Positions 1 through 64,000 of a stretch of DNA of 64,000 bases are shown here, piece after piece. Both the position numbers and the translations under genes were made by a program. Below the pieces are notes generated by a model. It saw only the letters and a list, made by a program, of their open reading frames with translations, did no database searches and had not been told where the DNA came from. Numbering within the stretch: the stretch's first letter is position 1; every line of letters starts with the position of its first letter. The stretch is from Somniosus microcephalus (lineage: Eukaryota). Location: the NCBI GenBank assembly GCA_052327205.1, contig JBMRGM010000040.1, positions 41,416,001 through 41,480,000 on the forward strand, written 5' to 3'.

Positions 1-2420
1 ACTCGTGACTGGGTTACTGTTGCTGCTGATGAAAGGCAAGATATTCTTCAAACATAATTGGTGGAGCTACTGACTTGTGGGCCTGCACTGTGTCTGCGCT
101 GGGAGTAGGCAAGTTAGGTTCTGCATTGGTCAAATGAACGGCAGCAGCACCTGCTGCCTTTAACTGCAATAGCTGAATGACAGACTGGTTAACCTGCTTA
201 AGCGACAGGTTGAATTTGGCCCAACACATCAGAAAATCTCTGTGAAGCCATGGCGAGTTCATTAACAATTTTCCTCCTGGAAAAATCTAGAACTCGGGGG
301 CATGGATTCAGAATAAAGGGTCGCCCTTTTCAAACTCAGATAAGGAGGATCCCCTTCTCTCCGAGGGTCGTAAATCTGTGGAGTGCTCAGCCCCAGAGAG
401 CCGTGGAGGCTGGGACATTAATACAATTACGTTGGAGGTAGACAGATTATTGCAAGCTATGGGAGCGAAGGGTTATGGGGAGCGGGCTGCGAAGTGGCTT
501 TGAGCCCAAGATTCGCTCTGACCATATTGAATGGCGGAGCAGGCTCGAGCTGCCAAGTGACTTATTCCTGCTCCTGTTTCTTCTATTCTTATGTCTGTGC
601 AGTTGTGCCGAACGGATTGATGATCTGTTGACCTGTGTCCCAAGAACATCAATCTCGCGACTGATAGGTGAAAGAGAGTCAATGTTCTTCTCATGAAGAG
701 TAACCATATCTTGCCTCAGCACTTCAACCATTTGTACCTGTGTTTCTATGACATTTTGTTGCGTTGAACGTCTTGCTGCTTCTCTCACCTGCTCTGCAGT
801 ATCAGATTGGTGTCTGGCTGTGGAACGACAGTCATCTGCACCTGGCACAGAGCCAGGGGAGCCAAGAGATGGAGAGGTGGTGTGCAGCCACCCAGGGTCC
901 ACACCTTCCCCTTCCACTGTCTGACACTCCACAAACTCCTCCTCCTCTAACTCACTTACTGCTCGCTCTGCATCTGTAACCTCTTACCCAATGCCCTCTG
1001 CAGCCACAGACTTAACGCACTGTACATCCCGTGTGTGAGAAGACAGCTGTCCACCTGTGGGAAGGAAACAGTAAACATTGACAAAGGTGAAGCACGATCT
1101 GCCCCATCACAGAAGCTGATATTCAACACACACCTTCCAGTTTTAAACATACAGCTGGACAGACCAACTCACCTTTCCTTACACCAATGTCTGATTGGGC
1201 ACCAGGCACTGAACTGCCACAATTGATTCCAATCAATTTCCTGCTCCTTCCTCTTGCTCCGATAATGCCAAAAGTTTGTCAACACCACAGCCTGCCAGGG
1301 CACGCTCTCTGGCGTTATGTAATATTTTACTCTAAATTGAAAACAGTAATGAAAATGAAGCTTCAATTTTCCCTGCAGAGACCGCCCACCCACCTGCTTG
1401 CGAAGCAAGACCAAAGGTTGCTTTCGAGACAGGGTATTGTTCGCTATCTGAAATGTCACACCTGAAATCCGTGAGGGCAAATAAAATGTTCAGAAGCACA
1501 ATCAATGACCCAACGCTGCACCACATCAACTAAATATTATGACTAGGTCAGATGCCTGGATAATGAAGTCACTTTACAACAGCTGTGCAAATAAGCATGT
1601 TTTAAGGTACAAGTTAACTCTTAACAAATTTTACAGTTGACAATTCAAATAACTGTACAAACCTTGGCCGACCACTTTAAATCATTCAATATTTTGCAGC
1701 GTTGTTCCGCTCTCTGTGGAATGGTGGAGATCGCGCTGACAGCCTGGGCATCTTTTTGTCCAAGCTGTCATTTTTCCTTTCCGTAGTTCCCTGGATTCTC
1801 GGCCCCAATGATCCGCAGGTGCTTTGCTTCAACCTCATTGTCAGTGAAATTCTGTGCTCTCTTCATCATCACAACTGTGCTTGTTCATTCCATTTCACTT
1901 TGTTGTTTAATTAAAAGAAAAGAAAATTATTTCAATGCTTTTAAAACTTTTTAATTCTCGTTTGGAAGTCTTTAAAAGTATTTAAAATTCTTCAAATCCT
2001 TGTAAAAGACTTTCACATTTTCTAAAAGAATGCCAAACTTTTAAAAAACTTTAAAGAGTCAATTTATCATTGATATTAACAGTTAATTTCAATGGGGAAG
2101 GCTCTGGAAAGGTGAAAAATATCGGTGGCGTGCGCTATGCTAATATATATTTGATGGAACTTGTTGGCAGGTCTGCCCTACTGTCGAAGCCCGAGGCTCC
2201 GCGCACGCTGCGTTCCTGGGCGGCGTGGCAGCACAAGCTGCCCAGGAGCCCTCTGGATGTAACCGCAACTGTTTGTGTGCATGGAGAATGCAAGTAAATT
2301 CGGATCTTGTTTGCTGGAAGGAGGCTTTCATCTGCAGGAAGCCTCCGAACACATTTTCAGGCACAACTGTGTTTGTCAAATTGCAATGGGTGGAATGCTC
2401 ATGTGGAAATTGCAGTGCAA
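1..2420 (-). mobile_element. Decayed Harbinger DNA transposon, Myb/SANT-gene half (copy A, runs off window start)
   Basis: Minus strand about 1900-1660 encodes a degenerate Myb/SANT stretch (RAQNFTDNEVEA...VSAISTIPQRAEQRCKILNDL). ORFs 447-932 and 14-268 are homologous to ORFs 23999-24421 and 24521-24919 of the copy at 16.7-30.9 kb. The terminus position is approximate. Confidence 0.75.
270..595 (+). mobile_element. CR1 LINE 3' fragment inserted in Harbinger copy A
   Basis: Encodes SRTRGHGFRIKGRPF...RVVNLW (CR1 ORF2 C-terminus) followed by a CR1 3' UTR. Absent at the paralogous position (about 24480-24500). Confidence 0.85.
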
Positions 2421-2569
2421 ATAATAGTTCAATATTGAGCTATAGAACAGCGGGATTAAAATAACATCTAGCAATTAATGGACCGGTTACAATAAATGGG
2501 AGAATGTGACAAAGAAATCAATAAACCACTGACAGATTTTTAGAAGCTCGCATAATGAAACGCAATGCA

Positions 2570-3640
2570 ATCAATAATGAACGCGAGGTTATATTTGGAA
2601 GCATACCATGAATCATTGCAACGAGTCTTGGTCAGACTCCATCTGGATTACGGCCTTCAAGTTTGGGCACTAAACATCGGTAATTATATATTGGCATTGG
2701 AGTGGGTGCACAGCATTCTCACCCGAAATTAACTAAGGCCTTAAGGTTTACATTATAAGGACATGGTGGATAAACGTTGCATTCCTTTGGGTTGAGAAGG
2801 TTGAGTGTTGATCTAATCGAGCAATTCAAAATGCTTCAAAGTGCGGGACAAATTATATTTTCAAGACTGAGATTCATTGATTTTTGTTATGCACGATTTT
2901 CAAGTGACCTGGATTAAAGGCGGGTAAATGAGATGGAGTTGGTCTATTGAATGGTAGAACAGGCCGCAGGGGGCAGAGTGGCCTAGTTTGCTTGCTGCGA
3001 TGCTATGATATATGGGAGTGAAATTGCTCTGCGCCGGTAGCGCAAAGCAAGCAATAGCAGATTGGAAATGGCTGCTCCACTTCACCCAGTTATATTTCTA
3101 TTTTAGTTCACCACCGATTTTAATCCAACTACCGAGCTGTCACTGGAGCGTAAAATCGTCATGTGTAAAACGGTCGTCTACTCAGCCTTAGGTATTTTCA
3201 AAAGTAGCCCCATCCCACACAGAGGGCAAGGGTAAAATCGAAACTGCAGGAAAATCCGAGGGGTTCTGTACTTCCTCTAAACCTGTTAGCATTCCCTTCT
3301 ATTCTATTCCCCCTGATGTGTTTATCTCGCTGTTTCTTGAATGTACCAATGCGATTCCCCTCAACTATTCCTTGGGATAGTGAGTTCCACATTCTAACCA
3401 TTCACTGGTTAAAGACTTCTTCCCTGAAATCTTTATTGGGCTTTTAGTGACTGTCGTATATTTATGAAACCAGTTTTGGAGCTCACCACAAGTGAAAACA
3501 ATTTATCTACGTCTGCCCTATCAAATCCCTTCATAATATTCAAGCACTCTATTGGCCACATTTCAGCGTCCTCCTTCTGTGGAAATGAGTCTCAGCATGT
3601 TTAATCATTGCTGAGACTTATGACTCTCACTTCTGAAGTT
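2570..3640. mobile_element. Old CR1 3' fragments and a small MITE-like element (about 3015-3200)
   Basis: Degenerate LVRPHL and MVRMWNSL motifs. The same arrangement occurs inverted at about 15190-16560. Confidence 0.6.
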
Positions 3641-4019
3641 AAACTTCTTAAGTTACAATGGGGTGGAGTTCTATGAAAATACTTCGACTTTGACACATCT
3701 TCTACAGGGCCGGGACTAGGAGATAAACATAGCTGGTTAGATAATTTTTAACTGTGATAAGAGTAAGCGAGAATGGCACTTTTAATCAGAGACTCCACTG
3801 AAGCAGGACTGCATTAGTGCATTAATATGATTGATGCAAAACGTGAATCCATATGGTTAGAATTAGGAATAAGAAGATTGAGGTTATACAATGCAGATGA
3901 CTGATTGCATGTTTATGGGGAAAAGGCCAGCTATAGGATTAATTTCGACAGCTCTTTCAACGAGCCGGCACAGGCACAGCCGACCAATTGGCCTCCTTCT
4001 GTGATGTAAGACTATGACT

Positions 4020-4255
4020 GTAGGAGTGAGACAGGGCAAGAGAACGAAAGACGGGACAGAGAGGGAGCAGAATAATAATAGAAAGTGAGGGAAGACAGAG
4101 ACACAGGGAGAGAAATGGAGCGAGAGGAGTGCGACAGGGAGATACAAAAAGAGAGAAGGAGACAGGGAGAAAGTGAAAGTGGGGTGAGAAAGAGAGACAG
4201 AGAGAAACAGAGAGTTCGAGGAAGTGAGAGGAGAGACAAAAATAGAGAGAGATAT
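4020..4255. repeat. GA-rich low-complexity tract
   Basis: Purine-rich (GAGA/GACA) run. Its inverted paralog is the CT-rich tract at about 12850-13100. Confidence 0.85.
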
Positions 4256-5119
4256 AATTAAAGAATGCAGTTACCATAAAAGTCTAACGCTCATTTATCC
4301 CTTTCGCTTTAAACACTGACCACCCCTGCAACAGGATGTCGGTATATTTAACCCTTTCCCTTTAAATACAATGAGCTCCCCTTTAATGTGCTGTTGTTTT
4401 ATTTATGTTTATCTTGGTTAACCAGTCTCTCTCCAGTGTGAAGAAAGACCAAGGTCCATCGAATTCCTCTTCTCCAATACTGGTAGTCACACCATACAAC
4501 GATACTGGACGTGTTGCCTAATCACAGCGATCAATCTCTGTCACTCAGTCCACAACACACTCAGACATGAGGCGAGGAAAACCCCAGTATTGCAAAGATT
4601 TCAGAACACGAATTAGCAAGTGTGCAGAACACGAATTAGCAAGTGTGCAGTGTGTTAGATGAGGAGTGTCTGAGCATTTTACCTTCACACACCTTGTAAC
4701 TGTGTAAGGCTCATATGCAGTTTCAATCACTCTCTACACACACAACATTCAAACACGTCCAACCTGCAGGAATTCGCCAGGGCATATCAAACTGTCGGAT
4801 CTATTAAAGCATTCAATGACTGAATCATTTCTCCCCAGGGTGAATTCACCGATGCTCCATCCAGTGACTGAGAATATTATCATATGCACCGCCCATTCAA
4901 CCCGTTTCCATCCCCTGTGATCTCTCCGATGTACAGCCCGACTATCAGACACATTCAATCACTTTCCACACACGCTGCACCCAAACTCTCTCTCTCCCGT
5001 GTGGATTTGCTGATGTCTTCTGAAGATTGTAAATGCGTGATATTGTTTGTTACAAAGATTACTTAAAATCGGTCTCTCTCCGGTGTGAATCCATTGAATC
5101 TTTTTTCACATCGCTGTAT

Positions 5120-6830
5120 CCTTACAATGTACTGCACAATCTTACAATCATACATCACAGAAGGAGGACATTTGGCCCATCGTGCCTGTGCCAACTCTTT
5201 CAAAGAGCGAAATAGTCCCACTCCCCCGCTGTTCCCCATAGCCATGCAATCATATCCTTTTCAATTATCGATACATTTCCATTTTGAAAGTGACATGGAA
5301 TTTGATAGAATTACAGCACAGAAACAGGACATTCGAGACAACAGGTCTAGGCCGGTGTTTATGCTACACACGAGCCTCCTCCAACCTTAATTCATCTCAT
5401 CCTATCAACTTTTCCTGCTTTTCCCCTCTCCTGTATTTACTAATCTAGATTCTCCTAAACTTTATCGATGTTATTCACCCCAAACATTCCTTGAGGTACC
5501 GAGTTACACATTCTCAGCAATAAATAAGTTTCTTCTGAATTGCGAATTGGATTTCTTAATGAACATGTTATATTATTTCCCCCTAGTTTATGACTAACCT
5601 ACAATTGGAAACAACTGCTCTACATTCACCCTAATGAAACCCTTCATAATCTCTAAAGATCTCCAAAATTTCGCCTCTCAGTCTTCTATCTTCTAGAGAA
5701 AACAACCCCAGCCTGTTCAGCCTCTCCAGATAGTTGTATTCTCTCAGTTCTGGCATCATCCTTGTAAATCCTGTTTTCACTTTCTCCAGTCTGTTTATAT
5801 CCTTGCTGTAATATGGAAACTTGAACTGTCTGCAGTATTCTAAGTGTTATACATAATGCCAACATAAATTCTCAGCTTTCCAATTCAATTAATCTAGAAT
5901 TTAATCCTGTGATATTATTGCACTTATATGGCTCTGTTAACCTGCGTTGACACTTTCCATGATTTGTGGATCTGGATAACTTGATACTTTTGCGCCTCTA
6001 CCCCATTTACAGTTAATTTTCCAAGGTGCATGTGGCCTCCATATTCCTCCGAACAAAATGCGCAACCTCACATTTATCTATATTGAAAATAAGTTGCCTT
6101 TTACTCGCCCATCCTACTGGCTTTTTAATGTGGTCTTTTATTTTGTGGCAGAAGTCCGCAGTATTAACTATGCCCAGCAATTTGGTTTCATTCGCAAACT
6201 TTGATATGGTCTTTCCGATTATAGAGATCAAATCATTTACGTAAATGGTGAAAAGCAGTCCTGCCAGCATTGAATAATTTGGAACACCACAACCCTCCTT
6301 CCGCGAGACTGAGTAAGTATCTTAAACCATTATTCTCTATTTTGTCGCCCGTTTGCTATCCATTCTGCCACTTGCCCCCCTAAAGCAGCATGCTCTGAGT
6401 TTAGTCACGAGTCCACTATGAGGTATCTTATCAAATGCCGCTAGAAAGTCCCTGCATATTACATCCCCAGCATTAACCCATTCTACTCTTTGAACAGAGC
6501 AAAGTAATTATTCCAATGAATCTGCCATTGCACTGTCCATTCTGTGACAGATACGATGGGCTGAAAGTCCTCCATCTGTGCCATATTTTTCATGATTATC
6601 TGCGAGTTTATATTCTACATCCCTTAGCGGCCTTATCATCATCTTAATGTTTGCTTTTGTCATGTATGTATTTGTTTCATACTTTTCATTTGCCTTCTTG
6701 ATTGTTTTATGACTTATTTAATAAGTTGTTCCTATTACCAGATGTCATCCTCTCCTTTTTGTCTACTTACTTGGTGTATAATTATTTTTGTACATCCAAT
6801 TTTACCCTTAACTATTTATTCATCCATGCT
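5120..6830 (-). mobile_element. Decayed CR1 LINE and SINE tails (segment X, copy 1)
   Basis: ORF 6013-6270 has LLFTIYVNDL...ISKFANETKL (degenerate RT FADD). Direct paralog at about 31060-33250. Confidence 0.75.
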
Positions 6831-6831
6831 G

Positions 6832-7058
6832 TTCACGAATTCCTAACAAATAACTGAGATCGACACAGGAGAACAAGCAACAGGTCTTTACTGCACAGAA
6901 AGTCCACGAGGACTAAAGGAGCCACGCCCCGTACATGCAAACTCTATATACAAAACACAGTAATGTCTAACACAATGGTACAGGTTCAGGCTGGTGTTGG
7001 AACATCGTTAAAGGGAATTATATACAGTTAGCCAGAGTCATTCAGTGGTTCTGCCACA
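6832..7058 (-). repeat. Gypsy 3' LTR
   Basis: Begins TGTGGCAG on the minus strand directly after the PPT. Aligns to 10925-11225 but has an internal deletion of about 65 bp and lacks the terminal about 8 nt, so no TSD is visible. Confidence 0.9.
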
Positions 7059-7234
7059 TGCGTCCCCCCAGAACTCGCTTTAACTGACAAAGTCAAATGG
7101 TTAGGGGGTCTGACTAGCCTTTCAGAATGACTCCTGTACTCTCGAGGCGGAGGCTGCGGGGCGGCTGGCGGTCCAGCGGGGGTTCGCACTTGGTCTGCTG
7201 TAACGACGATGGGTGGCTGACCCCGTCTCGGTGG

Positions 7235-10223
7235 TTATGCTGTCTCGACGGGGTGGTCGACGTCTAAATATGCTGGCTTTATGTAGTCGACCAAAATGTG
7301 GTCTGGTTTACCACCGACAGCTATCTTGAAGGTTTTGTCCCCTGCCTCCAACACGTGGAAGGGACCAATATATGGGGCCTTGAGTGGATCTCGATGTGCG
7401 TCATGGCTAACAAAAATGTATTCCTCCTTGTGAAGCTCCGTGGGAACGTGTGACCGCTGCATCCCGTGGTGCGAAGTGGGAACCGATGCGAAACATATGG
7501 CCGCCTATTGGTGACTAGCAAGCTGGGCAGACGTGTACCCTGGCTCCATCGATGTTGGTAGGAAATCCCCTGGGATTTGCAGCGGCTGACCATAAGCCAG
7601 CTCCGCCGATGAAGAGTGAAGGTCTCCTTTGGGGGCCGTGCAAATTCCCAACAGGACCCACGGTAGCATGTCTGCCCATCCAGCATCCTGGAGGCTGGCC
7701 CTCAGGGTGGCTTTCATTGACCGGTGGAAGCATTCACAGAGGACATTCGCCTGTGGGTGATAGGCTGTGGTGCGGTGTAATTTGAAACAGAGTCGCTGGG
7801 CCACTGCATTCAAGAGTTCAGAGGAAAACTGCGGTCCCCTGTCAGATGAAATATCAGTGGGAACTCCGAAACCGGCGATACAGGAGGAAATTAACACCCT
7901 GGCCACGTGTGTCGAAGTATTGGATGACAGGGGAACCGCCTTCGGCCATCTGGTGGTGCGATTAACCATGGTCAGGATGTGTGAAAAACCATGGGAGGGT
8001 GGGAGTGTTCCGACCAGGTCCACGTTGACATGGTCAAAACTTCGCTCCAGAACTGTGAAGGTGGCCAATGGAGCTTTGATGTGGCGCTGGACCTTGGCCT
8101 TCTGGCAGACCACGCAGGTGTTGGCCCAGTCACGGACATCCTTATGCATGCCATGCCAGACGAATTTCGCTGTCATCAGCTTCTGAGAGGCCTTCATTCC
8201 TGGGTCTGACAACCCATGTATGGCGTCAAACACTTTGCGGCACCAGGCGACTGGCACGACAGGGCGAGGATCCTGTATGGAGATGTCACACAACAGCGTG
8301 GTACCTGCTGAGTGGACTTGATGTCGGCCAACTGGCGGCCAGTGATGGCCGTTCTATATGCTTGGACCTCTGGGCCAAAGCTTGGTCCGTTGCCATGAGG
8401 GCGTAGTCGATGCCCAAATGAACTGTATTGATGATCGCGCAGGAGAGGCAGTCTGCCACCAGGTTGTCCTTACCGGCCATGTGCTGTATATCCGTGGTGA
8501 ATTCGGATATGTAGGTCAGTTGATGGTGCTGTTGGGCTGACCATGGATCAGTGGTCTTGGCCATTGCAAAGGTTAGCGGCTTATGGTCGACAAAGGCGGT
8601 GAAAGGACGTCCTTCCAATAGGAACCGACAAAGACGGATAGTCAGAAAAAGTGCGAGCAACTCCGGTATAATGTGCAGTATACTCTCTCATTCTGCCGTA
8701 GTTGACGGCTTAAGAATGCCAATGGCTGCCACGCCCCGTTCACCCACTGCTTTTGCACGGCACCGACTGCGTAGTCTGACTTGTCGGTGGTGAGGGCGAT
8801 GGTGCCTCCTGGCAGCGGGTGTGCCAGCATAGTCGCGTTGGCTAAGGTGCTTTTGGTGTCGGTGAAAGCTCGAGCCATGTCATCTGTCCAGTCGACTGGG
8901 TTCTTACCAGTCTTGCCCTTGAGGGCCTCATACACGGGCTGAATGAGCAGCGCTGACTTAGGCACAAAATGGTGGTAAAAAATTACCATGCCTAGGAATT
9001 TCTGCAGGGCCTTAACGTTCAGCCGCCGTGGAAAGGCTGTCACCGCCTCCACCTTCGACGGTAATGGAACCGCTCCCTCTGAGGTAATGCGATGCCCCAG
9101 AAAGTCAATTTGGTGCAGGCCAAACTGACACTTGGCCGGGTTTATAATCAGGCCGTGTTGGCTGAGGCATCGAAAAAGGGTGCGTAGGTGACAGGTATAT
9201 TCTTCCTTAGTAGGACAGGCAATTAGACTGGCAGGTAGACGAAGAGGAACTTGAGGTCCCGCAGCACGGAGGCCATCAGGCGTTGGAAAGCCTGGGTTGC
9301 ATTCTTACACCGAAAGGCATTCTGAGAAACTCGAAGAGGCGAATGGGGTGTTGACTGCCGCCGTCTGGACGACGTGAGGATGAAATGAAACCTGGTGGTA
9401 GCCCCGGACGATGTCGACTGTGGAGAAAACGTTGTTCCCTGCCAAATGGGCAGAGAAATCATGAATGAGAGGGATCGGGTACTGAACAGGAGAGGTGGCA
9501 TCGTTGAGGCGCCGATAGTCACCGCATGGCCGCCATCCTCCACCAGGCTTCTGGACAATATGGAGAGGTGAAGTCCAGGGGCTATTCGACCTGCGAATAA
9601 TCCAAACCATTCCATGGTTGTGAACTCTGCCTTTGTGACCACCAGCTTGCCAGGTTCCAGGCGCCGACCCTGTGCATATACCAGGGGGCCGTTGGTGTGG
9701 ATGTGATGTTCCACACCATGCTTCGTGGCTGTGGAAGAGAACGTGGGGCTCGTCAGGTCGGGGAATTCGCCGAGCAGGCGAGCAAACTCATCAGGAGTCG
9801 GAAACGCACAGGAGACGGTGCATGGCATAGTGTTACTGCGGTAACACGGAAGGGAATTGAAAGTTGCTGCACTGATCAGCCGCCGGTTACTAACATCGAC
9901 CAGGAGGCTGTTGGTGCAAAGGAAATCTGCGCCGAGTAGTGGCTGGGAATCTTTGGCCATAACAAACTCCCCTTGAAAGTGTTACCCCCCGAGGCACACC
10001 TCCACTCACCATCTGACGAAGGTCCGAATCGCTCCGCCATTGGCGACTTCAAGGGTGGGGCCGTGGTTTCCCGTTTGCACATCGAGGGCGGACGTGGGCA
10101 AAATGCTGAACTGCGCCCCGGTGTCGCACATGAAACGACGACCAGAGAGAGTATCTGTGATGAACAGCCATTTCCCCGCATTGCCGATCGCCATTGCGGC
10201 TGCGGGGCGCCCGTTAGACCCAT
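7235..10223 (-). pseudogene. Gypsy pol (protease, RT, RNase H, integrase), frameshifted
   Basis: Protease FMCDTGAQFS; RT WRPCGDYRRLN with the YLDD motif destroyed (VYLPV); RNase H TTDKSDYAVGAV and DHKPL; integrase VDLVG, SDRGPQF, ECFHRSMK; GPY/F module APYIGPFHV. Split over many ORFs. Confidence 0.93.
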
Positions 10224-10876
10224 TCCTCGATGTTCGCAGTGTCAGTTGTTTGGTTTTTTGGGGGGAAAACTGCAGGGAGAGCAGCAACGCTTCGCCTTAG
10301 CGCTGAACTGCGATGGTAGTAAAACAGCCCAGCAGGTTGACAAGCTGGGGCAGCATCTGCAGGGGATGGGTGCCTCGTGGCGGCGCAGTCCTGCCAAGTT
10401 ACCGCGAAAATGTTGTCGGCCTCCGCAGCGAGTGTTGCGCAGTCCTCAATTTCGGAGCTGTTCATGGCAGTTTGTATCGGCTCAGACAGTTGGCTGAGGA
10501 AAAGCTCACGAAATAGGAAACATTCCCGTTCTGAGCCCAGGAGTGTGAGCATTTGGCTCGTCAACTCTGAAGGCTTGGAGTCCCCGAGACCGGGCATAGC
10601 GAGTAATCGACGGACGCGCTCCAATTTTGTGAGCCCGAAAACCTGTAGCAACCGTGCTTTGAGGGTTTCATACTTGCGCTCCGTTGGAGGGTTTTCCAGG
10701 AGGCTGACGATCCGAGAAGAGGTAGAGCTGTCGAGTGCGGAGAACACATAAAGATATTTGGTCTGATCCGCATCGATGATCCTCAGGGCGAACTGGGCCT
10801 CGACCTGGCTAAACCACGAATGCGCTTGCTGCTCCCAGAACTGCGCAATTTTCAGCGAAATGGCGTTTCCCTCCAT
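10214..10876 (-). pseudogene. Gypsy gag
   Basis: Sequence MEGNAISLKIAQFWEQQAHSWFSQVEAQF...PGLGDSKPSEL is typical of small Gypsy gag proteins. The C-terminus appears frameshifted. Confidence 0.85.
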
Positions 10877-10924
10877 GCTGTGCTCTTCCTTTGTGAAAAC
10901 GTTCACAAAAAACGGGGTCACTGA

Positions 10925-11225
10925 TGTAGAAATTGATGAATTCTTAATAAATGACTGAGATCGACACAGGAGAAAAAGCAAACAGGTCTTTACTGAACAG
11001 AAACTTCACGAGGACTTCCTGGGCAGTCACGTGGTTTGCGACGTGGCGTCATCGCGTTTGCCCACGTTTTCCTGCGCTCTTAAAGGGGCCACGCCCCGTA
11101 CATGCAAACTCTATATACAAAACACAGTAATGCCTAACACAATGGTACAGGTTTAGGCTGGTGTTAGAACCTCGCTAAAGGGGATTATATACAGTTAGCC
11201 AGCGTCATTCAGTAGTTCTGCTACA
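10925..11225 (-). repeat. Gypsy 5' LTR
   Basis: TGTAG...CTACA inverted termini, adjacent to the PBS. Confidence 0.92.
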
Positions 11226-11442
11226 CTCTCTCATTATTGAATAGTCTGGCATGTTTTTTAATGGAATAATCTTTCCATAAATTTGTAGATCTTATTGCGA
11301 ATATTTTCCACAGCTCTTTGTCCGTGCTTTTCCCAGAATGCTTGTCCTATTTCCATTCTCATTGACTCATACGCAGCTTTTCCCGATTCTATTACATTTT
11401 GTCTTACCAAGTTCTTTCTCAATCATTAACTTAAACCTTATT

Positions 11443-12178
11443 GGGCAGGATTTTCCTACGCCCCAGGAGTATGTACGACGTGAGTACGCACGCATAAGGA
11501 CCTCGCAACTACCAGTTTCAGGTGTGCGAAGCGGATGCGCTAAAACCCGGCATTTCCAAACCATCAAAAATCCCCTTGATGGATCATCTGCCTGCCCGGG
11601 AAAAGGGCCTCTGCGGGTTGGGAGTGCCGCTCTTCTACTCACTGAAAACTTTTACAAATCTTATGCCTGGTAAAAGCAGGCATAAGGAATGCTTTTTAAC
11701 AGAATAACAGTTTTAAAAAATAAAACAATAAAAAAAGTCACTCATTAATAATTTTAATGTGCTTTTAAAAAAGTTAAGTTAATTTTTATCAGTTATCATT
11801 TTAATTATTGTTATCAAAGATTGTTTATCTTTTTTACAATATTTGATTTAATATAATATTACTAATTTTATACAGGTGATTTCTTAAAAAAGAAAATTGA
11901 ATCTTTAATTGTGTTTTTAAGTGATCCCCTTTCAGACAGTTGACGGATATATGATTAGAAATCTTTCAAAAGTATGAAGGGGGATACCCTTCTACGATTG
12001 ATTCCCCATGGCCCAAGTGATTCCAGGGGAATCACAAGCGCCCCTGGGATACTTGGACCTCTGCACATTTCGGAGATCTGAAGACCTGGGAGCTACAGAG
12101 CCAGAAGGTACAAGCGTAGATTTGTTTCCGGTCGGAGACATCCACATGCAGGAAGCCTCCGATCGGAAATTAAGGGCC
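11443..12178. mobile_element. Harbinger-type non-autonomous element (MITE)
   Basis: Degenerate TIRs GGGCAGGATTTTCC and GGAAATTAAGGGCC with an AT-rich core. Shares internal blocks (AAAAGCAGGCATAAGG, CATGGCCCA.GTGAT.CCAGGGG) with the MITEs at 33.3 and 56.2 kb. Empty site in the paralog near 34240. Confidence 0.7.
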
Positions 12179-12849
12179 AATGTGTCCTGTAGTTGGGCGA
12201 GTTTACACGGGAGGTAAAGAGTGCGAATGTCCGTTGTGTAAGAAACGATTCTACAGATGATGTCACTTGATAGGGCATCGGTGAACTCACCCTGGGGAGA
12301 AATTATTCAGCCATTGAAAGCTTTAATAGATCCGACAGTTTGTAATGCCCGGGTGAATTCCTGAATGTTGGACGTGTTTGAATGTTGTGTGTGTGGAGAG
12401 TAATGGAACCTATATATGAGCCTCTCACAGTTACATGGTATGTGAAGGTAAAGTGCTCAGACACTACTGATCTAACACACTGCACACTTGTTAATTCATG
12501 TTCTGAAATCTCTCCATCACTGGGGTTTTCCTCCACGCCTGTCTGAGGGTGTTGTGGACTGAATGATAGAGATTGATCGCAGTAATTAGGCAACAAGCCC
12601 AGTATCGTTGTATGTTGCGAATGCCAGGATGGGAGAAAGACAATTCGATGGACCTTGGTCTTTCTTCACACCGGAGAGAGATCGGTTAACCAACTTATAC
12701 ACAAATAAACTGACAGCCTGTTAAAGGGGAGGTCAGTGTTTAAAAGGAATGAGATATATAAACCAACAACCTGTTAAAGGGTTGGCGAGTGTTTAACTGG
12801 GAAGCGGTAAATGCGTGACAGTCTTTTATTGTAACAGCATTCTTTAATT

Positions 12850-13100
12850 ATAACTCTCTCTATCTCTCTGTCTCTGTTTCTCTGTCTCTCCTTTCACTTT
12901 CCCTCACTGTCTATTTCTCTCTGTCTCTCTCTTACCTCATCACTTTCTCGCTGTTTCACTCTTTTTTTTATCTCTCTCAGTCGCATTCCCCTCTTTCCCT
13001 TTCTCTGTCTCTTTCTTCCATTTCTTTCTATTATTTCTCTTTTCTCTCTCTGCCCTCTTTCTTTCTCTTGCCCACTCCTCCTGTCTCTCTCTCTCCTAGT
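12850..13100. repeat. CT-rich low-complexity tract
   Basis: Pyrimidine run; inverted paralog of 4020-4255. Confidence 0.85.
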
Positions 13101-13153
13101 CATATTCTTACATCACATAAGGAGACCAATTGGTCCAGTGTGCCTGTGCAGAC

Positions 13154-14882
13154 TTTTTTTTAATTCATTGATGGGATGGGGGCGTCGCTGGCTAGGCCTG
13201 CATTTAGTGCCCATTTCAAACTGCCCTTGAGAAGATGGTGGTGAGCCGCCTTCTTGAACCGCTGCAGTCCATATGGTGTAGATACACCCACAATGCTGTT
13301 AGGAAGGGAGTTCCAGGATTTTGGCCCAGCGAGAGTGAAGGAACGGCGATACAGGTCCAAGTCAGGATGGTGTGTGGCTTGGAGGGGAACTTCTAGGTGG
13401 TGATGTTCCCAATGGTCTGCTGCCCTTGTTCTTCTAAGTGGTAGAGGTCGCGGGTTTGGAAGGTGCTGTTGAAGGAGCTTTGGCGAGTTGCTGCAGTGCA
13501 TCTTGTAGATGGTACACACTGCAGCCACAGTGCGCCGATGGTGGAGGAAGTGAATGTTGATGGTGGTGGATGGAGTGCCAATCAAGCGGGCTGCTTTATC
13601 CTGAATGGTGTCGAGCTTCTTGAGTGTTGTTGAAGCTGCACTCAACCAGGCAAGTGGAGAGCATTCCATCACACTCCTGACTTGTGCCTTGTAGTTGGTG
13701 GAAAGGTTTTGGGAAGTCAGGAGGTGAGACACACACCGCAGAATTCCCAGCCTCTGGTCTGCTCTTGTAGCCACAGTATTTATATGGCTGGTCCAGTTCA
13801 GTTTCTGATCAATGGTAACCACAGGGTGTTGATAGTGGGGGATTCAGCGATGGTAATGCCATTGAATGTCAAGGGGAGATGGTTAGAGTCTCGCTTGTTG
13901 GAGATGGACATTGCTTGGCACTTGTCTGGTGCGAATGTTACTTGCCACTTGTCAGCCCAAGTCTGAATGTTGTCCAGGTCTTGCTGCATATGGACACGGA
14001 CTGCGTCAGTATCTGACGAGTCTCGAATGGTGCTGAACAGTGTGCAATCATCAGCGAACATTCACACTTCTGACCTTATGATGGAGGGAAGGTCATTGAT
14101 GAAACAGCTGAAGATGGTTGGGCCTAGGACACTGCCATGAGGAACTCCTGCAGTGATGTCATGTGATTGAGGTGAATTACATCCAACAACCACAGCCAAC
14201 TTCCTTTGTGCTAGTTATGATTCGAACCAATGGAGAGTTTTCCCCTTGATTCCCATTGACTTCAGTTTTGCCATGGCTCCTTGATGCCACACTCGTTCAA
14301 ATGCTGCCTTGATGTCAAGGGCAGTCACTCTCACCTCACCTCTTGAGTTCAGCTCTTTTGTCCATGTTTGGGCGTCAGTTAGCAGGTTATTGCTGAGTAA
14401 GTGCCGCTTGATAGCACTATCGACGACACCTTCCATCACTTTGCTGATGATTGAGAGTAGACTGATGGGACGGTAATTGGCCGGGTCGGATTTGTCCTGA
14501 TTTTTGTAGACAGGACATCTTGGGCAATTTTCCACATTGCCGGGTAGATGCCAGTGTTGCAGCTGTACTGGAACAGCTTGGCTAGGAGTGCAGCAAGTTC
14601 TGGAGCACAAGTCTTCTGTTCTATTGCCGGAATGTTATCAGGGCCCATAGCCTTTGCAGTATCCAGTGTCTCCAGCCGTTTCTTGACATCACGTCGAGTG
14701 AATTGAATGGGCTGAGTACTGGCATCTGTGATGCTGGGGACCTCATGAGGAGGCCGAGATGGATCATCCACTCGGCACTTCTGGCTGAAGATAGTTGCAA
14801 ATGCTTCAGCCTTGTCTTTTGCACTCACGTGCTGGGCTCCACCATCATTGAGGATGGGGGTATTTTTGGAGCCTCCTCCTCC
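13154..14882 (-). mobile_element. 5'-truncated non-LTR retrotransposon (CR1/L2 supergroup, distinct family with an A-rich tail)
   Basis: ANYRPISLLS, ALDIKAAF, MFADDCT and YKAQVRSVME motifs in broken ORFs; tail ATGAATTAAAAAAAA. Absent from the paralogous site near 3965. Confidence 0.9.
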
Positions 14883-16889
14883 TGTTGAAGGAGCTTTCGA
14901 AATTAATCCTATAGTCGGCCTTTACCCCATTACCTTGAAAATTAGTAATCTTCATTGTATAACCTCAATCTTCTTATTCCTAATTCTAACCAAATGGATA
15001 GACGTTTTGCACCAATCATATTGATGCACCAATGCAGTCGTCCTTTAATGGAGTCTTTGATTAAAAGTGCCTTTCTACTTAATTTTATCACAGTTGAATA
15101 TTTTGTAACCAGCTATATTTCTCTCCTAGTCTGGAAAAGTAGAAGCCATGTCTAATTCTAAGCCTTTTGATAGAACTGCTCCCCAGTGCAATTTGAGAGG
15201 TTTAACTCCAGAAATGATAGGTTGGAAGTATAAGCAAAGAATAAACAGGCTGAGGTTCATTTCCACTGAAAAGAGAGCGCTATTGTGTGGCCTAATAAAG
15301 GTCATGGATATTATGAAGGTGTTAAATAGGGTAGACCTTAATAAAAAGTATCTACTTGTGGTGGACTCCAAAACTGGGTTCATAAATATAAGATAGTTAC
15401 TAATAAATCCAGTAAATATTTCAGAGAAAACTAGTTTATCCACAGAATGGTTAAAATTCGGAACTCGTTATCCCACAGAATATTTGTGGCGAATAGCATT
15501 GATACATTCAAGAAACAGAGAGATAACCACATCAGGGAGAAAGGAATGGAAGGATGTGGTAATAGGGTTAGGGGGAGTACAGTGGGAGGAGGCTCCTTTG
15601 GAGCAGGAACACCGCCATGGACAGGCTGGGCCCAATGTTCTGTTTCTGTGCTGTCAATTCCAGGTTATTCTTTATCATTTTATGTTTTAAGCCAGGTCTG
15701 TTTGCAGCACCGAAAGGAAAATCTGGCAGTGATTACCGCGACCGTTAAAGAAACCTCGGATTTCCCTGCAGGCTCGATTTCAACCTAACGCTCTGGCTGG
15801 GATGGGGCCACTTTTGATTGTACGACCGTCTATTTTACACCCGTCGATTTTATGTGCCAGTGAATGCTGTGCAGTTAGATGAAAATCAGTGTTTAACTCA
15901 AACTGAAGTATAATTTGGCGGAGTCTAACAGCCAATTCTCATCTGATTTTGCCCGCTTTGCGCAACCAGCCCAGACAAATTTCACTCCCATAGATCGTAG
16001 GAAGCAGGATCCAAACCCGACCGTTCAAACCCTTCAGCCTGTTCCACCATTAAATGGTACAACTCCACTTCATCTTCCCGCCTTTGATCCAGATCTTTGA
16101 TACTCTTAACTAACAGAAATCGACCAATCTCAGCCTGGAAATGATAAATTGGCCCAGCATCTGCAGCACTATGAGGAGCGGGATCCAGGTTCCTACTAGC
16201 ATTTGTGTGAAAAACTGCCTCATAATATCAATCCGACACGGCCGAGCAATAATTTTATGACCATATCTTCTTGTTCGGGATTCCCCCCCGTGGGAAATAC
16301 TTCCCATGTATCGATCCTGTCCAATCCTGAAACATTTTAAATCCCTCAATCAGATCACCAATCATCTTTCTCATTCCCGAAGGAATGCAAAGTTTATCCG
16401 CCATGTCCTTATAATGTAACCATTGTTGCGCTAGTAATATTCTGGCGAGTCTGCGTTACACCCACTCCAATGCCAATATATAATTTCCGATGTTCAGTGC
16501 CCAAACTTGAAGACAATAATCCAGATGGAGTCTGACCAAGGCTGGTTGCAATGTTTCACGGTATGCTCCATAATAAATCCTCCATTTCATTACTGATCGC
16601 ATTCCCTTTTTTTATGAGAACTTCTAATAATTCGTCAGTGGTTTATTGATTTTTATGTCACATTTAACCATTTATTTTAACCACTCCATTAATTGCTGGA
16701 TGTTATTTTACTCCCGCTGCAATACAAATCATTATTGAACTGGTGTTTATATTAAAATTTCCTCCTGAACTCCCCCCCATTCCACTTTGGCAAACACAAT
16801 TGTGACTGAAATTGCAATCGGAGGCCTCCCGCAGACGGAAGGTTGCGACAAGCAAACAAGCTTTGCATTTACCTGCAGGCTCTCTGCAC

Positions 16890-18290
16890 AGGGAGCAGCG
16901 TGGTGAGGAGCCCGGTATAAAAACCGGAGGCAGCAACGAGGCCAGAGCACTCGGAGCAGGGAGCAGCGTGGTGAGACCGGTATAAAAACCGGAGGCACAA
17001 GCGAGGCCAGAGCACTCGGAGCAGGGAGCAGCGTGGTGTGACCGGTATAAAAACCGGAGGCAGCAACGAGGCCAGAGCACTCGGAGCAGGGAGCAGCATG
17101 GTGTGACCGGTATAAAAACCGGAGGCACCAGCGAGGCCAGAGCACTCGGAGCAGGGAGCAGCGTGGTGAGACCGGTATAAAAAACGGAGGCACCAGCGAG
17201 GCCAGAGCACTCGGAGCAGGGAGCAGCGTGGTGAGACCGGTATAAAAACCGGAGGCAGCAGCGAGGCCAGAGCACTCGGAGCAGGGAGCAGCGTGGTGAG
17301 ACCGGTATAAAAACCAGAGGCACCAGCGAGGCCAGAGCACTCGGAGCAGTGAGCAGCGTGGTGAGCCCGGTATAAAAACCAGAGGCACCAGCGAGGCCAG
17401 AGCACTCGGAGCAGGGAGCAGCGTGGTGTGACCGGTATAAAAACCGGAGGCAGCAACGAGGCCAGAGCACTCGGAGCAGGGAGCAGCGTGGTGAGACCGG
17501 TATAAAAACCGAAGGCTGCAACGAGGCCAGAGCAGTCGGAGCAGGGAGCAGCTTGGTGAGACCGGTATAAAAACCAGAGGCACCAGCGAGGCGAGAGCAT
17601 TCGGAGCAGGGAGCAGCGTGGTGTGACCGGTATAAAAACCGGAGGCACCAGCGAGGCCAGAGCATCCGGAGCAGGGAGCAGCGTGGTGAGACCGGTATAA
17701 AAACCGGAGCCAGCAACGAGGCCAGAGCACTCGGAGCACGGAGCAGCGTGGTGAGACCGGTATAAAAACCGGAGGCACCAGCAAGGCCAGAGCACTCGGA
17801 GCAGGCAGCAGCGTGGTGAGACCGGTATAAAAACCAAAGGCACCAGCGAGGCCAGAGCACTCGGAGCAGGGAGCAGCGTGGTGAGACCGGTATAAAAACC
17901 AGACGCACCAGCGAGGCCAGAGCACTCAGAGCAGGGAGCAGCGTGGTGTGACCGGTATAAAAACCGGAGGCAGCAACGAGGCCAGAGCACTCGGAGCAGG
18001 GAGCAGCGTGGTGAGACCGGTATAAAAACCGGAGGCAGCAACGAGGCCAGAGCACTCGGAGCAGGGAGCAGCGTGGTGAGACCGGTATAAAAACCAGAGG
18101 CACCAGCGAGGCAAGAGCACTCGGAGCAGGGAGCAGCGTGGTGAGACCGGTATAAAAACCGGAGGCACCAGCGAGGCCAGAGCACTCGGAGCAGGGAACA
18201 GCGTGGTGAGACCGGTATAAAAACCGGAGGCACCAGCGAAGCCAGAGCACTCGGAGCAGGGAGCAGCGTGGTGAGACCGGTATAAAAAAG
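16890..18290 (+). repeat. Tandem array of 65-bp monomers, 22 TATA-containing units
   Basis: Consensus GCAGGGAGCAGCGTGGTGAGACCGGTATAAAAACCGGAGGCACCAGCGAGGCCAGAGCACTCGGA. TATAAAAA occurs at 16916 + 65n up to 18281. Confidence 0.98.
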
Positions 18291-18549
18291 AGGCACACCA
18301 ACTCAGCAGCGGGGAGAGAGGTAAAATGTAATCAGAGTGTGACGTCACCAGGAAGCAGGTAAGCGATTGGTTGGTGAGTATTTCTCTTATTTAAACTTAA
18401 ACTCTGTAGTTTTTAGTTACTAGGGTCTTTTCTGGTGTAGCAAGGACTGTTGGTAGACTATACACGCGCCTTAGAGATATCTTTAATTGGGGATAGTAAA
18501 TTAATTTAAATTAAGTAAAGGGAAGGTCCTGCCAGGTGAGCACAGACCC

Positions 18550-19479
18550 GTGATATGCTCCTCTTGCTCTATATTGGAATTCAGGGACACTGCCGGTGCC
18601 CCTGATGATCACGTGTGCCAGAGATGCATCCATCTGCAGCTACAAGCAGACCGCATTGAGGCGCTGGAGCTGCGGGTGGATGGATTATTGAACATTCACG
18701 ATGCTGAGAGGTTCGTAGATAACACGTTTAGTGAGTTGGTCACACCGCAGGGTAGGGCTGCACAGGAAGATAGGAAATGGGTGACCACCAGGCGGAGCAA
18801 TAGAAGCAGGCAGGTAGTGCAGGAGACCACTGTGACCATTCCCCTCTCAAACAGGTATACCGATTTGGATACTGTTGAGGGGGATGACTTACCAGGGGAA
18901 GGCAGCAGCAGCCAACTTCCTGGCACTGGGGGTGCTCCTGCTGCCCAGGAAGGGGGGAAAAAAGTTGGGAGAGAAATAGTGGTAGGGCATTCTATAGTAA
19001 GGGGAACAGATAGGCGTTTCTGTGGATGTAGACGTGAATCCAGGATGGTTTGTTGCCTCCCTGGTGCCTGGGTCAAGGATATCACTGAGCGGCTGCAGGG
19101 CATTCTGGAGGGGGAGGGTGAACAGCCAGAGGTCGTGGTCCACATTGGTACCAACGACATAGGTAAAAAGAGGGATGAGGTCCTGCAGCAAGAATTTAGG
19201 GAGCTAGGTGAAGGATTAAAGAGCAGGACCTCAAAGATTGTAATCTCTGGATTACTCCTGGTGCCACGTGCTAGTGAGTATAGGAATGGGAAGATAGAAC
19301 AGATGAATGCGTGGCTAAAGGGATGGTGCAGGGGGGAGGGCTTTAGTTTCCTGGATCACTGGGTCTGCTTCTGGGAAAGGTGGGACTTGTACAAGTCGGA
19401 CGGTTTACACCTGAACCAGAGGGGAACCAATATCCTTGCGGGGAGGTTTGCTAGCACTGCTGGGGGGTGTTTAAAGTAA
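18550..19479 (+). CDS. CR1 ORF1p: zinc finger/leucine zipper plus SGNH esterase domain
   Basis: CSSC...HVCQRC followed by a heptad region; esterase blocks VVGHS (GDS variant), CLPGA, HIGTND and DGLH. The frame is open but no ATG is seen at the expected start. Confidence 0.88.
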   Translation: MICSSCSILEFRDTAGAPDDHVCQRCIHLQLQADRIEALELRVDGLLNIHDAERFVDNTFSELVTPQGRAAQEDRKWVTTRRSNRSRQVVQETTVTIPLSNRYTDLDTVEGDDLPGEGSSSQLPGTGGAPAAQEGGKKVGREIVVGHSIVRGTDRRFCGCRRESRMVCCLPGAWVKDITERLQGILEGEGEQPEVVVHIGTNDIGKKRDEVLQQEFRELGEGLKSRTSKIVISGLLLVPRASEYRNGKIEQMNAWLKGWCRGEGFSFLDHWVCFWERWDLYKSDGLHLNQRGTNILAGRFASTAGGCLK

Positions 19480-22399
19480 CTTGGCAGGGGGATGGGCTAC
19501 AGAGTGGAGCTATAGCAGGGGGTGATTTACAGCCAAATACAGAGGAAAAAACAAGGCAGAGCAAATATGTGAAGGTAAAAGGGAACATGGCAGGGCTGGA
19601 AGGCATTTATTTTAATGCAAGGAGTCTTGCAAATAAGGTGGATGAACTGAAGTTGTTGTTGAACACATGGGAGTACGATATTGTTGCTATCACGGAGACA
19701 TGGTTGAGGGAGGGTCAGGACTGGCAGCTCAATATTCCGAGGTATAGAATCTTCAGGCGAGACAGAGGGGGGTGTAAAAGGGGAGGGGGTGTTGCAATAT
19801 TAATTAAGGAATCAATTACTGCTGTAAGGAGGGATGATATATTAGCGGCTTCCTCAAAAGATGCCATATGGGTAGAAATTAAAAACAAAAAGGGGGCAAG
19901 CACTTTGCTGGGAGTGTACTATAGGCCCCCAAACAGTCAGGGGGAGATAGAGGAACAGATATGTAGGCAAATCTCAGAAAAGTGCGAAAATCATAGGTTA
20001 ATAATAGTGGGGGATTTCAACTTCCCCAATATTAATTGGGATAGTCAGAGTGTGAAAGGTTTGAGGGTGCAGAATTCTTAAAGTGCATCCAGGAGAGCTT
20101 TTTGAGCCAACATGTAGAAAGTCCTACAAGAGAGTGGGCGAAACTGGACCTAATTCTGGGGAATGTAGCCGGGCAAGTGGTGGAAGTGTCAGTAGGAGAG
20201 CATTTTGGCGACAGTGACCATAAATCGGTGAGATTTAAGGTGGTCATGGAAAAAGACAAAGACGGCCCGGAAATAAGGGTTCTAATTTGGGGGAAGGCCG
20301 ATTTTATGATGATAAGGCAGGATCTGGCCAAAGTGGACTGGGAGCAGCTACTTATAGGAAAATCCACATCAATACAGTGGGAGACTTTCAGAAGGGAAAT
20401 AGCGAGAGTGCAATGCCAACATGTTCCTGTAAAGGTCAAGGGGGGGACCAACAAGCAAAGGGAACCTTGGATGACAAGGGATATACAAAAATGCATTAGA
20501 AATAAAAGGGGGGCTTTTGGCAGTTACAAAAGACTAAAGACGGAAGAAGCCCTAGAGGAGTATACAAAGTGCAGGGGCATACTTAAAAAATATATTAGGA
20601 GGGAGAGGAGGGGCCATGAAATAACACTGGCGAGCAAAATAAAGGAAAATCCTAAGATGTTTTATAAGTATATTAAGGGCAAGAGGATAACCAGGGAAAG
20701 GGTAGGGCCCATTAGGGACCAAAGTGGCAATCTGTGTGTAGAGCCAGATGATGTAGGCGGGGCTTTAAATGAATTTTTTGCATCTGTGTTCACTATGGAG
20801 AGAGACGACGCAGACATCGAAATCGGGCAAGGGGACTGTGACATACTTGAACATATTAGCATCGAGAGGGCGGAGGTGCTAGCAGTTTTAGCAGGCCAAA
20901 AAGTGGATAAATCCCCAGGCCCGGACAAGATGTATCCCAGGCTGCTGTTGGAGGCAAAGGAAGAGATTGCAGGGGCTCTGACACAAATTTTCAGAACCTC
21001 TCTGGCCACAGGGGATGTACCAGAGGACTGGAGAACAGCTAATGTAGTACCATTATTCAAGAAGGGTAGCGGGGATAAACCAGGGAATTACAGGCCAGTG
21101 AGCCTAACATCTGTGGTAGGGAAATTATTGGAAAAAATTCTGAGGGACAAAGTTAGTCTCCACTTGGAGAAGCAAGGATTAATCGGGGATAGTCAGCATG
21201 GCTTTGTCAAGGGTAAATCATGTCTGACAAATCTGATTGAATTTTTCGAGGGAGTGACTAGGGGGGTGGATGAGGGAAATGCTGTGGATGTGGTTTACAT
21301 GGACTTCAATAAAGCTTTTGACAAAGTCCCGCATAGGAGACTTGTCAAGAACGTAAGAGCCCATGGGATCCAGGGTGCCTATGCGCATTGGATCCTAAAC
21401 TGGCTGAGTGGCAGGAGGCAGAGGGTGATGGTCGAAGGTTGCTTTTGTGAATGGAAGCCTGTGTCCAGTGGGGTACCTCAGGGATCGGTGCTGGGTCCCT
21501 TGTTGTTTGTGATCAACATAAATGATTTGGCTGAAAATGTAAAAGGTATGATCAGTAAGTTCGCAGATGACACGAAAATTGATGGGGTGGTGAATTGCGA
21601 GGAGGAAAGCCTCAGGCTACAGGATGATATAAACGGGTTCATCAGATGGGTGGAAAAGTGGCAAATGGAATTTAACCCTGAAAAGTGCGAGGTGATACAT
21701 TTTGGACAGACAAATAAGGCAAGGGAATACACAATGAGTGGTAGGACCCTAGGAAGTACAGAGGGTCAGAGGGACCTTGGTGTACATGTACATAGATCCC
21801 TGAAGGCAGCGGAACAGGTAGATAAGGTGGTTAAAAAGGCATATGGGATACTTGCCTTCATTAGCCGAGGCACAGAATATAAGAGCAGGGAGGTTATGAT
21901 GGAACTGTACAAAACGCTGCTGAGGCCACAGCTGGAGTAATGTGTGCAGTTCTGGTCGCCTCACTATAGGAAGGATGTGATTGCCTTGGAGAGGGTGCAG
22001 AGAAGATTCACCAGGATGTTACCTGGGATGGAGCGCCTCAGCTATGAAGAAAGAATAAACAGGCTGGGGTTGTTTTCCTTGGAGCAAAGAAGGCTGAGGG
22101 GGGACCTGATTGATGTGTACAAAATGATGAGGGGCATAAATAGGATAGATAAAGAGGAACATTTCCCCTTAGTAGGGGGGTCAATAACAAGGGGGCATAG
22201 ATTCATGGTAAGGGGCAGGAGATTTAGAGGGGATTTGAGGAGGAACTTTTTCACCCAGAGGGTGGTTGGAATCTGGAACTCACTCCCTGAAAGGGTGGTA
22301 GAGGCAGGAACCCTCACAACATTCAAGAAGCATTTGGAAGAGCACTTGAAGTGCCATTGCATACAAGGCTATGGACCAAATGCTGGAAAATGGGATTAG
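19467..22399 (+). pseudogene. CR1 ORF2 (APE endonuclease and RT) with two lesions
   Basis: NARSL, ITETWL, YYRPP, GDFN, SDH, GVPQGSVLGP and KFADDTK motifs. One frameshift near 20060 and one TAA at 21938-21940. Confidence 0.95.
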
Positions 22400-22869
22400 A
22401 CTGGACAGGCATGGATGGGCGGCGCAGACACGATGGGCCGAAGGGCCTCCTTCTGTGCTGTAAAACTCTATGACTCTATGACACGGAGATGTGTGCTTTC
22501 ACCCTGAAGATTCCTGGGCAGCGTATGACGTCACGCCGCCCAGGCTCTCAGTATGCGGGAAGCCTCGGACTATGATCCCAGGGTGACCCGCCCACAAGAT
22601 CAGTCAAAATTTATATTTGCATAGGCCACGCCCTCGATTTTTCTCACCACTCCAGAGTCTTCACCATTGAAAGAAACCGTTAATCATAATGATAAGTTCT
22701 TTCCTTAAAGTTTTAATAATACTTCTGTATATTATTAGAAATGTTAAAAGACTTTACATGGTCTTGAAGAATTATACATAGGTCTAAAGACGTCTAAAGT
22801 GTTTAAAACATTTTAAAGAGATTTAAAAGCTTTGAAATCATTTTCCTTAATTTGAATTAAACTCCAAAG

Positions 22870-24919
22870 TGAAATGGAAGCAGCGAGCACATTTGTGATG
22901 ATGAAGCAAGCTCAGAATTTCACTTACGATGACATCAATACACTCCTCAATTAGGTTGAGCAGAAATGCTTGCGGGTCACTTGGACAGAAGTTGCCCAGG
23001 CTGTAAGCGCAAACTCCCCCATTCCATGGAGAGCGGAACAATGCTACAAAAAAATGAATGATTTGATGCGATCGGACAAGGATTGGACAGTTATTAGAAA
23101 TGTCAACTGTAAAATATGTTAAAATTTAATGTTTCTCTTTTATAAAACGTTAAGTTGCATAGCTGTTGTAAAGTGACTTCATTATCCAGGCATCTGACCT
23201 AGTCCTAAAATGTAATCGATTTGGAGTAGTTTTGGGAGATTGATGGTGCTTCTAAATATATTATCACCCCTCCACAGATTTGAGATGTGAAATTTCAATT
23301 AGAGAACAATACCTTGTCTGCAAAGCAGCAACTAATCATTTTTCCAAAGCAGTTGGTTGGGGTCTCTGCATTTCTGATGACAATTTACAGTAAAATGGTA
23401 CATATCGCCAGAGAGCATGCCCTGACAGGTGTTGGTGTTGTCACTCTGACGAAGTTATTGGAACAAGAGGAAAGGGTCACGCACTTGCTTGGAATCAGTC
23501 GTGGATGTTCAGTGCCTGGTGCCCAATCAGACATTGGGGTAAGGAATGGTGAGTTGGTCTGCCTATCTGTATGTTTATAACTGGAAGGTGTGCGTTGAAT
23601 ATTAGCTTCGGTGATGGGGCAGATTATGCGTCACCTTTGTAAATCACAGAAATCACAGAAACCCCACAGTGCAGATAGAGGCCATTTCGGCCCATCCAGC
23701 CTGCACCGACACATGTCCCACCCGATCCCCGTAACCCCTACACCAACACATATCCCACCCTATCCCCGTAACCCCACGTATTTAATCCCTCTAACACTAA
23801 GGGTCAATTTATCATAGCCAATCAACCTAACCCGCACATCTTTGGACTGTGGGAGGAAACCGGAGCACCCAGAGAAAACCCACGCAAACACGGGGAGAAT
23901 GTGCAAACTCCACACAGACAGTCGCCCGAGGCCGGATTCGAACCCGGGTCCCTGGTGCTGTGAGGCAACAGTGCTAACCACTATGCCACCGTAAATGTTT
24001 GCTGTTTCCTTCCCACAGGTGGACAGCTGTGTCTCACACACGGGGTGAACAGTGTTTTGAGTCACCGGCTGCAGAGTGCATTGGGGAAGGGGTTACAGAT
24101 GCAGAGCGAGCTGTAAGTGGGGTGGACGAGGAGGAATTTATGGAGTGTAGCTCGTGGAAGTTGAGAGTATGGTCCCTGGTTGAGCTCCACACCATCTCTC
24201 CATCTCCTGGACCCTCTGGCTCTGTGCCAGGCATCATTTACTGTCGTTCCACAGCCAGACAGCAACCTGATACTGCAGAGCATGTGGGAGAAGCAGGAAG
24301 ACGCGTAACGCAACAAAATGCTACAGAAACACATGTGCAACAGGTTGAACAGTTGAGGCAAGATATGGTTACTCTTCATGCAAAGAAACTTGGGTCTCTT
24401 GCCTCTAACAGGGGGAATTGATGATCTTGGGAGCAGTACATTGCAATTAGTTGGAGACCGGTCCACAGAACTCAATCAGTTCTGCACAACTGCACAGGAA
24501 ATTGTTAATGAGCTTTTCTGATGTGTTTGGCCAAGTTCAATCTGGTGCTTGAGCAGGTTCACGGGTCTCTCGTTCAACTATTGCAGTTAAAGACAGCAGG
24601 TTCGACTGTCGTTCATTTGACCCCCACAGAACCCCGATTGCCTGCTACCAGCGAAGACACAGAGCAGGTCCACGAAAAAGCAGCTCCGCCAATTATGTTT
24701 GAAGTAAATGTTGCCTTTCAGCAGCAGCAGCCGAAACCCTGGCACGAGCCATTTGCTGAAGGGCAAGAGATGTCACACAGGGATCTTTCCCTTAGTATGA
24801 GATGCACAGGTCACGGGGAAGGGCAAATCACAGGAGGCAGTATAGGGCCACTTTTACACATTCCACCTCCTTCGACCATCAGGCACAGATGTGCGGGGGC
24901 ATATCTGTCAATTCTGTAA
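22870..24919 (+). pseudogene. Harbinger Myb/SANT-like gene remnant (copy B)
   Basis: KQAQNFTYDDINTLL...TWTEVAQAVSANSP..WRAEQCYKKMNDL; downstream coiled-coil-like ORFs are shared with copy A. Confidence 0.72.
23645..23990 (-). mobile_element. tRNA-derived V-SINE (HE1-like)
   Basis: A box TGGCATAGTGG, B box GGTTCGAATCC, V-domain core TGTGTGGAGTTTGCACATTCTCCCCGTG...CTCCGGTTTCCTCCCAC, CR1-type tail, and 6-bp TSD GTAAAT (23639-23644 and 23991-23996). Confidence 0.93.
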
Positions 24920-26232
24920 TGTTCTCTCATATTTAAGTATTGATGTTGTGTTATTTCTTGAAATTTATATTCGTGACTGATAGTGTTGTTAAACATTTCG
25001 TTTCATAGGTGTTGCCTCTAGTCACTTTTAAGTTTTAAAAGCTTTTTTAACAATTAATTTAACATTACTACTGTTTAAATAGTGCAAATACCTAGTTTAC
25101 AACTTGAATGTATTTATTGCGCTAAGAAACCCAAAACGTCAATTTAAATTGGTTACATTTTTTGATCACCCAATGTATATTTGCAAACATTTACAATGTA
25201 AAAAATACCTGGGACACAAGTTGTATTTAAAGAATAAGAACATCAAAAAAGTACATCCAAGGTATTATATGCTGCAATAAAAGTTCACTGTTTCTCTTTA
25301 TTTGTGTGTGTTCTTTTCTGTGCCTTGCTGGGTGAGGGGGAGGACCAAGGCGACACTATCATCACCTCGTAAACGTCGTCGCTACTCTCAGTTCCGGAGC
25401 AGTTTGGTTTTGGCTGCACTTGGTTCCTGCATATCAAGACTTGGCATCGACCAAGTCATCTATTTCAGCATGGAGTTCCTCTGCTGAGTTAAGGGTCAGT
25501 CCTTCCAGCAGGGCAAAGTTATTCAAAGAGCAACAGACCACCAGAGCCCTTGACAATATCAAAGGAGAGTACCTCAATGTGCCCCCTGACCTGTCCAGGA
25601 AAGGGAAGAGTAATTCCAGCAGCCCGATTGTCATCTCCACCGCTGCTGTGTGGACACGTGTGCTTGGTTGTATCTCTCCTTTCATCAGCCCCGGCTTTAG
25701 CGGGTAGCCCTTGTCACCCAATATCCATGCCAATTCTGCAGGGAAATTGCTGAGGGCGCCATATCATTCCGTGTGATGGAAGATGAACGAATTCCCCAGT
25801 GATCTGCATTCACGTTTATAATCGTGATTTGCGTCAAAGACTCTCATAACATTTAATGAAAGAAACCACTTCCTGTTGATGTATGTCACAGGTGCATCAA
25901 TTGGTGCCTTCAATGCAACATGGGTTCCATCGACGGCCCCAATCACTTTGGGAAGACTGCAATGCTATACAATTCTGGGCCTCTCCTTTTGTTGCCGAGT
26001 GGATAAGTCGAATTCTATGAACTATGAAGCCCTACGGAAAATGGCATCTGTGATCTGGTCAATGAAGGCCCTCACAGCAGCAGTCTGGGTGATGTTTAAA
26101 ATGTCATTGGCGCCTGACTGAATTGGCGTGTATGCAAAGAAGTTCAATGCTGTGGTTACCTTCATGGACACCGACAGGGCAGTGTGGGTCTTCAAGCATG
26201 TTTTAAGGTCTTCCTTTATCATGCCACATAGT

Positions 26233-29200
26233 ACATAAGAACATAAGAACATAAGAAATAGGCGCAGGAGTAGTCCAATCGGCCCCTCGAGCCTGCTCCA
26301 CCATTCAATAAGATCATGGCTGATCTGATCCTAACCTCAAATCTTCTATCACTCTGCATCCACCCGAACCCATGTGATCTCCCGGGAGAGGCGAAAAACC
26401 AGATAAAGACCCAATGGCCAATTTGGGAGAAAAAAATCTGGGAAATTCCTCTCCGACCCATCTAGGCGATCGAAATTCTTCCAGGAGATCACTCTGTCCC
26501 TATATTTTCTACAGTACTTACCTTCTGTAAAGGCGATCTCCACTCCAGCCAGGAACAGGAATAAAACCATCTCCTGAAATCTAACAGAATTAGAACAAAG
26601 TAGGAGCAGAACAAGGCTACACGGCCCCTGGGCCCGCTCCACTACCCACAGGGCCATGACCATTCCGAACCCAGACTCATGTACAATTTCCTGCCCGCTC
26701 CCCGTAACCCTTTATTCCCTTTACTTCTAGGAAACTATCTATTTCTGTTTTAAATTTATTTAATGATGTAGCTTCCACAGCTTTCTGGGGCAGCAAATTC
26801 CACAAACCTACCACCCTCTGAGTGAAGAAGTTTCTCCTCATCTCAGTTTTGAATGAGCAGCCCCTTATTTTAAGATTATGCCCCCTAGTTCTAGTTTCAC
26901 CCATCATTGGGAACATCCTCACCGCATCCACCCGATCAAGCCCCTTCACAATCTTATATGTTTCAATAAGATCGCCTCTCATTCTTCTGAACTCCAATGA
27001 GTAGAGTCCCAATCTACTCAACCTCTCCTCATATGACCACCCCCTCATCCCCGGGATTAACCGAGTGAACCTTCTTTGTACTGACTCGAGAGCAAGTATG
27101 TCTTTTCTTAAGTATGGACACCAAAACTGTATGCAGTATTCCAGGTGCGGCCTCACCAATACCTTGTACAACTGCAGCAATACCTCCCTGTTTTTATATT
27201 CCAACCCCCTAGCAATAAAAGCCAACATTCCATTGGCCTTCTTAATCACTTGTTGCACCTGCATACTAACTTTTTGAGTTTCGTGCACCAGGACCCCCAG
27301 ATCCCTTTGTACTACAGTACTTTCCAATTTCTTGCCATTAAGATAATAACTTGCTCTATGATTTTTCCTGCCAAAGTGCATAACCTCACACTTTCCAGTA
27401 TTGTATTCCATCTGCCACATCTCTGCCCACTTACTTAGCCTGTCTATGTCCCTTTGCAGGTTTTTTATGTCCTCCTCACTCACTACTTTCCCTCCCATCT
27501 TTGTATCATCTGCAAACTTTAATATGTTACACTCGGTCCCCTCCTCCAAATCGTTAATATAGATTGTAAAGAGTTGGGGACCCAGCACTGACCCCTGCGG
27601 AACACCACTAGTTACTGGTTGCCAATCTGAGAACGAACCATTTATCCCAACTCTCTGCTTTCTGTTAGAGAGCCAATCCTCCACCCACGCCAGAATATTA
27701 CCCCCAATCCCGTGATTTTTTATCTTGAGCAATAATCTTTTGTGTGGCACCTTGTCAAATGCCTTTTGGAAGTCTAAATACACTACGTCCACTGGTTCCC
27801 CTTTATCCACCCTGTATGTTACTTCCTCAAAAAACTCAAGCAAATTTGTTAAACATGACTTCCCCTTCATGAAACCATGCTGAGTTTGCCCTATTAAATT
27901 ATGTTTATCCAAATGTCCCGTTACTGTCTCCTTAATAATGGACTCTAACATTTTACCAACCACAGATGTTAGGCTAACAGGTCTATAGTTTCCAGCCTTC
28001 TGCCTACTACCCTTTTTAAATAAGGGTGTTACATTAGCAGTTTTCCAATCTGCCGGGACCTTTGCTGAGTCCAGTGAGTTTTGGAAAATTATTACCAATG
28101 CATCCACAATCCCTACCGCTACTTCCCTCAAGACCCTGGGATGCAAGCCATCAGGTCCAGGGGATTTATCCGCCTTGAGTCCCATTATTTTACCAAGTAC
28201 CACTTCCTTAGTGATTTTAATCGTATTTAGTTCCTCCCCCCCTAGAGCCCCCTGTTTGTCCAGTGTTGGGATATTCTTAGTGTCCTCTACTGTAAAGACT
28301 GATACAAAATAATTGTTCAGTGTTTTTGCCATCTCCATGTTTCCCACCATTAATTTCCCGGTCTCATCCTCTAAGGGACCAACATTTACTTTAGCCACCC
28401 TTTTTCTTTTTATATAACTATAGAAACTTTTACTGTCTGTTTTTATATTTTTTGCTAATTTACTTTCATAATCTATCTTCCCTTTCTTAATCAATCTTTT
28501 TGTTATTTTTTGCTGTCTTTTAAAGACTTCCCAATCTTCCATCCTCCCACTAGATTTGGCTACCTTATATGCCCTTGTTTTTAGTCGGATACTATCCTTA
28601 ATTACTTTACTTAGCCACGGATGGCTATCTTTTCTTTTACACCCTTTTTTCCTCAGTGGAATATATTTTTTTTGGAAGTTGTAAAATAACTCCTTAAATG
28701 TACACCACTGGTCATGTACCGTCTTACCCTTTAATCTATTTTCCCAGTCCACTCTAATTAATTCCGCTCTCATACCTTCATAGTCTCCTTTATTCAAGCT
28801 CAGCACGCTTGTTTGAGATCCAACCTTCTCACCCTCTAATTGAATATGGAACTCAACCATGTTATGGTCACTCATTCCAAGGGGATCCTTTACTAGGACA
28901 TTTTTAATTTATCCTGTCTCATTACACAGGACCAAATCTAAGGTTGCTTGCCCCCTGGTCGGTTCAGTTACATACTGCTCAAGAAACCCATCCCTAATAC
29001 ACTCAATGAACTCTTCCTCAAGGCTGCTCTGCCCAATTTGATTTGTCCAGTTAATATGATAATTAAAATCCCCCATAATTATAGCTGTTCCATTATTACA
29101 AGCCTCAACTATTTCCTGATTAATACTCCGTCCAACAGAGTTGCAACTGTTCGGAGGCCTATAGACTACACCCACTAGTGTTTTTTTCCCCTTATTATTC

Positions 29201-29833
29201 CTTACCTCCACCCAAACTGTTTCACTATCCTGCTCCTTTGACCCAATATCATTTCTCTCTATTATAGTAATTCCTTCCTTTATTAACATCGCCACCCCAC
29301 CTCCTCTCCCTTCCTGCCTGTCCTTCCTGATTGTTAAATAACCTGGTATGTTTAATTCCCAGTCATGGTCACCCTGCAGCCATGTTTCTGTAATGGCCAC
29401 AAGATCATACCCATATGTCATTATTTGTGCCGTTAACTCATTCATTTTGTTACGAATGCTACGTGCATTCAGATAAAGAACTTTCAAATATGTTTTGTAA
29501 CACTTAGTTCCTGTTTTTTCCCTTTTTAGTACTTTACTTTTTACTCCATACCTTCTGTCCCTTCCTGACACATTCTGTTTTTTAATTCCCCCACTGCTAC
29601 CTAAGTCTATGACCTTCTCTGTTGTCATTTCTATTATTTGCTCTCTAGAAACCTCCCCCCCACTAATTAGTTTAAAGCCCTCTCTACAGCCCTAGTTATA
29701 TGATTCGCCAGGACACTAGTCCCAGCACTGGCCAAGTGGAGTCCGTCCCAACAGAACAGCTCCCTCCTGTCCCAGTACTGGTGCCAGTGTCCCAAGAAGC
29801 AAAACCCATTTCTCCCACACCAGTCTTTGAGCC
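26233..29833 (-). mobile_element. Young CR1 LINE, 5'-truncated within ORF1
   Basis: ORF1 C-terminus (WLKDWC...DGLHL), complete ORF2, (TTCTTATG)n tail, and AGT repeated at both junctions. Confidence 0.96.
26677..29628 (-). pseudogene. CR1 ORF2 (APE and RT), single in-frame nonsense codon at 28909-28911
   Basis: The 239-aa and 732-aa ORFs are in the same frame and all EN and RT motifs are present (KFADDTK). Confidence 0.95.
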
Positions 29834-31059
29834 AGTCGGCCGATTGCCCATTTACTGAAGCGCAACCTCCTCACACGCAACTCCCCCAACAACATCTCAA
29901 AAGACAGCCTCTCCTATACACTCTTTGGGGGCGGGAGTAGTTCCTCATATCAGGAGATGACGATGATTCGACAGTCTTCTTTCTTGTTCCCTGGCGTTTT
30001 AGATTCTATGATCCAGAATCACACCGATGATCTGGACAACATGGTCAAGAGGCATGGTTTTCCATCACAGGCTTCCTGTTTAAACAGATGAAGTGCATGT
30101 ATGGGGAAAAAGGAAAGAGTTGTAAAAGTAATTTTAATAAAGTGAGTGGCAAGAAATTCACGTTGGGCTGTGGTGCGAAACGGATTGTATTGGATCAGGG
30201 ACCTGTCACACCCGCCTGATCAATATCATCGCCCCAGATGAATTTCTAAAAACTTTAGCATTTCCACAGTCATACATACAATTTCTAAAGTGCACAGAAA
30301 AGTTAACATATAACTAATTCATATATTATGGTACAATTATTTAAAGCATTAGTAACTGTTAAATAAACCATTTTTAAACAGTCATTTTCAAATTTAAGAA
30401 ATGCAATCGAATTGAATAGAATGCTTACATTGCACAACAGCGAGAGTTGCTCTTGAAATTAACTACACTCCACAAAACAAAATCCCAAGCCATGTTAACA
30501 AATTAAAGTTGTTAAAAACTTCCCTCAGGCTTTCTACAAAGAGCTTTGCTCACTTTCACAATTAAAACTGTTCAATTTTCAAGTCCACTGCTGAAATAAT
30601 TCTTCTTCCTGAAGCTCCTTCCGGTAGAATGCAGGCTGTACGTCTGCGTTTATCAGGCACAGCTGTCCCGGACTTTTTTGGACTGAAGCATTTGAGAAAA
30701 AAAATCGGAATTTTGAACAGTGCTGCTGCCTTTCCTGCGCAGGCGCTTCATCTATCAAGCTAATTCTTGACAGTTCGGAAATGCCGGTTTTCAGCCCATG
30801 TGCTTCGCATGCCTGAAGCTGCCATTTCCGATGTCACTCCGGGTTTGTACACAGTGCATACACACACGTAGGGATCGTAATATACGGCCCATTAAATCAC
30901 TTTCCACACATGCTGCAGCCAAGCTCCCTCTCTCCTGTGTGGATTTGGCGGTTATATGAAGTCTCTAAATGCGCAATATTGTTTCTTACACAATATACAT
31001 TCAAACAGTCTCTCTCCGGATTGAATCCATTCATTATTTATCACATCGCTGTCCTCTTA

Positions 31060-34000
31060 CAATGTACTGTACAATCATCGAATCAAACAGCACAGAAGAA
31101 GACCATTCAACCCATCGTGCCTGTGCCGTCTCTTTCAAAGTCCTAATTAGTGACACTCCCCCGCTCCTTCCCGATAGCCCTGTAATGATTTTCTTTTCAA
31201 ATATCGATTCAATTCCCTTTTGAAAATGACATAGAATTTCATAGAATTTACAGCACAGAAACAGGGCATTCGACACAACAGGTCTTAAAGTGTGTTTATG
31301 CTACATACGAGCCACGACCCACCTTAATGCATCTCACCCTATCAACCTTTCCTTCTATTCCTTTCTCCTGTATTTACTAATCTAGCTTCTCCTTAAGTGT
31401 AGCTATGCTAATAGCCCCAACCACTCCTTCTGGGGGCGAGTTAGTTCTGAATTGCGTGTTGCATTTCTTAGAGACAATGTTCCATTATTTTCCCCTAGTT
31501 TTGAAATCGCCTCCAATTAGAAATAATTGGTCTATGTCTCCCTGATCGATACCCTTCATAATTTATAAATACATCCAAAATATCGCCTCTCAGTCTTCTA
31601 TTTTCTAGAGAAAAGAAGCCCAACCTGTTCATTCTTTCCTGATAATTGTGTCCTCTCAGCTCTGGTATCATACCTGTAAACCTTTATTGCACTTCCTCCA
31701 ATGTTGTAATATCGATCCCAGAATAACAGTACTCTAAGTGGTCTATATAATGCCAATACAAATTCTCAGCTTTCGAATTCAATTAATCTAGAATTTAATT
31801 CGCTGCTATTTATTGCACTTTTTATGGTTCTGTTTACTTGCGTTGCTACTTTTCATGATTTGTGGATTATTATCATTAGTTGTATTTGCGCCTCTACCCT
31901 GCATAAATCCTTATTTTCCAAGGAGTATGTGGCCTACATAACCCTCATAACAAAATTCACAACCTCACAATTATCTATATTGAATTTAATTGGCTATTTA
32001 CACGCCAATTCTACAATAATGTTAATGTGGTCTTGTATATTGTGGCATTCTTCCTCAATATTAACTATAGCCCGCAATTTGGTTTCATCTGCAAACTTTG
32101 ATATTGTACTTCCGTTTCCAGAATCCAAATCTTTTATGCAAATGGTGAAAAACAGTCGTCCCAACACTGATCCTTATGGAACGCCACTTCCCTCCTTCAA
32201 CCATTCTCAGTTGGTAAATTTAAACCCTATTCTCTATTTTGTAGCCGTTTGCGAACCATTCTGCCACTTGTACCCTAACGCCAAGTGCTCTGACGTTACT
32301 CACGAGTCTACTATGTGGTACCTTATCAAAGGCCTTTTGGAAGTCCTTTCAGGGGCGGAGAATGTTGAAAGCTGGGAAACTTAGCACCGGGCACTAAGGC
32401 TTCCCAACTTTTTGCAACATATGGTATTTCCGCTCCATGAAGGAAGTGGAGCGCTAAATGAAGTGGGCTACTCCCTTCCCGGAGCACTAAATGATGTTCG
32501 TGGGGCAGTAATAGTGCAGTGCTGCACAATGACACGTGCAGCGCTGCCGTGGTCCAAGGCTCCATCCCTCCCTTAAAGGGATTGACCATTGAGGCAAGCA
32601 CTGCATTGGGAAGAGTTAGCTGGTCCACAAAGGAAGCCAGGAACCGGCCCTGTCCGACCCGTGCACTCCAGTAGAGTGTCGGGCTGATCGAGCACGGCCC
32701 AGGCGAATATAAACAATTTAAAAAAATGACAGAAATGTTCCTACTTACCACGGCAACCTCCCCTTTAACTTCCGCCCCCGAAGCACCCGGCCTACCGAAC
32801 AGTGCCTCCTGCAGCTGTCGGTGATTTCGCTCGGCGATGCTGCGGGAGGCGGAACTGAATTTTGGGTCGGTGCGCTAATGGGGCGACGTGCACGGCAATG
32901 ACGTCTCAATCAACTATTTGAACTGAGCGAAGTACATATTTAATATTTCTGCCATTTCACTGATATTTCTGGCACAGGCATGATGGGCCAAATGGCCTCC
33001 TACTGCGCTGCAAATTTCTGTGTTTACCTGTGAATTTATATTATGCTTCCCTTACCAGCCATTTCACCATCTTAATTTTGATTTGTTATGTATGTGTTTG
33101 TTTCGTAATTCCTCTTTCCCTTCCTGATTGATTGATAAATATTTCCTAACATTCTCCTATCCCTTTTGTCATCCTCTCATTCTTGTATATGTACTCTTTT
33201 ATGACTTTTTCTTTCATTTCAGTTTTACGATTTCCTCTTTATTCATCCATGCTGATTCATTAATGGCCCAGAAATTCGGGTCTGGTGCTTCACGCGTGTG
33301 CAAGCACTCGATCTGCACTTACCTAGCGCACTGGCTATTGAGCTGTGAGCCCGCATGGGATTCCAATCCTGGGCCAGCTCCAGCTGTCGGCGCACAGTGC
33401 TTACATATCCCAGGGGCGCAGTTAGATCAATGCATCCCTTGGGATCACGTGGGCCATGGGCAGCCAATCGGAGCAGGGAATGCTCCATTCATAAGTCTGA
33501 CAGGAAGTGCTGTCAAACTTAGAAATACTACCGGCCCCTAAATATCACTAAATCTTGCAATAAATTTTTTTTTAAATCACATTTTTAAAATAATCTATAA
33601 ATTACATGAAATAACTTTTTTAACAATTATTTTCATTTTTGAAAAAATAATTTTAATTTCTAACCGGACTAAAAATAAACTGACCTTTTTTTAAAGTATT
33701 TAAAAATAATAAACCTGTGAATAAAATGTTTTAAGTTTAATTAATTCACCACTTACCTTGTAAAAAGCATGCCTTATGCCTGCTTTTTACATGTCTAACT
33801 TCTGGAGACTTACCCTCCCGAGAATACTTGCAAAACTAACCAAAGTTTGCTTATGCGCTGCCTCTCCCACGCATGCATTTGACCTCTGAACCACTGCTTA
33901 CAGGGGAATGGGAGTGCCGGTTTCCCGCACATGTGCAGTGCATGCAGGAAACCGGCACTTCCATTGGGCCTACGGGTGAGTACCCCATGCGTACTCACCT

Positions 34001-34475
34001 GTGGAGAACAGAATTTCTGGGCCATTATTGAACGGTTTATGACTATTTTATTGGAATAAATTTCCCCAAAATTTTCCTCAGCTCATTTTAAATATTTGCA
34101 ACAGCTCATTGTCAGTATTTTTTTTGCAGATTACGTGTCCTATTACCATTTTCATTCCCGCATAAGAAGCATTTTCCCAATCTATTACATTGGTCTTTGC
34201 CTTACAAAAGTCTTTCTCACACAATATCTTAAACCTTATAAAAATGTGATCGCCATTGCCCTTATGCTCCCTACAATTTCTTCTGTTGCCTGCTGTGGCC
34301 CATTACTAATTGCTACATCCAGCAGTCACTCATTTCTTGTTGGGATTCGTACCTACTCGTTAAGAAAGAAGTTCTGTACAAACAATAAAAATGGCCTTCC
34401 GTTTTCCACTTTACCTTAATCGTCCTCCAGTTTAGGTTGTATTAGTTGAAATGTCAGATGATTATATTCTATATA
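31060..34475 (-). mobile_element. Decayed CR1 and SINE tails (segment X, copy 2) with MITE insertions
   Basis: Direct paralog of 5120-6830 plus 11226-11442. A GC-rich MITE-like insert lies at about 32350-32920. Confidence 0.7.
33265..34023 (+). mobile_element. Harbinger-type MITE
   Basis: TIRs GGCCCAGAAATTC and GAATTTCTGGGCC. Same family as 56169-56932, in opposite orientation. Confidence 0.88.
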
Positions 34476-34829
34476 GGGCTAGATTTTCAGTATAGCCAGT
34501 TTTGGGGCGCTAACCTTAGCGCCCGCCCGAAGTTAGCGCCCGCCCCAAAGTAGCGCCCCGTTGCCGGGAATTCAGTGGCTTCACCCTAAGAGGTTGGTGG
34601 AGCGCTAAAAGAGGCATTCCACTACTATCTTTAGGCGCTAAGCCGGCGGTTCAGAGGGATAGCACCTAGGCGGGGCGCAGCGCGGGTGCGGTCATTTTTG
34701 GACTGACAGCAGACCCCGTGGCGCCGACCAGCTCTTAAAGGGGGAAGGGACGAATTGGTCTGCTGCCACGCTCTGCACTCTGCAGCTTTGCAAAGAGGCC
34801 TCAACACTGCTGCTCAGCCCCAGGGAGTC

Positions 34830-36716
34830 ATGGCAACGCCAGAGAAGGCCCGTCAGCCTGCCCTGCGCTTCTCAGAGGGTGATCTGGACATAATGGTCAC
34901 AGCTCTGGAGGTGAGGCGCAAGATCTTGTTCCCAGAGAGTGGGAGGAATCCAACCCACCACGACTACACCAAAGCCTGGAAGCAGATCGCCCAGAGGGTG
35001 ACGTTCACCGGCGATGCCCGCAGGACCCACAAACAATGTCGTAAAAAATACAGCGACCTGACCAGGATTGTCAAGGTGAGTAGCCTTTCCAGTCTCCTCC
35101 TCATTCTTGCATGTACACCTGACATGATGGGCAAAGGGAGCTGAAAGTCCTATTGGCCAGCCCTCAGCCAGCAGCATTGGGACAGTCATGAGCATCAAAT
35201 GGCCATTCGGCACTCTACACTTTGGCCAAGCTATTCCACCATGGGAGGCTGTGAACACTACATCAGGGCTTCACTCTGGCCAAGCTATTCCACCATGGGA
35301 GGCAGTGCACACTACATCAGGGCTACACTGCGCACTTACAACCCGTCCTTTCTCTTGCAGGCTAAAGTAGCCTTTAATCGCCAGGCCCGTGCTAGGGGTG
35401 GCCGCGCCAAGCTGCAGAAGCTCACTCGGCTGGAGGAGCGCGTGTGTGTGCTCATGGGAGCCCGTGTGATCGTCCCCACAGCGTGCGGAGTATCCGACAC
35501 TCCACTGCCCAGCAATGGTAAGGACCTCGCCTTTTGGCCCTCTCGCGTCGCACTGGCCCATCCGAGCTACCTCCTTTGCCACTGTCCCACAAATGCGCTG
35601 AATGCCACCAGTCCTAACTCCCTCGCTGACGCCGTCTCCTCACTCTGAAGCTACTCTTGTGCATTCCTGCTTTCAGCTGGTGACGACCAGGACCCTGAAG
35701 CTGCCAGTGACAGCACCTCCGAGCAGGAGGAGGAGGAGGAGCAAGCCGGACCATCGGGGGAACAGTCACGTCCCGCAGGAGAGGAGGAAATGCTTGACAC
35801 CTCCTCACTGGACGAGTGCCTGGAGGAACTGTCGCAGGGCAATGTAGCTTCTGGGACCAGTGGCATCCAGCCACCTAGGAGCCGTGCGCGTGGCCCGCGG
35901 CCTTCCCCCCAAAGGGGGGAAGGATCAGAGGGGAGTGCTGCTGATCGGCACACTCTCCGCCACCAACGTGGCAAGGGTCCCTTAGTTCGGCCCCCTCCTC
36001 CCCAGCGGGAGAGTCGCGACTCCAGTCCGGACACCTTCACCTCGGAGGAGGTGCGGAAGCTGGATAAGATGGCCGAGGATTCGGACCGGCGCCACACGGA
36101 GCTCATGAGCGTGGTGGGGCGCATGCCTGAGGCCATCGAGTCGCTGGCGACCAGTGTGCGCGAGTTCGGGGCAGCAACTGCCGTGAGTGGCCGCATGCTG
36201 ACTGATGCCGTCAAGACCCTGGCGGATGTGATGCGCGCGCACACCAGGACAACAGAGGCACTCACTGCTGCCACATGCGCTGTCTCAGGCAGGCATCGCC
36301 AGGGCAGCCGCCGCGCTGGACCATCCCAGCAAGCCGCCCCTCGGCTGATTGTTGCGGATCCTGCAGTGTGGGCCCGGCCGAGTGCCACCATGCCACAGCA
36401 CCAGCCAGCGCATCCCAGACGCCAGCCGGCCCACATTGCACCATCCGTCGCCGCCATTCCCCCACTGGGGCATCAAGGGCAAGCGGCTGCAGCTGATGGT
36501 GGCCAGGCTCATGTGCGCCACTCAGCAGACGGCCCCTCGAGGCCCAAACGCCGTGTAGGCCGCCCCCCAGTGGCATCTGGCGGAAGGGCATCTGAGCCTC
36601 AGGCACCTTCCCCCAGCCTCGCAGCAGCCACTGAGCAGAGCTTGCGAAGGAGCAGCAGGCCGGGCAGGGGAGGCAAAAGGCTGGGCAAGGTCTCGCCCTC
36701 GCAGGCCACTCAGTAG
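34830..36716 (+). CDS. Harbinger Myb/SANT-like DNA-binding protein; exons 34830-35075, 35361-35517, 35677-36716 (480 aa predicted)
   Basis: RFSEGDLDIMV...WKQIAQRV...RTHKQCRKKYSDL. Junctions AAG|GTGAGT, TTGCAG|GCT, ATG|GTAAGG and TTTCAG|CT keep the frame (phases 0 and 1) with no stops. Confidence 0.88.
35217..35328 (+). repeat. 54-bp tandem duplication in intron 1 of the Myb gene
   Basis: Two copies of ...TGGCCAAGCTATTCCACCATGGGAGGC.GTG.ACACTACATCAGGGCT. Confidence 0.9.
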
Positions 36717-36943
36717 AGGGTGTGGCCAGCTTTCCTTTTATATGGCGGTGGCCATCTTTATTTTGCCCATGGTTGTGTTGTTGGAGGGCTTATTTTTTGC
36801 ATTAGGCCGACGTTGAGGCCCGGTTTGAAGAAATGTGTAGTGACTCCTCCCCAGTTTGCGGGAGTGAGTCGTTTGTTGGGCTTTTTGTGGGGCCCGTTTT
36901 TGTTTTTGGGGATTCATGTGGGAAGGGCTTTTCATTTTTGTGT

Positions 36944-36963
36944 AATAAATAATTATCTTTATT
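36944..36963. terminator. Back-to-back polyadenylation signals for the convergent Harbinger genes
   Basis: AATAAA on + at 36944-36949 and AATAAA on - at 36958-36963, between the two stop codons. Confidence 0.6.
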
Positions 36964-37078
36964 CATGCAGTCTCCATGGTTGTTCTTCTTAGTGTTTGTT
37001 GGCTTCGCCGGCTGAGGGCTTGCGGAGCGGCTGCATTCATCTTCCCTCATGGCCCCTGGCCATTCCCTGACAGGGGGC

Positions 37079-38220
37079 TTAGAAGTACCGTGTAATAAGG
37101 TGGCGTCGTGCGGCCCTTGGCCCTGGTCGCTCCCTCCTGGGAACGTACTCCTGCTCCTCCTCCACCTCCTCCTCATGCTCCTCCTGCTCCTCCTCCTGAG
37201 GTGCTGGTCCAACGTCAGGTGGCAGTGCCTGAGTCCTGCGGATAGCCAGGTTGTGTAACATGCAGCAAACCACCACAAATTGGGAGACCCGGTCCGGCGA
37301 ATACTGGAGAGCTCCTCCAAAGCGATCAAGGCAGCAGAACCGCTGCTTGAGGACCCCAATAGTTAGCTCGATGATGTTGCGGGTGGTTTGATGGCTCTCG
37401 TTGTAGGCCTCTTCAGCAGCGGTCCTGGGCGCGCAGAGCGGGGTCATGAGCCAGGTACACAAAGGATAGCCTTTGTCCCCGAGCAGCCATCCTCTTGGGG
37501 GAGGCTGTGCCTGGAACATGTCATGCACGGTACTCTGCCGCAGGATAAAGGCATCGTGGCTGCTGCCTGGGAAGCTGCATTTGACTGCCATGATGCGCTG
37601 CTTGTTGTCACACACCAGCTGCACATTCAGAGAATGGTAGCCCTTCCTGTTGCGATACTGCTCGCCATGCTCCAGAGGGGCCCGCAAAGCCACATGCGTA
37701 CAGTCAATGGCGCCCTGCACCAATGGGAATTTCCCGAGTCTGTAAAATCCCAATGCGTGCTGATGCTGGCTCTCCAGGGCCATGGGGAAGGAGATGAATT
37801 GGCTTCTCCTTCTGAACAGTGCTTCGGTCACCTGGCGGATGCAGTGATGCGCGCCGTACTGGGTGATGTTTGCTATGTCCCCAGCAGCGTATTGGAAGGA
37901 GCCGGTGGCATAGAAGTTCAATGCCACCGTCACCTTCACTTCCACCGACAGAGACGTCCTGCACCTGAGCTTTGGCCGCAGATCTCGGCGAAGCAGGTGG
38001 CAGATCTCTGCAATCACCTCCTTTCGGAATCGGATCCTTTTAACACATCGCGCAGCACTCATGTTTAGGTAGGAGTGCTGCTGGCGGTATAGCCTGACTG
38101 GGTAAGGCCTACGTGGCCAACGCCGGTAGCCCCCTCTGCCTCTAGCCAGGGCTGCCCCTCTCACAATGCGTCTGCGAGCCCTACAGACATGGAGCTGCAG
38201 CTCCGCGTTGGCACCCCATG
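37079..38220 (-). CDS. Harbinger DDE transposase (HARBI1-like), intact ORF of about 380 aa
   Basis: GAIDCTHV, SSHDAFIL, LLGDKGYP, RNIIELTIGVLKQRF and CCMLHN motifs. The start is probably MGVTWG, with a TATAAA on the minus strand near 38392-38397. Confidence 0.95.
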
Positions 38221-38729
38221 TAACCCCCATAAAATCCTGGCAAACACTCAAATTTCCAAAAGGCCACTTGCAGCGCTCTGGCCTGAGTCCAAAAATACCT
38301 GGCTCTTGCTGCTTGAAACCAGTTAGCTATCCTCCTTGTTGTGTCTCCAGAAATGCGTTGCACAAGAGTGTTTTCTGAAAAAAGGCTGGCCTTTATACTG
38401 GAGTGCACGTCCCCTTTAATTTGCGCCCCCCAGGGCCCACGCTGGTTGTGTTGCGTTCCTTTTTCCAAACGCTCCGGCCGCCAGCCGCACAATGGGGTGG
38501 TCCGACTGAAGTTTGGAATCGGGGCGGCCAAAGGGCGTTACACGAGGATGTGACGTCATTTTCTGTGTGCGCGTCCGGCCGGGCGCTAAACTTTGCGCCG
38601 GCGCTAACGGGCAACTTAATTTGGGGCGGTGCGCAAACTGCGCTGCGCATGGGCACTACACGCATAGCGCCCGAAAATCACTTCTCTTAAGGCGCTAACT
38701 GCTGGCGCTAGCAACTGAAAATCTAGCCC

Positions 38730-38927
38730 AAAGTGTCTTGATATCACATGCTTTATAATTGACTCTAGCATTTTCCATACTACTGATGTTAGGCTAACCA
38801 GCCTGTAGTTTCCGGTTTTCACTCTCCCTCCTTTCTTAAGTAGTGGTATTACATTTGTCGCCCTCCAATCTACAGGAACTATTGCATAACCTATAGAATT
38901 TTGGAAGATTACAACCAATGCATCCAC
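38730..38927 (-). mobile_element. CR1 RT fragment
   Basis: DALVVIFQNS...GNYRLVSLTSVV. Confidence 0.85.
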
Positions 38928-38929
38928 TA

Positions 38930-39830
38930 TTCCATTCTCCCGGTGTCTCCTTCAAACTTGCTCTGACGATGCCACCTTCCCTACTAGTGCTTCTGATTTG
39001 TAATTCGTTTACCTCAGCCGAGGATTCCCCTCTACCATGGTTCACATGGCCCACTGCTGTGTTCATTCCAGTTCCCGCACTTCTGCTTTCATTCCATCCC
39101 AACCCTCCCAGAACGACAGTAGGTTTCGCCTTGTCCTCAACTTTCATCCCACCAGCCTGCACCTTCGATGGATCATCCTCCAGGATTTACGAAATCACCA
39201 GCGTGATCTCATCCACCAAACACATCTTCCTCTCACCTCTGCTTTGTGCATTCCAAAGGCACTGCTCCCTCGTCGACACCCTGGTCCACAGCTCCCCCCC
39301 CCACAACACCCCTCCCTCTTCGTCCAGCACCTTCCCGTGCAAGGGCAAGAGATGCAACAACTGCCCTTTTACCTCCTCCCTTCCCACTGTCGAGAGCCCC
39401 AAACACTACTTCCAGCTGAAACAACGATTTACTTGTATGTTTTGCAAATTAGTATATTGTATTCGTATTCACGATGTGGTCTTCTCCACATTGGGGATAC
39501 AAAACGCAGATTGTGTGACTGCTTTGTGGAACTCCCCCATTCAGTCCGTGAGGGTGACCTGAGCTCCCGGTCACCTGTCACTATAATTCTCCACTTCACT
39601 CCCACTCTGAAATCACCATCTTCGGCCTCTTACACTGTTGCAGTGAAGCTTAACGTAAGCTCGAGGAACATTGCCTCCTCTTCGATTAATCACATTACAA
39701 CCGTCTGGACTCAACATCGACTTCACCAATTTCAGATCATAACCTCTGCCTGTATCAATTGGTTTCTTTCCCTCACATGGCAGCTGTCTTTAATTCAGCA
39801 ATTGGCTTTTACATTTCATCTAGAACCATC
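38930..39830 (+). mobile_element. Penelope-like element fragment (GIY-YIG endonuclease region)
   Basis: PCKGKRCNNC, FQLKQRFTC...LVYCIR and SRCGLLHIGDTKRRL, frameshifted. Confidence 0.85.
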
Positions 39831-39879
39831 TTTAAAACACAACAGTAAAATATTTTACAGGCACCTCAATAAGTAAGAG

Positions 39880-41680
39880 AATTGGGATGGGAATAGTGCC
39901 ATTAACGGGTAGATAGGATAATACCACAGGTAACGATAGAGAGATGCCAGAAACATTAAATAATTATTTTGCTTCAGTATTTACCAGGGAGATAGAACAG
40001 GTGGGCATCTCATTTGATGATGAGATTAGTAACGAGATAAGTGCATTTAAAATAAAAAGGATTTATTAACTAAACTAATCAAACTCAAAGAGAATAAAAA
40101 CCCTGATCTGGATGGATTGCGTCCAAACATTTTAGTAGAATCTAGCGAAGCGATAGCAGAGGTATTACAACAAACATTTAATAATTCGTTTAAAAAAGTG
40201 TTGTGCCAGAGATTTGGCGGATAGTGAATGTAATACCTATAGTTAAGAAGGGGCATAGAACATGTCCAGGGAATTATAGACCAGTCAGCTTAACATCGAT
40301 AGTAGAAAAAAATGGAGCACTTACTAAAGGATAAAATAGAAGAACATCCCGAAACAAAAGACATAGAAATGATTAGTCAGCATGGATTTCAAAAGGGAAA
40401 GTCTTGCTTGACCATTATCATTGAATTTTTTGAAGAGTTAGCAGAAAGTGTCGACAATGATAATGCAGTAGGTTTAATTTTCCTGGATTTTCAAAAGGCC
40501 ATCCATAAGGTAACCCATAATAGACTGATATACAATATCAGATAATGTGCAGTCAGGGAACAAGTAGCAGAATGGATAGTTAGCTGGCTTCAAGACAGAA
40601 AGCATTGAGTGGGAGTAAAGGGTAGCTTATCACAGTGGCAGAAGTGTGTAGTGGTTTTCCACAAGGATCAGTGCTGGGACAACTGTTGTTCACAATTTAT
40701 ATTTTCGAATTAGATTTGAAATCAAAAACACAATTTTTAAATTTGTGGATGACACCAAATTGGTTGGGGTATAGTCAATCCTGAGGAGGACTACAACAAA
40801 TTACAGGCTGACATGAATAAACTTGCAGAATGGGCATATAATTGGCAAATGAACATAAACACATATAAATGTGATGTATTACGTTTTGGTAGGAAGAACA
40901 GGGAAGTCAAATATTAATTGGATGGTGCGAGTCTAGTTTGGGTAGAAGAGCAAAGTGATCTCGTAGTACAACTACACAATTCACTAAAAGTTGCGACACA
41001 GGTTAGCAAAGCCATCAACAAGCAAACCAAGAATTAGGGTTTATTTCTAGAGGTTTAGAGTTGAAAAGTAGGGAAGTTTTGCTAAACCTGAATCGAAACG
41101 TGGATAGACCACACTAACTGCGCTCAGTTCTGGTCGCCATATTTTAAAATAATATAGAGGAACTGGAGATGGTGCAGAGATTATTTCCAAGGCTGATGCC
41201 AGAAATGCGAGGGTATACATATCAGGAAAGGATGAACAGGCTGGGTCTCTTTTCTCTTGAAAAGAGGAGGTGGAGGGGTGACCTGAAAGAGGTCTTTAAA
41301 ATTATGAAAGGTTTTGATAGATTCGATAAAGAGAGAATGTTTATAATTGTGGGGAAGTTCATAAATAGAGGCAATTAATATAAGATAGTCACCAAGAAAT
41401 GCAATAGCGAATTCATAAGAAACGTCTTTACCCAGAGAATGGTGAGGATGTGGAACTCGTTATCACAGGGATTGGTTGAAGGGAAAAGTATCGATGAATT
41501 TAAGGGGAGGCGAGTTTAGCATATGAGGGAAAAGGGAAGAGAGGTTTATGCTGATAGATTTTGATGAGGTAAACCGGGAGGAATCTCGAGTGGAGCATTA
41601 ACGTTGGCATGGACTGGTTGGGCTGAATGGCCTGTTTCTGTGTCGTATATCCGACTTAGTCCTATGTAATCCTATGTAAA
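39880..41680 (+). mobile_element. Decayed CR1 LINE, 3' half
   Basis: SQHGFQKGKSCLT, DFQKA and RLGLFSLEKRR motifs with a (ATCCTATGT)-type tail. Confidence 0.9.
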
Positions 41681-42110
41681 GTAAATCTCCTCTCAACCAT
41701 CACTGCTCTCAGCTGAACAACTCCAACTTCTCTGCTGAATCCACGTAACTGATGTCATTCACCCTTTGAATCATTCTCGTAAATCTTTTATGCACCCTCT
41801 CTACTGCCTTCACATCGTTTCTATACTGTGGTGCCAAGAATTAGACATAATCGCTTTGAGGCGGAACCAGTGTTTTGTAAAGATTCATCATAACTTCCTT
41901 GCTTTTGTACTCTATGCTTCTATTTATGAAGTTCAGGATCCTGTATGATTTTTTAACCGCTTTCTCTACCTACCCTGACACCTTCAACGATCTGTCGACA
42001 TATAACCCCAGATGTCTATGTTCATGCACTCATTTTGAATTTTACCATTTATTGCCTCTCCTCATTCTTCTTGCCAAAATGTATCACCTCGCACTCTTCT
42101 GCATTAATAT
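41680..42110 (-). mobile_element. CR1 fragment
   Basis: Reverse complement of the CR1 ORF2 C-terminal region (CEVIHFG...LYKTLV). Confidence 0.7.
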
Positions 42111-42482
42111 ATTTCCTGCTGTTAGCGAATCTGTGGTAAAGTAAATGAAAAGAACAACAGAAATGGATTGCTGCATCTTCTTGTGCCGTCAAATGTTGGT
42201 AACTCAATTACCATTGTGACGTGAAAAATTGAAAGGTCCGTATCAGTGGTTGAGATTCTATAAAAGGGGAACTGATGGTTTCAAACAGAAGTGGGACATA
42301 AAATAAACCAGCTGGGGATCCAGTTCAATAACGTGGGCTCATCGATGCAATGTCCCTCTTTGATATCAAGAGAAGGGTTGGATTGAAATTCACATTTCTA
42401 CTAACTTTGTGGAGCCATAACCTGATTAACCAGAGTGAACAACTCCCATGAAACGTGGGGATGTGCATTTCATATGAAGGAA

Positions 42483-42790
42483 TTCATTTTTGCTGGAATT
42501 TAGGACGTGGGCGTCGTTGGCAAGGCCGACATTTACTGCCCAACCCCAGTTGCCCTTGAGATGATTGCCAGCCCACTTCTTGAATCCACTTGTGTTCCCA
42601 CAATGCTGTTTGGTACGGACTTTCAGGCCTTTGAGCGAGCGACACAGAAGGAACGCCAGATACAGTTCCCAGTCAGGATGGTGTCTGACTTGGATGTGGA
42701 ACTGGGAGATGATGCTATTCCCATGCAGCTGCTGCCATCGTCCTTTCTGATGACGGAGGTCGTGGGTGTGCGGAGCGCCGTCAAAATGCA
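42483..42790 (-). mobile_element. 3' fragment of the LINE family seen at 13154-14882
   Basis: Aligns to 13160-13480. Confidence 0.8.
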
Positions 42791-43654
42791 ACCCATTGAG
42801 TGATATGGAATGTTACAATGTGCTTAAGTTAAATATTTCACATATCAGGATGATTTTGAAAATCTCATTCTGCAGTTCCGGTTTTCTGACTGAGAATCTG
42901 TAATCTGACATGGCCAGCCAATCTGGCGGTGTCTCGTGAATTGACCATACATTCAGTGGAATAAAAAAATATCAGGATGATGACATTTGGCATTAAACAT
43001 TTCGCTGTAGTAGGCCCAGAGATTTAGGGAGTAAAATTTGAAATCAGGGACTTTGATTGTGTAATTATAATAGCCAGCCTGCAGTTCCCCTGTCAGAATG
43101 GCTTGTCTTCACATCGCTAATTATCGGGTCTCTCAGCTCCATCACACAGCATTCCCTCAGTACTCAGTCACAGGGGCAATTGTAAACTAGCACGATATTA
43201 CAATCCATTCAAGTCAATACAGGTTATAATTGGGCGGAGAATAAAACGGGAGGCCGATCACTCTCCGCCTCTTTCCCGCCTGGAGAATGTGGTTACAGTT
43301 ACTCTCCAAGTTTGGCCACGGGCTGCGCTGTCATGATTCTTTGGCCGGGTTGAATTAACAAAATTCTGACACAATGAGGTAATCATTAGTCCTGTACAGA
43401 AGCCTAAAACAAGCGATAGCCCATCATCAGCCCGTTTTACACATCACCGGACTTTCGTTCCCATTGCCTACAATGGAATCTGAATTCATGGGGTGTGAAA
43501 CGGGAGGCTGATTTGCTTTCGCTCGTTTTGCGCTTCCGCCCGTGACGATTTTCATCCCATTATCTCCTGTAACGCCCCTTGCCGCTAATAGATTCATAGG
43601 GTCTGAATGCAGGGTCAGTGTTACAGGGATCCTGTCAAGATTTGAGCAATAAAA

Positions 43655-44350
43655 ACAAAACGTAACCCTACTATTTAAGAAAGGAGGGCGAGAGAAAATG
43701 GTGAACTACAGACCAGTTGACCTGACATCAGTATTCGAGAAAAAGTTAGAATCTATTATTAAGGACTTAGTAAAAGGGCACTTCGAAAATAATAATAGGA
43801 TTGGCAGAGTCAACATGGATTTATGAAATGGTAAACGTGTTTGCCAAATTTGTTGGAGGTTTTTGAGGTTGTAACTAGCAGAATAGATAAGGGGGAACCA
43901 GTGGATATGGTGTTTTTGGATTTGCAGAAGGCATTGTATAAGTTGCCACACAATAGGTTATTAAACAAAATTAATGCTCATTCGATTGGTGGTAATATAC
44001 TAGTATGTATAGAGGATCAGTTAACGGACAGAAAGCAGAGAGTAGGAATAAACGGGTCATTTGCGGGTTGGCAGGCTGTAACTGGTGGGATACCGCAAGA
44101 TCAGTGCTTGGGCCTCAGCTATTCACAATCTATATCAATGATTTGGATGAGGGGACCGAATTTATTATATCTATGTTTTCTGATGATACATAGCTGGGTT
44201 GGAACATAAGTTGTGAGCAGGATGCAATGAGGCTTCAAGGGGATACAGACAGGCTTTGTAATTGGGCAAGAACACGGCAATTTGAACATAAGGCTCGAGG
44301 GGCCAAATCACCTACTCCTGCTCCTGCGGCTTATGTTCTTATGATGATAT
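43655..44350 (+). mobile_element. CR1 fragment with an internal deletion, joined to a CR1 3' tail
   Basis: NYRPVDLTSV, DLQKA and FSDDT motifs, then an abrupt jump to AGGCTCGAGGGGCC...TTATGTTCTTATG. Confidence 0.85.
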
Positions 44351-45756
44351 GTAACTCACTCCGTGCCCAACATTGCGAGCACTCGCCTGGAGTCTCAGCT
44401 GATTGTGTTTATAAAAACTTCAGTGTAATTCACTCCAAGTCCGGCACTGTGAGCTCTCCCTTGGTGTGTCAGCTCCCTGTGTTTATAAACACTTCAGTAT
44501 GATTCACTCCGTGTCCAACACTGTGAGCTCTCCCCTGGTGTGTCAGCTCACTGTGTTTCTAAACACTTCAGTGTAATTCACTCCGTGCCCAACATTGTGA
44601 ACTCGCTCTTCGTGTGTCAGCTGACTGTGTTTCTAAACACTTCAGTGTAATTCACTCCGTGCCCAACATTGTGAACTCTTTCTTGGTGTGTCAGCACACT
44701 GTGTTTCTAAACACTTAGTGTAATTCACTCCGTGCCCAACATTGTGAGCTCTCCCCTGCTGTGTCAGCTCACTGTGTTTATAAACATTTCAGTGTATTTC
44801 ACCCCCTCTCCAACCAATTGAGCTTTACCCAGGTGTGTCAGCTCACTGCGTTTATAAAGTCTTCAGTGTAATTCACTCCGTGTCCAGCACTGCGATCTCT
44901 CCCCTGGTATGTCAGCTCTCTTTTTTTATAAAAACTTAAGTGTAATTCACTCAAAGTCCGACACATTGAGCTTTCCATTGGTGTGTCAGATCACTGTGTT
45001 TATAAACACTTCAGTGTAATTCACTCCGTGTCCCACACTGTGAAATCTACCCTGGTGTGTCAGATCACTGTGTTCATAAACACTTCAGTATAACTCACTC
45101 CATGTCCCACACTGTGAGTTCTCCTCTGGTGTGTCAGATCACTGTGTTCATAAACACTTCAGTGTAACTCACTCCATGTCCCATACTGTGAGTTCTCCTC
45201 TGGTGTGTCAGCTCACTGTGTTTGTAAACAATTCAGTGTAATTCACTCCGTGTCCCACACTGTGAGCTCTCCTCTGGTGTGTCAGCTCACAGTGTTTATA
45301 AACACTTCAGTATAATTCACCCTGTGTCCTACACCGTGAGCTCTCCCCTGGTTTGTCAGCCACCTGTGTTTATAAACTCTTCAGTGTAATTCCCTTCGTG
45401 TCCGACACTGTTAGCTATCTTCCGGTGCGTAAGCTCTCTGTGTTTATAAACACTTCAGTGTAAATCACTCCGTGTCCGACACTGTGAGCTCTCCCCTGAT
45501 GTGTCAGCTCACTGTGTTTATGAACACATCAGTGTAATTCACTTCGCGTCCGACACTGTTAGCTATCCCCTGGTGTGTCAGCGCCATGTTTTAATAAACA
45601 CCTCAGTGTAATTCACTCCGTGTCCAACAATGTAAGCTCTCCCCTGGTGTGTCAGCTCACTGTGCTTATAAACACTTCAGTGTAAATCACTCCGTGTCAA
45701 ACACTGTGAGCTCTCCCCTGATGTGTCAGCTCACTGTGTTTATAAACACTTCAGTG
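44350..45756 (+). repeat. 74-bp tandem satellite, about 19 units
   Basis: Consensus AAACACTTCAGTGTAATTCACTCCGTGTCCGACACTGTGAGCTCTCCCCTGGTGTGTCAGCTCACTGTGTTTAT. Confidence 0.96.
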
Positions 45757-47649
45757 AAGGCAACAGTGCATGGCAGCGATAGGGGTAATGATAGCCAAAA
45801 TTTGACAGAGAGGTACAGAGCGTATACACATAAGAGAGCATTAGAAAGAGGGGTCCGAGTAGGGAAAAATAGTTAATAGACATCATTAACAACTCTATAT
45901 CTGAAAGCAAGCAGCATTCGTAACAAGATAGATGAGTTGGCAGCACCAATAGAAGTAACTGAGTTTGATCGGACAGCCTTTAGACAGACGTGGTTGCAAT
46001 GTGACTAAGGCTGGGAACTGAATATTCAGGGGGTTTTGCCATTTCGTAACGATAGGCAGAAAGGAAAACGAGCTCTCTTAATAAGGGTTAACTTCAGTGC
46101 GGTATTGAGAAATTAAATTGGCCTGCAAGATCAAGATGTAGAATCAATTAGGGTAGAGATAAGAAATAATAATCGTAAGAAGTCACCGGTGGGAATGGTC
46201 TCCAGCCCCGCAAAACAGTAACCACACGGTAGGGCAGAGTATACATCAAGAAATAATAGAAGTTTGTAACAAAGGTAGGGTAATCATCATGGGAGATTTT
46301 AATCTTCATATTGATTGGACAAAGCAAAATGGCGAAGGTAGACTTCAGGAAGTGTTCTTAAAGACTAAATGGGATGGTTTCTTGGAACAATATGTTATGG
46401 TTCCAAGCAGGGAGAAGAGTATTTTACATCTGGTAATTTGTAACGAGGCTTGATTAGTTAATGATCTCGAAGTGAAGGATACTCTTGGGAAGAGTGATCA
46501 AAGCATGCTAGCATTTCAAATTCAGTTTGAGGGTGCAAAAGTTAGCTGTCAATCTAGTGTCTGAACATAAACACAGGTAATTACAAAGGTATGAAGGCAA
46601 ATCTGGTTAAAGTGGACTGGAAAAAACATGTTAGAGTGTAAAACTGTAGAAAAGCAATGGTAATCATTTAAGGAGACATTTCATAACTCTCAGTAAAGAT
46701 ATTTACCTGTGTGAAAGAAATACTGTAAGGGAAGGATGAACAATTCGTGGCAAATTAAGGATGTAAAGCATGGTATCAATTTGGAAAAAAAAAGTATATC
46801 AAAAGTTGCAAAAAATAGTGAAAGGCCAGGAGATTGAAATTATTAAAAAAAACAGCAAAGGACAACTAAAAAAATGGTAAAGGGAGAGAAGATAGCTTAT
46901 GAGATTAAGTTAGCAAGAAATATAAAAACAGAGAGTAAGAGTTTCTACACGTATATAATAATGTAAAGCGACTAGCTACAGTAAACGTTGGTCCCCTAGA
47001 GGACGAGTCTGGGGAACTAATAATAGGAAACAGATATATGGCGGATATTTTGACCAAATATTTTGTATTGGTCTTCATGGTAGAAGGCATTTGAAGCATG
47101 CCAATAATGGATAATCAAAGGGCTACTGGAGTGCGGGGTGGAAACTTGAAACAATGACTGTCACTTGACAGAATGTACTGGGCAATCTAATGGGACAAAA
47201 GGTCGACAATTTCCCTGGACACGATGGCCTGCATCCCAGTGCCTTAAAAGATGTGGCTGCAGAGATATTGGATGCATTGGGTGTAAATTACGATAGATCC
47301 CTGGATTCTGGAGAGGTCCCAGCCGACTGGAAATCCACAAATATAACGCCCCTATTTAAGGCTGGAAGTAGACAGAATGCAGGGAATTTTCGACCAGTTT
47401 GCCTAGCTTCTGTCATTGGGAAAATGCTAGAGTGCATCATTAAGGACATGGTAGCAGGAGAGTTAGAAAATTTAGAATATAGCCAAGCAGAGTTAGCTTA
47501 GTTTTATGAAAGGGAAATCATTTTTGCCAATTTTCTGGAGTTCTTTGAGGATGCAACGAGCAGGATGGATAAAGGGGAACCAGTAGAGATCGTGTATATG
47601 GATTTCCAGAAGGTATTCGATAAGGTGTCACATATAATGTTTCTACACA

Positions 47650-48005
47650 GGACTAGACAGACTAGATGCAGGAAGGATGCTCCCGATGGCCGGGAAGTCC
47701 AGAACCAGGGGCCACAGTCTAAGGATAAGGGGTAAGCCATTTAGGACAGAGATGAGGAGGAATTTCTTCACTCAGAGAGTGGTGAACATGTGGAATACTC
47801 TATCACAGAAGGCAGTGGAGGCCAATTCATTAAATACATTCAAGAAGGAGTTAGGTATATTTCTTAAGGCTAAAGGGATCAAGGGATATTGGGAGAAGGC
47901 AGGGACAGGCTACTGAAGCTGTATGATCAGCCATGATCTCCTTCAATGGCAGAGGAGGCTCGAGTGGCCAAAGGCCTACTCCTGCTCCTATCTTCTATGT
48001 TTCTA
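47650..48005 (+). mobile_element. CR1 3' fragment nested in CR1
   Basis: SRTRGHSLRIRG...VVNMWN with a (TTTCTATG)n tail; TACAC occurs near both junctions. Confidence 0.85.
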
Positions 48006-48692
48006 TGTTTACACATGTTAAGAGCTGATGGGGTTGGGAGTGATATATTAGTATGATGGATAGAGGATTGGCTAACAAACATATAACAAAGAGTAGATGT
48101 AAATTGGACAATTTCAGATTGGCAATCTTTAACTAGTGCAGTGCCGCAGGGATTGGTGCTGGGGCCTCAACTACTTACAATCTATATTAGTGACTTGGTT
48201 GAAGGGACTGAATGTAATGTGGCAAAGTTTGCCGAAGTTAGAAACATAGGTGGGAAAGGAATTTGCGTGGAGGACACAAAGCATCTCCAAATGTATATAG
48301 ATAGGCTAAGTAAGTGGGCAAACATCTGGCAGGTGGGGTACTGCGAGGTTATCCGCATTGGTAGTAAAAATTAAAAAGCAAATTATTATTTAAATGGGGA
48401 GAGATTACAGAATGCTGAGGTACAGATGGATCTGGGGGTCTTTGTACATGAATCACAAACAGTTATCATGCAGGTATAGCAAATAGTTAGGAAGGTGACA
48501 TATGAAAACTACTAGGCACTTGGTCTAAGCATTAAACAAAGCTTCAATCAACTGTTTTACAACATGGAGGTCTAGTTCTGTCCTTCACTAGATCCTGATA
48601 AGAATTGTGTGGAGATGCCGGAGTTGGACTAGGGTGGACAAATGTAAGAAGTCACACAACACCAGGTTATAGTCCAACAGCTTTATTTAAAA

Positions 48693-48729
48693 TCACAAGC
48701 TTTCAGAGCGCTGCTCCTTCTTCAGGTGA
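48693..48729 (-). ncRNA. Minimal type I hammerhead ribozyme (Penelope type)
   Basis: UCAC-CUGAAGA-A-GGAGC-AGC-GCUCU-GAAA-GC-UU-GUGA. Confidence 0.7.
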
Positions 48730-49238
48730 AGTGGAGAAATGCATAAAGACACAGCTTATATAGTCAGAGAATCATGTCAGATTTTTACAGGTAACCTTTC
48801 CAAATGCCATTTATCACACCTCGGCAGAGAGATAATCACAGCAGTCAAAGGTGTGAATGGTGTCCAAACAGGTCAGTCAGGGAAACATTACATCAAAGAA
48901 CAATGAGGTGGGGTCACAAGGGGTCAAATATTGCAGATGCTGGGGTCTGTATGAAAAACAAAAAAACTGAGAAAACACATTTTTTTTGGCTGGATATCAC
49001 AGCAGGTCCGGCCGCATACAGACCCCAGCATCTGCAATATTTAACCCCTTGTGACCCCACCTCATTGTTCTTTGATGTAATGTTTCCCTGACTGACCTGT
49101 TTGGACACCATTCACACCTTTGACTGCTGTGATTATCTCTCTGCCGAGGTGTGATAAATGGCAGTTGGAAAGGTTATCTGTAAACATCTGACATGATTCT
49201 CTGACTATATAAGCTGTGTCTTTATGCATTTCTCCACT

Positions 49239-49275
49239 TCACCTGAAGAAGGAGCAGCGCTCCGAAAGCTTGTGA
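49239..49275 (+). ncRNA. Minimal type I hammerhead ribozyme (Penelope type)
   Basis: UCAC-CUGAAGA-A-GGAGC-AGC-GCUCC-GAAA-GC-UU-GUGA: core CUGANGA/GAAA, stem I UCAC/GUGA, stem II GGAGC/GCUCC, and palindromic AAGCUU at helix III. Confidence 0.75.
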
Positions 49276-50119
49276 CTTCAAATAAAGCTGTTGGACTATA
49301 ACCTGGTGTTGCGTGACTTCTTACACTGATAAGAATGTCCTGCGCAAGCTGGGCCCGTGCCCGAGTATTTATACCCTCCCTGGACAGCGCCACCCACAGG
49401 CCGCTCAGCATTATTTCATAAAACTTTATTTCATGAATGACTGATTCATTTCAGAAGGCAAATGGAATGTTGGCCTTTATTGCAAGGGGGCTGGAGTATA
49501 AAAGGAAGGAAGTCCTTCTACAAATGTGCAGGGCGTTGATGAGACCACACCTAGAGTACTGCGTACAGTTTTGGTCTACTTATTTAAGGAAGAATATACT
49601 TGCATTGGCGACAGTTCAAAGAAGGTTCACGAGGTTGATTCCGGAGATGAAGTGATTGTCTTATGAAGATAGTTGGAACAGGTTGGGCCTATACTCATTG
49701 GAGTTTAGAAGCATGAGAGAGGACCTGATTGATAATTATAAGATTCTGAATGGTCTTGACACGGTAGATGCAGAGACGATGTTTCCCCTAGTAGGCGAAT
49801 CTGAAACTAGGGGGCATAATTTCAGAATATGGGGGCACACGTTTAAATCGGAAATGGGGAGGAATTTGTTCCATCAGAGGGACATGAATATTTGGAGTTC
49901 TCTTCCCCAGAGATCTGTGGAGGCTGGGACATTGAATATATTTAAGTTGGAGTTAGACAGATGTTTGAAAGGTAAGGGAGTCAATGGTTATGGAGAACGG
50001 GCAGGGAAGTGGAGTCCAGGCCAAGAACAGATTAGCAATTATCTTATTATATGGCGGAGCAGGTTCGAGGGGCCAAATCACCTACTCCTGCTCCTGCGCC
50101 TTATGTTCTTATGATGTTA

Positions 50120-50416
50120 TGTAATTCACTCCATGCCCAAAATTGCGAGCTCTCCCCTGGTGTGTCAGCTGACTGTGTTTATAAACAATTCTGCATAATT
50201 CACTCCGTGTCCATCACTGTGAGCTCTCCCCTGCTGTGTCAGCTGACTGTGTTTATAAACACGTCAATATAATTCACTCCTTGCCCAATATTGTGAGCTC
50301 TCCCCTGGTGTTTCAGCTCACTGTGTTTATAAACACTTCAGTGTAATTCTCTCTATGTCCGACACTGTGAGCTTTCCCCTGGTGTGTCAGCTCTCTGTGT
50401 TTATAAATACACTTCA
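50120..50416 (+). repeat. 74-bp satellite, about 4 units
   Basis: Same consensus as 44350-45756. Confidence 0.93.
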
Positions 50417-50940
50417 GGAAGGTTGGGAAGGCACTAGAGACGGTGCAGAGTAGAATTACCAGAATTGTTCCGGGTTTGGGGGATCTTAGCTGCAACGACA
50501 GATTGGAGAATCTAGATTTGTTTTTATTTGAGCAAAGGAGGCTCAGGGGTGATTTGACAGAAGTGTACAAGTTTTTGTCGGGCTGGATAGGCAAGGCGGG
50601 GAAAGGTTGTTGCCACCAGTTGATAGAACTAGGGCTACGGGACGCAGATTTAATTTGTTGGGCAATAGATACAGTGGTTATGTGAGGAACAGCTATTTTA
50701 CACAGCGAGTAGTGAGTACCTGGAACTCGCTGCTGATGGAAGTGGTGGAAGCGGAGACACTCAATGTTTTCAAGGGGAGACTGAATAGGCACTTGAGGGA
50801 AATAAACTTGCAGGGCTACGGGGATAGAGCGGGGGAATGGGACCGACAGGATTTCCTGCAGAGAGTCTGCATGGACACTATCGGCCGAATGTCCTCCTTC
50901 TTTACCGTTATGATTCGATGACACTATGACTATAACTATT
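50417..50940 (+). mobile_element. CR1 3' fragment
   Basis: EQRRLRGDL and RVVSTWNSL motifs with an (ACTATG)n tail. Confidence 0.85.
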
Positions 50941-51069
50941 GATTGCATTCCTAAATCAGCCTTTTTTTACCAATTTGGTTTATGCTTCCCTTGTCCAACT
51001 CTTCCAATTTCGATTACATATTTATTTTTAATTTCCTTTTCCATACCATCAATTATCTCCCAATCGGCC

Positions 51070-51720
51070 TCGTCACGTCTTATTGAAGTTGGTAATTCCA
51101 GATTCCTCCATTATTTCCTCAATAACCAGGGCTTCCACATTGGGGATCACCCTTGTGGCTGTTCCCTGCACTGCCTCAAGTATTTGAATATATCCCTTGT
51201 GTCTCGGTGAATAAAGGTGGACAGATTTCTTAAGCTTCTGACTGAGCCGAGCTCCACACAATAAAATAATTAATTTCACTGACTTGTACACTATTGCGTT
51301 GGATATGTAGTTGAATATGTTATTGATTTTTTGATTGCTGTTTTGCAATGGTAATCCTTGTTGAGTATGCAATCTAATTAGAATCCAAAGGGTATTTCTG
51401 CTTTAGCCTCAGCTCAACAAACACTATTCAAATAGTATATGGACGTCCCATTCACCTTACGATGTGTAGTATGTAACGAGATTCAGCATAAAATCACACC
51501 GACCGTTATTATCCCTCCCGAAGCTTTTGCCCAAAACGTTGTGTTGTTTCTGAGCTGTGATCTCCGCCAACTGAAACTCCCGAAAATATCTGCAAGACTG
51601 ACAAATTTACATTGAGTTTCATAGGTTTTATTTTTGAAGTAAATTTGCAATGAAAGCTATCTCAGCACCGATCAATAGCAACCCCACTCAGTAATTTGCC
51701 AACCTGGTATAACGCCTGTA
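51070..51720 (-). mobile_element. Very old CR1 fragment
   Basis: Degenerate IVYKS...ILEAVQGTATRVIP. Confidence 0.6.
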
Positions 51721-51914
51721 ACATTTACCAGATGAATTCTACTATTACACCTGTTTGTTATCCAATTGAGGAAAGATATTATTCCAATGTTTGACGTGTC
51801 ACTTTGCTATTTTTATTCCCATAACAGTATTAACCTGGGAGTAAAGTGGCTGACGCAACCTGTTTGTTCAAATGACTGTAACTAACATCAGTTGCCCGGG
51901 GACAGAACTGTTCA

Positions 51915-51965
51915 CTGGAGATTTCCCTGCTGTATAAATAAAGGCTGCCTTCAATGTATCACATC
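51915..51965 (+). promoter_or_regulatory. Putative core promoter of the GPCR gene
   Basis: TATAAATA at 51933-51940, about 90 bp upstream of the ATG, preceded by GGAGATTTCCC. Confidence 0.6.
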
Positions 51966-52023
51966 ACACTTTCCACCGGGCTGCTGTGTCCATCACTACA
52001 GGGATCATCGCTTCTCACACTAA

Positions 52024-52093
52024 ATGGAAGTCCTGATACTTCAGCAGATAGGCGCCATTTACTATCCTATTCTCGCAGCTGTTGGTGTTCCTG
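52024..52093 (+). CDS. GPR139/GPR142-like class A GPCR, coding exon 1
   Basis: MEVLILQQIGAIYYPILAAVGVP plus one G, then donor CTG|GTGAGT. Phase 1 matches exon 2 and completes the TM1 motif GVPVN. Confidence 0.88.
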
Positions 52094-53499
52094 GTGAGTG
52101 GTGAAGAAAGACATGAATCTGATAAAAAATCTCTTAACTACAAAGCTTCTCGTGCTGCGTGTCTGGCAAAATGTGCTTTTCTTATTCTCTGGGTAGCACA
52201 GTTATGTGAGGTTTGCTGTCAGATTAACCCGAATGTTCCCTGCTTAATTAACGTGGTGTCTTCCTTCACACTGCAGTCTCCAGTGATGATACCATGCTTC
52301 TTCTAAAAAGAATGGCATGCAATCTGGGTTCCGGATAAAAGGACACTAAAACATTGAGAAATAGGGTCGTCTGACTTAAATCTGCAACACTTTAATAACT
52401 AAATAGAACTGAATCATGCTGCTATGCTCGCTTTCTCCAAAAGTCACTTTCAACTAATAAAGAATGTATTTATTGATGCTCAGTGGTGTTTCTGTATTGG
52501 AAAGAAGGGATGCACTACCCAATAACATTATTTCTATTTCAGTGATATTTCTTTTGACTGTTATACAGCGAAAACTTCAGGAATGTTTTCCAGCACAACA
52601 AGTTGTAAATGTTAAAGGAATTTCAGTGACTGTGTTTATTTATCTATTGAAGCAATATTCATTCATATATTTACCTTGAGCAATTCTGCGGATCTCACTA
52701 TTCAGTTCAGTCCAGTGTTGCTCTATATTTCCTGATATGGTGTTTTACTTTCAAACTTTCTTTAATGTATAACTGAATTGCCTGGGGAAGTATACGGTCC
52801 GATTTTACATCTTGTCAACTACCTGTCCCTCAGTGATAAACATAAATTGCCACTTTAGAAAGTGGGATTGCTGATTACAAAAGTATTATTAAATTATACG
52901 TTAAATTGTAAAATTCTTTACAATATGTATATTTTTAGCTGGTCCTTGGTACCAGCTGCCAATATTTAATTCAGAAAGTTGCCTGTTGAAGTTTCACTCT
53001 GCTATATAAACTTGCAAGAAACTGACATTTCCTTTAGTTGGTGCTGCATTGTCAAGGGTGAGGAACCACGTTTCCCCTTTTAAACCAGGAGCCTTTGCAG
53101 GAGGGACTGCTCTCCAAGTTTTCCCCTTTTTGTGGCCAGCGTGCCTACTTTAAACCAGCGCCACCGAAAAATGTGTTCATTGGATCTTGCTCGGTTGCTG
53201 CTTCAGCTACAACAAACGGGGCAGCGCTTCAGATCTTCATGGGCGCTTTGGGATTTTATCAGAAGCCATGTCAAAGTGCTAATCTCTGTTTATATTGTGA
53301 ATCGCACATTCCTGCTGAACAGATGTGGAAGTAGAAATACAAATACATTCTTTAACAGCAATAGGGTCAATCAAAGTAGGCACATTACAAGAGTGAACCC
53401 CAGGAAACTGAAACGTATGTCTGCTGAACCTGATATAATTACCACACTACAAATCAACAGGAGTTCAAAAATAGGTTGAATTTTGAAAGAACAGTGAGT

Positions 53500-54365
53500 A
53501 GTTCAGAGCATAATTCATTGGAGATTGCAGTATTTAATTTGGTTGATAATTCAGTGGATAATCGAGTGCTTACTTCTTTGTATAATATAATGTGTCATTC
53601 GCTAGATAGTTGTGTGGTTAATAAATTGGATATTTCAGAGTTGAATACTATAGATAACTAAAGGATAATTATTTGTATGTTTCAGTGTTTAATTCGATGG
53701 ATAATTGTGTGGATAATTTTTTGGATATTTCATAGTTCAATTCGGTGGATAATTGAGAGGATAATACTTTTGATATTTCAGTGTTTAAGTCGATGGATAA
53801 TTGAGAGGATAATACTTTGGATATTTCAGTATTTAATTCGATGGATAATTGAGCTGGTAATTCTTTAGATATTTCAGTGTTTATTCGGAGGATAATTGTG
53901 TGGATAATTATTTGGATATTTCAGTGTTTAATTCGATAGAAACTTGAGAGGATAATTATTGGATAATTCAGTGTTTAATTCTATAGAATATTGAGTGGTT
54001 AATCTTTTGGATATTGCAGTGCTTAATTCGACAAATAATTGAGTGGATAAATATTTGGATTGTTTAAATCGGTGGATAAATGAGTGGATTTTTCTTTCCA
54101 TATATTTATATTACATTCACTAGATAATTGAGTGCATAATTCAGTTGCGAATTCTGTTGATAATTCAGTGCTTAATTCGGTGGATAATGTAATAAATAAT
54201 TATTTTGATGATTCGGTTGATAGTCGTTTGGAAAATTCTTTGTATATTTCAATACTTAATTCGGTTGATATTTGAATCGATGTTTTCGATGACAATTATT
54301 TGACTCCTTCAGTGTTTCATGCGCTGGATAATTCAGTAGGTAATTATTTTATAATTTATGGGATA
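53500..54365 (+). repeat. About 48-bp GGATAAT-rich minisatellite in the GPCR intron
   Basis: Unit approximately GGATAATTGAGAGGATAATACTTTGGATATTTCAGTGTTTAATTCGAT, degenerate at the edges. Confidence 0.88.
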
Positions 54366-54686
54366 AATATATATGAAATCCATTAGAATGAATTTCTCGA
54401 AATTGCAGAACCAATGAAAGTTCTGTGGACATATCTGCTTGTCGTTCACATAATATTACTTCTCACTTTTCTAATTTAATCCCACTTTAAATCAAACTCA
54501 ATTTTTCTTTGGTCTAACAACAGAAACCGCTGGAAAAGAATTTTCCAAACCACTATCAACCGAATCATCAAAATAATTATTTATTAAATTATCCACCGAA
54601 TTAAGCACTGAATTATCAACAGAATTCCCAACTGAATTATGCACTCAATTATCTAGTGAATGTAATATAGATATATGGAAAGAAAA
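54090..54686. repeat. Inverted duplication, arms 54090-54241 and 54536-54686
   Basis: Arms of about 150 bp that are near-identical reverse complements. Confidence 0.9.
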
Positions 54687-55150
54687 GGCCAGGCAACATC
54701 CGTGGAGAGAGAAATAGATTCAACATTTCAGGTCGATGCCCTTCATCAGAACTGAGAAAGAAAGGCAGGAAATGAGATAGATTAAAAGGCCATTTGGCGG
54801 ATGTGAAATGGGGGAGGGGATGAAAGAACAAAAGCGAAGTGAAGAGACATTAGGAGGTATTCAAGACGAGACGAGGTGGTAATAGGACAAGTGAAGAGAC
54901 TAAAGACGGCTCTAGATGAAGTGTGAAATGCGTTGGCAGAATAAGAGACAGCTAGCATGTGGGAGAGAAAAAGGGGGAAGGCACAATCAAAGGCGTGGAT
55001 TAAAAATATATAGAAAATTAATAGAGGCCGAGATTGTGATGTGAATTTGTTGAACTCGATATTGAGTCCGGGAGGCTGTAAACTGCCTATTCGGATGACG
55101 AGGTTTCTGTTGTTATTTCGGATTTCCAGCATCAGCAATATTTTGCTATC
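54687..55150 (-). mobile_element. Penelope-like 3'/pLTR fragment with a decayed hammerhead motif
   Basis: GSLQPPGLNIEF C-terminus; CTGATGA-AGG-GCATCGA-CCT-GAAA on the minus strand at about 54726-54749. Confidence 0.75.
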
Positions 55151-55584
55151 GTTTTAATTCAGCCTGGTGGCGTAGTCTGGGGGGAGGTAGGGAATTCTGC
55201 TTCGAATTATCGCGTGCTTTATCCGCAGTTATTAAAACGTTGCTAAGTTAAGTCTCTGTGGTCAACATCAGCAACATATTTGATATCAGACAGACAGCAG
55301 TGCGGAGCCTAGGCCCAGCACCATATTCAGATCCTCCCCACAGGTGAATGTAAAAGGTTTCTCGGCTTCTATGTATGAAAACACGCCTATCCTCGTATCC
55401 GTGCCCAATATCTGCTCCTGGCTTCCCTCCAGTGGTCGCTATTCATGTCCTCTTGCTGCATCCTTACTCTTATTGGGTTCACCTCTAACTATATCACGAT
55501 GATTCAGCACTACCAACAACTCATTACTTCTTTCTCACTTCTCTACCGCACAGCAAGCCCGATTTTAGACTGGAGGAAACACGT

Positions 55585-55785
55585 GTTCCAATTGTACCTT
55601 CTTCCTGCCACGTCCCCATTGCAGCTTTACACCTTCCGGTCCCCAATTCTCCTTCCCCAGGTGCAGTACTCATTGCACCAGCACCATGCCGAGTCCCCAT
55701 TGCAATTTCACCTACCCATACCCCATGTACCTTCCTCCTGCCCTGTTTCCATTGTACCTACACCCCGCAGGTTCCCCTTACATAG
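55585..55785 (+). repeat. 27-bp CCCCATTGCACCTT-type minisatellite, degenerate
   Basis: Same motif as 61150-61845. Confidence 0.65.
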
Positions 55786-56079
55786 AATAGGATAACTTAC
55801 AATTTTACAGCATAGAAACAGGCCATTCTGCCCAACAGATTTATATTCCACACGAGCCATCTCCCGCATTTCCTCATCTCACTCCACTAACACATCATTC
55901 TATTCATTTTTGACTCCTATAGTTATCCAACTGCCACTTACATGCATCTATGCAAAGTTCTGCAAATACTGCATGGCATAGAGTCATAGAGTCATAACGG
56001 CAACAGAGGAGGCCAGTCGGCTCATCGAGTGCGTGCCAGTTCTCTGTAGAGCAAGTCAGTCATTCCCATTCCCATCGGG

Positions 56080-57230
56080 GGTTGTCTTATGAAGAACATT
56101 TGAGCAGGTTGGGCCGATACTCATTGGAGTTTAGAATATTGAGAAATGATCTTATTGAAACTTATAATGACCCAGAAATTCGGGTCTCCACGGTTGAGTA
56201 CGCACGGGGTACTCGCCCGTGGGCCCAATCGAAGTGCCGTTTTCGTGTGTGCACTGCACATGCGCGGGAAAGCAGAACTTCCATTCCCCTGAAAGATGGG
56301 GTTAACAGGTGGAACGCGTGCGTGGGAGAGGCAGCGCGTGCACATTTAACTTACTATTTTTTCCAGGTTTCTCCGGGAAGGTAAGTCTCCAGAAATTAGA
56401 CACGTAAAGTGCAGTCCTCATGCCTGCTTTTAAAATGGTAAGTGGTGCATTAATCAATGTTATAACATTTTTTACACAGGTTTATTATTTTTAAATACTT
56501 CAAAGAAAGGTAAGCTTATTTTTAGCCCCGTTAGAAAATGTAATTAATTTTTTCAAAAATGTAAATTATTGTTTAAAATAGTTATTTCATGTAATTTATA
56601 GTTATTTTAAAAATGCAATGTTTTTTTTTAATTTATTTGAAATTTTAGTTACGTTTTGGGGCTTATAGTATTTATAGGATTGACAGCTCTTCCTGTCAAA
56701 CTTATGAATGAAGCATACCCTGCTACCATTGGCTCTCCATGGCCCACGTGATCCCAGGGGGTTGACTCGAACTAACTGCGCCCCTGGGATACACAAGCAC
56801 TGCGCGCCGGCAGTTGGAGGAGGCACAGGATCGGAATACCACGCAGGCCCACATCTCAACGGCCGGTATGCTAGGTAAGTGCACGTCAGAGGCTTGCACC
56901 CGTGGGAAGCCACCGAACCGAATTTCTGGGCCAATATTCTAAGTGGGCTTGACAGGGTAGATGCACAGATAATGTTTCCTCGCGTGGGGGAATCTAGAAC
57001 AAGGGTGGCATAGTTTCTAATTGGAGATGAGGAGGCATTTCTTCTCTCAGCGGGTCGTGAACCTTTGGAATTCTCTACGTCAGACAGCTGTGGATGTTGG
57101 GTCATTGAATATATTCAAGGTGGAGATAGACAGAATTTTGAATTATAGGGGAATCAAGGGTTATGGGGAGCGGGCAGGGAATTGGATTCGAGGCCAAGAT
57201 CAGATCAGTCATAGCCTTAATGAATTTTAA
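56080..57230 (+). mobile_element. CR1 3' fragment interrupted by a MITE
   Basis: SYEEHLSRLG...LIETYN|ILSGLDRVD rejoins across the MITE. Confidence 0.85.
56169..56932 (-). mobile_element. Harbinger-type MITE with AAT TSD
   Basis: TIRs GACCCAGAAATTCGG and CCGAATTTCTGGGCC, AAT on both sides, homologous to 33265-34023. Confidence 0.9.
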
Positions 57231-57239
57231 CGAGTTCCA

Positions 57240-60200
57240 CTTTCTAATATTTTTTGCACTTTCTCCAGTGCTTCTATCCTCTTATTGGGCTAAGCAGATC
57301 ATAACTGTTCACAGCACTCTAAGTGTGGTCTCTCCAAGGTTCAATATAAGTTTAACACATCTCCTCTGTTATTGCTTTCCATTCCTCTAGATATGAACTC
57401 CGTTGCTTTGACTGTACGCTTAATGGCTTCTTTCATCTCTTTGTGAATTTGTAGCCCTAAACTCCTTATCTTCTCCCACCATTTGGACTCTTATTTTCCA
57501 AGTCTCATGTGCCCTACTTATTCCACCTACCAAAATACACAACCTCACATTCTATTTACTGAAAATCATTTATCATTATCTCTCCATGATTCCATTTTGT
57601 TAATATCTTCCTGAATTTTGTCGCAAACATCCGCAGTGTTAACTATACCCCATAATTTGGTGTCATCCACAAATGTTGATATTATATTTCTGATTCCCAA
57701 GTCCAACCCACTACTGTAAATTGTAACCAATAGTGACCCCTGTGGAACACCACTTCCCACATTTCCCCAGTCTGAGCAACTACCTTTAACATCTACTCTC
57801 TGTTTTCTATTGAGCAGCCAGTTTTTCTATCCATTCGGCCACTTTTCCACTGAGTCTACAGGCTCGTACCTTAGTCACGAGTCCACTATGGCGGTGGAAG
57901 CTCTTATAAATGTCTATTTATATTATATTCACCACCTTACCATTATCTCCTCTGCTAGTTTTTCAAATAACGCAGTACGGTTGGTCAAGTCGGAGCTTCC
58001 CGTTTGAAATCCGTGCTGACTAGACTTTATTATGTTTCGGTTTCAAGAGAAATTTCTTTTTTATGTTTGAGCGAAGATTACTATACCTTTCCTCTCACCC
58101 TTGTTAAGCGCACTGGATGAAAGTTCTAAGAATGTTTACATATATTTATATGCAGTGCCTCTGCTGTCTCTTCCTTAGCTTTGACTGTGAGTGGAAATAG
58201 TCCTTCCAGACACGGGATTTATCCTCTATACATATGTTTAGTTTATCATAAGAACATAAGAAAAAGGAGCAGGACTCGGCCATTCGGCCCCTCGAGCCTG
58301 CTCCAACATTCAATGAGTTCATGGCTGATCTTCTTCCTCAATTCCATGCATCGGCCTTATCGCCATATCCCTTGATGGCCTTACTAGTCTGAAATCTATC
58401 GACTCCTGTTTTGAATACGCCCAGTGACTGAGCCTCCACTTCCCTCTAGGGCAGACAATTCCAAAGATTCTCCAACCTCTGTGTGAAGAAATGTCCTCTC
58501 ATCTCAGTCCTGAATGGCCTTCCCTTTACCCTGAGGCTGTGCCCCAGGTCCTAGACTCCCCAGCCAAGGGATACATTCTCCCAGCATCCACCCTATCAAG
58601 CCCTGAAATCATTTTGTATGCTTCAATGAGATGGCCTCTCATTTTTCTAAATTCAAGCAAATACAGGCCTAGTTTACTCAATATCTTCTCATGCGACCGT
58701 CCTGCCATCCCAGGAATCAATCTCGTTAACCTTCCTTGCACTCCCTCTATGGCAATTATATCCTTCCTTAGGTAAGCAGAACAAAATTGTACACAATACT
58801 CCAGGTGCGGTCTCACTAATGCCCTATATAATTGGAGTAAGACGTCTTTACTCCTGTACGCAAATCGTTTTATAATGAAGGCCAGCATACCATTTGCCTT
58901 CCTAATAGCTTGCTGCAACTGCACATTCATTTTAGTGACACATGTACAAGGATACCCAAGTCCCTTTGAGCATCTACATTCCCCAATCTTTCACCACTTA
59001 GGAAATATTCTGCCTGTCTGATTTTTCTACCTTCAAATTTATCCACATTATAATCCATCTGCCCTGTTCTCGCCCTCTCATTGAACCTGTCGAGAGCCCC
59101 TTGAAGCCTCTTCACATCCTCTTCGCAACAGACACTGCCACCTAGCTTTGTGACATCAGTAAAATCTGGAAATGTGACATCTAAAACATTGACATAGAAC
59201 GTGAATAGCTGGGACCTAAGCACTGTCCTTGCGGTACCACTCTAGGCACAGCCTGCCATCCTGAAAAATACACGTTTTTCCCTACTCTTTGTTTTCTGTC
59301 TGTTAACCAATTCTTAATCAAGGCTAGTATATTTCCCCCAATTCCATGTGTCCAAATTTTGGTCACCAACCTCTTGTGTGTGACCTTATCGAAGCCTTCT
59401 GAAAATCCAAATACAACACATCAACCAGTTCTCCTTTGCCTGCTGCATTAATTCCATCCTAAAAGAACTCCAATAAGTTTGTTAAACAGTATTTCCCTTT
59501 CATAAATCCATGTTGAATCTGCCCAATCTTACTATTCGTTTCTAAGTGCCCAGTTATTGCATCCTTTACAATATATTCCAGCATTTTCCCAACGACTGAT
59601 GTGAGGCTAACAGGTCTGTAGTTCCCCGTATTCACTCTCCGCACTTTCTTAAGTAGTGGGGATACATTTGCTATCCTCAAATCTGCAGGAACCGTTCCTG
59701 AATCTATAAAATTTTGGAAGATGAAAAGCAATGCGTCCACTATCCCAATGGCCACCTCTTGCAAAACCCTGGGATGCAGGTCATCCATTCCTTGAGGTTT
59801 ATCGAATTTTAGTCCCATTAATTTTGCTACTACAGTTTTTTTTTACTAAAAATAATTTCTTAAAGATCCTTATTCTCGCCACAGCTTTCGTTTTCTCGTA
59901 TTTATGGGAGATTTGTTGTGGTTTACTTCGTGAAGACAGAAACAAAGTATTTATTTAATTTCTCACCCAATTCCTCATTCCCCATTATAAATTCTCCCGT
60001 CTCTGACTGTAAAAGACCTACATTTACTTTCGCCAGACTTTGCCTTTTTACATAACTAGAGAAGCATTTACAATCCGGTTTTACATTTTTCGCTAGTTTT
60101 TGCTCATATTACAGTTTCATTTTCTTTATCAAATTTTGGTCACCCATTGCAGATTTCTAAAAAATCCCAATTCTCAGGCTGACCCCTTTTTCTGGCAACT

Positions 60201-61130
60201 TTTTAAGCTTCCACCTTTGACTCAATACTAGTTCATTTTATTTTGTTTGCCATGGTTGGATCACTCCTCCTTTTGGGTTTTTATGCCATAGAGAAATATA
60301 TGTTTTTTTTCAAAATATGCATTATTACCTTGAATGTTAGCGATTGTATTTCCACCTTCGTACCTTTTCGTATAGCCTCCCAATCTACCATGCTCAACTT
60401 GTCCCACATTCCCTTGTAGTTTCCTTTGTTGAGACTGAAGAATTTAGTTTCAGATTGGACGACATCACTCTCAAACGTATTACAATTCAATCATATTATG
60501 GTCATTTGTCAGTAAAGGACACTTCAACACAAGATTATTGATTAGCCCTTTCTCATTAACAGTACCAGATCCAGCAGAGTCTGTTCCCTGGTTGGTTCCT
60601 CCAAATATCGATCGAGAAAACCATCTTGCATGCATTCCAAGAATTCGTCCTTCACACCATTAGTGGTTTTTGATTTGTCCAGTCTATATGTACATTAAAG
60701 TCAACCATGATTACTGTATTGCCCGTGTTACATGCACTTCCAATCGAAGACCTCGCTCCTGTCTATCTTAGAAGCCTTGGTATGCATTTTGAATTCCTCG
60801 GATAATTTCACGCCCACCATGTTTGTGGCCCTGGTAAAAACTGAGGTAAAAGAACTGTTCAATTTATTTCATTTCACTGCTTTTATTTTAGAGTTTATCC
60901 TGTCCATTCCTAAGTGGCCATATCCCTATTTTCCTATTCCTATGCTTATAGAATTCTGAAATATTTATTTTTATATTGATTGATAATTTAATTTTGTAAT
61001 TCGACATTGATTTCCTAATTGTATATTGGCTTATTTCCTAACATCGTGTTGGCATTTGCCTTCCTCTCCTTTATTGTCTCTGTAATGTACTCAATGTATA
61101 CCTTTAGTTATTATTTTCTCTTTAATCAGG
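57240..61130 (-). mobile_element. Two nested decayed CR1 LINEs (younger one about 58247-60740)
   Basis: CATAAGAACATAAG tail at 58247; RPHLEYCVQF, QHGFMKGK, GNYRPVSLTS and STFVDDTK fragments. Confidence 0.88.
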
Positions 61131-61149
61131 CTCACTTTGTACTGGCACT

Positions 61150-61845
61150 TGACCTTCACCCCACAGTCCCAATTTCACCTTCACTCTGCTCAGTCAACGT
61201 TGCACCTTCACCCAGCCAGTTCCCCATTGCATCTTCACCCAGCCTGTTCCCCATTGCACATTCACCCCGCCGACTTCCATTGAACGTTCAGCCTGCCCAG
61301 TCCCTACTGCACCTTCACCACGCCCGATCCCCATTGCACCTTCAGCTCGCCCAGTCACCATTGCACCTTCACGCAGTCCGTTCTCGATTGCACGTTCACC
61401 CAGCCTGTACCGCATTGCACCTTCACCCTGTCCACTTCCAGAGAAAAATCAGACTGTCGAGTCCCTATTGCACCTTCACCCAGCCCGATCCCCATTGCAC
61501 CTTTGCCTAGTCCGTGCCCCACTGCACGTTCACCTAGCCCCTTCCCCATTGCACCTCCAACCCGCCCACGTCCATTGAACATTCACCCTGCCTAGACTCT
61601 CTTGCAACTTCACATCACCCAGTTTCCATTGCACCTTCATCTAGACTGTTCTCCATTGCAGCTCCACTGCACATCATCCATTGGATATTCACCATGGCCA
61701 CTTCCACTGAATATTTACACTGCCCAGTCACTATGGCACCTTCATCCCGCCCAGTTTAATTTGCAAATTCGCCCAGCCCACTTCCATTGCACCTTCAGCC
61801 TGCCCAGTCCCTATTACACCTTCACCCCGCCCAGTCCATATTGCT
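61150..61845 (+). repeat. 27-bp minisatellite, about 25 units
   Basis: Unit approximately TTGCACCTTCACCCAGCCAGTTCCCCA. Confidence 0.92.
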
Positions 61846-61849
61846 TTTG

Positions 61850-63290
61850 TAGTGGAAGGCACGGTCGCCAGTGGTGGATCGATTGAAATCCAGGATTCCC
61901 AAGAGGCCAGAATTGGAGGAGGGCAGAAACCTCAGATGATTGTAGGGATGGAAGAAGTTACAGAGATAGGGAGGGGCGAGGCCAGGGTGAGATTTGAAAG
62001 CAAGAATGAGAATATTAAAATTTAGACTTTGATGAACCGGGAGCAATTGTAGATCAGCGACCTCAGGGGGTGCTGGGTGAACGGGCCTTGCTGCGAGTTG
62101 GGATACAGGCAGCAGAGTTTTGGATGAGCTCAAGCTTAAAGAGGTTGGAAGATGATAGGGTTGCCAGGAGAGATTTGGAGTAATCAATCCTAGAGGCCAC
62201 CGCAGCATGTATGAGTGGTTCAGCAGCAGTTGAGCTGAGGCAGTGGCTGAGTCGGGTGATGTTACGGAGGTGGAAGTAGGCAGTCTTTGTGATGGAGAAG
62301 ATATGTGGTCGGAAGCTCAACTCGGGGTCAATTACAATGCCAAGGTTGCGCACGGTCTGGTCCAGCCTCATAAATTTGCCAGGGAGGGATGTAGTCGTTG
62401 GCTGGGAATGGAGTTTAAAGCAGGGACGAATACAATGACTTCGGTCTTCCCGATAATATGTTGCAGGAAATTTTTCCTCATCCAATCTGACAAGCGGTGT
62501 GACAAAATGGGGACAAGTGCCATGTTGGGAGAGGTGGTGGTGAGATGGAGCTGGGTGTCCCCGGCGTGCCTTTGAACAAGACGTTGTGTTTACAGATGAT
62601 ATCGCTGATGAGTAGCGTGTAGATGATGATAAGATGGGGCCAGAGGTAACAGTGTTGGAGCGAGCACAGAAGCCGTTGCAGGCTATGGTTATATAGATAA
62701 GAATAGAGCCAGGCGTTTGCAGTCCCACCCAGCTGGATGACGCTGGAGAGGCGTTGGAGGTGGTTTGTCCAGACAAAGGCATGAGACAGGTCGGAAAGGA
62801 CGAGAGGGAATAGCTTACCACAGACACAGTTACATAGAATACAAATTCTGACTTTGGTAAGGGCGATTTAGAAGTCGGGCAGGGGGCGATAGCTGATATG
62901 ACGTGGTCCAAAATGGAATTCTGTGAAAGATGGGCACGGACTTGGGAGTAGGCAGCACGAACAAGGACATGGTAATGAAAGGGATGTTGGAGATAGGGCG
63001 GTACTTGGCAAGGACACAGGCTTCAAGGATAGTTTTTGAGCAGTTGTTCATGACAGCGTCTTTGAAGGGGAGGGGAGAGTATGTGAGGAGAGAGAACCAT
63101 TAACAATATCAGCTAACATGCGGGCCAGGAAGTGAAGCTGGGTGGTCAGCAGTTTGGTGGGAATAGGAGCAAGTGAGCAGCAGGTGGGTCCCATAGACAA
63201 GTTGAGCTCGTAGAGGGCATGAGGGGAGCTAGGAGACAAATTGGAGAAAGATGCGAGTTCAGCGATGGAGCAGATTGGAAGCAACAGAGC
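61850..63290 (-). mobile_element. L2-clade LINE fragment
   Basis: YRPISNIPF and VRNLGIVIDPELSF...AYFHLRNI...SRIDY...LELIQNSAA. Confidence 0.88.
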
Positions 63291-63416
63291 ACACATGATA
63301 TCCCATTCATCAGTGCAATAGCAACCTGAAACTTCACTCAAAATAACTGTAATAACGATGGATATAAAGTGTGTCTGAGTGGAAACAAATCTCACTGATC
63401 TGTGTATCTCTTGCAG

Positions 63417-64000
63417 TTAACTTGGCGGCGATTGTGATCCTGTCCCGAGGAAAGTGCGGTCTCTCCAAATGTATCACTCGCTACCTGGTCGCCATGGCAA
63501 CGGCCGATCTCCTGGTAGTTTGTACGGATGTAATATTAAGCTGCATTGTTGAAATTTATTTCCCAGTTTCATTCTTGACAATTACCCCCGTGTGCTCTCT
63601 CAATATGGTCTTGCTTTGTGCAGCCACGGCGACCTCTGTCTGGTTCACAGTGGTTTTCACCTTCGATCGATTTGTGGCCATTTGTTGTCCGAAGCTGAAA
63701 ACAAAATATTGCACCGAGAAAACTGCGGCTGTTGTTATCGGGGTGGTGATTGCACTGGGTTGTTTAATAAACATTCCGTGGTACTTTGTATTTGACCATG
63801 AGTATATCATGGAGAACGTACCCTGGGGTTGTGTCTGGAAACCGACCTTTTTGACATCACCCGCCTGGGCAGCATTTGACGTCTTTATTCTTACTTTAAT
63901 CCCTTGTGTCCCATTCGTTCTGATTTTGTTGCTCAATGTTCTCACCGCTAGACACATTTTAATGTCCAGTCGAGTCCGGAGGGGACTCCGGGGCCTCAGC
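63417..64000 (+). CDS. GPR139/GPR142-like class A GPCR, coding exon 2 (partial, open to window end)
   Basis: Acceptor TCTCTTGCAG, then VNLAAIVILSRGKCGLSKCITRYLVAMATADLLVV...PVC...SVWFTVVFTFDRFVAICC...NIPWYF...GC...PCVPFVLILLLNVLTARHILMSSRVRRGLRGLS. 194 codons without a stop, covering TM1-TM5. Confidence 0.95.

Follow-up and report, generated by a model that had tools for sequence, protein, structure and literature searches.

The usual teaching is that LINEs have internal promoters without a TATA box and that long arrays of 5' monomers are a speciality of mouse (PMC6454616); the account of the literature given here draws on excerpts of the sources cited. Mouse L1 monomers drive reporters, and start sites inside the monomers are where 5' ends cluster (PMC6454616, PMC9022269, PMC7778262). 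The arrays have a mean of about 3 units and reach up to 50 (PMC6454616, PMC9022269). The accepted model of mouse L1 is that of a consumable array (Loeb 1986, cited in PMC7778262). Extension of the array has been proposed to occur by stepwise addition or by unequal crossing-over, and the step of monomer loss and regain is still called unclear (PMC6454616). According to PMC2894050, mouse monomer promoters lack a TATA box and are linked to YY1. Other mammalian L1s carry two or three tandem copies (PMC5381506).

Related arrangements have been reported outside L1. Drosophila HeT-A obtains an upstream-type promoter through head-to-tail arrangement and has disposable 5' sequence, as proposed below for a shark element, but its promoter lies in the 3'UTR of a neighboring whole element at telomeres rather than in 5' monomers of its own (10.1101/782904). 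A 32-bp direct repeat is present in the 5'UTR of turtle and pufferfish elements (cited in PMC2734521), a short repeat with E boxes as opposed to the long TATA array described here. In sharks and rays, CR1-group elements account for 22-34% of the genome (PMC13343379). The text of that study speaks only of 1-5 subunits of 100-500 bp for some ORF1-less elements, and the available part of its main text contains no mention of "promoter," "tandem," or "tata." Excerpts of PMC13144441, PMC7245038, and 10.1101/443036 hold nothing further on CR1 promoters. In the open literature, no paper on the transcription start of shark or ray CR1 and no description of TATA-bearing CR1 monomer arrays was found; Repbase, Dfam, subscription journals, and Zenodo consensus files may have one. 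The concept of a consumable array is old, and what was not found in the literature covered is its occurrence in the CR1 clade, its TATA core, and its apparent breadth among sharks and rays.

The 64-kb window, which is the whole stretch of Somniosus microcephalus DNA analyzed here, contains a CR1 LINE headed by 22 short tandem units (Table 1). It resembles the mouse L1Md A, Gf, and Tf families in having 5'-terminal tandem GC- and CpG-rich monomers followed by a tether and then ORF1, a 5' end that falls within a monomer, mosaic monomer subtypes, and a predicted loss of units offset by duplication. L1Md belongs to the L1 clade and has TATA-less units of about 200 bp, whereas the present element is a CR1 with 22 units of 65 bp, a canonical TATA box, and a putative promoter function. 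The array is thus an analogue of the L1Md monomer promoter and no member of it, given the CR1-type ORF1 and 3' end and the 65-bp TATA unit.

Table 1. Features of the CR1 element and its insertion site, followed by four shark and ray CR1 consensi with canonical-TATA units (PMC13343379 supplement, first 400 nt, compared by eye)
Feature	Position or unit	Strand	Evidence and remarks
Full-length defective CR1 LINE	16891..22480	+	Junctions versus empty paralog, ORF domains, 3' octamer repeat
3-bp target duplication	16888..16890	+	Repeated at 22481-22483; target also resembles 3' octamer
5'UTR monomer array	16891..18288	+	21.5 x 65-bp unit, 61% GC, CpG o/e 0.81, 22 TATAAAAA boxes
First TATA box	16916..16923	+	Putative function; next ones every 65 bp, last at 18281-18288
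Units 7-11	17281..17605	+	Shared-variant pattern returns in units 15-19 (17801-18125)
Non-repeated 5'UTR (tether)	18289..18528	+	Weak monomer likeness at its start, P=0.04
Conserved block	18313..18388	+	Motif scan; 70/76 nt same as spiny dogfish SquAca_CR1-15b (by eye)
ORF1, zinc finger/leucine zipper and SGNH esterase	18529..19479	+	Start codon lost; Pfam, PDB
ORF2, AP endonuclease and reverse transcriptase	19587..22399	+	Frameshift within 20045-20081, stop at 21938
3' terminal octamer repeat	22465..22480	+	Two copies, no poly(A); sequence
Empty paralogous site in old inverted duplication	2276..2286	-	Alignment to both flanks
HypSab-12	168-bp unit, canonical TATA		Consensus start +29
RhiTyp-2a	About 101-bp unit, canonical TATA		Start +32; repeat covers only about 15 nt
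ScyCan-11b	About 290-bp unit, canonical TATA		Start +34
ScyCan-19	80-bp unit, canonical TATA		Start +22

Vertebrate CR1 LINEs have a short tandem repeat at the 3' end and no poly(A). Judged from its reading frames and 3' end, the element has this vertebrate CR1 layout. ORF1, whose start position is taken from homolog P0004, matches Pfam Lipase_GDSL_2 (1.6e-11) and PDB 4c1b (2.7e-26), and ORF2 matches Pfam Exo_endo_phos (1.4e-11) and RVT_1 (4.7e-31). The zinc finger/leucine zipper plus esterase of ORF1 is the combination termed type IVB, CR1 subgroup 7 (PMC4120745), and the APE-RT ORF2 and the short 3' tandem repeat are likewise shared with vertebrate CR1. The named matches to ORF1 are mostly from sharks and rays (best, 65%); those to the RT include shark and ray proteins at up to 67% and bird and turtle proteins at about 40-57%. 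By eye, ORF1 and the 5'UTR also resemble supplement rows labeled CR1 in PMC13343379. Three protein matches (P0013, P0080, and P0116) are shark-like CR1 sequences filed under bacterial names on short contigs and probably reflect host contamination. An ORF1 profile gave 53 pattern matches in GTDB, which reduced to one locus, a bacterial esterase, and was set aside.

This copy is dead, with the ORF1 start codon lost and one frameshift and one stop in ORF2. Among conserved residues, 10/103 differ in ORF1 and 5/168 in ORF2, the latter amounting to about 1.4% of nucleotides (one alignment-edge position dropped), and decay of the copy overall is about 1.5-2.5%. The earlier note on this DNA had called the element young, a description that stands in a relative sense only, in view of these lesions. 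A second CR1 in the window (26241-29850, minus strand) has a near-intact ORF2, is truncated within ORF1, and lacks a 5' array.

The insertion can be delimited against an old paralogous copy of its target in the window. Positions 2000-2600, read on the minus strand, align with the left flank up to 16890 and with the right flank from about 22474-22481, with a 3-bp overlap at the join, and both the array and the LINE are absent. The 5' end of the LINE is placed at 16889-16891 owing to a 2-nt overlap with the flank. Since the paralog joins the flanks without either component, array and LINE arrived as one insertion or grew as one. The empty site near 2275, reported earlier as lacking the repeat, is thereby confirmed, and so is the proposal that the array arrived with or grew on the LINE, which also agrees with related shark CR1s having 5' units of their own. 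The empty site is an old paralog (74-79% identical) and no allele. It belongs to an inverted duplication (638-4868 versus 12262-24432; 72-82% identical, with later insertions within) in which there is a degraded CR1 fragment and, judged by eye, a Myb/SANT-like remnant.

The array itself is regular. TRF reports a 65-bp tandem repeat at 16889-18288 with 21.5 copies, 93% matches, and 0% indels; TATAAAAA occurs in 22/22 units, spaced by exactly 65 bp throughout (16916-18281). The TATA box is enclosed by inverted repeats, an inner one of 5 bp and an outer one of 5 bp, and the CCGGT-ATAAAA-ACCGG palindrome is unbroken in 13/22 units (59%). CpG sites are preserved at 90/100 positions in units 2-21. 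The exact period, the unchanging box, the palindrome in most units, and the largely retained CpGs of the earlier note are all recovered, with "most" meaning 59%.

What does not survive is the use of box invariance and CpG retention as signs of function. The array has undergone 25 distinct mutation events, 19 of them private changes (19/1377 sites, 1.4%) and 6 of them shared variants, and because events are so few, an invariant TATA box is no evidence of selection. Eight untouched TATA columns are expected by chance with P=0.04 under a uniform model and P=0.20 under a base-weighted one, and the longest unchanging run in the unit, 12 columns, has P=0.15. Private transitions affect 3/212 CpG sites versus 3/1165 sites elsewhere; because CpG sites mutate faster than others in the array, their retention reflects age. 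Transversions account for 13/19 private changes at 16891-18288, and six are G/C to C/G, an unusual spectrum.

TATA-containing Pol II core promoters have the box consensus TATAWAWR and an initiator 27-33 nt downstream. As a sequence match, the units fit this consensus and spacing: in 19/21 units, the TATA box is followed 28 nt downstream by a CA that resembles an initiator (P=0.04 given the box). We lean toward reading the array as a self-renewing monomer promoter like that of mouse L1, with a TATA box and an initiator-like site in every unit. The 65-bp unit would be a circularly permuted core promoter with its TATA near the unit end; the box would direct Pol II to initiate where the next unit begins, about 28-33 nt downstream, and the CRE/Ets/CCAAT block in the tether would assist. 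An RNA begun at unit n would lack the TATA of that unit and carry all downstream units, so that a new insertion would retain promoters. At least one unit would be lost per cycle, and units would be restored by duplication, through unequal exchange or template jumps. The loss of about one unit per cycle envisaged in the earlier note holds if the 5'-most box always fires and is otherwise a lower bound; equal use of the 22 boxes would, by calculation, leave a mean of 10.5 units, halving the array per cycle.

Comparable 5' ends occur in CR1 consensi published for sharks and rays. By eye, comparison covered the first 400 nt of 124 such rows in Supplementary Table 2 of PMC13343379; roughly 75/124 extend into the 5'UTR. 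A 5' tandem unit of 29-290 bp is visible in 18/124 rows, four with a canonical TATA box, six with a TATA-like or degenerate core, and eight without a TATA-like core, and the published consensi show about 1-6 units within these 400 nt. Elements such as SquAca_CR1-15b, -7, and -9, HypSab-12, ScyCan-11b and -19, RhiTyp-2a and -7, and LeuEri-1 likewise combine an esterase ORF1 with 5' units, several of which hold a TATA box or an A-rich core; they differ from the present element in unit sequence and length and in having few copies. The nearest, SquAca_CR1-15b, shares the tether block and is headed by about two 76-bp units that resemble those described here, with an A-rich core that is degenerate only. 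Blocks similar to the tether block are found by eye in CarCar-4, CarCar-7a, SquAca-3, and SquAca-18, and a chimaera L2 in the same supplement appears to have the same 5' layout. Because shark and ray CR1 consensi carry 5' tandem units too, the array is no local accident: by these comparisons, 5' arrays appear recurrent in elasmobranch CR1, with TATA common and not required.

The 65-bp unit itself has been seen in one place. Exact monomer motifs have no match in the first 400 nt per consensus of the PMC13343379 supplement, the monomer is absent elsewhere in the 64-kb window, and its pattern has no match in GTDB genomes or plasmids. The family is represented by one observed copy. The other CR1 copies in the window are 5'-truncated and so have no 5' end to compare.

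Start-site geometry gives a mixed picture. If a virtual TATA is placed upstream, the 5' end of this copy lies 41-43 nt below its first T, matching the figure of about 40 nt given earlier, and falls 8-15 nt past the expected start (+28 to +33); a single 5' end that overlaps the flank by 2 nt cannot settle the start geometry. Among the canonical-TATA consensi, 3/4 begin 29-34 nt below the box (Table 1), and four measured rows with a TATA-like core start at +27, +33, +35, and +41. A TATA-like core is also present in the PriPec-4 and LeuEri-1 units. The consensi of LeuEri-1 and RhiTyp-11, both TATA-bearing, begin upstream of the box. Curation determines where a consensus ends, and the offsets were read off by eye and after the fact, so they are a lead and no test. 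The claim of TATA-directed geometry in the earlier note is supported by the initiator-like CA and by three of the four consensi, and not by the element's own end.

A broader possibility, which we offer tentatively, is that several CR1 lineages of cartilaginous fishes, and one or more L2 elements of chimaeras, gave up a purely internal promoter for circularly permuted upstream TATA units stacked head to tail, each a tiny U3-R, which would be swapped between ORF lineages and in which array length would count down the generations that a copy can still spawn. Should the reading as a self-renewing monomer promoter hold, a second LINE clade would have arrived independently at the monomer solution, and with a core promoter of sharply defined position. 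The fixed distance from TATA to start and the indel-free 65-bp period would make monomer loss and regain countable from genome sequence.

The tether provides the main alternative site for promoter activity. Its conserved block contains what we take to be a CRE palindrome at 18340, an Ets-like site at 18350, and an inverted CCAAT at 18366, and presumably also splice-donor-like sites at 18356 and 18373. It is rather doubtful, on balance, that the array belongs to CR1 with an incidental TATA, the promoter being the internal CRE/Ets/CCAAT block and the units a purine-rich buffer, an enhancer array, or a by-product of template jumping. Such a view would explain why the block is shared across families, SquAca_CR1-15b above all, while the upstream units vary in length from 29 to 290 bp. 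The eight of 18 published arrays without a TATA-like core, and the six with a degenerate one, the nearest relative 15b included, count against the promoter reading, and for the 5'UTR of chicken CR1 the excerpt consulted mentions E boxes and no TATA (PMC2734521). An incidental box is difficult to reconcile with the low chance of a canonical sense-strand TATA in a 65-bp unit of this composition (61% GC; shuffle P=5.5e-4) and with several unrelated units whose TATA, by eye, is suitably spaced from the start of the consensus. The CRE, moreover, follows the last TATA by 59 nt, a position that does not suit the block as a classical upstream element for that box.

Two further features of the tether deserve mention. 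The two strong donor-like sites at 18356-18379 are kept in dogfish families, and several published shark CR1 units appear by eye to hold the TATA inside a hairpin of a donor-like site and its complement; a 5'UTR intron or masking of a splice donor is possible from these motifs. In addition, the tether block is nearest to SquAca_CR1-15a/b, whereas ORF1 (18529-19479) is closer by eye to SquAca_CR1-11 and ScyCan_CR1-10, and these different nearest relatives suggest swapping of 5'UTRs between CR1 lineages.

The history of the array bears on whether its length is a property of the family or of this locus. Five consecutive haplotypes match at lag 8 (units 7-11 versus 15-19; permutation P=0.0099), which may be the trace of a block duplication with a 520-bp lag; this run test was picked after a mean-lag test for higher-order repeats had given P=0.43 over all lags and 0.06 at lag 8. 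The regain of units proposed earlier is supported to the extent of this trace. The blocks differ at 12/325 nt, like other units, and the duplication is roughly the same age as the remainder of the array. Private changes in the array (1.4%) match the decay of ORF2, which gives array and insertion about the same age. ORF1 is seemingly more decayed than the array, so some growth after insertion is conceivable.

Local growth is the essence of another explanation, one compatible with either promoter reading, in which the family has one to few units and the 22 copies arose here by minisatellite expansion after insertion. The few units of the published consensi point in this direction; the duplication of units 7-11 could postdate insertion, the decay of ORF1 may exceed that of the array, and the hairpin potential of the unit (dimer z=-4.0) could favor slippage. 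We nevertheless regard expansion at this locus as unlikely. The 12/325 differences between blocks and the 19 private single-unit changes indicate that growth was not recent, repeats collapse in consensus building, and mouse arrays with >10 and up to 50 units exist.

The inverted repeats that flank the box on both sides raise the question of whether the A-rich box matters as a hairpin loop in RNA or DNA, serving in splice-donor masking or RT pausing, and not as a TBP site. By eye, the box of ScyCan-19, CarCar-14, RhiTyp-2a, and RhiTyp-8 lies between a donor-like site and its complement. Common variants in the present array break the stems uncompensated, however; both arms are intact in only 5/20 units, and single-unit z-scores range from +0.2 to -3.5. 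A hairpin in place of a TBP site is consequently improbable, and a conserved RNA hairpin was rejected for want of compensatory changes. Rfam has no match in the window. Long antisense ORFs of the array (400-540 aa) were rejected as genes, being by-products of a stop-free strand: a peptide search with the antisense frames gave 108 candidates, none at E<=0.01, and four matches in a full-library search were all unrelated repeats on inspection.

That the array is an independent satellite abutting the LINE by chance is very improbable: a 74-bp satellite with a palindromic TTTATAAA core does adjoin CR1 fragments in the window and is no 5'UTR, but the 65-bp array has no separate target duplication, it shares one empty site with the LINE, its last unit continues into the tether, and a dogfish family has, by eye, the same tether under a similar-looking unit. 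The 74-bp satellite occupies 44350-45756 (19 copies) and 50122-50417 (4 copies). Each of the two arrays directly follows a CR1 3' end, of one kind in both cases, whereas the 5'-truncated CR1 pieces that come next differ, which shows that this satellite is no 5'UTR array.

Other elements in the window include a Harbinger-like DNA transposon at 34476-38729 with 16-bp terminal inverted repeats identified by eye, a DDE_Tnp_4 transposase on the minus strand, and a second gene on the plus strand. An LTR-type element at 6837-11225 is bounded by direct repeats that are about 90% identical, and its minus strand carries frames for integrase (rve, H2C2) and DUF7041. Finally, a 683-bp near-perfect palindrome at 48643-49325, with arms 91% identical, is MITE-like.

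Follow-up and report, generated by a model that had tools for sequence, protein, structure and literature searches.

A two-gene Harbinger-type element in the window

The window, by which we mean the whole 64-kb stretch of Somniosus microcephalus DNA that was analysed, contains a natural full-length two-gene transposon of the Harbinger type. As the preliminary description had stated, both reading frames of this vertebrate copy are open. Its features, in forward-strand order, are as follows.

34473..34475, +, left 3-bp flank ATA, imperfect target duplication
34476..38729, whole element, autonomous-type Harbinger (PHIS superfamily) DNA transposon, 4254 bp, delimited by terminal inverted repeats (TIRs) and read depth
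34476..34491, +, left TIR, 16 bp, 100% complementary to the right TIR
34506..34641, left subterminal TTAGCGCC cluster, 4 copies in both orientations, putative Myb-protein sites
34830..35075, +, exon 1 of the Myb-like gene, Myb/SANT domain, aa 1-82, Myb_DNA-bind_5 (PF13873), E 7e-11
35076..35360, +, intron 1, 285 bp, GT-AG, homology across the junction
35361..35517, +, exon 2 of the Myb-like gene, homology to the gene model P0004 up to aa 121
35518..35676, +, intron 2 (predicted), 159 bp, GT-AG, from splice consensus and frame only
35677..36716, +, exon 3 of the Myb-like gene, to the stop, acidic, low-complexity
36944 (+, Myb gene) and 36958-36963 (-, transposase), convergent poly(A) signals AATAAA, predicted from sequence
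37079..38230, -, transposase gene, 383 aa, intronless, D176-D252-E288
38582..38698, -, right subterminal TTAGCGCC cluster, 3 copies, putative Myb-protein sites
38714..38729, -, right TIR, 16 bp, 100% complementary to the left TIR
38730..38732, +, right 3-bp flank AAA, imperfect target duplication; a CR1 LINE fragment begins here and runs to ~38934

The TIRs are perfect, as had been described; the element starts with GGG, and at its left end read depth jumps from ~200 to >10^5. The motif TTAGCGCC occurs seven times in the 64-kb window against 0.91 expected, a count that 0 of 100 shuffles attained, and every match lies no more than 170 bp from an element end. These clusters are candidate binding sites of the element's Myb protein.

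The two 3-bp flanks are unequal (left ATA, right AAA). On the right, the flank is a piece of a CR1 LINE that is truncated at the TIR and is 77% alike over 204 bp to another copy in the window; on the left, a faint continuation of this piece could be traced (12 of 16 letters; 128/5000 shuffles). The target of the insertion was most likely a CR1 LINE fragment. A chimera of two insertions is a possible cause of the mismatched flanks, against which stands the weak continuation of the CR1 piece into the left flank. Joints from 38730 and 38737 to 34474 appear in one public contig set (X1).

High CpG content had been listed among the distinguishing features, and that did not hold. The CpG density of the element is 55 versus 26 per kb, and these high counts follow from its GC content of 59%. 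The observed/expected ratio is 0.63; outside the element it is 0.54, and among 103 overlapping stretches taken from there, 22 attain 0.63. We therefore rejected CpG content as a sign of youth.

The transposase frame (38230-37079) runs without a stop, as claimed, and matches Pfam DDE_Tnp_4 (PF13359, E 7e-38). D176, D252, and E288 are each the commonest residue at their columns among 120 aligned homologues. The protein retains 101 of the 108 columns conserved in at least 75% of these homologues, which ranks among the best of them; it carries F304 where S stands in 105 of 116 homologues, along with further rare residues. A structure model (pLDDT 88) adopts the DDE-transposase fold, with piggyBac (Z 9.3, rmsd 5.3, 234 aligned) and then Tn5 (Z 9.1, rmsd 5.7) as the nearest folds. 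The structure-comparison rows for this model included no PIF/Harbinger structure, a sequence search found no solved structure, and a Foldseek search at E 0.001 gave zero matches. The paired poly(A) signals previously noted lie between the two genes, facing each other.

The three exons of the Myb-like gene, which faces the transposase gene, splice in frame to give 480 aa. Intron 1, which contains a 54-bp tandem duplication (35215-35322), is supported by the sawshark gene model P0004, whose alignment passes the junction of exons 1 and 2 with no gap at that point (38% over aa 1-121, E 1e-13); this model was the sole Myb-gene match among 248 proteins from the transposase search. Thus, of the three-exon gene originally proposed, the 480-aa frame and intron 1 were borne out, and intron 2 stays a prediction. 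RNA-seq, which had been suggested as a check on both introns, yielded no spliced read among the 15 of 29 joints listed. Exon 3 has no Pfam match, and, as weak evidence, a protein search found no homologue of it at E 0.001 among 8000 candidates; equally weakly, a search with exon 1 among longer proteins (46 candidates) returned nothing at E 0.001. For exon 3, the ESM Atlas gave a chordate cluster without a name as its best match (0.91), followed by Myb/SANT clusters (0.77-0.78) and NAIF1 (0.77), all of which fall below the level of reliable recognition and serve as leads only.

Known Harbinger systems and relatives in sharks and rays

The combination of a DDE_Tnp_4 transposase with a separate Myb/SANT gene, a 16-bp TIR starting with GGG, and a length of 4254 bp places the element in the PHIS superfamily, whose members are described as ~4 kb long with TIRs that are mostly <60 bp and start with A or G (PMC4482050). 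The same account gives a target site duplication (TSD) of three base pairs, TWA for PIF/Harbinger in the strict sense and CWG for the NuwaI group (PMC4482050). ATA and AAA are each one change off a TWA, a different TWA in each case, and neither flank resembles CWG. In that source, 88 PIF/Harbinger and 11 NuwaI families are classed as potentially active by a rule of two intact open reading frames, and the zebrafish element Harbinger3_DR is filed as NuwaI-2_DRer (PMC4482050).

Compared by description rather than by alignment of sequences, Harbinger3_DR resembles the element in length (4204 versus 4254 bp), in its Pfam pair (DDE_Tnp_4 and Myb_DNA-bind_5), and in its short TIRs (12 versus 16 bp). 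The right flank of the element, GTGTCT, also bears a weak likeness (5/6 letters) to half of the reversed Harbinger3_DR target AAACACCWGGTCTTT, as that target is given in PMC3016246. Harbinger3_DR differs, however, in its TSD (CWG, as opposed to flanks of ATA and AAA) and in its Myb protein (221 versus 480 aa), and its activity is reported only for the reconstructed element (PMC3016246, PMC2836001). Harbinger-Snek of sea kraits, likewise compared by description, is a natural and very abundant two-gene vertebrate Harbinger, and its fully intact copies are reported to number 269 in L. colubrina and 1 in L. laticaudata; RNA over both genes is reported from a sea krait other than the one with 269 copies (PMC8437027). 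In contrast to the element, Harbinger-Snek is described as having come in recently (15-25 Mya) by horizontal transfer from marine invertebrates (PMC8437027). Intact natural vertebrate Harbingers are already published (PMC8437027), and the element in the window is a new shark family of an established type.

None of the marks of a domesticated gene (single copy, freedom from TIRs, purifying selection) was found in the element. The domesticated genes HARBI1, NAIF1, and MSANTD1-4 are single-copy and without TIRs. They share the two domain families of the element by descent but are host genes conserved across jawed vertebrates (PMC9392472), whereas the element is a TIR-bounded, high-copy repeat.

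A search with the transposase found 349 proteins, of which the best 120 were listed; the top 48 all come from sharks or rays, at identities of no more than 62%, and a profile-free search of cluster representatives gave the same top matches. These nearest proteins are elasmobranch models named "putative nuclease HARBI1" (from Pristiophorus, Heptranchias, Mobula, Narcine, Carcharodon, Scyliorhinus, and others). At ≤62% identity, all are too distant to belong to the same family as the element. Some species have dozens of them per genome, a number suggesting that these models are transposon copies labelled with the name of the domesticated gene. One, P0004, holds both the Myb and the DDE domain in a single model. 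Since the nearest proteins all come from sharks and rays, the comparison points to a long vertical residence of the element lineage in elasmobranchs.

Harbingers are reported as undetected in the elephant shark (PMC9179366) and are merely listed for the whale shark in another paper (PMC8455134). Literature search listings gave no paper on this family or on shark Harbingers in detail; Repbase, Dfam, or the repeat supplements of shark genome papers may name the family. By recording a large Harbinger family in a group as thinly covered as the elasmobranchs, the element has modest importance.

The family in public data and the private changes of the window copy

Of 17 public runs listed, eleven, spread over five studies and four organism labels, contain all or part of the stretch; that listing gave no RNA run as containing it. 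Four runs were compared in detail, namely, the contig sets X1 (organism A) and X2 (organism B) and the RNA runs X16 and X17. Summed contig depth within the element is ~1,900 times (X1) and ~5,200 times (X2) that of the unique flank contig, ratios that overlapping short contigs inflate and that differ from true copy number. This depth marks a dispersed multi-copy family, which we put, roughly, at a thousand or more copies. The matching records mostly resemble the window copy at 90-99%. Among the listed variants there were just two common indels, and because both are noncoding, the majority of the family keeps the reading frames of the window copy. Since Logan contigs lose rare variants, a sub-family of a few copies close to the window copy is possible.

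The window copy itself proved distinct from this majority. At 38 or more places in the element, counted among the 40 of 471 variant rows listed, nearly all contigs and RNA reads differ from the window, and at many of them the letter of the window has either zero contig depth or ~1-2 single-copy depths out of a total of 10^5. The 38 listed changes comprise 26 transitions, and 13 are of the CpG type; by hand count, 30 run from GC to AT and 3 in reverse. No near-fixed private indel was present among the listed rows. An assembly error is an unlikely source of these letters, given the bias toward transitions and CpG sites, the lack of indels, and a unique left flank that shows 1 difference in 350 bp from both contig sets. 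The listed places set a floor of 0.9% on private divergence, and the share of the element's 31-mers that are held (0.60-0.61) translates into 1.6-2.1%; we estimate 0.9-2%. The near-identity to the family majority and to sister copies that would mark an active autonomous element is missing.

The private changes are unevenly spread over the two genes. In the Myb coding sequence, 16 of 19 listed places change an amino acid and 3 are silent, which is neutral-like (neutral expectation, 70%; p 0.22). The Myb domain holds three of the changes (aa 10, 64, and 75), that at aa 64 being the loss of a proline that P0004 also has, and 11 of those listed fall in exon 3. The transposase has only 4 listed places where ~10 are expected by length (one-sided p 0.08), 3 of them silent and 1 amino-acid-changing. 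Either the transposase has stayed nearer than the Myb gene to the form typical of the family, or related families may have displaced some of its rows from the listing. The window copy has retained both frames, both TIRs, all four splice sites, and the DDE triad.

The junction of the left flank with the TIR lies within a single contig in X1 (32 letters inside the element) and recurs in X2 (30 letters inside, one under the bridging rule). Because both contig-set genomes carry it, the insertion predates their split, however shallow. The 15 of 29 joints listed include none that skips the element, as an empty site would produce. The epaulette shark mutation rate is reported as 7e-10 per generation with an upper bound of 14.1e-10 (PMC10587355); at the shark rate, 0.9-2% corresponds to ~6-30 million generations, a rough figure in which neither fast CpG sites nor differences between species are taken into account. 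A single-rate Poisson fit to the likeness of RNA reads (~5.5-6%) fitted poorly and included related families, and was dropped for dating. With indels at 5% of substitutions, both frames would survive in 19% of copies at 1% divergence and in 4% at 2%; counting stop codons alone, the figures are ~45% and ~20%. In a large family, intact frames are thus unsurprising, since 4-45% of copies would keep them by chance.

RNA was assessed in X16 and X17, which come from one study of organism A and were read to 24% and 31%, respectively. They gave 7,529 and 10,171 reads matching the element, on both strands, of which 9% and 7% are ≥99% alike to the window copy. At 25 non-CpG places, the family letter is seen in 4,758 of 4,821 read observations and is lacking in 63; the reads derive from other family copies, not from the window copy. 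The depth bin of intron 1 exceeds the exon bins. Over the 3' half of the transposase, reads show a strand bias consistent with sense RNA in a usual stranded library, and many of these strand-biased reads have loose ends and probably stem from related families. Overall, the RNA looks like read-through of many old copies, which does not imply silence in the germ line.

Status of the window copy and of its family

We consider the window copy most likely (probability about 0.8) to be a fixed, neutrally decaying full-length passenger of a large cartilaginous-fish Harbinger family. An old passenger is the likeliest reading because the copy has dozens of mutations absent from the rest of the family. 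Its insertion, whose target was most likely a CR1 LINE fragment, would be old, and the copy would then have become fixed and decayed neutrally while both frames happened to stay open. Weighing on the other side are the intact frames, splice sites, TIRs, and DDE triad, the lack of near-fixed private indels among the listed rows, and a well-conserved transposase with few, mostly silent listed changes. The preliminary description had called it a candidate active element; that label is weakened by the ≥38 private changes, the ATA/AAA flanks, the presence of the insertion under two organism labels, and RNA that comes from other copies. We infer that this copy no longer yields a working protein pair, and, judged from its sequence, transposition activity is unlikely.

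The way in which intact members of the family would move can be extrapolated from Harbinger3_DR and Ping/Pong, and parts for each step are present in the element. In those systems, both proteins are required for transposition, the Myb protein binds the ends as well as the transposase and imports the latter into the nucleus, and the transposase moves the element by cut-and-paste, duplicating 3 bp (PMC2836001, PMC9179366). By analogy, the spliced Myb/SANT protein, from one of the two convergent genes, would bind the element ends, probably at the TTAGCGCC clusters, and would also bind the transposase and carry it into the nucleus. There the RNase-H-fold DDE transposase would cut at the TIRs and paste the element elsewhere with a 3-bp duplication.

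Three other readings of the window copy were weighed. It could be a working source, or part of a very small young sub-family, that mobilises itself and non-autonomous relatives. Every part of the element is intact, the transposase model is good (pLDDT 88), the few listed transposase changes are mostly silent, and the family is transcribed; against this stand a neutral-like pattern of protein changes in the Myb gene (three in its domain, including the proline loss at aa 64), the GC-to-AT bias, the imperfect flanks, the left junction common to two organism labels, and the near absence of RNA with the window copy's letters. We judge a working source highly improbable. A half-working helper, whose transposase would function in trans with another copy's Myb protein or whose DNA could be moved by proteins made elsewhere, fits the contrast between the genes at the listed places (1/4 amino-acid-changing in the transposase against 16/19 in the Myb gene), the intact TIRs and subterminal motifs, and the solo-ORF variants known in Harbinger-Snek (PMC8437027). 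That contrast may, however, come from the selection of variant rows, F304 and the other rare residues weigh against a functional transposase, and the two RNA runs hold no sign of expression of the window copy, so that this reading too is quite unlikely.

A HARBI1/NAIF1-like domesticated gene pair retained for a host function would account for open frames at a fixed locus, would suit the database name of the relatives, and has precedent in the recurrent domestication of Harbingers in vertebrates (PMC9392472). It is nevertheless exceedingly improbable: the TIRs are perfect, the family depth is very high, the Myb gene lacks purifying selection, the best of 349 matches reaches 62% and none is a near-identical orthologue, and the two RNA runs gave no locus-specific RNA.

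With the window copy read as an old passenger, we asked separately about its family. That the family, and probably not this copy, retains working source elements in the shark lineage is suggested by its thousands of copies, the collinear frames of its majority, and abundant RNA with a transposase-sense bias; we hold this tentatively and regard it as doubtful. If true, the family would be a naturally mobile vertebrate Harbinger, of which a literature search at the level of titles found no report. It would then offer a two-protein, target-selective tool needing no reconstruction, and would allow the activity of a DNA transposon to be gauged directly in a vertebrate group whose mutation rate ranks among the slowest. 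The copies differ by only a few per cent, so that the majority sequence of the family would readily serve as the starting point for another vertebrate Harbinger system in addition to Harbinger3_DR. In slow-mutating sharks, the presence of two intact genes is a poor indicator of activity.

Features within and beside the main Harbinger element

To the right of the main two-gene Harbinger transposon (34476-38729), the adjoining flank carries GTGTCT at 38733-38738, five of whose six letters match one of the two halves of the zebrafish Harbinger3_DR target in reversed reading; the left flank is without a match to that target half. One contig joint in a public contig set extends 8 flank letters, to 38737. 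An extended target preference is possible.

Intron 1 of the Myb-like gene contains a tandem duplication of 54 bp (35215-35322, 93% identity between units), and contig joints there suggest that family copies vary in length at this duplication. Read starts from two RNA runs of one study cluster at 36982 on the plus strand (34 in each run) and at 38228 on the minus strand (14 and 28), where they adjoin the start codon of the main transposase. Both clusters may reflect library bias.

A second, decayed Harbinger transposase

A decayed Harbinger transposase lies at 25431-26231 (minus strand), with 37% against the main transposase over 291 amino acids, and is a member of another family. It is truncated near 26240 by a CR1 tail. 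Facing it is a decayed piece at about 24091-24800, which may be its Myb-like partner; positions 2-872 of the window are an 81% copy of this piece.

Other repeats in the window

Repeats identified elsewhere in the window
7500-11005, minus: retroelement remnant, broken across several frames
16700-18390: tandem repeat array, producing long repetitive open frames
20045-22399, plus: LINE ORF2 stretch, with upstream pieces
26677-28908, minus: LINE ORF2 stretch, with upstream pieces
33261-34028: MITE-like element, about 770 bp, whose ends are inverted and which encloses a hairpin at 33907-33965

On our reading of the sequences, we take both ORF2 stretches, one of which has a frame open across 743 amino acids, to be CR1-type LINEs and the retroelement remnant to be that of a Gypsy-like LTR element. 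The MITE-like element has a further copy (81%) at 56164-56936.
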